From the NCBI GenBank assembly GCA_001724265.1, contig MEDY01000005.1, positions 1 to 64,000 of the forward strand: a stretch of 64,000 nucleotides of DNA, given 5' to 3'. The position numbers and the translations under genes were made by a program. The notes below the pieces were generated by a model, which saw only the letters and a list, made by a program, of their open reading frames with translations, had not been told where the DNA came from and ran no database searches. The stretch comes from Rhizaria sp. SCN 62-66 (taxonomy: Eukaryota). Below are positions 1 through 64,000 of the stretch, in pieces; within the stretch, counting starts at the first letter, position 1; each line of letters starts with the position of its first letter.

Positions 1-98
1 CCACCCTTATATGGCCGCGGGGAATTGATGTTTGGTGGTGTTTGCCCCAGTGTGAGCCTGTGAGACTTGGTGTTTTATGCAGAATGTCGGTTGTGACA
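1..98. repeat. Copy 1 of a dispersed direct repeat (partner at 6308..6410); possible transposon/LTR edge
   Basis: 34..70 is identical over 37 bp to 6341..6377 (GGTGGTGTTTGCCCCAGTGTGAGCCTGTGAGACTTGG). 83..98 matches 6395..6410 with 1 mismatch. Similarity stops after TGT(G/A)ACA. Confidence 0.75.
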
Positions 99-695
99 AT
101 ATGTGATTGAATATTTACTTGTTGACGCGTAGTAACATGTTGTATACTATTCCATTATTATTATTGCAACAGAAGCCGTATATCGGCTTCAGCTCCACCC
201 CAGGAGGCTTGTTCAGGTGAGTTCCACCGGATCATTAGACTCATATGTACACTTAGCAGAAGTACACAAGATATCAAACTTTGTAGCAGTGTAGTACACG
301 TGGGGACAAGTTTAGTTAACACAATATATCAACACGTATCCAACATATTACTCGTTATATATCGTGATTGGTCAAAATGTTTAACAATATGTACATGTTA
401 ACAATCGATATAGGTATTCGGAAGAGGCCCCACGCATTACAATAGTTGTGACTCATACTATATCTCAATTTCTAAGTCATAGATGTTGACGCTGATCAGA
501 AACATCTTGGTATGTGAAGTCATGGGATGTCTGACCACCTCGAGTCTTGGAGACCAGTCACAGATTTTGCAACAAAATAACGATTATCGGACTGTACCAC
601 AAAGTTCTACAGATATAATTAACCCAGATTGTAAATAACTCTACTTAAAACTTGTGTCACTGTTTGATTTTGTCATTAACGGAATATAGAGAGCT

Positions 696-3254
696 ATGCA
701 GCACGGTCCAGCGTTGCCAGATGGACCTCCAGTAGCCCACGCTCTACACACTTCTTCTGCGACCTCTGCGTCACTCCATCCTCTATCATCCACTTCGCCG
801 CTGTTTTCAGCACACATGTCCGGTGACAGATTATACGAGACACCTTGCAACACCGTGCCTAGTGCCATATACGATGATGATTCGTCGTTTTCCTACGCGG
901 ATCGGCGGTGTCAGTTTCTGCCCCGTCCCCTCCCGCGGTCGTCAGTCATCCAAGTACAGGCTGTGGCAGCCCGCGCTCGCTACCTTGCGCAGCACACTGC
1001 TATGAACGGCATCACACGTTTTTCAGGAGCAGTATCCGCACGTTCTCACACATCTGGCAGCCCTTGCAGTGTCAATGCCAACAGCGCTGTAACTCATAAC
1101 GGGAGTGCTAGTGCCCGGACGCCCAACGAGCGCGAGCGCGCGCGCGCTGCCGCCGAGTCCGAGTCTATCGCGGCCGCTCTGGCAGCGCGCTCGATGCGCC
1201 TGCAGCCCGAATTTATTCGAGTCAGCAGCAACAACAACAACGCTCCCGTGATCACAACAAGGAGCAGCGACCGTGCACACAGTAAGAATGCTCACGCGGT
1301 ACGGCAGCCACGACAGCGCTTTGCGACCAGCAACCCCACCCCTCCCGCCGCAGCCACCACCGCAAGCACGGGTGGCTTTAGCCCCGCCGCTGCAGCTGCG
1401 AGCGCGGCCGCGGGCGCGAATGCAGGGATCGGCGCGAGCGCAGGCGTCTGCGGCGGCGGCTGGGTCGCTGGAGTCGCGCCCGTGACCGGCACTGGTGCGG
1501 TCATCCCCCCGCTCACAGGCAGCTGGACCTTCACGAGCGCGCACAGCGGCACCGCTAACGCGCAGAACCAGCCCAGCAGTGACAACAGTCACTCTGCGAG
1601 TATGCAGAGCCATACGCAGAGTCATCGGCAGCGTGCGTTTTACGCGCATCCACTCGACGGCCGCGTGAATGTGATGCGTCCTGACCCTCACACGTTTGAT
1701 AACACGACAAACAACAGCAATACTGTGAACACAACCACGAGCAGCGCGAGTGCGCGGACTCTCACACACGGAAGCACGGCTCACAGCCGTTCGTCTCGCT
1801 CTCGGATCGACCGCGCGGCAACTGCCGTCGGCCACTGGGTGGACAAGACGCTGACGCAGGCGAGCCAGGATGCCGCTGCGCAGAAACATCAGCAACTGCA
1901 GCATCAAGAACAGATGCAACAGCAGCAAACTGCAAGTGCAGCAGCTCAGTTGCCTCCCCCAGTTGCACTGCTGCCCCCACTGCCTTCAAGCTTCGCAACG
2001 TCTCTCGCTGCGCCTGGTACGCTAATATGATATTACTCCACATAATTTCGGCTTGGATCTTATGTATTTTGTGCGTCCTTACATATTGCTCCTATAATTG
2101 TTTCTTTGTGCATCATCTTGGTTTCTGCAGGCCATAAGCCTTTACTGCCGTCCGCGGCCGCCGCCGCGACAACCGCGGCCGCTGCCGGCCCCAGCGCGCC
2201 CCCAAGCGGCAGCGGGACTGAGGCCGCCACGGGCGAGTGGGCTCTGGCACAGGCGCTGAGGCAGAAGATTCTCCCGTGGCACAAGTACGAACAGAAAGCA
2301 AATGCGCAAGAACAGGACAACCACCATGAGAAGATGCAGTCCTACGGCGCTGTCGCTCAGTATGAACAGCATCAACAGCTCGATCATGTGCAAGTTGAAG
2401 GCCGCGGTCATGCGTCAGGACATGTTTCTTCTGCTCATGCTGCAGATTGTTGCCACAACACTATTGCAGGAGATGTTGTCCCTGCTCCCGCTAATCCCGA
2501 GACTGATCTCACTACTCCTGGCACTGGCACTAACATCGACACCGGGAACACAAACACAAAGAACATCGACGGATCTGAGAACAACAGCATCCATGCTCAC
2601 ACGTCTAGTTCTCGCGAATCAAACACAACTCGTGTCGCCACTCAGCGTCTCGAACATGATCCCACCCGATTCCTCTCTGCTGCCGCCGCTGCAGTTGCCA
2701 ACAACTCGTCCTCTTTGACGCAGCTCCACCACGACTGCGCTGCAGGCAATCGAGCGAACGCGGCCGCAATTGTCGCCGCGAACGCGCACTCACCGTGCCA
2801 CCGCGGCGACAGCCACTGCAGCACCGCGGCCGCCGCTGCCAGTGTGCCTGCGCCCGCGGCGTCTGCGAACAGGAGCACGCGCAGTGGCCGCGGTCCTAGC
2901 CAGCAGGGCGCTCATGGAGACTTTGAGACAGATCATGCCAAGAACAACAATGTCGCGCTTATGGGCAGTGCTGAGAGCTGGGGGTGGAGTAATGGAGCTA
3001 CTCGCGACAACGTGAATGTTACTATTGCAGCTGATACAGCTGCTTTAGATGTGCAAGATCTGCCCAATATGCATGCTCCTGGCCAATCTGCTGACACGGT
3101 GGTCCACGGCCAGCTCGAGGGCGGTCAGTCGAACAGCAACAGCCGCAGCCAACTCAGCGACTGCGGACAAGGCGACTGTGGACACTTAGACTGCGCTATT
3201 TGTGGGCGTGCACACCACTACAACACGATCGCACAACTGCATTAGCATCAACAT

Positions 3255-3296
<42 letters not shown>

Positions 3297-5924
3297 CAAC
3301 AGTCTATGCTCTAGCAACAAGAACAAGGCCCGCCAACATTTGGGACGTTTAGCATTGCAATTCAGTGTGATTGTGGCTTTGACAGTCGTGATAATAACGC
3401 TCAAGGTGGGCACTTGAATAACCAAGACGGCCACTCGCATGAATGTGCCCTGAACCCCGTCTATTTCCAACCACACAGCAACGCTTCTCAGTTGGTTGCC
3501 GATCACCACCCTATTGACGCAAGTGCTCACGGCCACTTGGTTGACAGCGCAGAGCAGCAAGGCGCGTCGCGCTCCGCTGCGATCGCGGCCATCATTGCCC
3601 GCGAAGCTGCTGCCGCCACGGCGTTGCAGCCGCTCAGTGTGGCGAACCCCGACTTGTACCAGTTGCCGCACTGTAATGAGTCCCTTAGTCATTCCCAGAG
3701 ACTGCAATCCACCACGGCGAACTCGTGCTTCGACAAGTCTCACACAAACGAGTCTGGTATTGTCGACACCAGCCCCAGTCGGGCCGCGAATGCTGCTGCG
3801 AGCAGCGATATCTGCGGTTTGTGCAACTCGTACTGCCACGGCCTCTGCCGCGGCCGGCGCCCTGCCGCCACCGCGGCGGTCTCTCTCGGCACCCACTGCT
3901 ACACCGGTACTGACTCCGCGTCAAGTGGCGCCGACAACGCTGCGTCCAACAACGACGTGGACGACTCCGTGCTCGCTCCCGCTGACCCCGCGGTGGCGAC
4001 TGCGCTCACTCAGCAGCACACGGCTCTGGCGCGGCGCCGCCTCGGGCCCGGCTGGGGCCGCGCGCCCCCCGCGCCCGCCGCGCCCCCGCAACCGTCCTGC
4101 GGCAGCGGCAACGGCAACGCCAGCAGCAAGAGCAACACGCAAGGGGCCCCTGAGCCATGTCTCGGCACAAGCGCCGTCCGCCTCACCACCCCGATCAACC
4201 GGAATCCCAGCGCCTCCTCCGGCGCGGCCGAGGCGAAGCGGTACGGTGCGGTGCTGGGCCGCGCGCCGGTGTGGGCGCGCTCGGCGCTGCCGGGAGCGGG
4301 GCCAGGCGCGCACGGGGTCATGTACGTTCCGCTGAGCCGGGAAGGCAAGGAAAAGGTGCTGGGCGAGCAGCAGCAGCGGCGCGAGTGGCATGAGCACTGC
4401 GTGCAGCAGCAGCGGGAACAGCAGTACTTGCAATACCAGCAGTTCCAGCAAAGTCAACACATGGGGATGAGTACAAACAGCATGGGCAAGCATGAACACG
4501 CGCAGTCGGCACATGTCGTGCCTCCTCCTGCTGTGTCGTCTGACTTGTTTACTGTCAGTGTTCATGATCCCAAGGCCGTGATGCCGCATTCAACGCTCGA
4601 CGCAAGTGGCCGCGGTCCAAGCGATTGCGCGCTCGGATTGCCCCCGATGCCGCTGCCACAGTGCGCGTCTGCCGCGAGTCTCGGGGCTCACAGTCAGACG
4701 GCCTGCAGCCGCAGTCGCGCGACGAGCCACATGAACAACTCGACTGCGACTCTTGTCGATCCTGTTTTGAATGACGCTTCTCGTGCAACTGCTAGCCTTG
4801 TTCGCAGTCAGTCTGTGTCCGCTGGCGCGAATGATACCCGTGAGTTAGCTGCCAGAAGTAATGACGCTGTTTCCGCGCCTGATGAGATACATGTAACAGA
4901 GGCTGTTCCTGAAACGGTTGCTGTCGTCAACGACTTCTCCGCTGTGGATTCACGTGATCCGGCTGGCTCACACAGCAATGACAGAAGCGCGTTTGTTCCT
5001 CAGGACAACGGTGTGTCGGTTCAACAAGAGACTGATGAGCATATGCAGCACTCAACACTCACATTGCATCATTTATCGTCATTGCCACATTCACAATTGC
5101 CGCATGGGAGCACAAGTCATGAACCCCCTCGCTACTTTCAGCAGTTGCCACCTCAGCAGCAGCCTCAGTACACAGTTGCTAACTATGCGGGCGGTCAAAG
5201 CAACCAATACCACGATACATCGCAGCCAAGTCAGCAGTCCCAGTTCGCGAAGTCATTTAACTCAGTAGGCGCTGCCGCTTCACTCCGCACTCCCCCGCCG
5301 TCCTCTGGCGATGTGAGTACCCCCTTAGCTTCCGCACCAACGTCCTCGCTGGCGTTCCGTGCGTGGCTGCAGAGCCGGCGCAGCCCGGGCCTCAGGGCCG
5401 ACGGGCTTGTTAGGGAAGCACTGGCCGAAGGGCGGGTGCGGCTCAACTATACCAGCACCGCCGCCACCAATGCCTCGATCGGGACCCCAACTGAGACTAG
5501 CCATGGATCTGTTAGTCGTGCCGAGAGTGGTTTGCCTGGTTACATCCTGCCGCGCACCGCAACGCGGCACAACGCACGCCTCTCGGCAGACGTGGTTGCG
5601 ATCCCGGTTGCTGATGTCGGGTCGCGGCCGCTATCGCGCTCACGGTCACCGATGCAGCTGAGTCAAAGCAATCAACGGAGTGACAATCAGAACCATCGCC
5701 ATGATCAGCAAGTACAGCATCAGGCCTCATTGCAGGACAGCCAACAGTTCCTGTCGGCTCGTTTTGAAACCTGGGCGAGCGAGCATCGCCATCTTAACAA
5801 CGCTGTTGTGGGAGATCCTGTGGACAGTGCTGCTGCAGCGTTGGCGAATATGACGGAGCAACAAGTTGCAGCGGTGCTAGCACGGGCAGCAATGATGCGT
5901 GGTCAACAACAGTAGCATCTGTAA
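696..5924 (+). CDS. Low-complexity Gln/His/Ala/Asn/Ser-rich protein of unknown function (~1,704 aa); join(696..2016,2131..5924); 3 in-frame TAG read as Gln (3243, 3312, 5913)
   Basis: Intron 2017..2130 (GTACGC...CTGCAG, phase 1) joins ORF 696..2030 to ORF 2106..3245. ORFs 2106..3245 and 3414..5915 are in the same frame and separated only by TAG 3243-3245 and TAG 3312-3314 around a CAG/CAA run. After TAG 5913 the frame ends at TAA 5922-5924. Confidence 0.65.
3246..3302 (+). repeat. CAG/CAA trinucleotide run (poly-Gln) bracketed by in-frame TAG codons
   Basis: CAT TAG CAT CAA CAT CAA (CAG)10 (CAA)4 CAG TCT ATG CTC TAG CAA CAA. Confidence 0.9.
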
Positions 5925-6131
5925 CGTGGGCATTTTGGGTATGAGGAGAACGACTGATTCGCACGGAGTAAACGCACATCATTCTCGTCACCCGCTTCAG
6001 AAGCAATTGTCATTGCCTACCAGGGAAAACTGCTCTATTAATATGGCTGGCCAAGCTGGCGTGACAATCCAATTGTTACCGCCGACATTCTGCATTAAAT
6101 GCCAATCGACCGCATTTGCCGCCCGCGATTT

Positions 6132-6315
6132 AAAGGTGGCGTTTCTTGTGAACACACACTTCGTTTTCCTGTGAACACAGACTCTCTTTTTCCTATGAAA
6201 ACAATAAGAACTAAGTATATAATTCGAATTATATGTTGTGTCTCTGATATTATAAATTGTTATTGTTGTTTTCACAGAAAAGAGAAGTCTGTGTTCACAG
6301 GAAAACGCCACCTTT
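6132..6315. mobile_element. Foldback/MITE-like inverted-repeat element (~184 bp)
   Basis: Left arm AAAGGTGGCGTTTCTTGTGAACACACACTTC... is the near-perfect reverse complement of right arm ...GAAGTCTGTGTTCACAGGAAAACGCCACCTTT. The left arm carries tandem TGTGAACACA sub-repeats and the AT-rich centre holds the palindrome ATATAATTCGAATTATAT. No clear target-site duplication. Confidence 0.55.
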
Positions 6316-6410
6316 CTTTACCCGCCCCGAAACGACCGTGGGTGGTGTTTGCCCCAGTGTGAGCCTGTGAGACTTGGCATTTTATTAATATCTAAATGTC
6401 GGTTGTAACA
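6308..6410. repeat. Copy 2 of the dispersed direct repeat (partner at 1..98)
   Basis: Same 37-bp core and AATGTCGGTTGT(A/G)ACA terminus. CCACC lies 33 nt upstream of the core in both copies. Confidence 0.75.
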
Positions 6411-6883
6411 CCAATACAATACAAGGACCATTCAATTTTCAACTTTTGTTCGCCCACTACTCAGTCGATGGATCGGTGTTCTTGTGATCGAAAAGAAGGG
6501 TGGGTTGGAATGAATCTGGGAGAATTTCGGAAGTGAGCGACTTGTTGAAGAAGTCAAGCATAGTATTATCTAAAACTTCCGCGTGAGTTTTGGAGAATTT
6601 GCGCTCTATAATCGATGATTCAAGGGTATAGTTTGGGAAATAATAATTCACGATAGCATAATATTTTGTGCACCGATGTACACTTCGATTCTGTGCTCTA
6701 TATTGTGGTTCGTTTGCTTGCGGGCGCCTTAAGTCCGCCCGTCAACATTGGTGTGTACATTTTGCGGCAAGTAGCACTCGAGGCGACATTCGCACAATTT
6801 ATTCTACCCATGTTTGTTTTGTATGTTTGATTTGTCTTTTATTTTGCGTTTTTATAGCTTATCTCATCTCAACGTCTACGCAC

Positions 6884-8920
6884 ATGCGCAGCTCGCGAGC
6901 CAGGCCTCGCGGCGATCCTGTTGGCAATGCTTCCAACCGCATCGCGGCAATGAACTCAGCTCAACCCACCAACCTTATTGCGACCAACGCTTCTGGTTTT
7001 AACACAGCGGCATCCCGGACGGCTCAGACCACAGAGCCATCACTCGCTCAGGCATGTGCCACCCCTAGCTTGCCGCGCACCGCTGCCGCAGCTGCTACTG
7101 CTGCTGCCGCAGCTGCTACAGCTGCTGCAGAATTTGATCGTCCGACAGTTAAGCGCCCCCGTTTGCTGCAGGGCACAGTAATTGTTGCCGCTACATCTGA
7201 CACTGCGACCGCGGGCGTTGCTGCTGTGTCCACAGACGCTGCAGCTATTGCTGCTGCCGCGGCGGCGGTGGCGGTGGCGAGCTCACCTGCTGCGCCCGTC
7301 ACCGCGCCTGGCCTATCCCCCCTCAGATTTGCTGCTCCAGCAGTCGCGATACCAAAGGGAGCTAAGACAACCAAGTCGCGTGCCACTGCCGCTGCTGCAG
7401 CGGCAGCGGCGGAGGCGGAGGCGGCGGCGAAGGCGGCGAAGGCGGCGGCGGAGGCGGCGGACGCTGCACCTAAGCCATGCGCCGCGCCTGACGCTGCACC
7501 TGGCCTGTTCCCCCTCAGTCTTGCTGCTCCAGCAGTCGCAAGGGCCAAGGCAGCTAAGCCGCGTGTCACTGCAGCTTTGACACTCGTCCCTGCTTTTCAA
7601 GGATTCGCCACTGCTCACCCATCGTCACCTGCTTCGTTATCGTCCCCGGCTGCTCTCGCGTCTCCCAGTGCATTCAGGCCCCCAGCTCAGTCTTTGGCCT
7701 CACCAACGGCCCCCGGCGTACGCATGTTTCCAGGTATGTACTTGCCCACTTCTGCGCTCACCACTGCTTCGAGCGTTCACGCTTCACCTGTTGTTCACAC
7801 TCCTGTTGATGCTAGTGTGGACCACGTGAGCTCTGCGAGTGCCGCCGTCGGATACTCGGATGATGATATGGATTCTGCGAGTGATGTCTCACGCAACACG
7901 CTGCAAACCATGTCTGGTCTTCCGGGTCCCATAGTTTCGACATTGCGCCATAAGACAGTCGTGCTCAATGCCGTCATCGCCGAACGTCTTAGGATGTTAA
8001 TCGGCCAACTGAAGCGCTTTCTTTCGGCGTATCAATCCGACAAGACCGCCAACAGCAACGCGTTTACCTCGTTTATGAACGAGCACCGTGACAACATTTC
8101 AACATACGACCTCGATGTCACTAAACTCAGCACCACATGTAAGTGGGACTCCACGATGCCGGCCGTACTCGGGTTTCTTGCAGGTCTGAACAAGTATCGG
8201 TATAACGATTCGGAGGTCTACAAGCTTGTCTCTTGCTATCTTCTCATTCATATTGGCATTGTTGTCCAACCTGAAGCTGTGAAGGCGAAGCTCAGGGAGG
8301 AGCGGCTCCGCTACACTGGCGCACTGCTTCTCTGCTTTGACAGCAACTACATCAAGCGCACCGGCGTTAACATCGATCTAGACGTTCCATATGGGCAATC
8401 AATTGATCCAGATCTTGTCAATAATGTCCTTGTTGAGACTGCAGGTAAGACGATAAATGGCGTTAACGCTACGGCTGCAATTCATTTTGTTGCTGCCAAT
8501 AATAAGCTGTTGCCCATCCCCCACTTCCACCTGTTCCACTCTGTGACGCAGTTTGGCTCTCATGATTTTAACAGGTTGAACATGGAGTCTGCCGGTGGGG
8601 CGTTATACATGGAGTTCGAACCCAACAGCTCCGATGCCAAAGCACAGGAGACTCTCCGTCGTGGTATGTTTGCTCAGACTGACGAACAGATTAGCGACCT
8701 CCGCCGCATCAAGGAGTTGGAAGTCAAGCTTGCTGCCGAGATTGAGAAAAACAACGCTCTTTCGAGCGAAGTCTCTGGGATGAAAGCATCAGTTGATAAG
8801 ATTCTTGAAGAGTTTGGGATCATGAAGAAGGCTAGTGCTGAGCAAGAAAAGACCCTGGTCAAGCTACTCCGCACATTCAGTGGCGAGACCGCGAACCCCC
8901 AAAATGCAACCCAACCTTGA
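6884..8920 (+). CDS. Hypothetical protein (~678 aa): Ala/Pro-rich N-half, globular-looking C-half with terminal coiled coil
   Basis: Intronless ORF with likely ATG at 6884 (in frame with ORF 6668..8920) and TGA stop. Heptad-like C-terminus (DLRRIKELEVKLAAEIEKNNALSSEV). No family recognised. Confidence 0.6.
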   Translation: MRSSRARPRGDPVGNASNRIAAMNSAQPTNLIATNASGFNTAASRTAQTTEPSLAQACATPSLPRTAAAAATAAAAAATAAAEFDRPTVKRPRLLQGTVIVAATSDTATAGVAAVSTDAAAIAAAAAAVAVASSPAAPVTAPGLSPLRFAAPAVAIPKGAKTTKSRATAAAAAAAAEAEAAAKAAKAAAEAADAAPKPCAAPDAAPGLFPLSLAAPAVARAKAAKPRVTAALTLVPAFQGFATAHPSSPASLSSPAALASPSAFRPPAQSLASPTAPGVRMFPGMYLPTSALTTASSVHASPVVHTPVDASVDHVSSASAAVGYSDDDMDSASDVSRNTLQTMSGLPGPIVSTLRHKTVVLNAVIAERLRMLIGQLKRFLSAYQSDKTANSNAFTSFMNEHRDNISTYDLDVTKLSTTCKWDSTMPAVLGFLAGLNKYRYNDSEVYKLVSCYLLIHIGIVVQPEAVKAKLREERLRYTGALLLCFDSNYIKRTGVNIDLDVPYGQSIDPDLVNNVLVETAGKTINGVNATAAIHFVAANNKLLPIPHFHLFHSVTQFGSHDFNRLNMESAGGALYMEFEPNSSDAKAQETLRRGMFAQTDEQISDLRRIKELEVKLAAEIEKNNALSSEVSGMKASVDKILEEFGIMKKASAEQEKTLVKLLRTFSGETANPQNATQP

Positions 8921-9101
8921 GGGGTGTGCGTGTGTGGTTTATATTTTAGTCACAGCATGTATTATTGAGCAAATATCGCACTTGAACATGCGAAAAAAAG
9001 CAAATAGTCGCACAAAAGACACACAGTCAAACAACATAAATTATATACCTTATCACAGTCCGTTCCAATTCCTATCTCAGTTAAGATCCCAGAGTTACTT
9101 C

Positions 9102-10684
9102 TTACTGGTCCCCGCCGAAGCGCGAGCGGTAGAAGTCGTAGCCGGCCTTGCCGACTGCGCCGGCGGCGAGACCCGCGGCGACGGCAAAGAGCCCGTTGCC
9201 GAGCGAGTCGAGGCTGGTGATGGCTTCGACCTGCTGCACCATGTAGTCGCGCGGCGTCTGTGGGACGAGAATCTCCTTGTGCACGAGCGTCATGCCGCCG
9301 TCGTCCGAGAGCGCGATGGTGCCGCGCAGAAACACAGGCAGCCCCAGCGGCACGCCCGCCTCGGTCTTCTGCAGCCCGACCACCCGCGGCGCCACGGGGG
9401 CCGCGGGCGCGGGCGCGGCCGAAGAGGAGCCCGAGCCAGTGTTTACGACTACCACGGTCGACGGAGCGGCGGCGGCCGCGCCGCCCCCGTTGTTAGCCGT
9501 AGCGGCGTGCTGTGTGACGGCCATGGTGGGGATGAAGAAGTTTGCGGGCACGTTGTGCGGGGGCACCTCGACCCACACGCCGCCGGCCTTCTTCTCGATT
9601 GGGTCCATCGGGCTAAGGAGGCGAATGACCACAGGGGAGACAAGTGTGACGATGATTGTTCGGACTGATACTGAAGACGTGATTGGGTCATTGGTATTGA
9701 TCTCAACGTAAAATTCATTTAATTGGACAATCAACAAGTTGTTTAAGAAATTGCCAACACTTGTGCTGTCGTATACCGCGATGTGTGATGGGTACGTACC
9801 GAGCGTCGGCGGGGTCGGCCCAGAACATGGGCTCGAGGAGCTCCTCAGGCGTCTGGCGCTTGCCGAAGATGGCGTCGCGGACCGAGGGAACGGCGTTGAG
9901 GAAAAAGCCACGGTTGTGCTCGTCGTCCTCCTGCTTGTTCTAAAATTATATCAACAAGAAGCAACATACGCGCAACATACGCAAATAAATGATGTGAAGG
10001 CGGATGTCAAACCAAAGGCAAATATGAATCACATGAAGACTATATACATAAACCCACGATGTCCAACGATGCAGAGTGTTTGATGATGGTGTGCGTTTGT
10101 CAGCGTACCTGGTAGTCCTCGTTGATGAGCTGTGCAACCTCGATGATGTTGAACTTGGCGCGGATGGCGGCGCGGCGCTGCAACTCGGCCTCGTCGATTT
10201 CGCCCTGGCCGTCCTGCGTCAGGCCCGTGCGGTAAAAGCTCGACGCGTCGATGAGCCCCAGCATGCGGCCACTGGTGACGGAGGAGAGCACGTTCTCGCG
10301 CTGCACGCGCTGCTGCGTCACGACCTCGGAGGTTTTGCCGTCGGGGCCCTGCTTGGTCTCCTTGATCACGTTCGTCTCCTCAATGATCTCCTTCTCCTCG
10401 GAGCGTAGCAACGCGTAATGCACGGGGCGACCGGCCTCCTTATCCTCGCGCGTCACCAGAGCGTTGCGGGGCGCCCATGCGTAGCCGAAGAGGTTCACCT
10501 TAATCGTGGGCTCTTGACCAGACTCGCGGAGAGAGCGGAGAATCTCGTGCGTCTCCCTCATCTGAATAACAGGGTCGTTGGCAATCTCAGTAATGCGTTC
10601 AGTCTCTGACGCGACGGAACGCTTGGTGAGATAACCAAGACCGCCGAAAACGGCGGAGCCGACTGCGAACGCAGAGGCAAGCAT
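9102..10684 (-). CDS. GIDE-domain-like two-TM membrane protein (MUL1/SP1-like architecture, no RING); join(10109..10684,9800..9939,9102..9612), ~408 aa
   Basis: Two GTACG...TAG introns with matching phases (0 and 2). N-terminal hydrophobic segment (AFAVGSAVFGGLGYL). VVGLQKTEAGVPLGLPVFLRGTIALSDDGGMTL resembles the GIDE C-terminal block and is followed by a second hydrophobic segment. TAA stop. Confidence 0.55.
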
Positions 10685-11347
10685 GAAACTATGGTAAGGG
10701 CAAACGGGGTTTCGAGAGAGCGAGTATTCACAACCTGTTAGCACAGACATGGTACATATTAATGAAGACGTAAACGTATGCACAGACTACTCCAAGAATA
10801 TGTTAGAAACAGACATCTTAACGATCGAATTGATGACTTCCATTCATTTCGCGCAAGAGCCACAGCTGGCCCCTGAGGTCACCACAAACCGCTGGCAATG
10901 GTGGCCGAGGACCACTGGTGTGAACCTGTGGTATCTGTAGAGTATCAATGAGTTGTTTCCTATGCGTGAACAGGAATAAATCCCGCGACATTAAACGACA
11001 GGTCATTTGAAAAGTGAAATTGCTGTTTGAAATATGGTGCTAATGTATCATTTTGCGAACTCGCTCACAGTACACCCGTGCCTTTCATTCTTAGAACTTC
11101 GCTTATGTGTATTGTTATTTGAGTGCTATTACGACGATAGCTGAAAGTTGGCATTCTACTGTACATCAGGTACATCAAAAAAATTATACAAAACAAAAAA
11201 TAGAGTTGGACCTCGACGTAAGCATCATCACAAACGACACCAAGGACACACCACGTTACTCAGCAGATCCGCGCTCAGTCAAACTCGGTGACGCGCCAGT
11301 GTCTGTCCTCGCGGGTATATTCGGAATGTGCCGTCTCTGATCAGTGC

Positions 11348-13174
11348 TTACGCGCGGCGGCTGCGGCTCTGGCCGCGGCCCTGGCCCTGCTGCTGCTGCT
11401 GTTGCTGCTGCTGGGGGCGGCCGCGGGAAGACGAGCGCTCGCGACGCTGGCCCTGCTGCTGCTGCTGCTGGGCCTGCTGGCCGCGGCCGCCGCGGGCCGG
11501 GGACTGGCCGCGAGCGGGCGACTGCCCACGCTGGCGCTACTGCTGCTGCTGCTGCTGGGGCTGGGGCTGGCCGCGGCCGCGGGACTGGCTGCGGGCCGCG
11601 GCGGGCGCGCTGTCGTTGTCGCGCGCGCGGGCGCCGAAGACGCCGCCGGCGGGCGCAGCCTGCTTGGGCGGCTGCTGCTGCTGCTTGCCGCCGCGGCCGC
11701 GAGAGGACGAGCGGTCACGGGCGCCACTGTTGGTGTTGGCGTTGGCGTTGGCGTTACCGCGGGCGCGGGAGAGCGAGCGCGAGGGCGAAGGCGAGCGCGA
11801 CTGCGCCTGAGGTGCGGTGCGGCGCGCCTTGGCGAGCATCTCGCTCCGGTTCTGCGCGCCGCGACGCGCGCCCGCGGCCGCGCGCTGGAGGGCGCCCTGC
11901 TTGAGCGCGGCAGCGGCGGCGCCAGACTTGCCGCGGGCAGTGGCGGCCGCGGCGGCAGAGGCGACCTTGCGGGACACCGACGCGTCGCGCGCACGCGAGG
12001 TCGAGCGCGAGCGCGAGCGGCTGGGAGAGCGGTCGGCGCTGCTGCTGCCGGCGTTGGCGTTGGCGGGGACGCGGGAGCGGCCGCGGGTCGACTGCGGCTG
12101 CTGCTGGTTCTGCTGCTGCTGCTGCTGGGGCGCGCGGCTGCGGCCGCGGCCCTGGGCCTGCTGCTGCTGCTGGTTCTGCTGCTGCTTCTTGGCGGGGGCC
12201 TTCTGGCCCTGCTGCTGCTTCTGCTGCTGCTGGCTCTGCGCCGAGCGCGGGTTGGAGCGCTGGGTCACGCCGCCGTTGCGGCGCGCGTTGCCGCCGGCGT
12301 TGCCGCCCTTGGCAGAAGCGCCGCCCTTGGCGCTGTTGTTGGCGCTCACGTTGCCCTTCTTCTGGTTGTTCTGGTTCTGGTTCTGGTTCTGGTTCTGACG
12401 GCCGCCCTGGTTCTGGCCCTTCTTGTTGGCGCCAGCCTTGTTGCTCTAAGGTGTAATGCAGAGAAGCGACGAGGTGATGGCAGTCAGGCATAACAAGAGA
12501 GTGCGACAAACGTGTGCGATTGCGATTGGGACACAAAAAGTGGAGATTCGAGGGGAGTGATGGATGTAAGATGTGTCCATGTGTGTTGGATCAGTGTCAT
12601 GCAAGGATGATCGCGCTTGCAAATGTCGCTGTGTTCGTTGTGTGTCGGGTACGCCTTCGTTTGCGTTTGTGGCGTCGCTGTCGTGTCTATGTTGCCTGGA
12701 CACACACACAGTCTCGTGTAGGTTTAATAGATCTGCAGAGATGTGGCTCATAGAGATGAAACAGCACACCCGCGGTACATCACTCATTACACAAGAGAGG
12801 ATGAGGGCAGAACCACACCGAAACTGTGTGCTTGTGGCGAGAACGACTGTCCTACGGCCGAGACAGTCCTGATGGATGTGCAGCTCAGCGCATATCGAGC
12901 GGGATCTGACAGGCAAAACGAAAACGGATTGCAAAGAAAGTGCCACGTCGCAAAAGAGCAGACAGTAGGTAATACCAGACAGAATGTGGCGCAACACAAC
13001 GAGATCGTGGATACCACGAAATCGTGTGTCGAACCAGAGACGGTTTCGTCCAAGAAGAAGTGGGCGCGAAAAGAGATTATTTAGGATTGAATTTCACGAG
13101 TGATAGAAAGGACGTACGCGCTCAGCATTAACAATGTCACTCAGACTGACATCAAGCATTGACTGAAAACTCAT
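11348..13174 (-). CDS. UAP56-binding-motif (UBM) Arg/Ser/Gln/Gly-rich protein, ALY/REF- or UIF-like mRNA export adaptor candidate; join(13118..13174,11348..12445), ~384 aa, one in-frame TAG (11537..11539) as Gln
   Basis: Exon 1 encodes MSFQSMLDVSLSDIVNAER (compare UBM consensus LDMSLDDII), followed by a GTACGT donor and a TAG acceptor at 12446-12448 (phase 0). After the QQQQQQ-TAG the same RG/Q/S composition continues for 62 codons (RQRGQSPARGQSPARGGRGQQAQQQQ...) to TAA at 11348-11350. Confidence 0.65.
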
Positions 13175-13793
13175 GTTGATCTTGTCCACGTGGGTTTAGC
13201 TTCGCACCAACCACCTTCTCAAAATCCCTTATCTCGCCTTCGAGCCTCCGAGCGATTCGTGGTCGAGGACATCCTCCCAGCAACAGACCAGCGAGCGAGA
13301 AGTTAGGCCGGTTTTTGACACAGCGCCGGGCGAGACCGGGACAACTTTGAGCCAGACCGAACAGGACGAGTTTCTCTGGCTCAACACCGAGGAAGTAATG
13401 CAATTTTCAACTATAATGCACTTCGCGATGTGGCATATTTTGAATTTTGAAATTGTTGCAACTATAACTCAGTTTTTGACCTGAAACACAGTTTGCAAAG
13501 TGGCCATACCGTTGCCGTTAGAGCACACCGCAAACTCGTTACTTCCCTTTGCGGCGCTTTTCTCAGCAACTATGCAGTAGAGCCTTTATATATTCGTGTT
13601 CCCGGGGATTCATTCAACTACGCGGTGTTGTTATATCACGTTCGATAGTGTGTTGTGTTTCTCAAATTTTCATTTTCCGCAACTCGGTCGCTGTCAACTG
13701 CTCTTTTTGCCATTCGCGATTTTCGGCGTTTTACTCAACTATCCTCATCTTCTACGTTACTGCACGGACCTTCTGCTGATCACTCCTAGGCCG

Positions 13794-15581
13794 ATGTCGT
13801 CCCGCCGCTCGTCCTCGCGCGCCCGCGCGAGCACCAGCAGCAGCACCAAGGCCCCCGCCGCTGCTGCGACCCCCGCCCGCGGCCGTTCCCGCTCCCGCTC
13901 CACCTCCCGCGCCCCCGCCTCGTCCCGTGCCAAGTCTTCCGGCCGCTCCTCCGCCGCCAAGAAGTCTTCCTCGTCCAAGTCGAGCAAGGCCGACGCGTCT
14001 CCCGAGCGCCCCGCCCCGACGCCCAAGCGCGCCGTGCGCACCCGCTCGCGCTCCGCCGTCCGCGCCCCCGTGCTTACCGTCGAGGACGACACCAAGCCCG
14101 CCGAGCCCAAGGCTGCTGAGCCCGCCGCTGACGGCGTGCGCTCGCGTCGTTCTCTGCGCGTGGCCCGCGCCGCCGGCGAGGCCGACGCCGCCGAGGTCGC
14201 GCAGTTCGAGGCCTCCGTGGCCGCCGCGACTGGCAGCAAGCGCGTGGTGGAGCCCGAGCCGTACCAGTTCGGCGGCCCCCTGGGCGCGCTGGGCATCTTC
14301 GTCTTCTCGCACTTCATCGTGATGTACTTCTTTGCGTGCCTCAACCACAACGGCGGCGCGCTGCTGCTGCCGCAGTCGCTCTCCCAGGTCGCCATCGTGG
14401 CCTGGGCCAAGACCTTCTGGAGCATCCTCGCTACGCACGCTGCGCCGACCATGTGGGCCTTCAAGGCTTTCTGGATCTTCCAGATCACCCAGGCCATCCT
14501 CGCCGTCATCCTTCCGGGCGTCACCATCTTCGGCCTCCCCGTGCCTTCCGAGGGCGGCAAGCGCCTCAAGTACCACTGCAACGCTCTGTCGACGTGGTAC
14601 GTCACGCTCGCGGCCTTCTGGGCCATGAACCACTACGGCGTGTTCCGTCTGTCGTCGATCATCGACAACATTGGCCCGCTCGCCACTGTCGCCATGTTCT
14701 CCTCGGACGCCATTGCCGTCGCCATCCACGTCGCGGCCTACATCAAGGGCACCGTCGCCGAGGACCGCTCCGGCAACGTCTTCTACGACTTCTTCATGGG
14801 CGTGTGGCTTAACCCGCGCATCGGTGCGCTCGACCTCAAGATGTGGGCCGAGGTCCGCGTGTCGTGGATCATGCTCTTCCTCATCACCGCCTCGGCGGCC
14901 GCGAAGCAGTACGAGACCTACGGCGTCATCTCCCCCGCCATGGGCCTCATCCTGCTCGCGCACGGGCTCTACTCCAACGCCATCATGAAGGGCGAGGACT
15001 GCATCCCCACGACCTGGGACATCTTCCACGAGAAGTGGGGCTGGATGCTCATCTTCTGGAACCTCTGCGGCGTCCCCTTCGTCTACACCACGCAGTCCAT
15101 CTTCCTCGTCCAAAAGACCCCCCAGTTCGTGCAGTATCCCACCGCCGTCTGGGTCTTCCTTTACATCGCGATCATCGTGCTCTACTACATCTGGGACACG
15201 TGCAACAGCCAGAAGAACCGCTTCCGCATGGTGCTCAACGGCTCCTACGTGCCGCGTCCCTTCGCCTTCCCGCAGCTGCCTTGGGGCACGCTCAAGGACC
15301 CCAAGTTCCTGACCACCAAGGCGGGCACTCCGCTGCTCGTCGACGGCTGGTACCGCTTTGCGCGCAAGTTCCACTACACCGTCGACATCACCATGGCGCT
15401 CGTGTGGGGCCTCTCGTGCGGCACGTCGCACTTCCTGCCGTTCTTCTACGTCTTCTTCTTCACCGGCTTCCTCTATTCGCGCGTCATCCGCGACGAGGCC
15501 CGCTGCGCCGTTAAGTACGGCGCCGACTGGGACACCTACGTCGCCCAGGTGCCCTACCGCTTCATCCCCGGCGTCTACTAA
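13794..15581 (+). CDS. ERG4: Delta24(24(1))-sterol reductase (ERG4/ERG24 family, ERG4-type) with N-terminal RS-rich extension
   Basis: Motifs YQFGGPLG, FYDFFMGVWLNPRIG, DLKMWAEVR, YSNAIMKGEDCIPTTWDIFHEKWGWMLIFWN, FPQLPWG, LLVDGWYRFARKFHYT and RDEARCAVKYGADW...VPYRFIPGVY. Multiple TM segments, strong GC3 bias, TAA stop. Confidence 0.9.
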   Translation: MSSRRSSSRARASTSSSTKAPAAAATPARGRSRSRSTSRAPASSRAKSSGRSSAAKKSSSSKSSKADASPERPAPTPKRAVRTRSRSAVRAPVLTVEDDTKPAEPKAAEPAADGVRSRRSLRVARAAGEADAAEVAQFEASVAAATGSKRVVEPEPYQFGGPLGALGIFVFSHFIVMYFFACLNHNGGALLLPQSLSQVAIVAWAKTFWSILATHAAPTMWAFKAFWIFQITQAILAVILPGVTIFGLPVPSEGGKRLKYHCNALSTWYVTLAAFWAMNHYGVFRLSSIIDNIGPLATVAMFSSDAIAVAIHVAAYIKGTVAEDRSGNVFYDFFMGVWLNPRIGALDLKMWAEVRVSWIMLFLITASAAAKQYETYGVISPAMGLILLAHGLYSNAIMKGEDCIPTTWDIFHEKWGWMLIFWNLCGVPFVYTTQSIFLVQKTPQFVQYPTAVWVFLYIAIIVLYYIWDTCNSQKNRFRMVLNGSYVPRPFAFPQLPWGTLKDPKFLTTKAGTPLLVDGWYRFARKFHYTVDITMALVWGLSCGTSHFLPFFYVFFFTGFLYSRVIRDEARCAVKYGADWDTYVAQVPYRFIPGVY

Positions 15582-16332
15582 GCGAAACGCTGTCGTTAAA
15601 TCGATCGGAAGGGGTGCGCTAGAGAATGACGTGGCGACGACCAGCAACTGGCTATGTAATGACTTCAGAGGACTCTTACGTATTAAATTTATGCGTGTGT
15701 TAAAGAAAGAGATACTGTAAAGAGATTGTGATGTTTCTCTTTGTTTTGTTTCTGCAAGTATTTAGTTTTACCTTTCCAACAAACACACCAAGAATGCGAT
15801 GTTCATGGTGTATTTTTTTTCTTGAACGAGTCAAAGTAACATAATTGATCACGCGTCATGCCTTGTATGTTTTACATTTAGAACTACGCTTGACACTTGA
15901 GAAGTTCCTCATGTATTGAGTGGTCGCTCCATCGTCTGTGAACGTACTGTTGTCGCATCGCATGTCCTGTTGTCTTGCGTCTTGTCTGCTTCGTTGCTCG
16001 TTCTTGCTCTCTACAGAGTTTTAAGTTCGAGTGATGTCGTCGGTGACGTAATAACGATGCTGTTGTTCTTCATATTTTATACACTAGTAATTTTATCACA
16101 CTTCGGAGTAACTCCTTCAGCACAAACCTCCATAAATCATCACTCTTTTTTTCACTCTTTTTTTCATGTTTTGCCAAGGACTGAAGTGAGATCTACATTT
16201 GAGAAGATATTCATGAACTGTGTATTATTTTATCATAATCAATTGATTTTAATTTTAAAAATTGTCAATCTATATTATTTATCATTGTTTACTCATGATG
16301 GCTTCAGCAGGAGGCTTCTTATCAAACAGTCC

Positions 16333-19300
16333 TTACACACCCATCCCGAGGACGTCGTGCAGGGCATCACTACCAACCCCTTTGGCCTGGACAAACTTGG
16401 CATATTTTGACGCCAACGCAACCGCCTCTCCCGTTTCCGACCCGCCCATTCGCGCCATCCACTCTACGCACCCCGGCTTAACTTTGTGCCGCTGCAGCAA
16501 CGTAGTGAAGAGCGCGAACTGGAAGTGTGCAGACCGCTCACTTGCAGACATGCCAACTCCCCACGTGCCGTTGTCGCTCTCGCCCTCGGCCTCAACCCCC
16601 TGCTCATCACTGTCTGCATCGGCGACTGCAGCGGCAGCTCGCACCAGCCCGACTGCGACAGCGACCGCGGCCACGGGGGACGTCGCCGCGGTAGCCAGCA
16701 GCCGCTTCCGCTCGCTCTTCGCGCTCGCTGACGCGGACGCGGTCTGATTTTGCGCATCGGCGGCGGCCTGACTTCCGGTGCCCCATAGCGCAAGCAGTGG
16801 CGCGAGCGAGGAGTCTAGCGCGCGCCAGAGGCGGACGGCAAGGCGCTTGTCTTTGGGGGCCAGTCCGGGGTAGCTCGCCGTCGTCACACCCTTGTTGAAC
16901 GTGTTCACGTAGACCGAGCAGTTGCTCTCAGCGCTGGGGCACGGGTCGGGGTCGCAGGTGGCGAGCGTGGCGGGCACCGAGTGGAGCACGCTCACGAGCG
17001 ACTGCGATATGAACGAGAGCAGGGACGGGAGAACAAGACTGTGGGCGACAGGCACCGTCACGCCCGCGGCGCTCTTGCTCTTACTCACGCCGTGCGTGCC
17101 GCCGCTCGCGGTGGAGACGGTGGAGGCAGCCGGGCTCTGGGTGAAGGCAACCGCAGCGGGCACCATTGAGCGCAGCTTCGCAGCCGCACTCATCCCCTCT
17201 GCCTCATGGTCCATGGGGTTTACACTCACGCCGTCCAAGAGAGTCGCCTGCAGCGGCTGCGTGTTGGCGAAGCCGCCCGGCCGAAGCGCCGAGAGCGCGC
17301 CCTTGAGCACGGCAGGAATGACCTCGGTGGCGAGCAGGGTCGCAAAGGCCAGGTGCATCGGCGAGCCGGGAATGAGGAGCGCGGAGATGACGGCGTAGGA
17401 AACTTCGGGGGACTCGGTCAGCGGCTGCTTGGCAGCGCTCGCACTCAGGCCGAAGGCAGACGTGTGGGTGGCTCGCTTTTGGCGAGAGGCCTTCGTCCTG
17501 GTCTTAGCAGCGCGAGTGGTAGGGTCGAGGGGCATAACCTTGCGACTGGACATGCTCTTGCGCTGCGCCACTTGTGACTGAGCAGGCTTGAGCTGAGTGA
17601 CTTGAGGTTTGACAGCGGTGCTAGAGTTCATTGTGTTGAAATGGCTGCTGTTTGTGGGAGCAAACATTGCTGACAGAGTTGTCTTAGTCACCGCAACTGT
17701 CTTCTTGTTGGCAAACACAGAAGCAAGGTCTTCGTCATCGTCGTCCTCTCCCTTGGCACCGGGACTAGTCGTGGGCAGGGATTCGTTGTCGTCACCATCG
17801 TTGGTATGCTCAAATGGGTTGGTACTAATGTTGGCTTGGTCAGCGTCGTCGTTGTCGTCGTCGTCAAAGGGGTTGGTTCGAGCGCTCTCTTGATTTTGGG
17901 TGCGACGGTCAGCCCTCGACGCAGGAAGAGTGTCAAACGGATTCGTGCTCTGTCCGTACAAGCTCGTGCTGGCGTCCGCATTCGCGTTTGTGTCACCAGC
18001 CACATGGGACGCTTCATTGTCGTTCTCGAAAGGATTACTGCTCGTGGTCATAGCCTCAGGGATAGCGATAGCATCAGCTTCAGGCTCAGGCTCCGACTCA
18101 TAATCTGACTCGTACCCATCCTCACTGTCAGAGTCCGACTCGGAATCCGAGCCAGAATCAGAGTCGGAGTCGTTGTTTGTGAGAACAGTCGAGTACCCGC
18201 ACAGAGCGTAGCGCAGGCCCTTAGAGAGCAGCTCAACACTCGCTCTCACAGCGACCCTGTCGGCCTCTTCGTCGTCACTTTCACTCTCGCCATCGCCATC
18301 AGCAGCACTGTGACTCGCGTTCGTGGTTGCGCCCGTGTTAGTGTTCGAGGTCGTGCGGGTGATGCCATAGAACGCCAAGAGATCTTCAGCCTCTGCAGCA
18401 GCTGCAGCAGCGGCCTCTGCTGCCTCAGCAGCCTTAGCCTCGGCCTCGGCTTGCGCCTCCGCGCTTAAGCCCTTCGACTTGCCGTGAGAGGGTACCACAG
18501 ACAGGAGGGGTTGAACCTGAGTCACACCACTCGCACCATGCTGCTGCTGACGCATCGTTAGGAGCTGCTGCTTGCGTTGCTTGCGCTGCAGCTGCTTCTG
18601 CTGGAGCTTCAGCAACTTCTTGCCAACAACGCGCACCCACCAGGCGCTGACGGCCGTGAGGCGTGGCAACAGCAACATGGCCATGGTCGAGAGACTGTGA
18701 GCAACACAGGTACCGAGGCGAGAGGCCAACAAGTCAAGTCGTACCAGACGGGCGTCGCGGCCGACGTAAGGGGCGGAGAAAGTCAGGCCGCCCTTAGCTG
18801 AGGAAGGTGCCACACCATTGCTCAATTCGACGTTGTTATGATTCTTGACAATGTCCTTCGTGACGCAGCAGGCGCAGCAGTAGTCGCGCTCGACAACACT
18901 CTCAGCATCCGCTGTGACACCAGAGTCGCCCGCATTGATAGAGTCAGCGTAGTACAATGTGTTCGAGTTGCGCGGCAAAAGCCCGCCTTCAACAGCCTCC
19001 CGGTGAGTGCCACGGCTTGCCAGAGCACTCAGCAGCTCACACGCATTTGCCTTGTTGCTGCTGTTGCTGCACGCACTAGACGAAACACTGCATTTATGCT
19101 GTGTGTAAGTATTGAGATAGTGCGCCATAGCACCCGTGCTGCTCGCACCCGTGCTCGCGATCGTGGTGCTACCGCTGTTGGTCACAGTGCCAGCATCTGA
19201 TAGCTGCGAGTAGCCGACGGGGTTGACAAAGGCGTTGTTGAACGCGTTTACACTCACAATACTGCTGCTTCCGTTGCTGACAATCGCCGCAAGCTCGCTG

Positions 19301-22300
19301 TTCGTGGTGGTACCAGGGGCAAATGCGAGCGACTTAAAAGCGAACGAGACTGCAGGGCAGCGCTGCGTGGCGCGGCAACACCACGGCTGCCGGCACAGCT
19401 GGTCGTTGCTGCTGCCACCGGAGGGCGGCACCGCAGCTGTTGCGGTCGCGCCCAGGGGCACACCGGCGCGACCGCGCGTCTGCAGCAGCAACTGCTCGAA
19501 GCGAGCGGCGCGGGCCCGCTTCGCCGCCACAGCAGTGCTCGTGCCGGCTGCAGCGGCTGCAAGGCCGAGGCCGTTGCAGTTAGCACACACATGCGAGACG
19601 CCGGCGTGACGCGAGCGCGCGGCGCTTGAGCTGGCGGAGAAGGCGATGGGCGTCAAGAGCGACAGCTTGGCAGGCACGCCGTCAGCGGCGCCAACGCAGC
19701 CCTTGCCGTCGCACTCGTCGCAGACGCCCAGCATGGCGACCCGCGGCGGGGGGCGGCTGAGCTTCCCGTCGTCGGCCAGCGTCGCGACGTAGTCCAGGAG
19801 GGCGGTGACGTGCGCGATAGTGGCCGTGGCGGTGTGGGCAACCGAGAGCGCGGTGACCAGCGGGAGGTAGTCGGCACGGTACACCGTCGGCCCGCGCGAG
19901 GCCGCGGGGGGCAGCGGGCACGGGATCGGCAGAGGAGACGGGAGGGGAATCTTGATCGTCACCACACGCGAGGCATGACCGCTGTTGTTGCGACTGCGCG
20001 TGAGAGCGTTGCTGGCGTTGTTCGTCGTGCCCGAGAGAAGCGAGTTGTACAGAGAATGTACGTCATCGGCGCTAGCGCTACTCGTGTCGTTGGTGTTAGC
20101 AAGGTAAACCGGGTACTGATGACTGAAGTTGTTAAACATCACAGCCATGATCTCGCTGTCGCCAATCATCACAACGCGGTACTTAGAACCACTAAGTGCG
20201 TCTTCGTCGTTGGCATCATCACTGTCACTGCTCTCGTTATAAGCAGGCTTCATCTTGGCGTTGGAGTGGCGATTGGAGCCATATCCGCTGTTACGGCGGT
20301 CCTTGTGAGTATCGGAGGAGTCGGGCTCCCGACCAGGATTCGCAGCAGCAGGCATATGAATATAGCGGAGACCACCAACGCGACCTTCAGCAACACCAAG
20401 AACCTTCATTAAAGTGACGGAGGCACCGGCGCGCCACTGTACAGCGCTCTTACTGTCAGCACTGCTGTTGTTCACCGTGTTGACAGTGTTCGACCTGCTG
20501 GCACCTGATTTGGTGTTGTTTGATGACCAACCGATACGCACACCCTTATTCTCGAGGCAGACAAGGCGGGCCTCTTCGGCCAGAACCTGTGCTGCAACCA
20601 CAGCGGCACGCGCGCTCGCGGTACTTGACAATGAAAACCCAGGAGCCAAGGGGGACGCGTGGCGCCAAGAGAATACACTGTCTACAGAGGAGTTTGAGCT
20701 TGAAACACACGCAGTGGCAGTGGCCATTGTATTGTAGGCGAGGGTTTCAGCAGCAACAGTGAGTGCAGCCGCCCCAGCATCCTTGCTGTGGGGCGAACTA
20801 ATGACGCTCGCAAACACTTGGTGTGCCTCGGCAGCAGTGACCGGTGCGAGGTGCTTCGCACCAGTTCCTGGGCCAGTCGCAGCGATGATTTCACCCTCGG
20901 GGGTGGCGCGCAGTGCCGCCACAGCGCCAGAATGGGAGTTAATCCCCGTCACTCCGGCCTTGGCAAACGCAGCGTCAGTTGCGGCGGCGTCAGCAAGCGA
21001 CTGCACAGGGGTCATCGTCGCGTTGGTCGCCGTCGCCGTCGTCGGCGGCGCTGCGGATGCTGGGGCTGCGGCTGCGGTTGCGTGAGTGTGCGGGAGGTGG
21101 CAGTGGGCTGTGCCGCTGTTGGCCACGATGAGTCCAGCCGGGAGGGTCGCAATGTTGGTCGCCACGGAAAGTGCAAGGGGCGCAACGTTCGTGGAGGCAA
21201 CGCGACTCATAGGGCGAGGCGCGACACCACCAGCACTAGTGCTCAAACTGGTCGCTGCGGAGGAAGGGCTACGCATTCCAGAGTTGATATTCGCGTTACT
21301 AGTGATGCTGCTACTGCTCGTGTTACCAGCGCTACTTGTGGTCGGCAGCGGGGCGATCACGCCACCCGGCAGTCCTGCGCTGGGCATCGGCACTGCCAAC
21401 GGCGACGCCAGCAGCCGCGTCAGGTGCGACGGGTAGACTTCGAGAACCTGAAGCAAATCCATTGTTAACGCTGCAAGCGTAGCCGGGTGATGCACGCAGA
21501 GTGACGCTGCGCCGCCAAGCTGCGCCTTGATGAGACTGAACACTGTCTCAACTGACGAAAGAGTGAACGTAGGCGGCAAAGGCGGCTCAGGCTCAATGTC
21601 TTCATCTTGGTCCGGCTCAGCACCGTTTGCGTTCGTGCCGTCGAGAGCAGCGGCAACCGCCGTGCCCGCGGCGGCCCGGGCGGCGGCAGCGCGGGCTGCG
21701 GCGGCCTCAGCGGGGGGCACAGACCAGACATACGGTTCAGAGGTAAGAGGCAGTAGCAACGAGTTGATGTAAGTGGACCGAGCCAGGCGGGGGATGTACG
21801 GATGCTCGGTGTAGGTGCGCTTCGACAAGTCGGCGTTGGAGTTGCCACTGTTGTCCTCGTCCTGATCGGCATCTTGGTCTTGATCTTCAGTGTTGTTATC
21901 ACCACCGCGGCCCTGCGCTGCATTCGCGACGGCACCAGAGTTTGCGTTGTTGGGGTTGTTCGCGGTAGCCGACGTGGTTGTGAGGGATGAGAACCACGAC
22001 TTAACACTGCTGAGCGTTCTCCCGGTCGGGGGACTCGCGCCGGGCTTTCCAAGCGCGCCGCCGGGGCCGGTCTGCCTGCTCTTGGAGTCAGGGGCGGCAA
22101 ACGCTGCGGCAGCGGCTTCGGCGCGCTTGGCAGCCTTGGAGCCAGGGACAGGGATATTGACTTGTGTGGCAATAGGAGGCACTGGGAAAATACCAGCGCT
22201 CGAGCTTGAGCTCGTGTTTGCGCTTGTGTTGTTTGCGGGAGAAATCCCCGTGTAACTGCTCACTGGGGGAGGCAACGTGCACTCAAGCATGCGGGCCGCC

Positions 22301-25300
22301 GCCGCGAGGACGACGCCGCGGTTGGGCGTAGCAAAGCTGGGCAACGTCTCGACACCAGTGAAGCTGTGGTTGCTCGCACTCGTGCCACTCAAGCTATTGC
22401 CCGAGAATGCAATGTGGCGCATGAGGGCAGCGACGAGGGGCGACAGAGTGAGGCCGAGCTCGCTATCGCTAACCGTGCGCACTTCGCCTTCGCACGCGGT
22501 GCGCACTGTGCGCTCCAGGTTGGCCACGCAGTCGAGCCGGAGCATGTACAACAGAGAATGGAGCGGCCAGTCGAGCTGCAGCGGGAGCGGGGACGACAAC
22601 GCGGCAGTGGCTGACTCGGGAACGTACGTGCCAATGGTTGACTGAACGTAGCCGGGTAACGGGGGCCGGGGGATCGACATCGTGCCAACGTGACGCAGCA
22701 AAGCTACACCGTTATACGCAGCCTTGGAACTATCACCGTCATGCTCGTCGTCGTTGCTTTCGTGACGGAGGTTGTATCCACGGCGAATCTTGGCCAACGC
22801 CGCGATATAGAGAATGCGACTGTTCGATGCAGACACAGCGCCCGCTGCCGCCGCGCCAGCTGTGACAGTCGCCGTCAGGAGTGCCGGGGCAGCGGCGCCC
22901 TTACGGTGCAGACCAACGCGGCGGCCTAGCTTCCTGTACAGCTCGTCGTGGAGCTCTAAGCTGAGACGCATTGCTTGGTACAGCGGCGCGGGATCAAAGC
23001 TCCCGCTGTTAGCATCACCACCAGCAGCAGAACTGGCGCCACTCGCATTCTGCGCGGTGCTGTTGCTGTTCATAAACAGCGGGCGGACACCCGTGAGCGC
23101 GAGCGACTGGAACTTGTTGTAATGCAGGGTTGCGCTGTGCGGATGCGCCGTGATGTCATCGAAGTGACTCACCGGCGCTAGCGCGTACGGGCCAGCGGCA
23201 GCGCTAGTTTGGCTCTGCGATGGTGTCGTCAGACGCCTCAGAGCGGAGTCCATGTCGGAGAGCACCGCACCAGGGCCATGTGCGGCGACAGCGTTGAACA
23301 CATCAGGAATGGCGAGCGTAGTCCGCGCCTTGATCTGCACTTGCTTCGGCTGTGCGACTTGCTGTTGCTGCAGCGTGCCACTGCTGTGGGCGCCGCCGAG
23401 AGCGGACGTGAACGCACTGTTCCCAGGCGTGTTCGCATTGGCGGTGGTGGACGTAGCCGCTGAGGCTGGGTGAGACTCCAACACGTACGATGTGACAGCG
23501 GTGTGCACGGGCAAGCCGACTGAGGTCGACGCAGAAGCGGCGGTGGACGCCTGTCCTGCCGTGTGAGCAAAGTGTGAGTTAATCTCATGACTAGGACCAG
23601 TTGCAGAATTGATACCACCTACTAGATTAGCGTTGGGGTTCAGCGTGTTTGAAGTCAGACCTTCCGGCTCTGCGTTATACTCAGTCAGAGTGGTGCTGAT
23701 AACGAGCGGCGTGGACGTCTCTAAAGGGACGCTGCTCAGACCGAGGGAGTACTTGGGCACCACAACTACGCTGCTTATGCTCGCGTTCGTTTTCGCACCG
23801 CTTGAGCTCGGGACAGCTGCGAGAGTGACCGTGTGAGGAGGATAGCCCAGACTGCTGATATTCGCAGTCGCAGTCGGCAGCGGCAGCGTGAGAGCAGCAG
23901 CCTGCTTGTTCGCGCTCTTCGTTCCTGACAGCAGCGAGGCGAGCACGCTGATGTCGTCACTGCTCAGCCCGCGGCCCCTGGCAACAGCCAACACCAAATG
24001 CAGGTGGTTGATGTAGCAGACTGCGCGCAGCAGAACGCCGACAACGCGCCAGTCCGTGGCACCGCCTTCAGCGGGGGCATTAGTGCCGCTCTTCGAGCTG
24101 GGGCTCGTTGCGCTATTGAACATGGCGCCGCCGTAGACCGAGTTGCCTGCGTTGTTGCTGCTGTTAAAGGCAGAAGCAAGGAACTGTTGCGGCAGCTTCA
24201 GGATTCCCTTACTTGCGATGTAGATGAAGGTGGGAATGCAGCGGCGAATCGCCGCGATGCGACGGGGCCACTCGTTAAGAATCGCAACAACGCCAACACC
24301 GTAGCCGTCTGTGATGACGCCGGGCCCGCCTGCACTCGCGCTCGGTGCACTCGCATTCGCGTTCGTGTTGTTGGCGCACGAGGCAGGAATAATGAGAGCG
24401 CTCGCCATTTGAATCACAGCATCCCACGGTGTCGGCATATCGCCGCTGCTGGCGCTGGAAGAAAGACTGCTGAAGTCGACAATGGTGCTGAACAGCGAGG
24501 CAGGGGAAAAGGGGAGAAGCGGCAACAGCTTCTGCTTCAAAACCGCGCTACTGGCAGTGCTTGTGGTCAGATTGGCGATTGCACTTGAGCTCGAGCCCGA
24601 GAAGCTCGACGCGGCGCTATTGCTAGCATAAGAGCTTGTGTTCGTGACATACTGGACCGCCGGCGCGAGCGCAATGCGCTGCGCAACTGCAATCGCGACG
24701 TGCACCGAGTCGGCGAGGCCCCAACCCGCCACCGTGCTCGCCAGACCGGCCACCTTGGGCGGCACCAGCGCGCCGGCCGCTGCGGGCAGCGCGCCAGACA
24801 GTGCGATCGTGCTGAAGGGCGTGCGTTGCGTGGCGTTGGCGACTGCACCGGCGGCGCCGACAGCTGCAGAGGCCGCGGCGGCTGCGGCAGCGGCGACGGC
24901 GGCCGCACTGCCGGTGCTCGAGCTCGAGGCGGCAACAGGTGACGCAAGCGATAGAGGCGTAATCGTTGATGAGCTGCTGCTGCTCGGGCTCGCGTTGCTG
25001 GTGTACAGAGTAGAAAGTGCAGTCGTCAGAGCTCCACTCGCTCCGAGCGACGCACGCGCTTGCGGCAGTGAGTAAACAAACATACGACTTAATTTGTGCG
25101 CGTTCGCAATGGGCTTGGCCAGGGCGATAGCTGAAGCATACGGCGGCGCAAAGCCGAGATGCAGCATTGCTGTGGTCACTGCAAGTGCGAATGGAGGAGG
25201 AAGGCTCGTTTGGCCCGCCGCCCCGCCGTGCTGCAGTTGAGGTGGCGGTTGCAATAACGGACTGCCCGATGAGCTGTAGCCAAACATACTACTCGAGCTT

Positions 25301-28300
25301 GCGTTCTGGCTACTAGGATGATGCCCAAAGCTGCCAGTGATGAAACTGCCAGGCTTACTCCCGAGACCAGTATTCTTGCTGCTCGCGTGGGTGTTATTAT
25401 CGGCAGCAGTGTAGGAAGTTGAGGGCCACGACGGCGCCGCAGTCGGCAGCGGCTGCCTCACCAGCAACTCCACAGGAATACCCTCGACTGCCCGCAGCGA
25501 CGACAGCGTAGGCCGCCACGGCACCAGGGACAGCGGGAAACGCAGCGGGATGCAGTGCGACAATAGCATGGGGTCCGCAGGCAGCGAGGCCGGCAGCGAC
25601 AGCGGGGCGGGCAAGGGGTTTGCGGGAGTGGTGCTTGGGCTAGAGCTGGTGTTGCATGCAGATGGGGACATAAGCGAGAGAAGACGCGACGTGGCGCGCG
25701 CGTTCGCCTTCAGAACCTTCGAGACTATGCGAGTCCCGATGAAGAAGCTCTTGTTGCAAGGATCACATGAAGTACCGATGTTTGTGTTATTGTCACCTTC
25801 ACTATCCTCCTCATCGCCTTCCTCGTTGCCGTCGTTACTGTCTTCATCGGCAGTAGTCGTGCTTTTCTTGCCACCGCTGCTTGTCGTAACCGAGGGTGAC
25901 CACAGCTTGTTGAAAACAGTGTCATGTTGTGACAGCAAATGCGCAAGCACAGGCGCCACAGCTAGCACTGCACCAGGAGACACGGTGACCGGTACCGAGA
26001 GCAGTGTTTGCGACAACACTGGTAATGCAGTCAGAGCGCTCGAAGCCGCAGTAGAGCTTGATTTTTTCTTGTCGTTGTGCAGGAATGATGTGCTGAGAGC
26101 CTTGTTCCACGTGCTCGCGCTCGGTGTGATGGGCATGCTCACGGTCACAAGCTCCCGCACAGTCACGCCGACCCAACCTTTGACGCCGGCACCGACGTTG
26201 CCACTCGCGCCTGAGCCAGACCCAGAGCTGGAGCTGCCAACGCCAACGCTGCTTGTCGTGTTGAGCAGCGACAACCACAGCTTGGACTGATGCGCAGAGC
26301 GCTTCAGTGTCAACGAGGCCAATGCCGAAGCAGACCGACCTTCGCCGCCCGCGCTCACGGCAACAGTAGTAGCGCCGGCCATGGCAGACGTCGCCGCGCT
26401 CGCATTCGCAGTGACCGCAGTTGCGTTGGGACCGGGAGGCTCGGCGGGAAGAGAGGCGGGCATGAGCCAGGGCCACTGCGTGTCGGTGCTCGCAGTGGTC
26501 GACACGCGAACAGGCGTGGGGAACAGCTGGACGTGCGGCGCTGGCACTGACACCGCAGCACTGGCACTATCACTCGAGACATGACTATTCACGGTTAGCG
26601 GTGCAGTACTCAGACTTTGTGCAAACTCAGTGAGTCTCAGCGCCCAGCGCTCTGCGCTAACACGGCAGTATGTTTCGACCATACCCTTGAACAGCTCCAC
26701 ACAGTCAGGCAGCACGGCAAGCGCTGTGGCATGTGGCAGCTGAACGCGAGTTGGCTGCTTGTACACGCTGCCATGCGCAGCGCCAGCCGACACAGCAGCA
26801 ACAGAAGTGTTGAAACCAGCGGTGGCTGGAGGCAGGGTGAGGGTTAAACCGCCCCCGGGCTGGCCAAGTCTGCCGGCTACCGCTGCGTCGATCGCGACAG
26901 CGTTGCCGACAAGCGTCGGAGGCAGCACCATAGGTGCGAACGTGCTGTTGTAGCTGGCGGTGGCAAGTTGGACAGCAGCGATCGCAACGAGCTCCGCGAA
27001 TGCGCGCGCAGAAAGTGCAACGTAAGTGCCGTGCTGAGGGCCTACGCTGGCAGTCCCGAACTGTCCCTGTTGCTCCGGGCCGTGCTGACTGTAAGCGTAG
27101 CTCAAACCGGAGGCCGAAGCTGTGGCGGCAGCCGGAGGAGACAACAACGGGTAAGAGCGCGAAGTCAGCCTGCGCAGCGCGCCGGCAGCGCCAGCCCAGC
27201 CGGTCGCAGTCGCGGCCGCCGCGCCAGCGCCGCCGCTGCCTCCAACGCTGCCTCTCGCAGCATGCGCATTCGCACCAGAGGAGCCGATGTTGCTCATCGC
27301 TTCAGTCGCTGCCAGAGAATGGAGCAGTGCGGAAGCTTGGCGGGCCTGGTGGCGAATGCAGCGGCCGATCGCGATGGTCTCAGCGACAACGGCCGCAGCG
27401 GCAGCAGCAACACTGGATGGTGCTGACGGTGCAGCAGTGGTCCCGCGAGCGTGGCCAGAGCCGATTGTGATAGGAATGGTCTTCGTGTCAGTGTCCGTTT
27501 TGTTCGAGATCGCGGACATGAGGTCGTCGCTGTCATGATCACTGTCATTGCGCGCCCCAGACTCATTGCTGTTGGAGGTAACGGGGAGGTTGAGCTGCTG
27601 CATCAAAGCGTACAGGTCGTCGTTACCCCCACCGCGAACAGCGCTTGAATTGGCATCGTCAACTTCGTCATCAAATGGGTTGGTGCTACTCTTGCTCTTG
27701 TCACTTCTGTTCGCAAACGGGTTGTGGCTGTTGGCATACTGAGACAGACGGTTGTCAACGGCGTTGCGCCCGCTCGCGTTCATGCCGGCGGCCGTGCTCG
27801 TGAGGGCAGTGATCGGCGCCAGCGCGGCCAGCCTGTTGCCGCGGCGGCCACGCTGGCCGGGCAGCGGGGCATGCGTCGGCAGCGCGTCCTCTAGGGCATC
27901 ATCGGGAGAAGCAAGAGCTCCCTTCGAGTCGCCCTGCTTGCCGCGGCCCCTCGCACCAGTCCTGGTCGCCGCGTTGTTGTTGTTTGCGCTTGTGTTAAAA
28001 TAGTCGGTAACCGCGGAGCTCAGGTCAACAGCACCACTAGTAGTCTGGCCCTTGACGCGGCCGGTCGCGGTGCTGCGACGCAGGTCGATGACCCCGCCGT
28101 CGGCCGGCGCGCTGCTGCTGTCATCATCCTCGCTCTCCTCTTCATCGCCGTCGTCCTCGTCACCGTCCTTCTTGTCGCAGTCGCTATTGGCAGCGATGCC
28201 GCGGGCCATCGCGGTCTCACAGCTCTCCTTGCCCAGGTACGGCACGGCGCGCGCCACAGCGGTCGCGGCGGCGAGAGCGACAACGCCGCGGATCGCCTTG

Positions 28301-31300
28301 GCTTGCTGGAGCAGAGACGCGAGGGAAGGAAGGCCACTTACACCTGAAGTCGCGCTGCCAACGTCACTGCTATGCGCACTTTCACAGTCGTTAGCACTTG
28401 CAGCAGCAGCGGCGGCAGCAGTGACCGCCACAGGGTCAGCTGTGGCAGACAAACCGTTGCCACAAGCAGCAGCCGCAGCAGCAGTGTTGCGAATAGTCGC
28501 CTTGACATAAGCCCTACGTTGCGCTTCAGCACCTTCCTCTTCCTCCAGCAAACTAAGCCGCTGCTGCTGACAGAAGCGTTCCAGAGTCGCGACGGTCTCT
28601 AGCTTCTTGTTGACAAGAGCCCAGTCAACCACGAACGACTTGAGCTTAGCAGGAGTCGGAACGACAGTCGCTGCTACGCCAGTGCCCGAGGCGATGGCGT
28701 GACTAGTGTTGGTACTGACTGAGAAGTTCGGTGGCGGGGGGAAGCGCAGCAAGTAGTTGTTAGGATTGTATGCGTTGTACGCACTCACTGGACCGAACGT
28801 GTACAGATCACTGGGGCTGGGCGGGGCGCCACTCACTCCGAGCGCGGGAGTACTGAGGTTCACGCCAGAGCCAAAGCCGGGCTTGCCGTACTGTTGCTGC
28901 TGGGAGTGCAGATGCGCCTGGGTCTGCGAGTGCGAAGGCGGTTGCGACTGTTGCTGCTGTAAAATATTATCTAAGCGGTGCACAGCAACAGACAGCACAG
29001 CGCCCGCGCTGACAGTCGCGTTGCTGCCGCTCGTCGCATTCGCGCTGCTCGTGTTGGCGAGCAGCGCGGCATGCGCTTCGGCCAGCGCGAGAGCTTCAAC
29101 AGCGAGACCAAGAGCAAGTGCGGAGACTGCGCCGGCGGGCGGCGGAGGGAGACCACCGGTGACTGCGTCTGTGAATGCAAGTTGGCGCTCGACCTGAGCC
29201 ACAGTAGACGCGGAGTGACCGCGATCAACGTCAGAGTGACTGGCAACATACGAGTCGCAGTGCGACAAGCACTCAGTAACACAGTGCATAGCACAATGAC
29301 TGTGGGCAAATGCAGGCATGAAGTTATCCTGACCACGGTCCAACACACTGAGAGCGCGCGCGTAGGCAAAGCCCAGGCGGTGCTTCAGCCACGCGTGGCT
29401 GTACCGAGTCAGACCCGCTCCTGCCAAACCGACAGAAGTGCTCACACCGGTCTTGGCGCTGAAACCAACACTGGCGCCAGCAAATGCAACCGGGATGCCA
29501 GACGCGGAGTTGCCATTGCTGTCGCCCAGGTTGTTTGTCACGCTGCCCGAGCTGCTACTGCTGCTGCTGTACGCAGACGGAAACAACGGCGCTGAAGTGT
29601 TGTAAACAGGCATCCCGCCCCATGCTTCAACCTGCGCGCGCGTGACAGCCTTAGTGACGGTCTCAACGTCAACATAGAAACGAAGCATCGACGCCAGCGA
29701 CGCGAGGGTCGCGTCCAGGAAGCTCCGGATCGAAGGCAGCAGACGTGGGTAGCACATCACGGGCACGCGCGTCAAAGTGAATGGCAGCCCGCGCTGTCCC
29801 GAAGTTAGGCCGCGTTGTTGCGCGGCGGTGGCAGTGGCGGGCGTGATGACTGTGCGCCAGTCCCAGGTCGCGCACGACGGGGTCGAGACCATGGAGATGA
29901 GGGAGCAGAGCTCGCAGTCGCATATGAGAGAGTGGGGGCCGATGAAGACGCGGCCCCTGAGCCAGATGCGCCGGCGCAGCATGGGCCTGGAGAGCATCGG
30001 AGCGACGGTAACACCGCTAGAAGAAGCAGCCCTCACAAGCGGACCATTAGCGTTCGACATGCTCACGACATTTCCAGAGGAACTCCCAATAGTGTTCAGG
30101 GTTGTCTTAGTCTTCGGAGAGCTGACGTTCGGAGCGACCATCAGCGTAAGCACGCGGGCGATGGTGCTCACAGTCAACAGGTACCCCTGCGCAGCCACTG
30201 CGACCGAGTCAGCGGCCGCAGCACCGGATGCGGCGGTAGCAGTGGAGGCCAGAGCAGCGGCAGCGGCCTCGGCCTCTGCAGCGGCGGCCGCAGCAGCAGC
30301 CTCGGCAGCGGCGGCCTTCCTGGCGCTAGAGCTAGAACCAGAGCTCGTACCAAACTTAGCCGTGCTGAGCTTCTTGGACACTGTGTCAAAGCGAGCATCA
30401 TGAGCTCCAGAAGCACCCGTACTTGTGGCCGCCGCCGAGTTCGCCGTGTTGTTGTTACTGTTGCTGTTGCTGATCGCGCCAGCAACAGTCAACAGCTCGT
30501 CGCAAGCTTCGATGTTTGCGCTACTGCAGCTGCTGTTGTTCTTCACCAAAAGATGAGCGTGCGTGTACGGTGTCAACGCCTTAGACGCCAGCGTCAGAGG
30601 TGCATCGACAACGCGCGTGACAGGAACGCTAGGGTGACGGCCATGAACAGATGCAGATGCTGCGGAGTGACTGCGCGCCGCGGCCATCGCAACACGGTGC
30701 ATCGCCTTGGCGCAGGCGTTGATCAACGGACGAATCGAGGTGGGCTTGTTATCGGTCATGGTGCTAGGGCTCGAGAGAGCAACCGCCGCCGCCGCCTTCA
30801 GCAAGTGAGCCAACGTCGCAGCAGCGGTCATTGCAAGCGCCGCGCGACCAGGGGCTGACTCGGAAAGTAATACACCAGCGACATCAGCGGCGTTGGTCGG
30901 CGCAATCGTGCTCGCAATCGCACGCACACTCGCGCTGGGGTTCGGTTGGTTGGCAGTCGTGGCTAAGCGACTGGATGGACTGCTCGCAAGCTCAGAGTCG
31001 GAGTCGGAGTCGCTGCCCAGAGAATCCGGCGACTGTGGTGATCGAATTCCCCCCTTGGACTTCGGGTTATAGCTCTTGTTCGTATCGATGCCCATGTCAG
31101 TGATTGAGCTGCTCTTGTGAGCGTTGTTGTTGTAAGTGTTGGTGTTACCATTCACACGCACCCACCGAGCAACGACGCCCGCGTTCGCGATTGCCCGCAA
31201 CGCGTCGCCACCGGACGCGACGACAACAATGTTCTGCTCGCTTGGATGCTCAGCTTGCTCCAGTTGGTTCTGAATCGGTAGCATGCCTGCGGTAAGTTTA

Positions 31301-34300
31301 AGCGACTTGGCTGCAAATGTGAGCGGCAACGGCTGGAAGCCGTCGGCACTGACACTCGAAAGCGTGTAGGAAGGCAAAAACAGACTGTCGTTGCCGAGGA
31401 TAGCCTTGCTCAGAGCCACGTCAGCAGATGACACCTTCGCAGCATTCTTGTCTTTCTTACTCTTCTTATCGCTCTTCTTGTCAGACTTACTTGACTTGGC
31501 ATCCACAGAAGTTTTTCCGTCTGCTGAAGGCTTTGACTTATCCTTTGTACTGGCCTTAGCGGCGCCTGACTTCGCAGATGCAGCATCGACGGAGTTGTGG
31601 TGGTGGTCATTGTCGCTCTCACTGTCAGCGGTGACATCACCGCTCTCCGCGGACTTGCGCTCGGTACTGATCGTTGCGGTGTCCTTGGCGGCAGAAGAGT
31701 CGGCAGCGTCAGCAAGCGCCCACACAGAGCCAGCGGCAGCTCCCTTGGCGAGCCATTTGCGGGCGACGCGGCTCACCTTCAGGGCCGCCTCGACGCCCTT
31801 CGCCAGCCGCTTCGCCCGCTGGCCGTCCTCGGTGTCTCCGGCCGCGTTCGCACTGCTGAACGCAGCGGCAGCGGCGGCCGTAAGAGACTGCTCGAGGTAC
31901 CGCTGCGTGCGCTCCGCCGCCCGCAGCGCCGTGAGCAGCGACACGACGCCCGTGCGCGCGGCGGCGCTCGTGTAGCCCAGCGCGAAACCGCTGCCGACGC
32001 CGTAGTGCGAGTAGTTAAGCCGCCGGTTGCCGCCGCTGTTTTCGCAGTTGTCGTCGTCCGCGTCAACGGCGGTGGCAGCAGCTGAGCTCGCAAACGAGTC
32101 ATGGATACCGGAGCTGGTGGCTGTGGACGGCCGACCTGCCTTGTTGTCCTTTCCCTTGGTCTCGCTCTTCGAGCTACCAGTTGCATTAGCGTTACTCTTA
32201 GCATTGCCGTCTTCTGCCAGTGTGGACAGATACGCAGCGGCAACATGGGCAGGCGCTCCAATGATAGCATGGCTGCCATCGGCAAACGTAAGCTTCAGCG
32301 CCCGCACGCTCACACTGACCTCACTTGTACCAGAAGCAGCGTTCATCGGTGCAGCATCACTCGTGGCGTTGTTCGCGTTGTTGCGATTTCCGGGCAAAAA
32401 GCGTTTGAGGCCAGTCACAACCTTGTTGACAGCGGATGCAGAAGTGGCTGCGGCCGCGGACGCCGCCGCTGCCGCTGCAGATGCTGCGGCTGCGGCCGCG
32501 GCGGCGGATTGTGAAGCCGATGCAGAGGCAGACGCAGATGCAGTGACGACTGTTTCCCTGGCATACTCAACCAATGCGGCAAAAGACGTTAGGCCACCTG
32601 AGGCGGACGCGGACGCGGTGTGAGAAGCTAAGCCAGCGTCAGCGCCGTTGTCGCTAGCGGGAGAAGAGACGGAGTGAGTGCTTACATGTGACGCTGCGCG
32701 GTCCAAAGGCTGGCCTTCGAGGAAACCGTTGGCGTTCGTACCGTCACCGTTCTCCGAGTTGACATTCATCCGGATATCGTTCGTGTTCGAAGATAAGCCG
32801 GCTTCGTCCGAGAGATCAGAGGGAATGGCGTCCCGGAGGCGCTGTCCGCCGACGGGGTCGATTTGACTCAGCACGAACGCCGACATCGCGTCGACCTCAG
32901 ACTGCGTGGCGAGGTGCGCGTCCTCCAAGAGCTTCCCAGCGGCGGCTCCGCTGTATGGGGGTGCGATGCCCATGGCTGCCGCGTCTTCACTGCTCACGGT
33001 CAGCGTCACCAGCTCAGCGCTGACAACGACACCACTGACGCCGTTCACCGCAGCCGTCGCGCAGACCGCGGGGGCCGACGCGGACATCAGCGAGCCGGCT
33101 GTGGCAGCCGTGGCGGCGGCGCTGGCGGCCGCGGTGGCCGCGGCGGTGGCGCAGGCCTGGCCGCAAACCCAGTCAGCGACGGTGGCGTAGCTCCACGTGG
33201 CGTCGACGGGCACGGCGCCGCCGGCCAGCGCGCGCGCCACACTAGGCACGGCGCCGCTCACAGCGCTGCCGACAGGGCCGGAACTCGGGCCGGAGACGAG
33301 CAGGGCGGTTGAGAAGTTGTTGCTGTTGGACTGAGAGAGGGAATGTGCAAGAGTCAGTGCGCGGCCGAACGCGGGCGACCACAAGAGCCAGTGAGGCAGC
33401 GAGGACGCGGACTTCGAAACCTTGCTCGAAGTTAATTGTGGCGTACTGGAAGAGTTAGGTAGGCCAAACACATCCTCTAACGCAGATGTGAGGGCCTCAA
33501 AGTATGTGAAGGATCCCGAGTCCGACGCGTGTGCGCTGGGGCTGTCGACCAAGGGCGCGTGCGTTAGCGATCGGTCTAGGGCCCAGCCGGCCTCCCACTG
33601 CGTCGCCACGGCGGGGACCGGGATGCCGCGGCCCCAGTCGCGGCCCGTGTCGAACGCGCCGTCGTCGCCATGATCCTTCTCGTCCTCCGTGTGATCGTGG
33701 CGCTTACTGCCGCTGCTGTTGCTGGGACTCGCGGCCGCCGCATGCGAGCGCTTGGAGCGGCTGCGCGGGGCCGGCTGCCACAGTAGCGACGGCAGCGGCA
33801 CGGGGGGACTGTGCGCAGGGACGGCAATGGGCACGGAGTGCAGCAGGCCAGGGGTACTTAGATGGTCTAAGTAGGGTGCCGAGTGGAGCGTGTTTGCCAT
33901 GGCGAGAAGTGACTGTGAGCACATCTCCGCTAAAGCAGCTGCAACGTCGGTGTTGGCATTCGTAGCGTCAGCAGCAGAGTTGATGTTGTCGCTAACGAGG
34001 ATTGGAGCGAGATGGTTGGCGTCAACACTAAACAGACTCTTGGAGTAATTCGCACCAGCGTTCGGGCTGCTAGTGCTTCCGCTTGTCAGCTGAGATTCTT
34101 TGTACAACTGCTTTACAGTGGCCTTGTCAGTCAGGTCAACAAGGCTACCGTCACGCAAATACACAAAGGGGTAGAACGCGCCGGAGTTCGCTGTTGTCGC
34201 AACACCGGCGTTCGCAGAATGGTCGTGGCCGTGCGTGGCAGTGCCGGTGGCTTGGGGGAAGCTTGGCAAGGGCGCTGCAGCAGTGCCTGCGGCGTCCCAC

Positions 34301-37300
34301 GTGTAAGGGTGCGCAGGCACGTGCAAATGGGCCCACGAACTCAGGTGACTCAGAGGCGGCATCGAGATGGACGGAGTAGAGGTGCACACACCGGAAGAAC
34401 CCGAGGCAGGAGTGTTCAGACTGTTTCCGCGGTAGCGACTCGTGTTTGCAGTGGGCGCAGAGGAGGAGCTGGAAGAACTTGCGTTGGCCAAACCTAGCCC
34501 AAGGGCGTCGGTCACGACTGATGCAGCCGCAACAGCGGAGGCAGAGTCGACCTTGGTCTGAGCAACTGTGAGCGCGTGCTCGTTGATCGAGAGCGCACCG
34601 GCGACACCGGCGAGCGACGTGACGTATGAGACGAGCAGGCACCAGTCGGCGGGGCTGCTGACGCCGGAGCTCGGCAGAATCGAGACACATCCAGAAACAA
34701 CGGCATCTTCGTCGACGCTACTGGTGCGGGGGCTGCGGACACCAGTGCTGGAGGACGCGCCTCCAGTCGCAGAGGCGGCATATGCGTCAACCAGGCTGTG
34801 CTGATCCTTCGACAAAGCGCGATACCTGCGTGAGCTAAGTAACCCCTGAGACGGTGAGACACTTGCGGACGCAGAATTCGCGTCACTACTCGTCGTGTTG
34901 TCGTCAGCTTCGGCTTCGTCGTCCTCCTCATCCTCATCGAGCTCGCTGATGTCATCTCGGCTGTCCAGAGCGTTAAGGCTGCGCTTGGTCATAGCAGTAC
35001 TCGGTCGCGCAGCTGAAGTGCTCAGCTTCAGTGAGCTGCGGCGGTCAAGCCATGACAGCTGCTGCAGCAGCAAGCGCGCGCTTACGCTCACGAGCATGGC
35101 TGGCACAGGCAAGAGACCGCCGCTGCTCGAAGCCTGGCCTTCAGATGCCATTGAGGCGATCTGGGTCTTGTGCGCCAGCAAAGCGTCGATGGCAGTGTTA
35201 AGGGCGTAACCAAGACGGACGACAGTCATAATCGCACTTGTAGCAGCGGCAGAGCTAGTAATATTCGCGTTACCAGATAACGAGCTGCTATTGGCTGTCT
35301 TCGTATGTTCATCAAGCTTTCCATCAACGTCGCTGCATGCAGAAAGTGCCATTGCGCTGCTGATCGCGCTCGCAGTTGCGATGACAACCGCAGACTGTAA
35401 GGCTGTTGCCGCATCAACTTGACGAGTCACCTCCATCTGCTGCAGCAGCGAGGGAATAACCGTGGGATCTAAGGGGCGGGGCAGGTAAGGGTACACCCAG
35501 CGCTGCACTGGCAAAGCCACGGCAGCGCCCTTCGACACGCCAGACAGAGCCATCATCGCGTTATCACGGGTCGCGTCATGGGCGTCGGTGTCAAAACGGA
35601 CTTGGGCAACGGCAGCGTTTGACTCGGAAGAGGGAGATGTGGCGCTGTTATGAATAGAAATTGCGTTATTGCTCAAGCTAGAGCGCGCATTCGAGTGCGA
35701 CGATGGAGACTGCATTTGCGAGTTCGAGGGCGAGACAAGGCCAGACGCAACGGCCGCTTCCTTGGTCACCGCGGCTAAGGAGGAAATCAAGCCGCCGAGC
35801 AGCTCCTGTGCGTGCCTGACCGGGGACAGCGACGACGACGGCGACTGCAGGTAGTTGCGGCGGCGCGCAGAGCTCAAGCCTGAGCTTGTCGCGTTGGTAG
35901 GACTGTAGTTCGGCGTTGCCGTGAGCAGGCCTGCGCTGGGAGGGGAGAGCACGAAGGCACCGCGCTGTTGTTGTGAACGCGACTGGGACTGCAGACCGAG
36001 GCTGGAGACAACGCCACTATTCGCGTTGCTCTTAGAGCTGGCGGCATTGGCGAGGAGAGCTTGTTGCAGCCAATGCGTCGCAGCAGAGACCGCACACACA
36101 GCGTCGGTAGCCCGAACGCTGGCATTTGCCGTGTTTGCGCTCTCGCCCGCGTCACTGACGCTGCTCTTGCTGAGCGCGCCGCTGTGCGCGAGCAGCGGCG
36201 TCTGCGACCACACGGCGGCTGCATCGAACTGCCACTCGAACACGCGATCGTACACTACGCCCACAGTGAAGTCCGGCGCGGCGCCCGCCGTCTGCGCACT
36301 CGCGTCGCCAGCAGCAGGCTTCGTGTCGCTTGCGTTGCTCTTGCCACTACTAGTGCCGGTGTTAGCGCTGCTGCCCTTCTTGTTGTTCTTGTTATCGCCC
36401 TTACCGCTAGCAGCAGCATTGCTCGCGTTTGCGCTCGCATTCAATTTCCCCTTGCCACTCTTGCTGCTGCTGGGACCTGCATTCGCCTTAGCGTTTGTCG
36501 CAATCGTCACAATAGCGGGCTCTGACGCAGGACTCTCCTTGGCCAGGTTGCTAGCAGCAGCGCTCGCCAGCGCCCGCGCCGCCGCGCCCGCCCTGGCCGC
36601 CGCGGCCTCGGCCTTGGCCTCCTTGGCTGCCGTTCCGCTCAAAGCACTAGTACTTGCGTGACTGTGAGTCGAGTTGGCAACGCCGTTCTCGATGTCGACG
36701 GAGGCCGCGATGACAAGCGGGCTGTGCGGGTACAGCGTCTGCAGCAGCAAGTCCAACGGGATATTCTCCCGTGAGCCCGGCGTACGCTCAGTCCTGGACT
36801 GCAAGCATCCCTTAGAGATCTCCGCCGCGGTCACGCTGCGGTACTGGCGCGACTCGTAGGGCTCGCGCAGTGACACAAAGCCCGGCAGCAGCGTCGGCAT
36901 CGACAGCGGGGGCAGCCGGCCGCTCGCGCTGTGAGCGGCGGGCGCGGCGGTCGCGGCCGTGCTGGTGGGGGCAACGGGACCGAAAAAAGGGAAGTAAAGC
37001 GCTGTGCCCCCAGAACTGGTGTTGCCGCTGCAGTTGATGTTGGGTTGAGCGTTATCAAGCAGTTGATAGACCGTGGTCTCGGCAGAAGCGTTAGTCTTGG
37101 CTTCAGTCTCACCATCAACTGCGTCACCATCATCGTGATTGGCGTACTCACTGCTTGAGAGTGTTAAGCCACCATTGGTCTTAAACTCATAAGCAATGCG
37201 CACCAACAGCTCGCGCATGTCGTGGTACACAGGGGGGTACGTGTGCGGCTTAACTTCTGCATCAGCCGAGTTCGTCCCGCTCGGTGCACCTGCAGCGGCC

Positions 37301-38494
37301 GTGTCGGCGGGCGCGGCAGGACTGGCCGCAGTGCTCTCGGGCTGAGCGGCAGAGACGCCGACACTGGTGTTCCCAATCAGACTAAGGCGCCGAGCAGTGT
37401 TCGCCGCCGTCGCACCCGCTGAGCGATCTGCGGAGGCCGTAGTGGCAACTCCGTCCTCCTCCTCAGCGACCTCGGGTGCGGGCTGGAGCTGGCTCTTCGC
37501 CGCCGCAGCAGCGATAAAAGCGCCAGAGTCACTATTCTGCCCGTTACTGCTACTGATAGCACTGTCACCTCTGGCACTAGCAGCGTTACCCTTGTTAGAG
37601 GTGGCGCCGTGCAGCACGGGCATGACGCCCGCCACCGCCGCCGCAGCCACCGCCGCCTCAGTCGAGTTACTGTTGGTCGTGGCTGCATTAGCGTTCGCAC
37701 CCGTGGCGGCGGCGCGGGCGTGCAGCAGCTGCGCAACGCGCTCCGAGATGACCTTCTCACAGAGCGCGACGACGAAGGACGCGACGGCTTTGTCCCCCAC
37801 GGCGACAACGGCGGGCTTGGCCGCGGCCTTAAGATCGAGGTGGACCTCGTCCTTCTTGTAGAAGGGCTGCTTGGATACCTGCGCGGCAAGGATCTCGCTC
37901 ACGGGGATGTCGTAGGCCGCCTTGCCGTCGACGATGCAGACTACGCGGTGTGAGGTCCACACGAGGCAGTTGTCGATGTCTTTGGCGCGCGCCTGGGGCA
38001 GTCGCTGCGGGGTGCAAGCGCGCAGTGAGATACGAAGATGAGACATTGAAGTGAGCGTAGAACGGAGCATTCATGCGGCAATATGTCGATAACACGTGTT
38101 TTATGAGCAATCTATATCAATCAATAGCAAACATGTGCCTAGAATCGTTACACAGAGACCTTGGCATGTGGCACGCGTATAAAATATCAACACGACTTAC
38201 CTGTGGAGGTCCGTGATCCCCATTGCCGGACTTTGCACCGGAGCCGGCCTCGCTGGTACTAGCGGCAGAGCCCGTAGCAGCAGAAGCGGTCTGTTTTGGT
38301 GCAGGCTTGACCGCGGGACGTGCCGGCGCGCCCGAGAGGAGCGGGATTATGTACAGGGGCAGCTCGTTGGGCTGGATCTCGAAGCTGGGGTGCGTCGCCA
38401 ACCGCATGATGTAGCCCATAGTTCCCAGGTAGCTCCCGTACACCACCGTGGGCGGGATCGCGAGTGCGTCATGCGGCGGGGCCTCGGCGCTCAT
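16333..38494 (-). CDS. Giant (~7,320 aa) Ala/Ser-rich protein with N-terminal PH-like segment, NPF motifs and scattered helical blocks (possibly exocyst Sec6/EXOC3-like); join(38201..38494,16333..38004)
   Basis: 21.7-kb stop-free frame. Upstream exon MSAEAPPH...GPPQ joins via intron 38005..38200 (GTAAGT...CGCAG, phase 0). TAA stop. Existence of the gene is well supported but the product call is weak. Confidence 0.75.
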
Positions 38495-39009
38495 GACTGG
38501 GGATCCTTGTCAAGAGTCGTGGCAGTCGGTTCCGTAGGTCTATCAAAGAGGGTTTGTGGTGTAGAACTGGATCCAGGTGCAGAGAGAGATCGGATGTGAT
38601 TAGAGAGACACAAATAAACAAACTTATCAAATGCAAAGTTACATTTTCGGACACACCAAGTCATCGATGAATGACGATGGGATTACAGCGAGATACAGGT
38701 GCGAGTTTATCTCGAGTCGACCTTTAAATCGAGACTGTGGCTGTCTGTTGTCGATCTCCGGCCTCTGAAAACAGTTGTGTATACTTTATCTTGACCGTCA
38801 TTGCAAATATAAAGGGCGGTTTAGCTTACCATGATGTGTTTTATGTTTGCACCTTTATTACGCACTTCTGAACACTTAGTATACCTCGTGTGGTACGCTT
38901 CGCAAGAAACTCGGGTAACCTCGAGCCCCTTCCCAACTCTCATACCTCGCTACACGCTGTTACGCAGCTTCATAGCGACCACCATCAGTGATCACTGTGC
39001 TCACTAAAC

Positions 39010-40638
39010 ATGGATTCCGTCCCGCGTCTTGACGCCTCCGACGCTCCTGTGCCGCACATGAGCCACAACAACTCACACCAACATGAAAACCAATCTCACA
39101 ACAGCGGTAACAGCTACGGCACCAGCGGTAACGGACCAGCTGTTACTGAGCCCGACTCTGACTCTGAGTCGCCAGAGGCCGAGCCTAAGCCGAACTGGGT
39201 TGTTGACGCTCTTGCCGGCTGCGCTGCAGGCCTGATCAGCGACACGGTTTTCTACGGCATCGACAGCTACAAGATCCTCCTCCAGTCCGCCGCAACGGCC
39301 ACCGTACCCGAAGCCGCCGCCGCTGGTGCCACGACGGCGGCTGCGACGGCCACTGCGGCGACCGCGGCATCCGGCGGGCTGCTTGCGGTGCTGCGTGCGC
39401 GCGTGCTTCCGCTGTTCGCGGGCGCCGTGCCGGTCATCGCCACGGGCTCGGGCATCGTTCTGGGGACATTCTTCGCTATCTACACCGGCAGCAAGCCCGC
39501 GCTGACCAGGTGGCTCGACCAAAGCAAGTACTCGCCCTTCAACATTGCTAACGGCAACGGGAGCAAGATCGCGAACAGAAGCACGAGCTCGGATACAAAC
39601 AACAATAACAACAACAACAGCAATAACAACGCTGACACAACGGCGACGGTGACTGCGAATGCGAATGCGACTGCTGCCAGTGCGAGCGCAAGTGCAGTGA
39701 GTCCCAGCCAGTCTATCCGCGAGGCACGTATCGAGACGACGGCGGCGGCGATGGCCTCAGTGCTGGCAGGCGTGCCCTCGTCGCTGCTGGGTGTCCCTTC
39801 AGACGTCGTCAAGAAGCACATCATCCTCAGCCAAGCCGGACACGCTGCCGCCGCTGATGGTGCTCCTGTGCACGCGCAAAGCCAAGCTGCAGCAGCGGCA
39901 GCCTCTTCTGCTGCGTCAACTCACGCAACGGTCGCTGTCTCCAAAGTCAAGCCGCCCCCGAGCGCAGGCGTAGCTGCGATCAGGACGATTTACAGCCACG
40001 GCGGCGTCAAAGGCTTTTTCACCGGCTATCAGGCGAACCTGATGAAAGACGTGCCGTTGAGCGTGTGTAAGATGGTGTTCTTCGAGGGAATGGCGCAATT
40101 CTTGACCTTCTCGCGCCAGTTCTCTTACTACCCGTCGTTTCTCTACAACAAAAACAAGTCGAGCAACCACAACAACAACAACAACAAAAACGGCAATAGC
40201 AGTGGCAACAACACCTCTAAGACTGCCGCGTTTGCCTCCGAGACCGCGGCTAAGAAGGCGGGCACCGTGGCCGCGAGCGCGGCCCGCAGCCAGGACGCGG
40301 CCGGCGCGGGGACCACCACGAGCGACTCCGACATCATGGGCCGGCCGCACTTGACCTCGGCCGAGACAGTGCTGGCGGGCGTGCTGAGCGGCGTGCTCAC
40401 GGTCGCTACCACGATGCCACTCGACACGATCAACACGCGCATGAAGGCGCCCGACGCGCCGGCCGCTGTCGCGCGCTCGATGAAGGCGGCGATGAAAGAT
40501 ATCACAGCGACTAAGGGGCTGGCGGGCCTGTGGCAGGGCACCGCGCCGCGCATGGTCACCTTCGGGCTCGGTGCGGGCGTCTTCTGGGCCTGTTTTGCGG
40601 AGCTACAGAAGGGGGTGCGCGGGCTCGGGATTAACTGA
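39010..40638 (+). CDS. Mitochondrial carrier family (SLC25) protein, S-adenosylmethionine-carrier-like, with low-complexity loop insertions
   Basis: Three carrier repeats: AGCAAGLISDTVFYGIDSYKILLQ; LGVPSDVVKKH...GGVKGFFTGYQANLMKDVP; TMPLDTINTRM...KGLAGLWQGTAPRM. TGA stop. Confidence 0.85.
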   Translation: MDSVPRLDASDAPVPHMSHNNSHQHENQSHNSGNSYGTSGNGPAVTEPDSDSESPEAEPKPNWVVDALAGCAAGLISDTVFYGIDSYKILLQSAATATVPEAAAAGATTAAATATAATAASGGLLAVLRARVLPLFAGAVPVIATGSGIVLGTFFAIYTGSKPALTRWLDQSKYSPFNIANGNGSKIANRSTSSDTNNNNNNNSNNNADTTATVTANANATAASASASAVSPSQSIREARIETTAAAMASVLAGVPSSLLGVPSDVVKKHIILSQAGHAAAADGAPVHAQSQAAAAAASSAASTHATVAVSKVKPPPSAGVAAIRTIYSHGGVKGFFTGYQANLMKDVPLSVCKMVFFEGMAQFLTFSRQFSYYPSFLYNKNKSSNHNNNNNKNGNSSGNNTSKTAAFASETAAKKAGTVAASAARSQDAAGAGTTTSDSDIMGRPHLTSAETVLAGVLSGVLTVATTMPLDTINTRMKAPDAPAAVARSMKAAMKDITATKGLAGLWQGTAPRMVTFGLGAGVFWACFAELQKGVRGLGIN

Positions 40639-41413
40639 AGATGTCTTAGGCGTCGGAGTGACCGTGAGTACAAACATGGTGATCTGGCGCATATTGAAGC
40701 GCTTCGATTGGACAGCTGTGAAGAGCGAAACGGACGTGTACGAAATGAAACAAATCTGAAGCATACTTTAACTGTGAAGTGTGATGTGTGAATGGTTATT
40801 TAGCGACGTGTGGAGGTGGTATTTATTGGTTTGCTTGTGCTTTAAGCGAATTATACGTGATCAAAAGGAGCAGTCAAGATATTTGTCCCCGAAAGAATGA
40901 CGTTGATATTGACTCGATGACTTGAACAAGACATATCTTGTCAACAAACAATGCGTGCAAAAAATACAACTGTCATTGATAGCCGAATTTCACCTTGTTG
41001 TAGCTCTGTGAAGTTACGTTTGTGCAACCAGAGCACGTGTGTGTCTTGCTAATACAGTTCATTTCTGACCCCGCCGTCGACAAAATTGATCCGGAATGGT
41101 GAAACGGTGTGGCGATTTTCAGCTTAACCCATCCGCTGCTGGTACTCAACCCACTTTATATGAAATTTAACTACTGTTTCAAATTATTATTCAGTTTGGG
41201 AATTTAGGCAGAACTGAATTGTGAAGCTGTAGAACTCGATTTGCGAAGATACCCCGATCTCCGCGCCCCACGTGGAATCTCCTTTACTCCGGACCTCTTC
41301 CCACACATATCATGTCATTCACTAGCGCAACTCAGCAGAATCACGACTTGACTGCGTAGCAACACGAGGAAATCTAACCATCCATCATCTTCTATTGTTT
41401 TGAAAACCTGGCT

Positions 41414-43713
41414 ATGACATATAGAAACCCTTTTTCCCTCGTCGCTCCAACGCACCCTCCGCCGCGGCCCTCCCTTTGCTCCCCGCTCCCCTCAGCCTTC
41501 GGGACTCCTCCACCGACAGCTCCAACGATGTCTTCCCCCCTTTCTTCATCCAGCGGCGACTCCACCACCCCCAGTGGTCCCTCGAAGCTTGCCTTCTTCG
41601 CCATGGGCGCCGCCGCCGCGCTCGGCGTCTCGGCACTCAAATCCCTCTTCACCAAGGGCTGCACCGCCAACACCACTTGCTCCAACACTGGCAACCCCAC
41701 CGCAGCTATCCCGGCCAGCCGCTGCCCGTTTTCCTCCAGCTCCAGCGCCCCTGCCGCAACCTCCGCTGCGAGCAACACCAGCGTCCCCACCAAGCCCATC
41801 TCCGGCTCCCTCCCCAGCTCCAGCTCCGGCTCCGGCTCCGACTCCGGCGCCGCGGCGGCGGACCGCGCGGCGTCGCTGGTTCGCCCCAAGCGCGGCAAGG
41901 ACCCCGTGCACTACCACAAGTACCTGCATCTGGACGCCGTGCTCAACGCGCAGCACCCGAAGTCGCTCGAGATCGGCGGCGTCGCCGCACACGACGAGAC
42001 GCTTTTCATCATCGTCCACCAGGTACGCGCACGAAACAATGATTTTGATGACATATCTAACGATAAGTGAAGTTAAACGCGGGAGATAATCTGGCAATAT
42101 ATCTATTTCTTTGAACTTCACTGTTTTTATGGTCTTAAATCATTTATCTATACTCTCAAATCTCACAATGTACAATTTATCCCATGCCTGATGTCTCCAG
42201 GCTCATGAGCTGTGGTTCAAGCAGATCATCCACGACCTGAACTCGATCCGGCGCCTGATGTCCGGCACGGCGGTGGAGGACCGCGCGATGGGCAAGGTGT
42301 TGGAGCGGCTCACGCGCATCACGAAGATCCAACGTCTGCTCGTCGACTCGCTGCCTGTGCTCGAGACTATGACGCCGCTGTCGTTCCTCGAGTTCCGCGA
42401 GTACCTTTTCCCCGCATCGGGCTTCCAGTCGATGCAGTTCCGCCAGTTCGAGGTGCTGCTGGGGCTGCGCCGCACGACGCGTTCGTGCTACGCGGGCGCG
42501 CAGTACGACTGCGTGCTCTCGGCCGGCCAGATCGACGAGATCCGCGCCCTCGAGGGTACGTCCGACTTGATCCGCAATGAATATCTTAATATCATATCTG
42601 TTCCACATTCAGTGATATAGTACTATATGATTCTGTTTGTATGTTTTTATTCGTGAGGAATTTGAACTATAATTGATTATATCATTGTCGCTAACGATAT
42701 GCTCATATCATATTTCCTCCCATAACTCCCTGACGTTTCGCTCTCACCACGACAGCTGAGCCGAGCCTGTTCTACCTGCTGGACAAGTGGCTGGCGCGCA
42801 CGCCGCTGCTGCGCGACGGCAGCTTCGACTTCTGGGAGCAGTACCAGTCGGCCGTCAGCACCATGTTCGACGAGGAGAAGACCGACCTGCAAAGTCAAGC
42901 CGCCGCGGGCCTCATCACCGAGACCACGGTCACCGCGCGGCTCCGCGACATGGAGACGCAGAAGGCCTTCTTCGCGCGTTTCTTCGACCCCGCGGCGTAC
43001 GAGGAGGGCATCGCGGCGGGCACCTACCGGCTCAGCTACCCCGCTTGCCAGGCCGCGCTCATGATCAACTTCTTCCAGGTACGCGTTTATTTCTGTCAAA
43101 ATCATGGGTATATCGCTTAGATCAACACTCGGTGACATGAATATGTTAAATTAGTACATCTTAATAATTACGGGTTGTTTTGCACAGAGTTGTTGAATTG
43201 ACTTTATTTTTATCTCACAATTTATCTTTTTCATGTTTGATTTACACTCCTTGCAACTCCTTGCAACGACGACGCCGACTGCCTCTGACACAGGAGGAGC
43301 CCATCTTCCAGGTTCCGTTCCAGCTCCTGTCGCTGCTGATCGACATCGATCAGAACCTGGCGGCGTGGCGCTCTAAGCACGCCTCGATGGTGCACCGCAT
43401 GCTGGGCGTTAAGATGGGCACCGGCGGCTCCAGTGGCTACTCGTACCTCCTGGAGACGGTGAACCAGCACCGTGTCTTCTCGGAGCTGGCCAACATCGCG
43501 TCGCTCATGGTGCCGCGCGCGTATCTGCCGCCGCTGCCCGAGCACGTCCGCGCTATGGCCTCCTTCTCGCTTTCGCAGATGGCCCTGAGCCGCGCAAACT
43601 CCTCCGCCGCCAGCAGCAGCGCTGACGGGGCCAATGCCGACAAGAAGACCGCGGCAGCGGCCACGGCGGGTGAGCCTGTGCTGACCGCGTCCACCGCTGA
43701 CTCGGTCCAGTAA
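41414..43713 (+). CDS. TDO2: Tryptophan 2,3-dioxygenase; join(41414..42022,42201..42555,42756..43078,43294..43713); alternative start 41528
   Basis: Spliced product contains YHKYLHLDAVLNAQ, HDETLFIIVHQ|AHELWFKQ, LETMTPLSFLEFREYLFPASGFQSMQFR, WLARTP and WRSKHASMVHRMLGVKMGTGGSSGYSYL. Three GTACG...CAG introns with consistent phases. TAA stop. Confidence 0.95.
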
Positions 43714-44281
43714 GCACCCCGGCGACTGAGTACGGACGTACTTTCACATCTAAGTACTGAGTGTATCCTCTGGATCTTTATGAATGCATGGCTAAGTAAT
43801 TATGTTTCATATGACCGAAGTATCTCTGCGCTCGTGTGATGAAGTCAAGTCTTGTACACACTTCCAACTCTAATTATTTTATGTTATTGACTGTTTTGTC
43901 ATATCTTTTTATATCCCTGATGTTGAAAGAAAACAAAGTTATTATAAGCGTTTGAAACAAGCCAACTGTGTCTAGACATGAGATTGTCTTTGCTACTTTG
44001 TCTTCTTCTTTTTTTTTAAGTGCCGTTTGGGCCGTGTGTTTACTTTCACTTTGTCCTCTGTTGCTAAGTGCTATCTCTTGAACACGATGACTATGCATAC
44101 ATACGCATATCTTTATTGCGCTGCCTCTCCTCCTGAAAGAAAATACAATATATCTATCGTCATAGATCCCATAAGAATGCAATGTATTAATATTTTACGA
44201 ATTATAGACTATCACTGGCCACAAACACACATATTATTCCTTCGCTCGCGCAAAGCAGTAGTCGCTCGCTCGCTCACTCGT

Positions 44282-45933
<1,652 letters not shown>

Positions 45934-46395
45934 GTTGTAATGATTAGAGGCTCTGCGAAAGGGAAATGGGGCTTCCGAGGCGAAGGGTAGGCAGGGGGGA
46001 AGAAAGGGAAGTGGTGCTGTGGGAGTGCCGGAACAGGGGGGAGCAGAATGCGGCGAGGGAAAACAGAAGGGTATATCAAACGACTAGTGAGCTATCTAAA
46101 TATGCAAATATATAACACTTCTTTTTGTGTCTCCTTGATACATCAAACGTTCGATTTACGGACATATCAATGCACAAGTAAGCTTTGCCGTGTGGTCTTC
46201 GATGACTCTAGACCGTGGAAGAAGCTTCTCGACTGGGACGACCCTCAGCCTCCTCAATTCCGGAGTTGAGTCTGGCACTACCAATGACTCTTGCAATCAA
46301 GAATGTTGTATCGGACTTTTCCTTACGCGTTTAAATACTATTTTGTCATTGAGAGTTGTATAGGTCTTTTTGGGGGCTTGATATCCCTAGATAAG

Positions 46396-48912
46396 ATGAT
46401 GCAACAGGGCGCCTTCCTGCCGTCGGTATGCCTCGTTGCCATCGTCAAGAACGAGGAAACCAACCCCGCTGGTGGCATCGTCGACTACCTCGACTCGATC
46501 CTGCCGTTCGTCCCCTTCGCCGTCATCGTCGACACCGGCAGCACCGACGGCACGCTAGCCCTGCTGCGCCAGGCCGCGGCTGAGCGGTACCCCTGGCTGC
46601 GTGTGCGCCAGTGCGCCTTCTCCGACTTCGCCACGGCGCGCAACCGCAGCCTGGCACTCGCGCGCGCGGCCGTGCGCGAGGCCGGGGTGGCCGTGGGCAC
46701 GGCGCTGGTGCTGGACGCCGACGAGCGGCTCACGCCGGCCGGGCTGATGCGCCTGCGCTCGGCGCTGCTCGGCTCGGTGACTCAGGGCACAGCGGCGCTG
46801 CAGCCGCTGCAAACTCGAGAAGAGCCAGCGCAGCAGCCACAGGACAGTATGCAGCAAGAGCATGTGGGAGTGTGTGTCAAGTTTGCGATCACAAACGTGC
46901 TGAGTGGCGGCGTGCCGTCAAGCCGGCAAAACGCGGGGTTGATGAACCCTCGCGTCTTTCCGCTCTTTGCGCCCATCAAAGAAAGCGCATGCTGTAACGA
47001 ATCAACCAGAACTGGCAACACGTGCAGCAGTGAAAACGCAAACGATACCAACACCACTGACAATGCTGACGACGCTGAACGTGGGCAGCAGCAGTCGTGT
47101 GTAGATCTCGGCGTTGGCCATGACGCGTACTCCGGCTACCGATTCGAAAACATGGTCCAAGAGAAGCGGTTTGAGAGGCTGATGTATCAAGGAGACTCAA
47201 TCAGCAAGGCTGCTTACGTTGACCTTGCCAGTATGCCCGTAGAGTCACTTCAGCAGACATCCAAGCGCGAGTCAGAAGCTTCACTGAATGAGACTGAAGT
47301 GTTGCAAGCAGTCAGTGAGTACTGCAACAGGCATAAGTTCAGCCCCTTAATTGTCAAGACACTGACGCACATGATCACCTCTCCGCTCTACGCATCAGCA
47401 GCGCCCCTCCACTTCGACGTCAAGGACTGTGAAACCTGTGACACGGCTACAGTCACCTTCTCCAGCCCGCACCTGAGCGCCCCGGCGCACTGCGCGCCTG
47501 GCGTCAGGCCCTGGGAGGTGCACTTCCTCCACTTCGTACCCAACAACAAGTCGCGCGTTGCCAAGTCGGTCGCGTACAAGGGCGCCGATGCCGCGGCCGC
47601 TGAGCGCGCCGTCGTGGCCGCCGCCAGCGACAGGGCCAATGGCGGCCGGATCGCGGCCAAGCGCGTGCAGTGGGCGGTGCTGCGGCAGGTTCAGCGGGTC
47701 GCCAAGCTGCTGGCCGCCGAAGTCAAGCCGCCTGCTGCCGTGATGCCGACTGCGGTCGTGCTGAAGGCCGCTGCCGGGGCGACGAGGCCGGAAGCAGGCG
47801 ACCACCACAAGCTGCAGCGCGGACTTGGCAGGGGGTCGTTGTTAGCGGCATTTCCTGTGCGGTTAACCGATGCTAGCAGCACCCCCAGCACGTCTACTGA
47901 CACGCAGTCGTGCTCACAGCCGGTTGAGGGCTCTGTGCTAGCATGGGTTGATGATATTGCGCTCTTGGCTATTCTGTCGGAATCGGTTCACATCGACAAC
48001 AGCGCAGAAAACAACGCGAATGGCAATATCAGCATTGAGTACTACGATGTGAATGGTGGCAAACATGTTTCAGGCTATATCACAACGATGATTACGACTG
48101 GTATTAACGGCGCAATCAACTTGATCCGTCAGCAACAAAAGCAACAAGGACAGCTACCGTTGCGTCAGCTGGCTTCACTTGGCCTGATTTCTCGCATCGT
48201 CGTTTGTCAAAAGTCGTTGGACAATATGCACCAGGGAGGTGAGCAGGCGACTTGTGCTGACTGCAAGAACCTATACTCTAGCTCGAAATTTTTATCACCA
48301 ATGTCCATAGTTCCAGAGGCCGTTCAGTGGCCTGCTGCCACCTACGCTACAGAGTCTGCTGTTAATGCGCTTACGTCACGTGGAAGTGCCCAAAGCTAGA
48401 CGCAAGCTCACATGGCAGCATATTGCGTCGCGAGCTATGCAGGTCTGCGGTCTCCCAACGACAAGACGGCCAGTAACACGCATAGCTACGAGTGTCAGAT
48501 TGTCGTTTGTCCCGCGTTACTCAAGGAATGGGGAATGAAGCGTGCAACTCAAGCCTGGAAAGCGGCTTGGGGCGCGGCTAAAGCTCCAACAAGCACGGCC
48601 AAGCTGGAGAACAGTGAATCTCAACTTAGCAAGGACACTGTCATAGTTCAGGACGGTGATTCAACTGTTGTGGGTCCAAACAGCGACCTCCGCGCACAAT
48701 TCCGCTTTTCATCCCCATTGCAACAGCTGCAGCAACAGCTTCCATCAGGCTCGGCGACGAGTGCTGCTTCTCAGAGTGTGAGTGCAAACGTATCTGCTGG
48801 TAATGCAGCCGGCCTTGCTGTGTGTGTACTGAAGCCCTCACTGAGCAACGTCACAGCAAGCTTCTTCGCCACACTCACTGCCGACGGCCATGTGTGGCTC
48901 ACGGATATGTAA
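46396..48912 (+). CDS. Glycosyltransferase family 2-like protein with long C-terminal extension; one in-frame TAG (48397..48399) as Gln
   Basis: GT2 motifs SVCLVAIVKNEE, IVDTGSTDGT, DFATARNRSL and LVLDADERL. ORF 46291..48399 (TAG) and ORF 48412..48912 (TAA) are in frame and separated only by ACG CAA GCT CAC. An upstream exon cannot be excluded. Confidence 0.7.
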
Positions 48913-49198
48913 TGTCACATCGAGCGTCAAACAGAACACGAATATCAAGCTTCAGTTTATATAGCCTGTAAAAATCATCCGAATAATTTATTGCATTACC
49001 TAGAATAATGTATTAAGCTCATCGGCCAACAATAATCGATCTTTTCTCTTTCTCATACAAAACGTGCACTTGCGAACTCTCTCTTTTCGAATCAATCTCA
49101 AACAATACCATAATCTCACAAAGCGCAAACAAAATTACCTCACTTGGATCTAAGTACGACTTCCTATCACCCTGACCCTTATACTGCATCTGTCACCT

Positions 49199-52100
49199 TC
49201 ACTCGTACATGACAACCTCCGGCAGCTCGAGCACCCGGGCGCTCTCGACGGCGGCGCGCAACAGCTCCTTGCCCCAGTGCTGGAGCACCTTGCTGCGCAC
49301 GCGCTCGCCGTCGCGCCGTTTCTCCTCCTCCACGGCCCACTTGAGCCGGTCCTCGGTCACGCGCGCAGACCGCCGCCCGAGCCCGAGCTCGCCCACGGTC
49401 ACCCCGGCGGCGGCGGCGATGGCGGCGGTGGTAAGCGACTTGGCGGCCGCGGCGTCGGCGGCATCGGCAGCGCGCGCCCAGCCGGCCTCGCGGCGGCTGT
49501 GAAGCGTGTGCGTGTACGCCGCCACCGCGTTCGACGCCAGCTTAGCCTCCCAGGGGGTTAGGGGCTTAGACGAGGCGCCCGCGGAGTCGGCAGCAGTCTT
49601 ACTCAAGCCAGCAGTCTTGGCGTTAGGCTTGCCGCTGCCACCAACCCTCGCGGCAGTCGCAGTGGAGGCCGCGGCGGCAGCCGTGGCAGTGGCGGAGGCG
49701 GCTGGGACGGGAAGGGGCTGCATCGTCTTGGGGCACAAGACGCCGCCGTACAGCGTGTCGAGTGTGGCAAACACAGCCTCAGACATACTTACGTCGGCGG
49801 GGTCACGGGCGTCGCGGTACTTAGACGCCAGCCCCCTGAGATCGGCGCTGGAGTTGACGACCAGCGCGAAGTCGTTCGTGGCAAACGCTGTCGTGGGCCG
49901 GTAAAACTTAGGATTGCGCTCCTCGGCAACAGACAAAGCACCAAACACAGGCACATTGGCAGACGCAGACGCAGAGGCGGATGCAGAGGAAGAGGAGCTC
50001 GAGCTCGCGCCGCTGCCACTCTCCTCGTCGTTTTTGTCATCGCTGTCCGTCATCGCAGCACCCTGGCCCTCCCCAGCCTCGCTCTTAACAGTCCCAGCGG
50101 CGGCGACGGGCGGCTTGTCGAGCGTGAGGGGCGCGAAGAAGGCGTTGTGCGGATGCTGCCACTGGCGCAGCGGCGAGGGCGGGCCCACGGCCGCGGCGGC
50201 CGCGGCGGCCACGGCTGCGGCCACGGCGGCCGCGGCGGCCTCGGTCGCCTCCGCCACGGTCAACGCAGCGGACGGCGGCTTAACTCCGGTAGACGCGGCC
50301 TTGACAGGGGCAGCGTCGGCACTCTCAGCCTTGACGGCGGCAGAGCTGTCGGCAGCCTCGCTCTTGACGACAGCCGGAGCTGAGTCAAAGTCGGTCATAG
50401 CCTCGGTCTTGACCAAGGCCTCGCCAGCCTCAGCCTTCACATCAGCGACCGCGGCAGCAGCAGCGGCAGCAGCAGCGGCAGCGGCAGCAGCAGCAGCAGT
50501 AGAAGACTCGGCCTCAGCCCCAGGTTCACTCTTGACGACGACCTCAGCAACATTGCCAGCAGTAGCGGCAGTGCTCGTAATACTGCCGCTGCCGTTGACG
50601 CCCTGGCTCGCCTTCCTCGCCTTGATGTGCTCGGCAACGCTGCGGAGCGCGGCCTCGAGCCCCTTGGTCGCTTTGCTCAGCCGCAGCCGCGCAACCGTGA
50701 GCGCGCGATTCGCGTTGTCGCGCCGCACCAGCAGCGGCGACGGCCCGGCCTTGCCGTCCTTGTCGTCCTTACCGGCCTTGCCGTCCTTGCCAGCCTTAGC
50801 GTCCTTGCCCTTACCCTTGGCGCCGCCACCGCTCTTGCCCTTGCCGCCATCGGCGCCGGAGCCGGCGGAGCTGCCCGCGGCGGCGACGGCGGCCGCCGCG
50901 GCGGCGGCCGCGGAGGTGGCGTTAGCTACCGCGGTGGTCGCGGCCGCCTTCTCTGCGACGGCCTTCTTGAGCCACTCCTGGCGGGCACGCGCGGCGGCCA
51001 CCTCCGCGGTCGCCGTCTTGAGTTCCACGAGTTCCCCGTCGGTGTACAGCGGCGCCGGCGACACCCAGGAACGCTCACGGTCGGTCGCCCAGAGTAAGGC
51101 CCCCGCCTCGGCCCACGCCCGCGTGACGACAGCGCCGCTGCTGCCGCTCAGGCCCACTCCGCCGGACTCTGCAGCAGCGCCAGCAGCGGGAGCGTGGTTG
51201 CTGCCCACGCTGCTCATGTAGGTCGCGGCGGCCGCGGCGGAGACGGCGGCAGCGGTGGCCTGCGCCAGCGCCTTGCTAGTCTGGCCCAGAGGCTCCGCAA
51301 CAGTGGGGCAGAACACCGAGACGGACGCAGCGGTCGCCGCGGCGGCCGCTGCGGTCACGGCCGTCGCGGCCAGCGCGGCATTGGCGCTGGCGGCCGCGGA
51401 GGCCGCCGTGGCGACGGCGGCGGCGGCCAGCGGAGCCGGGATGGGCACTGCGAGCGAGAGCAGTGAAATGCCGCGGGCGTCGGTCGTGTTTGTCGCGTTT
51501 GTGGTCGGATTGGCACTGGAACTGGAGCTACCGCTAGAGCCACCGTCGCCGCTGCTGCTGCTGTTGCCGTAGGAGGTGAGGGGAGGCAGGCGCGTAAGCA
51601 CTGCGGGCATGTGGCGGATGGCGGCGGCGACGTCCGCGCACTGCGCGCGGTACTCGCAGAGGTAGTGCAGGGCCCTTAGACGGGTAAGGGGCGACACCTC
51701 GAGCAGGGTACTGACGCCGGCTAAGGGGTTCGCGCGCAGCTCGCGGGCACTGACAACCTCGGGAACCTTAGGCGGCTTAACTTTGGCATCAGAGCCCTCA
51801 TCACCCTCAGCATTCGCACTTGCACTTGCACTAGAGCTAGAGCGAGAGCTAGAGCTAGAGTTAGAGCTAGAGCTAGAGCTAGAGCTAGAGCTAGAGCTAG
51901 AGCTCGTACTGTTGTTGCTATCAGCATTGGCGTTGTACTCCGTAAGGAACTGTGCGAACGTGACGGCGCGATCGCTCTCGCGGCGCTGCTTGAGGTTCCA
52001 CTGCTCCAACAACCAGCCCGGGTCGAAGCGCGTGAGGAAGTCGTCCTCGCCTTCATCCCGGTCGCCCCAAGCCCGCACCAGCTTCGCAACGTCAATGCCC

Positions 52101-53943
52101 TCGATCGCGGCCGCAGCAGACAGCGCAGCGGCTTCGTCCGCGTCCGCCGCGGCCTCGGCGGCGGCCGCCAGAGTCGCCTGCGCCTCGGCTGCAGACGCGG
52201 AGCCGATGAGGCTGCGGGGGCGCTTCGAGGCGGCCGCCGCGCCAGCGCTGCCGCTCTTGGCGTTGGCGGAGTTGCCACGACCGCTCTTGGAGGATGAAGG
52301 GGCAGTGCGCTTGCGGCTGCTGCGAGGGCTACTATCGTCGTCGTCGTCGCCGTCACCGTCATCGTCGTTTTCGTCATCGTCGCCGTCGCCGTCGCCGTCC
52401 TCGCCGTTGTCGTCGTCCTCGTCGTTCTCGTCGTCCTCATCCCCGTCAGACTCCGAGTCGGAGGGCTCCTCGACCGTGGCCTGCGCCCGCAGCGCGTGGC
52501 GCGCGATCAGCGCCAGCGCCAGCGCGTCGGCCACCTGAAACCCGAACCCTTCGTTGAGGCGGAAGCGCGCGCGCTCACGGTCAGAAGATAATATAAGCCG
52601 CGTCAAGAGGTGCGCCAGCGGCTCCAGCTGTGCGGGGGCAGTGTACAGAGTGTTGCGCGGCAGGCAGATGAGGCGCGCCAACTCGGGCACCGAGATTGGG
52701 GCGATCTAAGGGGATAGATGGTCGTATGGTCGCATTGAGACAAACAAGAAACGTGATAATAACATGATGTTAGTTGTTGTTATATGATAAAAGATTGAAT
52801 TTTCGGAATAGAAATGCAAATATATGAATAAACAGGTGTGACTCAAAGTCAAATGTAAGAGTGATTAAGATATCTTAAGCGCATTTTGCTCTGTTCTGCA
52901 AGCGCGCGTACCTTGAGCGCGGCGTGCGCGATGCGCGTGAAATGCGACACGGCGACGAGCTCGGGTGCATTCACCACGGCCATCTGCTCGCTCAGCGTCG
53001 CGCCGGTCGAGCTGCTCGCGAGGATCACAGTCGACGGGCCAGCAGCAGCGCCAGCGGCCGCAGCACTTGCACTCGCATGTGCATGTGCACTCGCACTAGA
53101 GCTAGAGCTGGAGCTAGAGTTGGAGCTGGCGCTGACAGCGGGGGGAAGGTTCCACTGCTTCGGGGGTTCAGACACGGGCTTGGAGGGGTGTGGCAGCAGC
53201 GCAACGGAAGTGAAGCCGCCTGCGGGCACGGCGCGGCTTACCTTTGACGCCGAGTCGGGTAACGCGTCGGCGGCCTTCTTGGCGCTCGGCTTGCGGGGCT
53301 TGGGGGCGGGCTTGTTGGCGCCAGCCTTGTCGCTCGCAGCCGACTTTGACGACTTGCTGTCAGCCTTGCCCTTGCTGTCGGGACTGGCCTTGCCTGCGCC
53401 GTTCTCGTCCTTCTTGCTGGCGCGCTTGACAGCGGGCTTCTCGCCAGTCGCCTTTCTGCCGCCATTCTTGCCCTTCTTGTCGTCACCAGCGTCGTCGACG
53501 TCGTCGCCGCCGTCACTGCCGTCCTCGTCCTTGTCCTTCTTGCCCTCGGCCGCTTCGGCCAGCATCTGCGCCTTCTTGGCGGCACGGCGGGCGACGGCGG
53601 CCACGCGGGCCTTCTCGCGGCGAATGGCAGCCTTGGCCTCCGCGGCAGCCGCGGCCTCGGCCTCAGCGTCGGCGTCGGCCTTAGAGTCAGTCGTGGACTC
53701 TGCAGCCGTGTCGGTCTTACTGCCGCCGCCTTTCTTGTCTTTGCTGGCGTCGGCCGTCATCTTGGTATTATCGGTCTTGTCAGCGCTCTTGCCCTTGGCA
53801 ACCGTGGCCTTGTCAGCGGCGTCGCTCTTCTCCTCTTTGTCAGCAGCAGCAGCAGCAGCAGTAGCAGTAGCGTTGTCGTTCATCTTCGTGCTGTCTGCGG
53901 CGGCGGCGGGAGCACCGCTGGTGGCAGCAGGCTCAACAGACAT
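49199..53943 (-). CDS. DDT/WHIM1-like chromatin protein (CECR2/RSF1-type ISWI partner candidate); join(52912..53943,49199..52705)
   Basis: Intron 52706..52911 (GTACGC...TAG, phase 0). Spliced PELVAVSHFTRIAHAALK|IAPISVPELARLI and LLEVSPLTRLRALHYLCEYR resemble DDT and WHIM1 blocks. Lys/acidic-rich tracts. TGA stop. Confidence 0.55.
51830..51904. repeat. (GAGCTA)n hexamer microsatellite encoding poly-Ser (TCT AGC) in the minus-strand gene
   Basis: About 12 near-perfect copies inside the 49199..53943 CDS, with a shorter related array near 53096..53127. Confidence 0.85.
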
Positions 53944-54687
53944 AACGCGGTTTAGTTGTCAGTGTCGCAAGAAAAATGTGTAATGTGTCGTGTAAATGTG
54001 TTGCGTTTGTCGTAAAGCAAACGCGGCCTTCGTGAAAGCGAGATCGATGTGGAAATGGAGAGGATGGTTTGCGTGGGTGAAGAGTGATTCGAAAGGACAA
54101 GTCATACAGAATATAAAGAGTGTATGTACAAAATCTTCAATAAGACCCAAACAAACAAGTGTGCATAAAATCCAATGACAGTCATGAAATCCCTATTAAC
54201 GGACTTGTGACGGTTCTAATTGATGATCAAGCAAAGGCAGCTTGTGTGGCGGGAATCGTCGTCGCCACTGGACGCTCGCGTCGTGAAAACCTCCTTAACC
54301 CTCTCTAGCTGATCTAAACATCATTGTGAAGCAAAAGTACCGGTACATGAAGATACAACACAAAATCTACTTGATAAATACGTCCTGTTTGAAATCTGTT
54401 AGTGTATTCCGAGTCAGATATCTTCCTTTTCAAATACGCAAGGCGTGAACGCTTTGCCATATCAATCAACAAGATACGCAACAAAATCAATACATCGCGC
54501 ACAATACACCGCATAACTCGCGCGTGTTTGTGAGCCCTTTTTCTTTTCTCATGTCATTCCTCATGCACTCTCGCGCTGTTTCAACTCAACCACCAAACAA
54601 CAATACAACCCACGGCACAGCGCGCCTCTTAGTCAAGTCTCACCTCTCATCTCCCCTCCAGTCTCTCTAAGCAGCACACTGGCGCGT

Positions 54688-57632
54688 TTAGAAGGCGCCG
54701 ACGGCGACGTTGGGCACGACGGGCACGACGGCGGGGGCGCCGACATCGACGTTCTCAGTCTGGTAGCGCGGCGTCATGAAGCGGCTCTTGACGACCATCC
54801 ACGAGGGCACTACAGGCGCGTCGCCGTCGGTCTGGATGCGCGGGCGCAGCAGCCCCGTCGCGGGGTCAACCTCGTTGGCGAACACGAAGGGCTTGGGCGT
54901 GAAGGGCGCGGTGACGGGAACGGGGCGCACGGTGAAGTCGACGTCGAGCAGGTACTCTGTCTTGTAGAGCGGGGAAGCCACGTCCGAGATCTGCTTCGCG
55001 AGCGACGCGAACGCCTGCTCAGGGGTCGGCTCGCGGAGAACGGAGATGGGCAGGTTCGCGCTGGGCAGCACGGGGGTGATAGTGAAGGAAACCTGTTGAG
55101 AGAAACAAAAAGAGCAAATTTGATGTTAAAGGAAATGAGCAAGTGCTTGAGAGTGCGTTATGTAGTCTAATGAATGATATTTTGTGTGGGAAGTGCAGCT
55201 ATCACCGTCAAATCGTTCGTTGCTTGAGTGCATTCTAGTGTTCGTACCTTGACGGAGCCGTGGGGCTGGGGGGGTGACATGCGGTTCTTGCTGGGGGACC
55301 CAGGGCCGATCTCGGCGTCAGCGTCAGCGTCGGCGTCGGCGTCAGCGTCAACCTCGGCGTCGGCCTCGAGCTCATAGAAGATGTCGGCCTCGGCGTCGGC
55401 CTCAGCGTCGAGCTCAGCGTCGAGCTCAGCGTCGAGCTCGGCGTCGAGCTCGGCGTCGAGCTCAGTCTCGAGGTCCATGTCAAGCTCGGCCTCGGCGTCG
55501 ACCTCGGTCTCGAGCTCAAAGAACACGGCCTCCTCCTCAACCTCAGTCTCGACGAAGAGGGCCTTGGTGGCGTTGGCAGCGGCGACGACGACGGGGACGG
55601 TAGCGTTGCTGACGGTGGCGTTGGCGGTGGTCTTGGCGGCGGCCACAACGACAGGGGCGGCGACGGTAGCGTTGGCGGTGGCGGTGGCGGCCACGACGAC
55701 GGGGGCAACGGCGGGAGCCTTGCTGGCAGCAGTGGAGTTGGCCGCAACGGTGACGTTGGCGACAACGACAGGCGCAGCGAGGGGGGCGACGGTCGCGTTG
55801 CTGACCGCAGCGGGGACAGCGGGGGCCGCGGGGGCAGCGGGGACGACGGCGGTGGCGGGCGCCTTGCTCGCGGTGGCGTTGGCGGCGGCGGCAGGGGCAG
55901 CGGGAACAGCGGCAGTCTGGTTCGCAACGGCAGTGCTGTTGGCAGCAGGAGCAGCGGGCGCGGCGGCAGGGGCAGCCTTGTTGCCGGCAGCAGCAGTGCC
56001 GTTCGCGGCAGCAGCAGTGCCGTTACCGGCAGCAGCGGCGGGGGCGGCGTCGGGGACGTTGAGGAACTCGAGCGCGTGGAGGGCCTTGCCGAGATCGTCA
56101 TCGGAGAGCTTGTACGCGGGGTTGTTGATCTTGGCGCTCATGACGTCCATCTCGGACACGGAGGCCGTCTTCTCGGCGGCCAGCGCGGCGGGGGGCAACT
56201 CCGCGGGCGCCACAGCGGGCGCGGCGGGGACCACAGGGGCCGCGGGCTGCGGCACGTCGGCGACCTTGGTGACAGCGTCGACGACGATGCGCTGCGGCGA
56301 AACACCGAGCACCGACGCGAGGTCCTGCGCGACGAAGCGGCCGAAGGCGGCCGAGTCCGCGATCTCGTCCATGCCGACGTTGAAGGTCAGCGAGGTCGAC
56401 ACGGCCACCGGCGGCGGGAGCACGGCGGCCGCGGGACGCGAGTGGTACGAGGCCGCGGCGAGGAACGACGCGTGCGACTGCTTAATCACTGCGTCGAAGT
56501 CGTACGCGGGCACTCCGGGCGCCGCGTTGTCCGTCGCCATCGCGGCGCGGTTGCCGTTGAGCGCGCGCGCAGCGGCGAGCTGCTCCGCGGCAGCCGCGGC
56601 GTCGGTGGCCGGTGTGCGTGGCTTGTTCAGCACGCGGCGCGTCTCGCTGGGGACCACGGGGACACCGGAGGCGTCGCTGTGCGCAAACTTGGGCTTCGAG
56701 TACGACGTCGGCACAGGCGCGGCGGGCTTGGGGGCAGCGGGCTTGGGGGCAGCGGGGGCCGCGGGAGCGGCGGGCTTGCCAGCGGCGGGGGCGGCAGGCG
56801 CAGCAGGCGCGGCGGGCTTGGCGGGCGCAGCGGGCACGGCGGGGGCGGTGGGCTTGGCGCCAGGGGCAGCAGGGGCCGCAGGCGCAGCCGGAGCGGCAGG
56901 AGCCGCAGGGGCAGCGGGGGCCGCAGGGGCAACCACGACAGGCTTAGCGGCAGGGGCAGCCGGGGCAGCGGGGGCGGCGGGGGCGGCGGTGGAGTTGCCG
57001 GCCGGGGCGGTGCTGTTGCCGGCGACGGGAGCCGGCGCGATCACCACAGGGGCGGCGGGGGCCGCGGGGGGAGCCATGTCGACCACGGTGGCCGCGCCGG
57101 GCTGCTGCTTGGGAGCAGCAGCGGCAGCAGCCGCTGCGGGGGCAGCGGCGGGGGCAGCGGCCGAAGCAGCAGCGGGAGCAGCAGCGGCAGCGGGCGCGGC
57201 GGGAGCGGCGACAGCGACGGGCGCAGCAACAACGACGGGCGCGGCAGCGGCAGCCGGAGCAGCAGCGGCGGGCGCAGCGGCAACGGCGGGAGCAGCAGCC
57301 GGAGTGGCGGTGGCCGCGACGGGGGCGATGACAGGAACGGCCGCAGCAGTCGTGTCTAAAGGAACAAAGAGAGATGAAGCCGACAAAAGCAAGGAAGCGT
57401 GAGACATGTTAAAGATGTTTGGACTGGCAGAGGCGAGCGAACGTATGGGCGAGCGAGAGCGAGAGTCACAGGGCAGCAAAGCATGAAAGGGCTGAGAGGC
57501 TCCAGATAGAGAGAGCCGGTCAACAAAAGAGGGCAATAGAGGTCAGGACGTACTCGTTGCGCCCACCTGGGTAGCCCCAGAGAGAGCAAGACCCGCAACG
57601 AGAAGGGTCACACCCAAAGCACCGAACTTCAT
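54688..57632 (-). CDS. Secreted Ala/Pro-rich protein with signal peptide, split SEA-like domain and acidic ELDA repeats; join(57554..57632,55248..57355,54688..55092)
   Basis: Exon 1 encodes the signal peptide MKFGALGVTLLVAGLALSGATQVGA. Two GTACG introns with matching phases (1 and 0). PAA repeats, many N-x-T/S sequons (NST, NAT, NGT), TAA stop. Confidence 0.75.
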
Positions 57633-58349
57633 AGCTCGAGCTTCTGTGCAGAGGCGTCGGGAGGGAGGAAAGCAGGAGAGGGCAAAGGGGCAGGTCGAGG
57701 TCAGCGAATCGATCAATATGAGGGGCTTCCGAAGGTAATTCGGGACTGTTCAAAGGATATGTCATACAAGCTGGCTCGTAATGTTTTCTAGTTATAACAT
57801 TAGTGCATGGACTGGCTTTCATGCCTCAAAAAGTGGGGGTTGTGTTCATCGGCCCAAAAATCATTTTACGATGCCTTTAAGGGCAGCCTGCTTTTTTTTG
57901 CGAACCGCACAGTCACGAAAGATCCGTGGTAGTATCAAACTCGAGTCAAACTCGCATATGACGTTTATAGATTGCATTGAATTGTATGTATTGTTTACAA
58001 CTATTTCTAAAATATGACGATTTCATAATTTGTTCGCGTATCGCCAAACACTATCATCCTCTAAACAGATCCCTCCAGCGTGCCAGCAGCGTGTTCGCAC
58101 TCTAGACCCAGTAGTATCAACCTGTCGCTGTAGAAAGTGAACAGCAACAGTCGTCGAGAGCCGCCGAGAACATAAAGAACACGTAAAACACACCACACGC
58201 AATGTTTCTATCTTATACAGCCTAACTAATACACTAGTATACAGGGGAAAAAACAATAAAAACAACAACATCTAAACCTCGAGTGCGTCGGTCATATCTC
58301 AGTAGAACTTGGCTATCGCCCCGTTCTCACTAATGGACAGACTTAGAAC

Positions 58350-59052
58350 TTAGAAGCGACCGAAGCCGCCTCCGCCAAACTGCTGCTGTTGTTGCTGCTG
58401 CATCATCATCATCTGCTGTTGCTGCTGCATCATCATCATCTGCTGCTGCTGCTGCGGCGTCATCATGCCCATGCCGCCCATGCCGCCGCCCATCTGCATC
58501 CCGCCCATGGGCATGCCGCCCATGCCGCCCATGCCGTACGCGGGGGCGCCCATGCCGTAGCCGGGGCCGCTCATGGGCGCCATCACGGGCGCAGGCGCGT
58601 TGCCGAGCCCGAGCCCCGCGAAGGCGTCCCCGTCGGCGCCGGAGTACGAGTGCAACCCGGCGGCGCCTCTGCCGACCGCCGCCGAGGCCGCGGCCTTGCG
58701 CTTGCGTTCCTTCTCCTCCTCCTCCTTGCCCAGGTCCAGGTCCACGATGCCCAGCAGGCCCGCCTGCGCCATCTTCGCGTTGAGCTCGGATTCCTTCTTC
58801 TTGCGCGCAGCCTCGGCCGCGGCCACGGGGTCCACGGGCGCGGCCGCGAAGTCGCCGAAGCCGAAGTCGTCGTCGCCGCCAGCGGTGCCGGTGTTGCTGC
58901 TGGTGTTGGACGCCACGGGGTGGCCCGCGCTCGTGCTCGCCGCGGAGGGGCCGTTGAGCGCGGCGAACGCGTCGAAACCACCGTTGTTATTGTTGCTAGT
59001 GGTAGAGGCAGCAGTGCTCGTGTTGGTGGCCTGGGCAAAGATGTCGAAAGCG

Positions 59053-59085
<33 letters not shown>

Positions 59086-60630
59086 GGGGGCTGGGTGAAC
59101 ATCATCGGCTGCTGCTGCATCATCATCGGCTGCTGTTGCGCATACATCATGTTGTTGTTCATGGCCATGGCGTTCATGTTCATAGCGTTGGCGTTGTTGT
59201 TGCTGCTGATGCTCATGGCGGCGAACGCGTCGAACGGGTTGGCCGCGGCGGCGGGCGCCGAGGCCGAAGCCATGGCGGCAAACGGATCCGCACTGGCGGC
59301 GGGAGCGGCGGGGGCGGGAGCGGGGGGGGCGGAGGACGCGGAGGCGAAGTCGCCGAAGTCGTCGTGGTTGTTGTTGTTTCTGGGGTTCGCCACGGCGTCG
59401 AAGTCGGCATCGAAGCCGGCGTCTGCGGCGGGCGCGGGCGCGGGCACGGCGTGGGACCCGTGTGCGGAGGCGCCGTGCTCGCGGCCGTGCGTCGCCGGGG
59501 GCTTGCCGATGGCCACGGCCGCGGCACCCGCGCCGCCGGAGCTGCTGGAACCGCCAGCGGCCTTGTTGGCTGTCTTGAGCGCGGCGATAGAGTTCGGGAC
59601 CACGATCTCGCGCTTGGCGCGCGTCGCGGGCGCCGCCGACGACGACTCAGAGGAGTTGTTGCCGTAGCCGCCGTAGCCGCCGCCGCTGGTGTTGTTGCTG
59701 CCGCTGCCGCTGCCGCCGTAACCGCCGTACTTGCTGCCGGAAGCGGTGCTATCGTGGCCGCTGCCGCCGTAGCCGCCGTAGGCGCTGCTGTTGTGCGAGT
59801 TGGCCGAGTCGGAGCCGAAGCCGCCGTAGGGGTCGCCGCCGCCGCCGCTGATGTGGCCGCCGCCGCTGCCGCCGGGGCCGCCCTCCGCGGAGCTGTTGGT
59901 GATGGCCGAGTAGCGAGAGCGGTTCTCGTTGGCGACCTTGCGGGCCTCATCGAGCTTGGTGGCGTCGTTGATGAGGTCGAGGATGCGTCTAGCGGCCTCG
60001 CGCGTGCCGGAGCCGCGCTCGCGCTCGCCGTCGTCGTAGGTGAAGTGCAGCAGCGAGCGGATGTGGTACTGGCGATCGCGCGCCTCCTCGACGACCCACT
60101 CGGAGCCGTTGTGGATGAGGTACTCAAGCAGCTCCAGGCTCTTGAAGATCATGAGAAAGTTGGCAGGCGCCTCCTCCATGCGCTTCCACAGCACGGGCAT
60201 GATCTCCTTGAAGGAGGTGTAGTTGAATGTGGAGCGCGCAATGTCGTTCTTCTGCGTCACCGAAGAGCCCCAGGACTCGTTCGTGGTCATCTCTTTGACC
60301 TTCTTCTCGAGGTCAGTGCCACGCATCAGGTCCACCTTGGACTTACTGTGCAAGTAAGAAAAGTTGGCAAGAAGTGTGCGAAAGCAAACGAAAAAAACCG
60401 TTTGGCAGTGAGCGAGAGATTCATGAAATTGCTGGGAGATTGTTAGAAAGTGGCTTTTTCCGGCGATTCTCAACATTATAGAAGATATAGGGTCAACATC
60501 AAGTAAATATGTTGTTATTAACCGTTCATTTACAAAACGGCATGATGTTAGGTCCAATTGGCGTGATGATAGAGGGCTGCGATGATGATACTAGATGAGA
60601 GTCGACGTACATAGCGTTTAAGTACTGCAT
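58350..60630 (-). CDS. CLINT1: ENTH-domain protein, epsinR/clathrin interactor 1-like; join(60611..60630,58350..60345)
   Basis: ENTH: EKKVKEMTTNESWG...IMPVLWKRM...IFKSLELLEYLIHNGSEWVV. DDFGDF and DFGFGDF (AP-1 gamma-ear-type), DPF/NPF and clathrin-box-like IVDLD motifs. Met/Gly-rich tail typical of epsinR. Micro-exon MQYLNAI joined by a phase-2 intron. Confidence 0.85.
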
Positions 60631-61668
60631 GTTGCCACGAGTCCTTCCACTAAGCGTGAGGCGAATGCAGCCGCATGGTGCAGAATCAAGTGAACGTGAT
60701 GTAGGTAATGTGTGAGAATTATGGCGAATGAGTGAGATGAAGGATAACGGATGAGGCAAATAATGTGGGGCGAGCATTGCAACCATTGAAGATAGTGGGA
60801 GCCTATCAGATGCGATTAGCGGAGATAAGAAGCACTTTGTCGAGCAATGAAAACAAGAATAAAAACAACAAACCGCATTTAATATAGACGTGGTGTCTGG
60901 TTTTGATTTGAACGCCCAGAGGTTGCGCTGCAGTCACTGCAAAAATACCACCTCAAAGTATCCTCGGCTCCTTCGATCGCGTCGAGCGATAGGGTTCGTA
61001 AAAACCCAAAAATCATTTTCCGAGACAACACACAAAGAAGCGTGTCAAAGTGATGCAAAACAGGAGAAAAAGGTAAGTTTGTATAAAGGTACTAATAGTT
61101 TTTTAACTGACACATACTAAACATCCGTAAGAGATCGTCGAAGCAACAGCAGCATGTCATGGAATAACACTACATCATCAAGCACATTGCACGCAACCAG
61201 CGACTGGTTCAGCGCTCGCATTGATCAAAGTTACAAACGGCCGTGTGGAACAACATTGGACAATGATGTTGCTAAAGACTGAGTGCCCTCGCGTGCCATC
61301 TTGATTGATACAGCGCCAACAGACATGACAGCAGTATCTTCATAGCAAGCGAGAGGACGCACAAAACAGCAAACGACGAATAGCGGATCCTGCCATACGC
61401 ATACACTATTGATATACAGAAGGAATAACAAAACAAAAAAAAAGGCATACAGGTGCGGTTCATGATAAGGTTAAAAAGGAAACACTCTGAAAAATATCAA
61501 CGAACAGAAAAACAAAATATCATGCCTGGTGCGCTTGGGCTTAGGAGGTACGAATAAAGAGTGTCATACAGTTGTTTTAGTTGCACACACACGCGTCACT
61601 CTCTCGCTCAAGTCGCTGGCACGTCACATGTTTGTCGCGGCGGCTTAACTTCATCCGCGACTTGGCGC

Positions 61669-63576
61669 TTACTGCGCGGGCGGCGGCGGGATGGCGTCCC
61701 CGTCCTCGTCGTACTGCGACACAGGCACCGCGGCGGCCGCGGCCAGGTTGTCGGTGCTTCCGCTTGAGTACAGCGCGCTCGTACCGGAGCCGGACTGCTG
61801 CTGCTGTTGAGACTGCTGGTGAAAAGTGACCGTGTTGGCGCTGTTGCTGTTGCCGTAGAGCGAGCCCGCGCCGCCGTCGTCGCCGTCATTGCCCTCGAGC
61901 ATCGTCGGCAGCGTCGACCGGACGCCACCGCCCATGTAGCCCCCCGCACCGCCGGCGCGCCGCACGGTGTGCGCGTCGTAGGGGTCGCCGCCCGCGCCGC
62001 CGTCGCGGAAGTCGCCGCTGGCGCCGAAGCTGCTGCCGGACGAGTAGAGCTCGACTGCCGACTCGTCGCGGGCCATGCCATAGCCGCCCGCGGCAACCGT
62101 GGCCACAGCGGCCGCGCTGGGCGTCGCGACGTGCGAGCCCGAGCCCTCGGCGTGGTGGGTGTAGGTCCCCACGGTGGAGCCCGTGGCAACGGGGCCGGTT
62201 CTACCGTGGCCCCCGTCGGTGTCGGTGTCCGTATCGTAGTTGTTGTTGTCGTCGTACAGCCCAGCGCTCTTGTCGTCGGCATTGCCGCCGTTGGCGACGC
62301 GCTGCATGTCGGCCTCGCGCTCGACCTTGAGCGCCTCCTGGCGCTGCAGGGGCGACATCTCGCGGTCAAGCAGGATGCCGCCGTTGGGCTGCGCGTGGCC
62401 GCCGATCTTCTCCTGCCAGTAGGTCGCGAAGTAGGTGAACATGCCGACGATCTTGGTCGTCGTGTACAGCGAGCGGCGGCGCAGGTAGCGCGACACGGAC
62501 ATGTTGATAAAGTAGAGCAGGATGTAGTGTGCAAACAGCGCGCAGGCTGCGAAGAAGCACACCGCGTAGAAGGTCACACCGCGCTTGCCGTTGTAGACAA
62601 TGAACATGAGAGCCACGCCCAGTCCGTGCTCGATGGCGAGCTTGACCTCGATGCCCACGTAGCCCTTCCACCAGTCGAGCACATTGTGCGACGGCGCCCA
62701 GGGGAAAGAAAAGAACACTGCATGCAGCGCGACAATGTGCGCGTAGAGAGCCTCGACCTTAGTGAACTGGAGCGGCGTGTCACGGCATAGCACGCGCGAC
62801 TGCTTCATGTTGCGCACAACCATGAGAATGCCGGCAAGGTATGACAGCGCGAGCCAGATGTAGATGTAGCCCTGCAGCGAGATCATGAGGAACGCAGCCA
62901 GCGTCACGCGCATCGCAGTCGTCAGCAGACCCTTGAACAGCAGGTATGCGTAGGTGCTCTTGCCCACGCGCACGTACTGGTAGTACTGCAGGTAGTTCCA
63001 GGCGCCGGTGAAGGCGGTGAGCACCATGACGACGATCTGCATGGTGGTCATCGTCTCGTCCCGCAGGTACACGTACACCTGGATCAGCAGCGACGGCACG
63101 TCGGGCTGAAAAGTAGAGAAGAGACTGTGGGCGCGGAAGAAAGGGTGCGGCCAGTGGCGACCGCGCATCGCGCGCCAGTCCTGCACGTAGTAGTAGAAGT
63201 CGGCGACTTCGCGCAGCTGCAGCAGGTCGAGGAAGAAGGTGCCGATGGCGCCAGTGCTCGCCCACCGCACGAGGATCTGCGTCAGCGTCTTGGCGGCGTA
63301 GAAGGCGATGAGGGTAAACGCAGCGGCCTTACGCTTGTCGTTGTAGTACTCAACGACGAGGACCGCGGTGAGGATCGTGGTGATGATGTAGATCACGAGG
63401 AGAAACATCGCCACGATGAGCTGTGCGTTGTGGTTGCTGCCCGCCTGGCCGGCCTCGTCATCGACGAAGCCGCCCGCGCCGACAGAGGGATCCTTCTTGC
63501 GGTACGATGACATGTGCGAGAGATCGCTGGGGCGCGTGCCCATGGCGTCGCCGCTTAAAGACGACACGCTGCTCAT
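61669..63576 (-). CDS. Multi-pass membrane protein, XK-related (scramblase-like) candidate, with Gly/Asp-rich cytoplasmic tail
   Basis: About 8-9 hydrophobic segments. FQPDVPSLLIQVYVYL resembles the XK-family E-S-x-P-Q-L-x-L-Q-x-Y motif. Intronless, TAA stop. Confidence 0.55.
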   Translation of the reverse strand: MSSVSSLSGDAMGTRPSDLSHMSSYRKKDPSVGAGGFVDDEAGQAGSNHNAQLIVAMFLLVIYIITTILTAVLVVEYYNDKRKAAAFTLIAFYAAKTLTQILVRWASTGAIGTFFLDLLQLREVADFYYYVQDWRAMRGRHWPHPFFRAHSLFSTFQPDVPSLLIQVYVYLRDETMTTMQIVVMVLTAFTGAWNYLQYYQYVRVGKSTYAYLLFKGLLTTAMRVTLAAFLMISLQGYIYIWLALSYLAGILMVVRNMKQSRVLCRDTPLQFTKVEALYAHIVALHAVFFSFPWAPSHNVLDWWKGYVGIEVKLAIEHGLGVALMFIVYNGKRGVTFYAVCFFAACALFAHYILLYFINMSVSRYLRRRSLYTTTKIVGMFTYFATYWQEKIGGHAQPNGGILLDREMSPLQRQEALKVEREADMQRVANGGNADDKSAGLYDDNNNYDTDTDTDGGHGRTGPVATGSTVGTYTHHAEGSGSHVATPSAAAVATVAAGGYGMARDESAVELYSSGSSFGASGDFRDGGAGGDPYDAHTVRRAGGAGGYMGGGVRSTLPTMLEGNDGDDGGAGSLYGNSNSANTVTFHQQSQQQQQSGSGTSALYSSGSTDNLAAAAAVPVSQYDEDGDAIPPPPAQ

Positions 63577-64000
63577 GGTGTGATGACGGATATCAAGCGT
63601 ACAAACAGTAACTGAAACGTGTGAGCCGCTTGTCGTCAAGGATGAGTGACAACAAGGGAGAGCGCGCGACGAATGCGGCTGTGGATGCGCGTAAGTGTAC
63701 GAGGTCGCTATACAGTCGCTGTTCGTGCTCTTGTGTTCCTGTTCAAGGTAGGTGTGACTGAAGGAGCGGTTTGGTAGACGCGGACGGAACGAGAAGGAGG
63801 AAGGAAAAGCGCGGATTTAGCGAGGTCAAGTATCGATTATCGGGGAGCAGTTGTAACATAGAGGTATCACCGCGTGGGTATGCAACAAACACGCAGATGT
63901 GTGCATATCTGTCTAGGTTATAGAGTGTGCAGCTTGGAAGTAAAGGGGGGAGCCCAGCCGAAGCAGAGGGAGAGCATTTGAGTGGCCATCGAGCAGTCCG

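Follow-up and report, generated by a model that had tools for sequence, protein, structure and literature searches.

Layout of the minus-strand gene and its open tail

The window, that is, the whole 64,000-nt stretch of DNA analysed here, carries on its minus strand a repeat-rich gene (the target gene) in which six CAG codons are followed by TAG 11539-11537, 62 in-frame sense codons and TAA 11350-11348, just as the first-pass annotation had described. The coordinates of this and the other features are collected in Table 1. The large exon lacks an in-frame ATG at the 5′ end, where it starts directly past a pyrimidine-rich ...ccttag acceptor; the putative exon 1 is the sole ATG-ORF upstream of it that is in phase with a GTAYG donor. 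The gene most likely encodes an intrinsically disordered Gln/Arg/Ser/Gly-rich protein, with the TAG lying within its last exon.

Table 1. Features of the window relevant to the reading of TAG
Feature	Position	Strand	Basis or detail
In-frame TAG of the target gene, directly 3′ of six CAG codons; +4 base C	11537..11539	-	sequence
62-codon tail past the TAG, RQRGQSPARGQSPARGGRGQQAQQQQQQGQRRERSSSRGRPQQQQQQQQQGQGRGQSRSRRA; frame, codon bias and Q-run/RGR modules match the upstream part	11351..11536	-	sequence
TAA, taken as the true terminator; GC 0.81 to 0.53 over the next 150 nt	11348..11350	-	GC comparison
Large-exon part 5′ of the TAG, 302 codons, GC3 0.94	11540..12445	-	sequence
Putative intron 1, 672 nt, GTACGT...TAG	12446..13117	-	from sequence only
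Putative exon 1, MSFQSMLDVSLSDIVNAER; low confidence, GC3 merely 0.42	13118..13174	-	ATG-ORF/donor phase
Second in-frame TAG, glycosyltransferase-2-like (GT2-like) gene 46288-48912	48397..48399	+	170 open codons, then TAA 48910
GT2-like gene past its TAG; final 73 residues alignable to the C-terminal end of homologue P0005	48400..48909	+	BLASTP, Smith-Waterman
In-frame TAG directly 5′ of a His/Gln-rich run, gene 2046-5924	3243..3245	+	sequence
In-frame TAG directly 3′ of the same Gln run, gene 2046-5924	3312..3314	+	sequence
TAG past CAA-CAA-CAG, two codons 5′ of TAA 5922-5924; ambiguous, sense or terminator	5913..5915	+	sequence

Earlier observations on the tail are borne out by the present measurements. 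The upstream motif RSSSRGR recurs in it (DRSSSRGRGG before the TAG, ERSSSRGRPQ after it), the GC3 bias is the same on either side (0.94 before, 0.92 after), and GC content in 150-nt flanks falls at the TAA only, with values of 0.81/0.79 across the TAG and 0.81/0.53 across the TAA. Codon choice is likewise the same: CGC accounts for 33 of 38 Arg codons before the TAG and 12 of 14 past it, GGC for 32 of 33 and 9 of 10 Gly codons, and CAG for 56 of 56 and 22 of 23 Gln codons. GC by codon position amounts to 0.89/0.61/0.92 in the tail vs 0.73/0.61/0.93 over the whole target gene. The 66-nt repeat modules that flank the TAG are spaced by multiples of 3 and are merely 60-76% alike, which indicates that the tail has not been newly duplicated and has not decayed in frame; a recent duplication as the origin of its coding look was rejected on the same grounds of module divergence.

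The openness of the tail is, by itself, not beyond chance. In this GC-rich window, 51 stops across the six frames have 55 or more open codons before or after them, and the target gene is open in one plus frame and in each of the three minus frames. Chance does not account for the frame-specific signature that the tail keeps. Antisense frames of GC3-rich genes mimic coding sequence. A gene in another frame or on the other strand was considered and rejected, the GC peak there falling at codon position 1 or 2, not 3.

The motif that had been called recognisable turns out to be the target gene's own repeat and nothing more. The Pfam search with the target protein returned no family at E<=10, RRM included, and the Atlas search gave no usable feature match, with structure rows at TM <=0.28; the Atlas record of the protein itself stops at the same TAG, its model has a pLDDT of 0.41 and the tail is predicted disordered. 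In the protein search, none of 8000 scored candidates reached E<=0.001, the low-complexity sequence having swamped the word index, and the exact 28-mer adjoining TAG 11539 has no match in metagenome_contigs. The contig comparison (positions 1-20000) covered the region outside the repeats 3233-3306, 11354-11584 and 12356-12403: DNA contigs of other runs end at 11353, and a polyA-RNA contig spans 11585-12355 only. Taken alone, site 11539 is equally compatible with a sense codon, with a nonsense change from CAG to TAG in the very recent past, with a polymorphism and with a base error. The label of cleanest single-site evidence, which the first-pass annotation had given to it, is therefore withdrawn.

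In-frame TAG codons and stop-codon usage in the window

The 16 gene models comprise 17,451 codons, 670 of them for Gln; their in-frame stops are five TAG, zero TAA and zero TGA, the five TAGs sitting in three genes, which is a small sample from one contig. The terminal stops of the same genes are nine TAA, seven TGA and no clean TAG, again a small sample. TAG is rare, at about 1% of Gln codons (5 TAG vs 670), and a 7,245-codon ORF contains none vs 2.1 expected (P=0.12). At 15 of 15 TAA/TGA terminators examined, GC drops by 0.07-0.32, and 1-50 open codons lie past each. The open codons past the TAGs number 62 at 11539, 170 at 48397 and, in gene 2046-5924, 22 followed by a further TAG and then 866. 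A Gln codon is found within two codons of every one of the five TAGs (P=0.001) and is a direct neighbour in three (P=0.034); C occupies the +4 position at four of the five. By itself, the restriction of in-frame stops to TAG is weak, because TAG is the product of most single-base nonsense changes in GC3-rich genes; we estimate that such changes would yield five TAGs out of five about a quarter of the time. Among the 84 TAG-containing read-through ORFs examined, of 140, no Pfam domain lies over an in-frame TAG, and no in-frame TAG is aligned to a conserved Gln of any orthologue or falls within an alignable block. Searches of the window found no tRNA gene and no Rfam match, and no member of the eRF1 family was seen in it.

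The GT2-like gene provides a stronger single site than 11539. GC does not drop across TAG 48397 (0.51 before, 0.54 after), and the homologue P0005 (846 aa) is colinear with residues 61-226, 284-301 and 410-481 of the query. Past the TAG, which corresponds to residue 704, residues 801-873 match P0005 781-843 (BLASTP E 3e-4), and LTADGxVWLxD occurs at the C-termini of both proteins. The Smith-Waterman score of the tail against P0005 is 73 vs 35.9 +/- 5.1 for shuffled sequences, with 0 of 2000 shuffles as high. The alignment shows a conserved C-terminus encoded past TAG 48397, the homology coming from one homologue, P0005; a search with the C-terminal region of the GT2-like gene, and one with that of P0005, found the query itself only. 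In the public protein set the gene is split in two, at 698 and 125 aa. Four contigs, possibly not independent of the window's sample, carry the 698-aa product that stops at the TAG, and a read-through-length form of it was not found in the protein search. Gln makes up 5.9% of the gene, and the +4 base of its TAG is A.

Gene 2046-5924 contributes the remaining three TAGs. The 866-codon ORF past TAG 3312 is in frame with the preceding 399-codon ORF, and its first ATG comes only about 290 codons in. For TAG 5913, a position so near the TAA has an estimated chance of a few percent for a rare sense codon, and the arrangement resembles a genuine stop followed at short distance by a second one.

Splicing was considered for each TAG. 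The five confirmed introns are 128-214 nt long, start with GTATGT or GTACG and have a GC content of 0.34-0.48 (0.34-0.39 in four of them, 0.48 in the KRR1 intron). None of the five in-frame TAGs has a nearby GTAYG donor, and the surrounding GC (0.47-0.81) is above that of four of the five confirmed introns; introns over these TAGs were accordingly rejected. A 161-nt GTGAGC...TAG intron at 48239-48399 was rejected as well, since its removal would bring an early TAA into frame and cost the GT2-like protein its conserved C-terminus. Three further TAGs were discarded as in-frame codons: that at 55169-55167 lies inside a 155-nt AT-rich GTACGA...CAG intron, and those at 45391 and 12448 are both intron acceptors. 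In the gene at 55-57 kb, the phases of both exons agree.

Reading of UAG in the source organism

The target gene and two other genes of the same contig have an in-frame TAG within coding-like sequence, which suggests that TAG is read as an amino acid, and the Gln codon within two codons of all five TAGs points to Gln as the likely residue. UAG is thus probably a sense codon for Gln in the source organism, in the pattern of NCBI table 15. The earlier proposal of UAG = Gln gains support for the translation of UAG, through the exclusive occurrence of TAG among in-frame stops, the lack of a clean TAG end and the C-terminus past 48397; for Gln as the residue, it is the codon context that speaks. 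Under this reading, TAG 11539-11537 would be decoded as sense, most likely as Gln, and translation would stop at TAA 11350-11348, with UAA and UGA kept as terminators. The TAGs may have arisen where CAG codons of Gln-rich stretches changed synonymously to TAG. The predicted decoder would be a tRNA-Gln(CUA), which differs from tRNA-Gln(CUG) by a single anticodon change, and recognition of UAG by eRF1 would presumably be weakened.

The most serious alternative, although an unlikely one, is that the standard code applies and TAG 11539 is a real stop, owing to a very recent CAG>TAG change, a segregating allele or a wrong base, so that the tail would be former coding sequence that has not yet decayed. 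A single transition turns CAG into TAG, CAG runs offer many targets, and TAG is, by reasoning, the commonest nonsense outcome in GC3-rich genes. The tail is of low complexity and predicted disordered, so that the protein might do without it; the TAG falls within the last exon, in which premature stops are not expected to set off exon-junction-dependent decay; and the contigs of other runs break in the target repeat, which makes assembly harder here than elsewhere. This explanation, however, needs three of 16 genes to be defective at once, one of them losing a conserved C-terminus, in a window in which no gene has TAG as a clean terminator. Moreover, the tail carries no frame-breaking indel despite the divergence of its modules, and both the end of the Atlas record at the same TAG and the occurrence of the 698-aa product on several contigs, possibly not independent of the window's sample, tell against it.

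Somewhat less probable still is that UAG terminates but leaks, with near-cognate read-through by tRNA-Gln(CUG) in Gln-rich transcripts with +4 C giving short and extended forms, and with TAGs tolerated solely where read-through is high. In Gln-rich genes of yeast, premature UAG and UAA codons are read through at 2-8% with insertion of Gln, and this is reported to be favoured by flanking Gln codons, total Gln content and +4 C (Leslie et al. 2026 preprint, PMC13192750). The context described above agrees with this, as at 11539, where CAG stands at -1, C at +4 and Gln makes up 22% of the target protein, and TAG 5913 with the TAA two codons on resembles a stop with a back-up stop. A read-through of a few percent would nevertheless leave very little full-length GT2-like protein with its conserved C-terminus, and that gene has a low Gln content and A at +4 of its TAG; a working UAG terminator should also end some of the 16 genes cleanly, and none is so ended in this small sample. 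A very improbable explanation is that the TAG is spliced out by an intron, bypassed by a frameshift, or overlaps a real gene on the other strand. Spliceosomal introns are indeed present and two other in-frame TAGs serve as acceptors, but the 183 nt around 11539 have a GC content of 0.81, far from that of the confirmed introns, without a GTATGT/GTACG donor; GT...CAG pairs starting at the G before the TAG are 3k+1 long and leave the motif-bearing frame, and the other frames and strand lack the GC peak at codon position 3.

Returning to UAG as a Gln codon, a more specific form of this reading is speculative and, in our judgement, doubtful. The reassignment of stop to Gln would be early or ambiguous, UAG being decoded as Gln and purged as a terminator, used for about 1% of Gln codons beside other Gln codons with +4 C, and possibly still terminating near the mRNA end, as at TAG 5913. 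Against UAG as a sense codon stand its rarity, the place of TAG 5913 next to a TAA and a finding from a relative. A search based on ERG4/ERG24 gave 25 loci, the best at 61-63% identity; at one relative locus (L002, ERG4/ERG24 61% identical, without synteny to the target gene) a 2,627-codon ORF ends in TAG, with the next stop six codons later. Neither the protein search nor L002 yielded an orthologue of the target gene.

The source organism is an uncultured, GC-rich, intron-poor eukaryote of bioreactor and wastewater metagenomes, and its gene set is of aerobic type (sterol reductase, mitochondrial carrier, tryptophan dioxygenase). An Atlas search with KRR1 did not resolve its taxonomic position. 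Were UAG a sense codon here, it would represent a further independent case, in a GC-rich free-living eukaryote of wastewater reactors, and the very low usage of UAG would offer a view of how reassignment starts; were the early-stage form true, a natural 'ambiguous intermediate' would be at hand in a previously unsampled GC-rich, intron-poor eukaryote. Gene calling would be affected as well, since callers using the standard code split or truncate TAG-containing genes, as in the GT2-like case.

Comparison with known proteins and codes

In the UAP56-binding mRNA export adaptors (ALYREF/Yra1, UIF, CHTOP), a short UAP56-binding helix at the N-terminus precedes unstructured Arg-rich regions, with an RRM in ALYREF/Yra1. 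The putative exon 1 peptide, MLDVSLSDIV then SNKAG..., may resemble the UAP56-binding motif; a PDB search with the exon-1 peptide gave no matches. Adaptors with this motif are described as having little in common beyond it (PMC5095910).

Among nuclear codes, a change of UAG with UAA kept as a stop is rare; the literature names Iotanema, the rhizarian exLh and some ciliates. In Iotanema spirale, nuclear UAG is reported as Gln and UAA/UGA as stops (Panek et al. 2017, PMC5304391), and 'Genetic code 15' denotes the assignment of TAG to Gln (PMC9523058). The window is similar in that TAG is the sole stop found in frame, UAA is retained as the most frequent terminator (9 of 16), Gln is the probable residue and a tRNA-Gln(CUA) is the predicted decoder. 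The rhizarian exLh, in which UAG is Leu and UAA a stop, shares with the present case the reassignment of UAG alone; the TAGs here, however, cluster with Gln codons and not with Leu codons, and UAG is dense in exLh (384 in-frame UAG in 71 genes; PMC5304391), as opposed to 5 TAGs among 17,451 codons here, all of them outside conserved domains. Codes with UAR = Gln, reported for ciliates, hexamitin diplomonads and others (PMC5304391), are alike in that a stop is read as Gln, and differ in that UAA is plainly a terminator here.

The likeness to yeast read-through lies in a stop among Gln codons, the +4 C, the Gln-rich transcript and the insertion of Gln. The two systems differ in that, according to the preprint, yeast retains the canonical code, read-through reaches 2-8% efficiency and genes still end in UAG (PMC13192750), whereas no clean TAG end is found here and one of the TAG-containing genes is not Gln-rich. 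Finally, in context-dependent codes the same codon is reported to be able to serve as a terminator as well, towards the end of the mRNA (Swart et al. 2016, PMC4967479); termination of this kind would fit TAG 5913, as a putative dual use of the codon.

Sequence Features on Both Sides of the TAG at 11539

On the minus strand, six CAG codons are followed by the TAG at 11539–11537, by 62 sense codons and by a TAA at 11350–11348, a layout reported in the first-pass annotation that proved exact on re-reading. The peptide encoded downstream of the TAG is RQRGQSPARGQSPARGGRGQQAQQQQQQGQRRERSSSRGRPQQQQQQQQQGQGRGQSRSRRA. As that annotation also held, the RSSSRGR motif occurs both upstream and downstream of the TAG, and GC content declines only past the TAA (between 150-nt flanks it goes from 0.81 to 0.79 across the TAG and from 0.81 to 0.53 across the TAA). 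The openness of the tail is no proof of coding, because similar open runs (55 or more codons on each side, one of them 150 or more) flank 51 stops when all six frames of the GC-rich window are counted.

Codon choice is nearly the same before and after the TAG: CGC supplies 33/38 and 12/14 of the arginine codons, GGC 32/33 and 9/10 of the glycine codons, and CAG 56/56 and 22/23 of the glutamine codons, with GC3 values of 0.94 and 0.92 that bear out the shared bias claimed earlier. The gene is built of degenerate 66-nt modules, each comprising an Arg/Gly/Ser patch and a Gln run; the spacings of the seven copies, which are 60–76% alike, are all multiples of 3, and two copies lie downstream of the TAG and one across it. 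No frame-breaking indels were found in the tail, though divergence among the modules amounts to between a quarter and a third. Taking into account this absence and the retained codon choice, the tail is translated now, or was until very recently; the 11539 site alone cannot decide between the two.

The TAG-bearing minus frame has GC values of 0.73/0.61/0.93 by codon position, whereas the other two minus frames and a 423-codon plus-strand ORF reach their maximum at position 1 or 2. Since GC peaks at position 3 in this frame only, it is taken as the coding frame. It lacks an ATG at its 5′ end and starts directly after a pyrimidine-rich ...ccttag (12448–12446), read as a putative 3′ splice site. 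The donor at 13117, the sole upstream GTAYG preceded by an in-phase ATG-ORF, would define a putative exon 1 at 13174–13118 on the minus strand, MSFQSMLDVSLSDIVNAER, and a 672-nt intron. This exon is tentative because its GC3 is just 0.42 and it has no RNA support. A contig of the polyA-RNA library X6 spans 11585–12355; such a library can contain DNA. The exon-1 sequence LDxSLxDI, followed by SNKAG, presumably resembles the N-terminal UAP56-binding motif of Yra1/ALYREF-type export adaptors. A PDB search with the exon-1 peptide gave no match and a Pfam search of the whole protein found no family; the product is of low complexity and predicted to be disordered (Atlas model pLDDT 0.41). According to PMC5095910, adaptors of this type have little in common beyond the motif.

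The stretch around 11539 is contained in sequencing runs labelled as bioreactor, wastewater and activated-sludge metagenomes. All of its sampled words are present in run X1, possibly the run of origin, and a fraction of 0.84 in X2 and X3. Pieces of 770–1724 bases from X3 show zero differences from the window. Those from X4, a run from another study, carry 2–15 differences per 1–2 kb (window positions 1–20000; roughly 0.1–1% of positions), so X4 carries a slightly different strain.

Stop Codon Usage across the Window

The window is eukaryotic. Five introns fixed by domain continuity measure 128–214 nt at 0.34–0.48 GC; their 5′ ends read GTATGT or GTACG(C/T/A), and their 3′ ends CAG or TAG. No tRNA genes were found in the window.

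Domain-bearing genes of the window
Feature	Position	Strand	Basis
ERG4/ERG24 sterol reductase	13581–15581	+	Pfam
Mitochondrial carrier	38992–40638	+	Pfam
Tryptophan 2,3-dioxygenase, 4 exons	41378–43713	+	Pfam
KRR1, 2 exons	44282–45933	−	Pfam
ENTH	58350–60590	−	Pfam

The sterol reductase carries an Arg/Ser-rich N-terminal extension (RSRSRS, SSSK) of about 150–220 residues ahead of its membrane domain (13790–14260, plus strand), which may be similar to the lamin B receptor's RS region. One unbroken ORF of 7,245 codons (16333–38070, minus strand) occupies a third of the window, and neither half matches a Pfam family at E ≤ 0.001. Between the genes at 6662–8920 and 10100–10786, two ORFs overlap on opposite strands (9102–9950, minus, and 9247–9711, plus; GC3 0.77 and 0.81). 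The hairpin-forming inverted repeat at 6133–6318 (arms of 31–38 nt, 84–87% complementary) looks like a multi-copy MITE-like element: the bin containing it is 50–100 times as deep as its flanks both in X3, a DNA run, and in X4, for which no library type is recorded. A polyA-RNA contig spans it, and Rfam gave no match there.

The 16 gene models comprise 17,451 codons, including 670 Gln codons. TAG is the only stop found in frame within this small sample from one contig (5 TAG, 0 TAA, 0 TGA); three of the TAGs share one gene (3243, 3312 and 5913), and the other two are those at 11539 and 48397. The genes terminate in TAA (9) or TGA (7), with no clean TAG terminator. The missing in-frame TAA and TGA are mild evidence only, because single-base nonsense changes in GC3-rich genes mostly give TAG. 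Splicing accounts for three further apparent in-frame TAGs: that at 55169–55167 lies inside a 155-nt AT-rich intron of a gene whose second exon (55092–54691) stops at TAA, and those at 45391 and 12448 are both intron acceptors.

GC content falls by 0.07–0.32 after each of the TAA and TGA terminators measured (15 of 16), which are followed by 1–50 open codons. The change is −0.02 across TAG 11539 and +0.03 across TAG 48397, where 62 and 170 open codons, respectively, precede a TAA and then AT-rich sequence. TAGs 3243 and 3312 flank a His/Gln-rich run and link ORFs of 399 and 866 codons in the same frame; by reading of the translation, the first ATG of the latter comes about 290 codons in. No GTAYG donor was found near any of the five in-frame TAGs.

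Conserved C-Terminus beyond TAG 48397

The plus-strand gene at 46288–48912 has a weak glycosyltransferase-2 match. Public gene calls under a standard-type code split it at the in-frame TAG into P0003, whose 698 aa stop at this TAG, and P0004 (125 aa, within the tail), and other genes of the organism in protein databases probably suffer similar truncation. A homologue, P0005 (846 aa), is 42% identical in the N-terminal domain and colinear with query residues 61–226, 284–301 and 410–481. Past the TAG (residue 704), query residues 801–873 align with P0005 781–843 (BLASTP E 3e-4), a block that lies at the very C-terminal end in each protein (...LTADGHVWLTDM versus ...LTADGTVWLYDTPI). In a Smith–Waterman alignment with P0005 the tail scores 73, a value reached by 0/2000 shuffled tails (35.9 ± 5.1, maximum 65). 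A 161-nt intron from GTGAGC at 48239, the only nearby donor-like site, would shift the frame to an early TAA and lose the C-terminus. Because a conserved C-terminus lies downstream and the lone intron option destroys it, the coding sequence crosses TAG 48397, a continuity found in a small sample and through one homologue. None of the other 149 representatives (P0001 and P0002 left out) matches the tail at E < 0.1, the gene's own piece P0004 matching by identity, and further homologue searches for C-terminal homology retrieved only the queries themselves. The 698-aa product occurs on four contigs, possibly not independent of the window's sample; a protein search found no form of read-through length.

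Decoding of UAG and Known Code Variants

A Gln codon lies within two codons of all five TAGs (P = 0.001 for random placement in the same genes) and immediately beside three (P = 0.034); two directly adjoin stretches of three or more Gln codons, and 0/5 fall within alignable conserved columns. Such context is expected if CAG codons in Gln-rich stretches changed synonymously to TAG, and also under Gln-context read-through. The earlier proposal of UAG = Gln is upheld in part: the exclusive in-frame use of TAG and the coding past 48397 favour translation of UAG, and the choice of residue depends on Gln context.

On balance, it is probable that UAG is translated, most likely as Gln, and that the TAG-11539 gene ends at its TAA. 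Against a sense codon, TAG makes up only about 1% of Gln-type codons, and TAG 5913 sits two codons ahead of TAA 5922, by estimate a few-percent coincidence for a rare sense codon. The 7,245-codon ORF also contains no TAG, although this is not significant (2.1 expected, P(0) = 0.12). The closest ERG4/ERG24 relatives, the metagenome loci L001/L002 (10001–11314; JGI metagenomes), are 61% identical and lie on contigs 24.7 and 264.8 kb long. In L002, where GC is about 52%, giant ORFs of 2,627 and 2,048 codons run without introns, and synteny with the window is absent. Because the 2,627-codon ORF of L002 (509–8410, minus strand) terminates in TAG, with the next stop six codons later, the trait, should it be real, does not extend to a relative at this distance.

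A standard code, with a recent nonsense change, a segregating allele or a wrong base at 11539, is plausible for that site considered singly, but is hard to stretch over 3/16 genes in a set devoid of clean TAG terminators, and is unlikely overall. Premature UAG and UAA in Gln-rich yeast genes are, according to PMC13192750, read through at 2–8% with insertion of Gln, favoured by flanking Gln codons and C at +4. Gln-driven read-through under a canonical code would suit the C at +4 in four of the five TAGs; it is nevertheless quite improbable here, as a few percent of product is ill-suited to a gene whose C-terminus is conserved, and some genes would be expected to go on ending in UAG. That an intron, a frameshift or the other strand accounts for TAG 11539 is extremely improbable, being ruled out by donor consensus, composition and frame.

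Translation of UAG as Gln would add a case to the known code variants. NCBI table 15 reads UAG as Gln and retains UAA and UGA for termination ("genetic code 15", TAG to Gln; PMC9523058), and UAG = Gln is demonstrated in Iotanema spirale, a fornicate. In the rhizarian exLh, UAG = Leu (384 in-frame UAGs across 71 genes), and both organisms have a predicted decoder with anticodon CUA and suggestive eRF1 substitutions (PMC5304391). UAG-only reassignment also occurs in several phyllopharyngean ciliates (PMC11687900). Among the papers listed by a literature search, none reported a wastewater eukaryote with UAG reassignment. Compared with codes of the Iotanema and exLh type, UAG usage is very low here and one TAG lies near a TAA; judged from stop usage and one homology, the present case would otherwise work like the UAG-reassigned codes of Iotanema, exLh and the ciliates.
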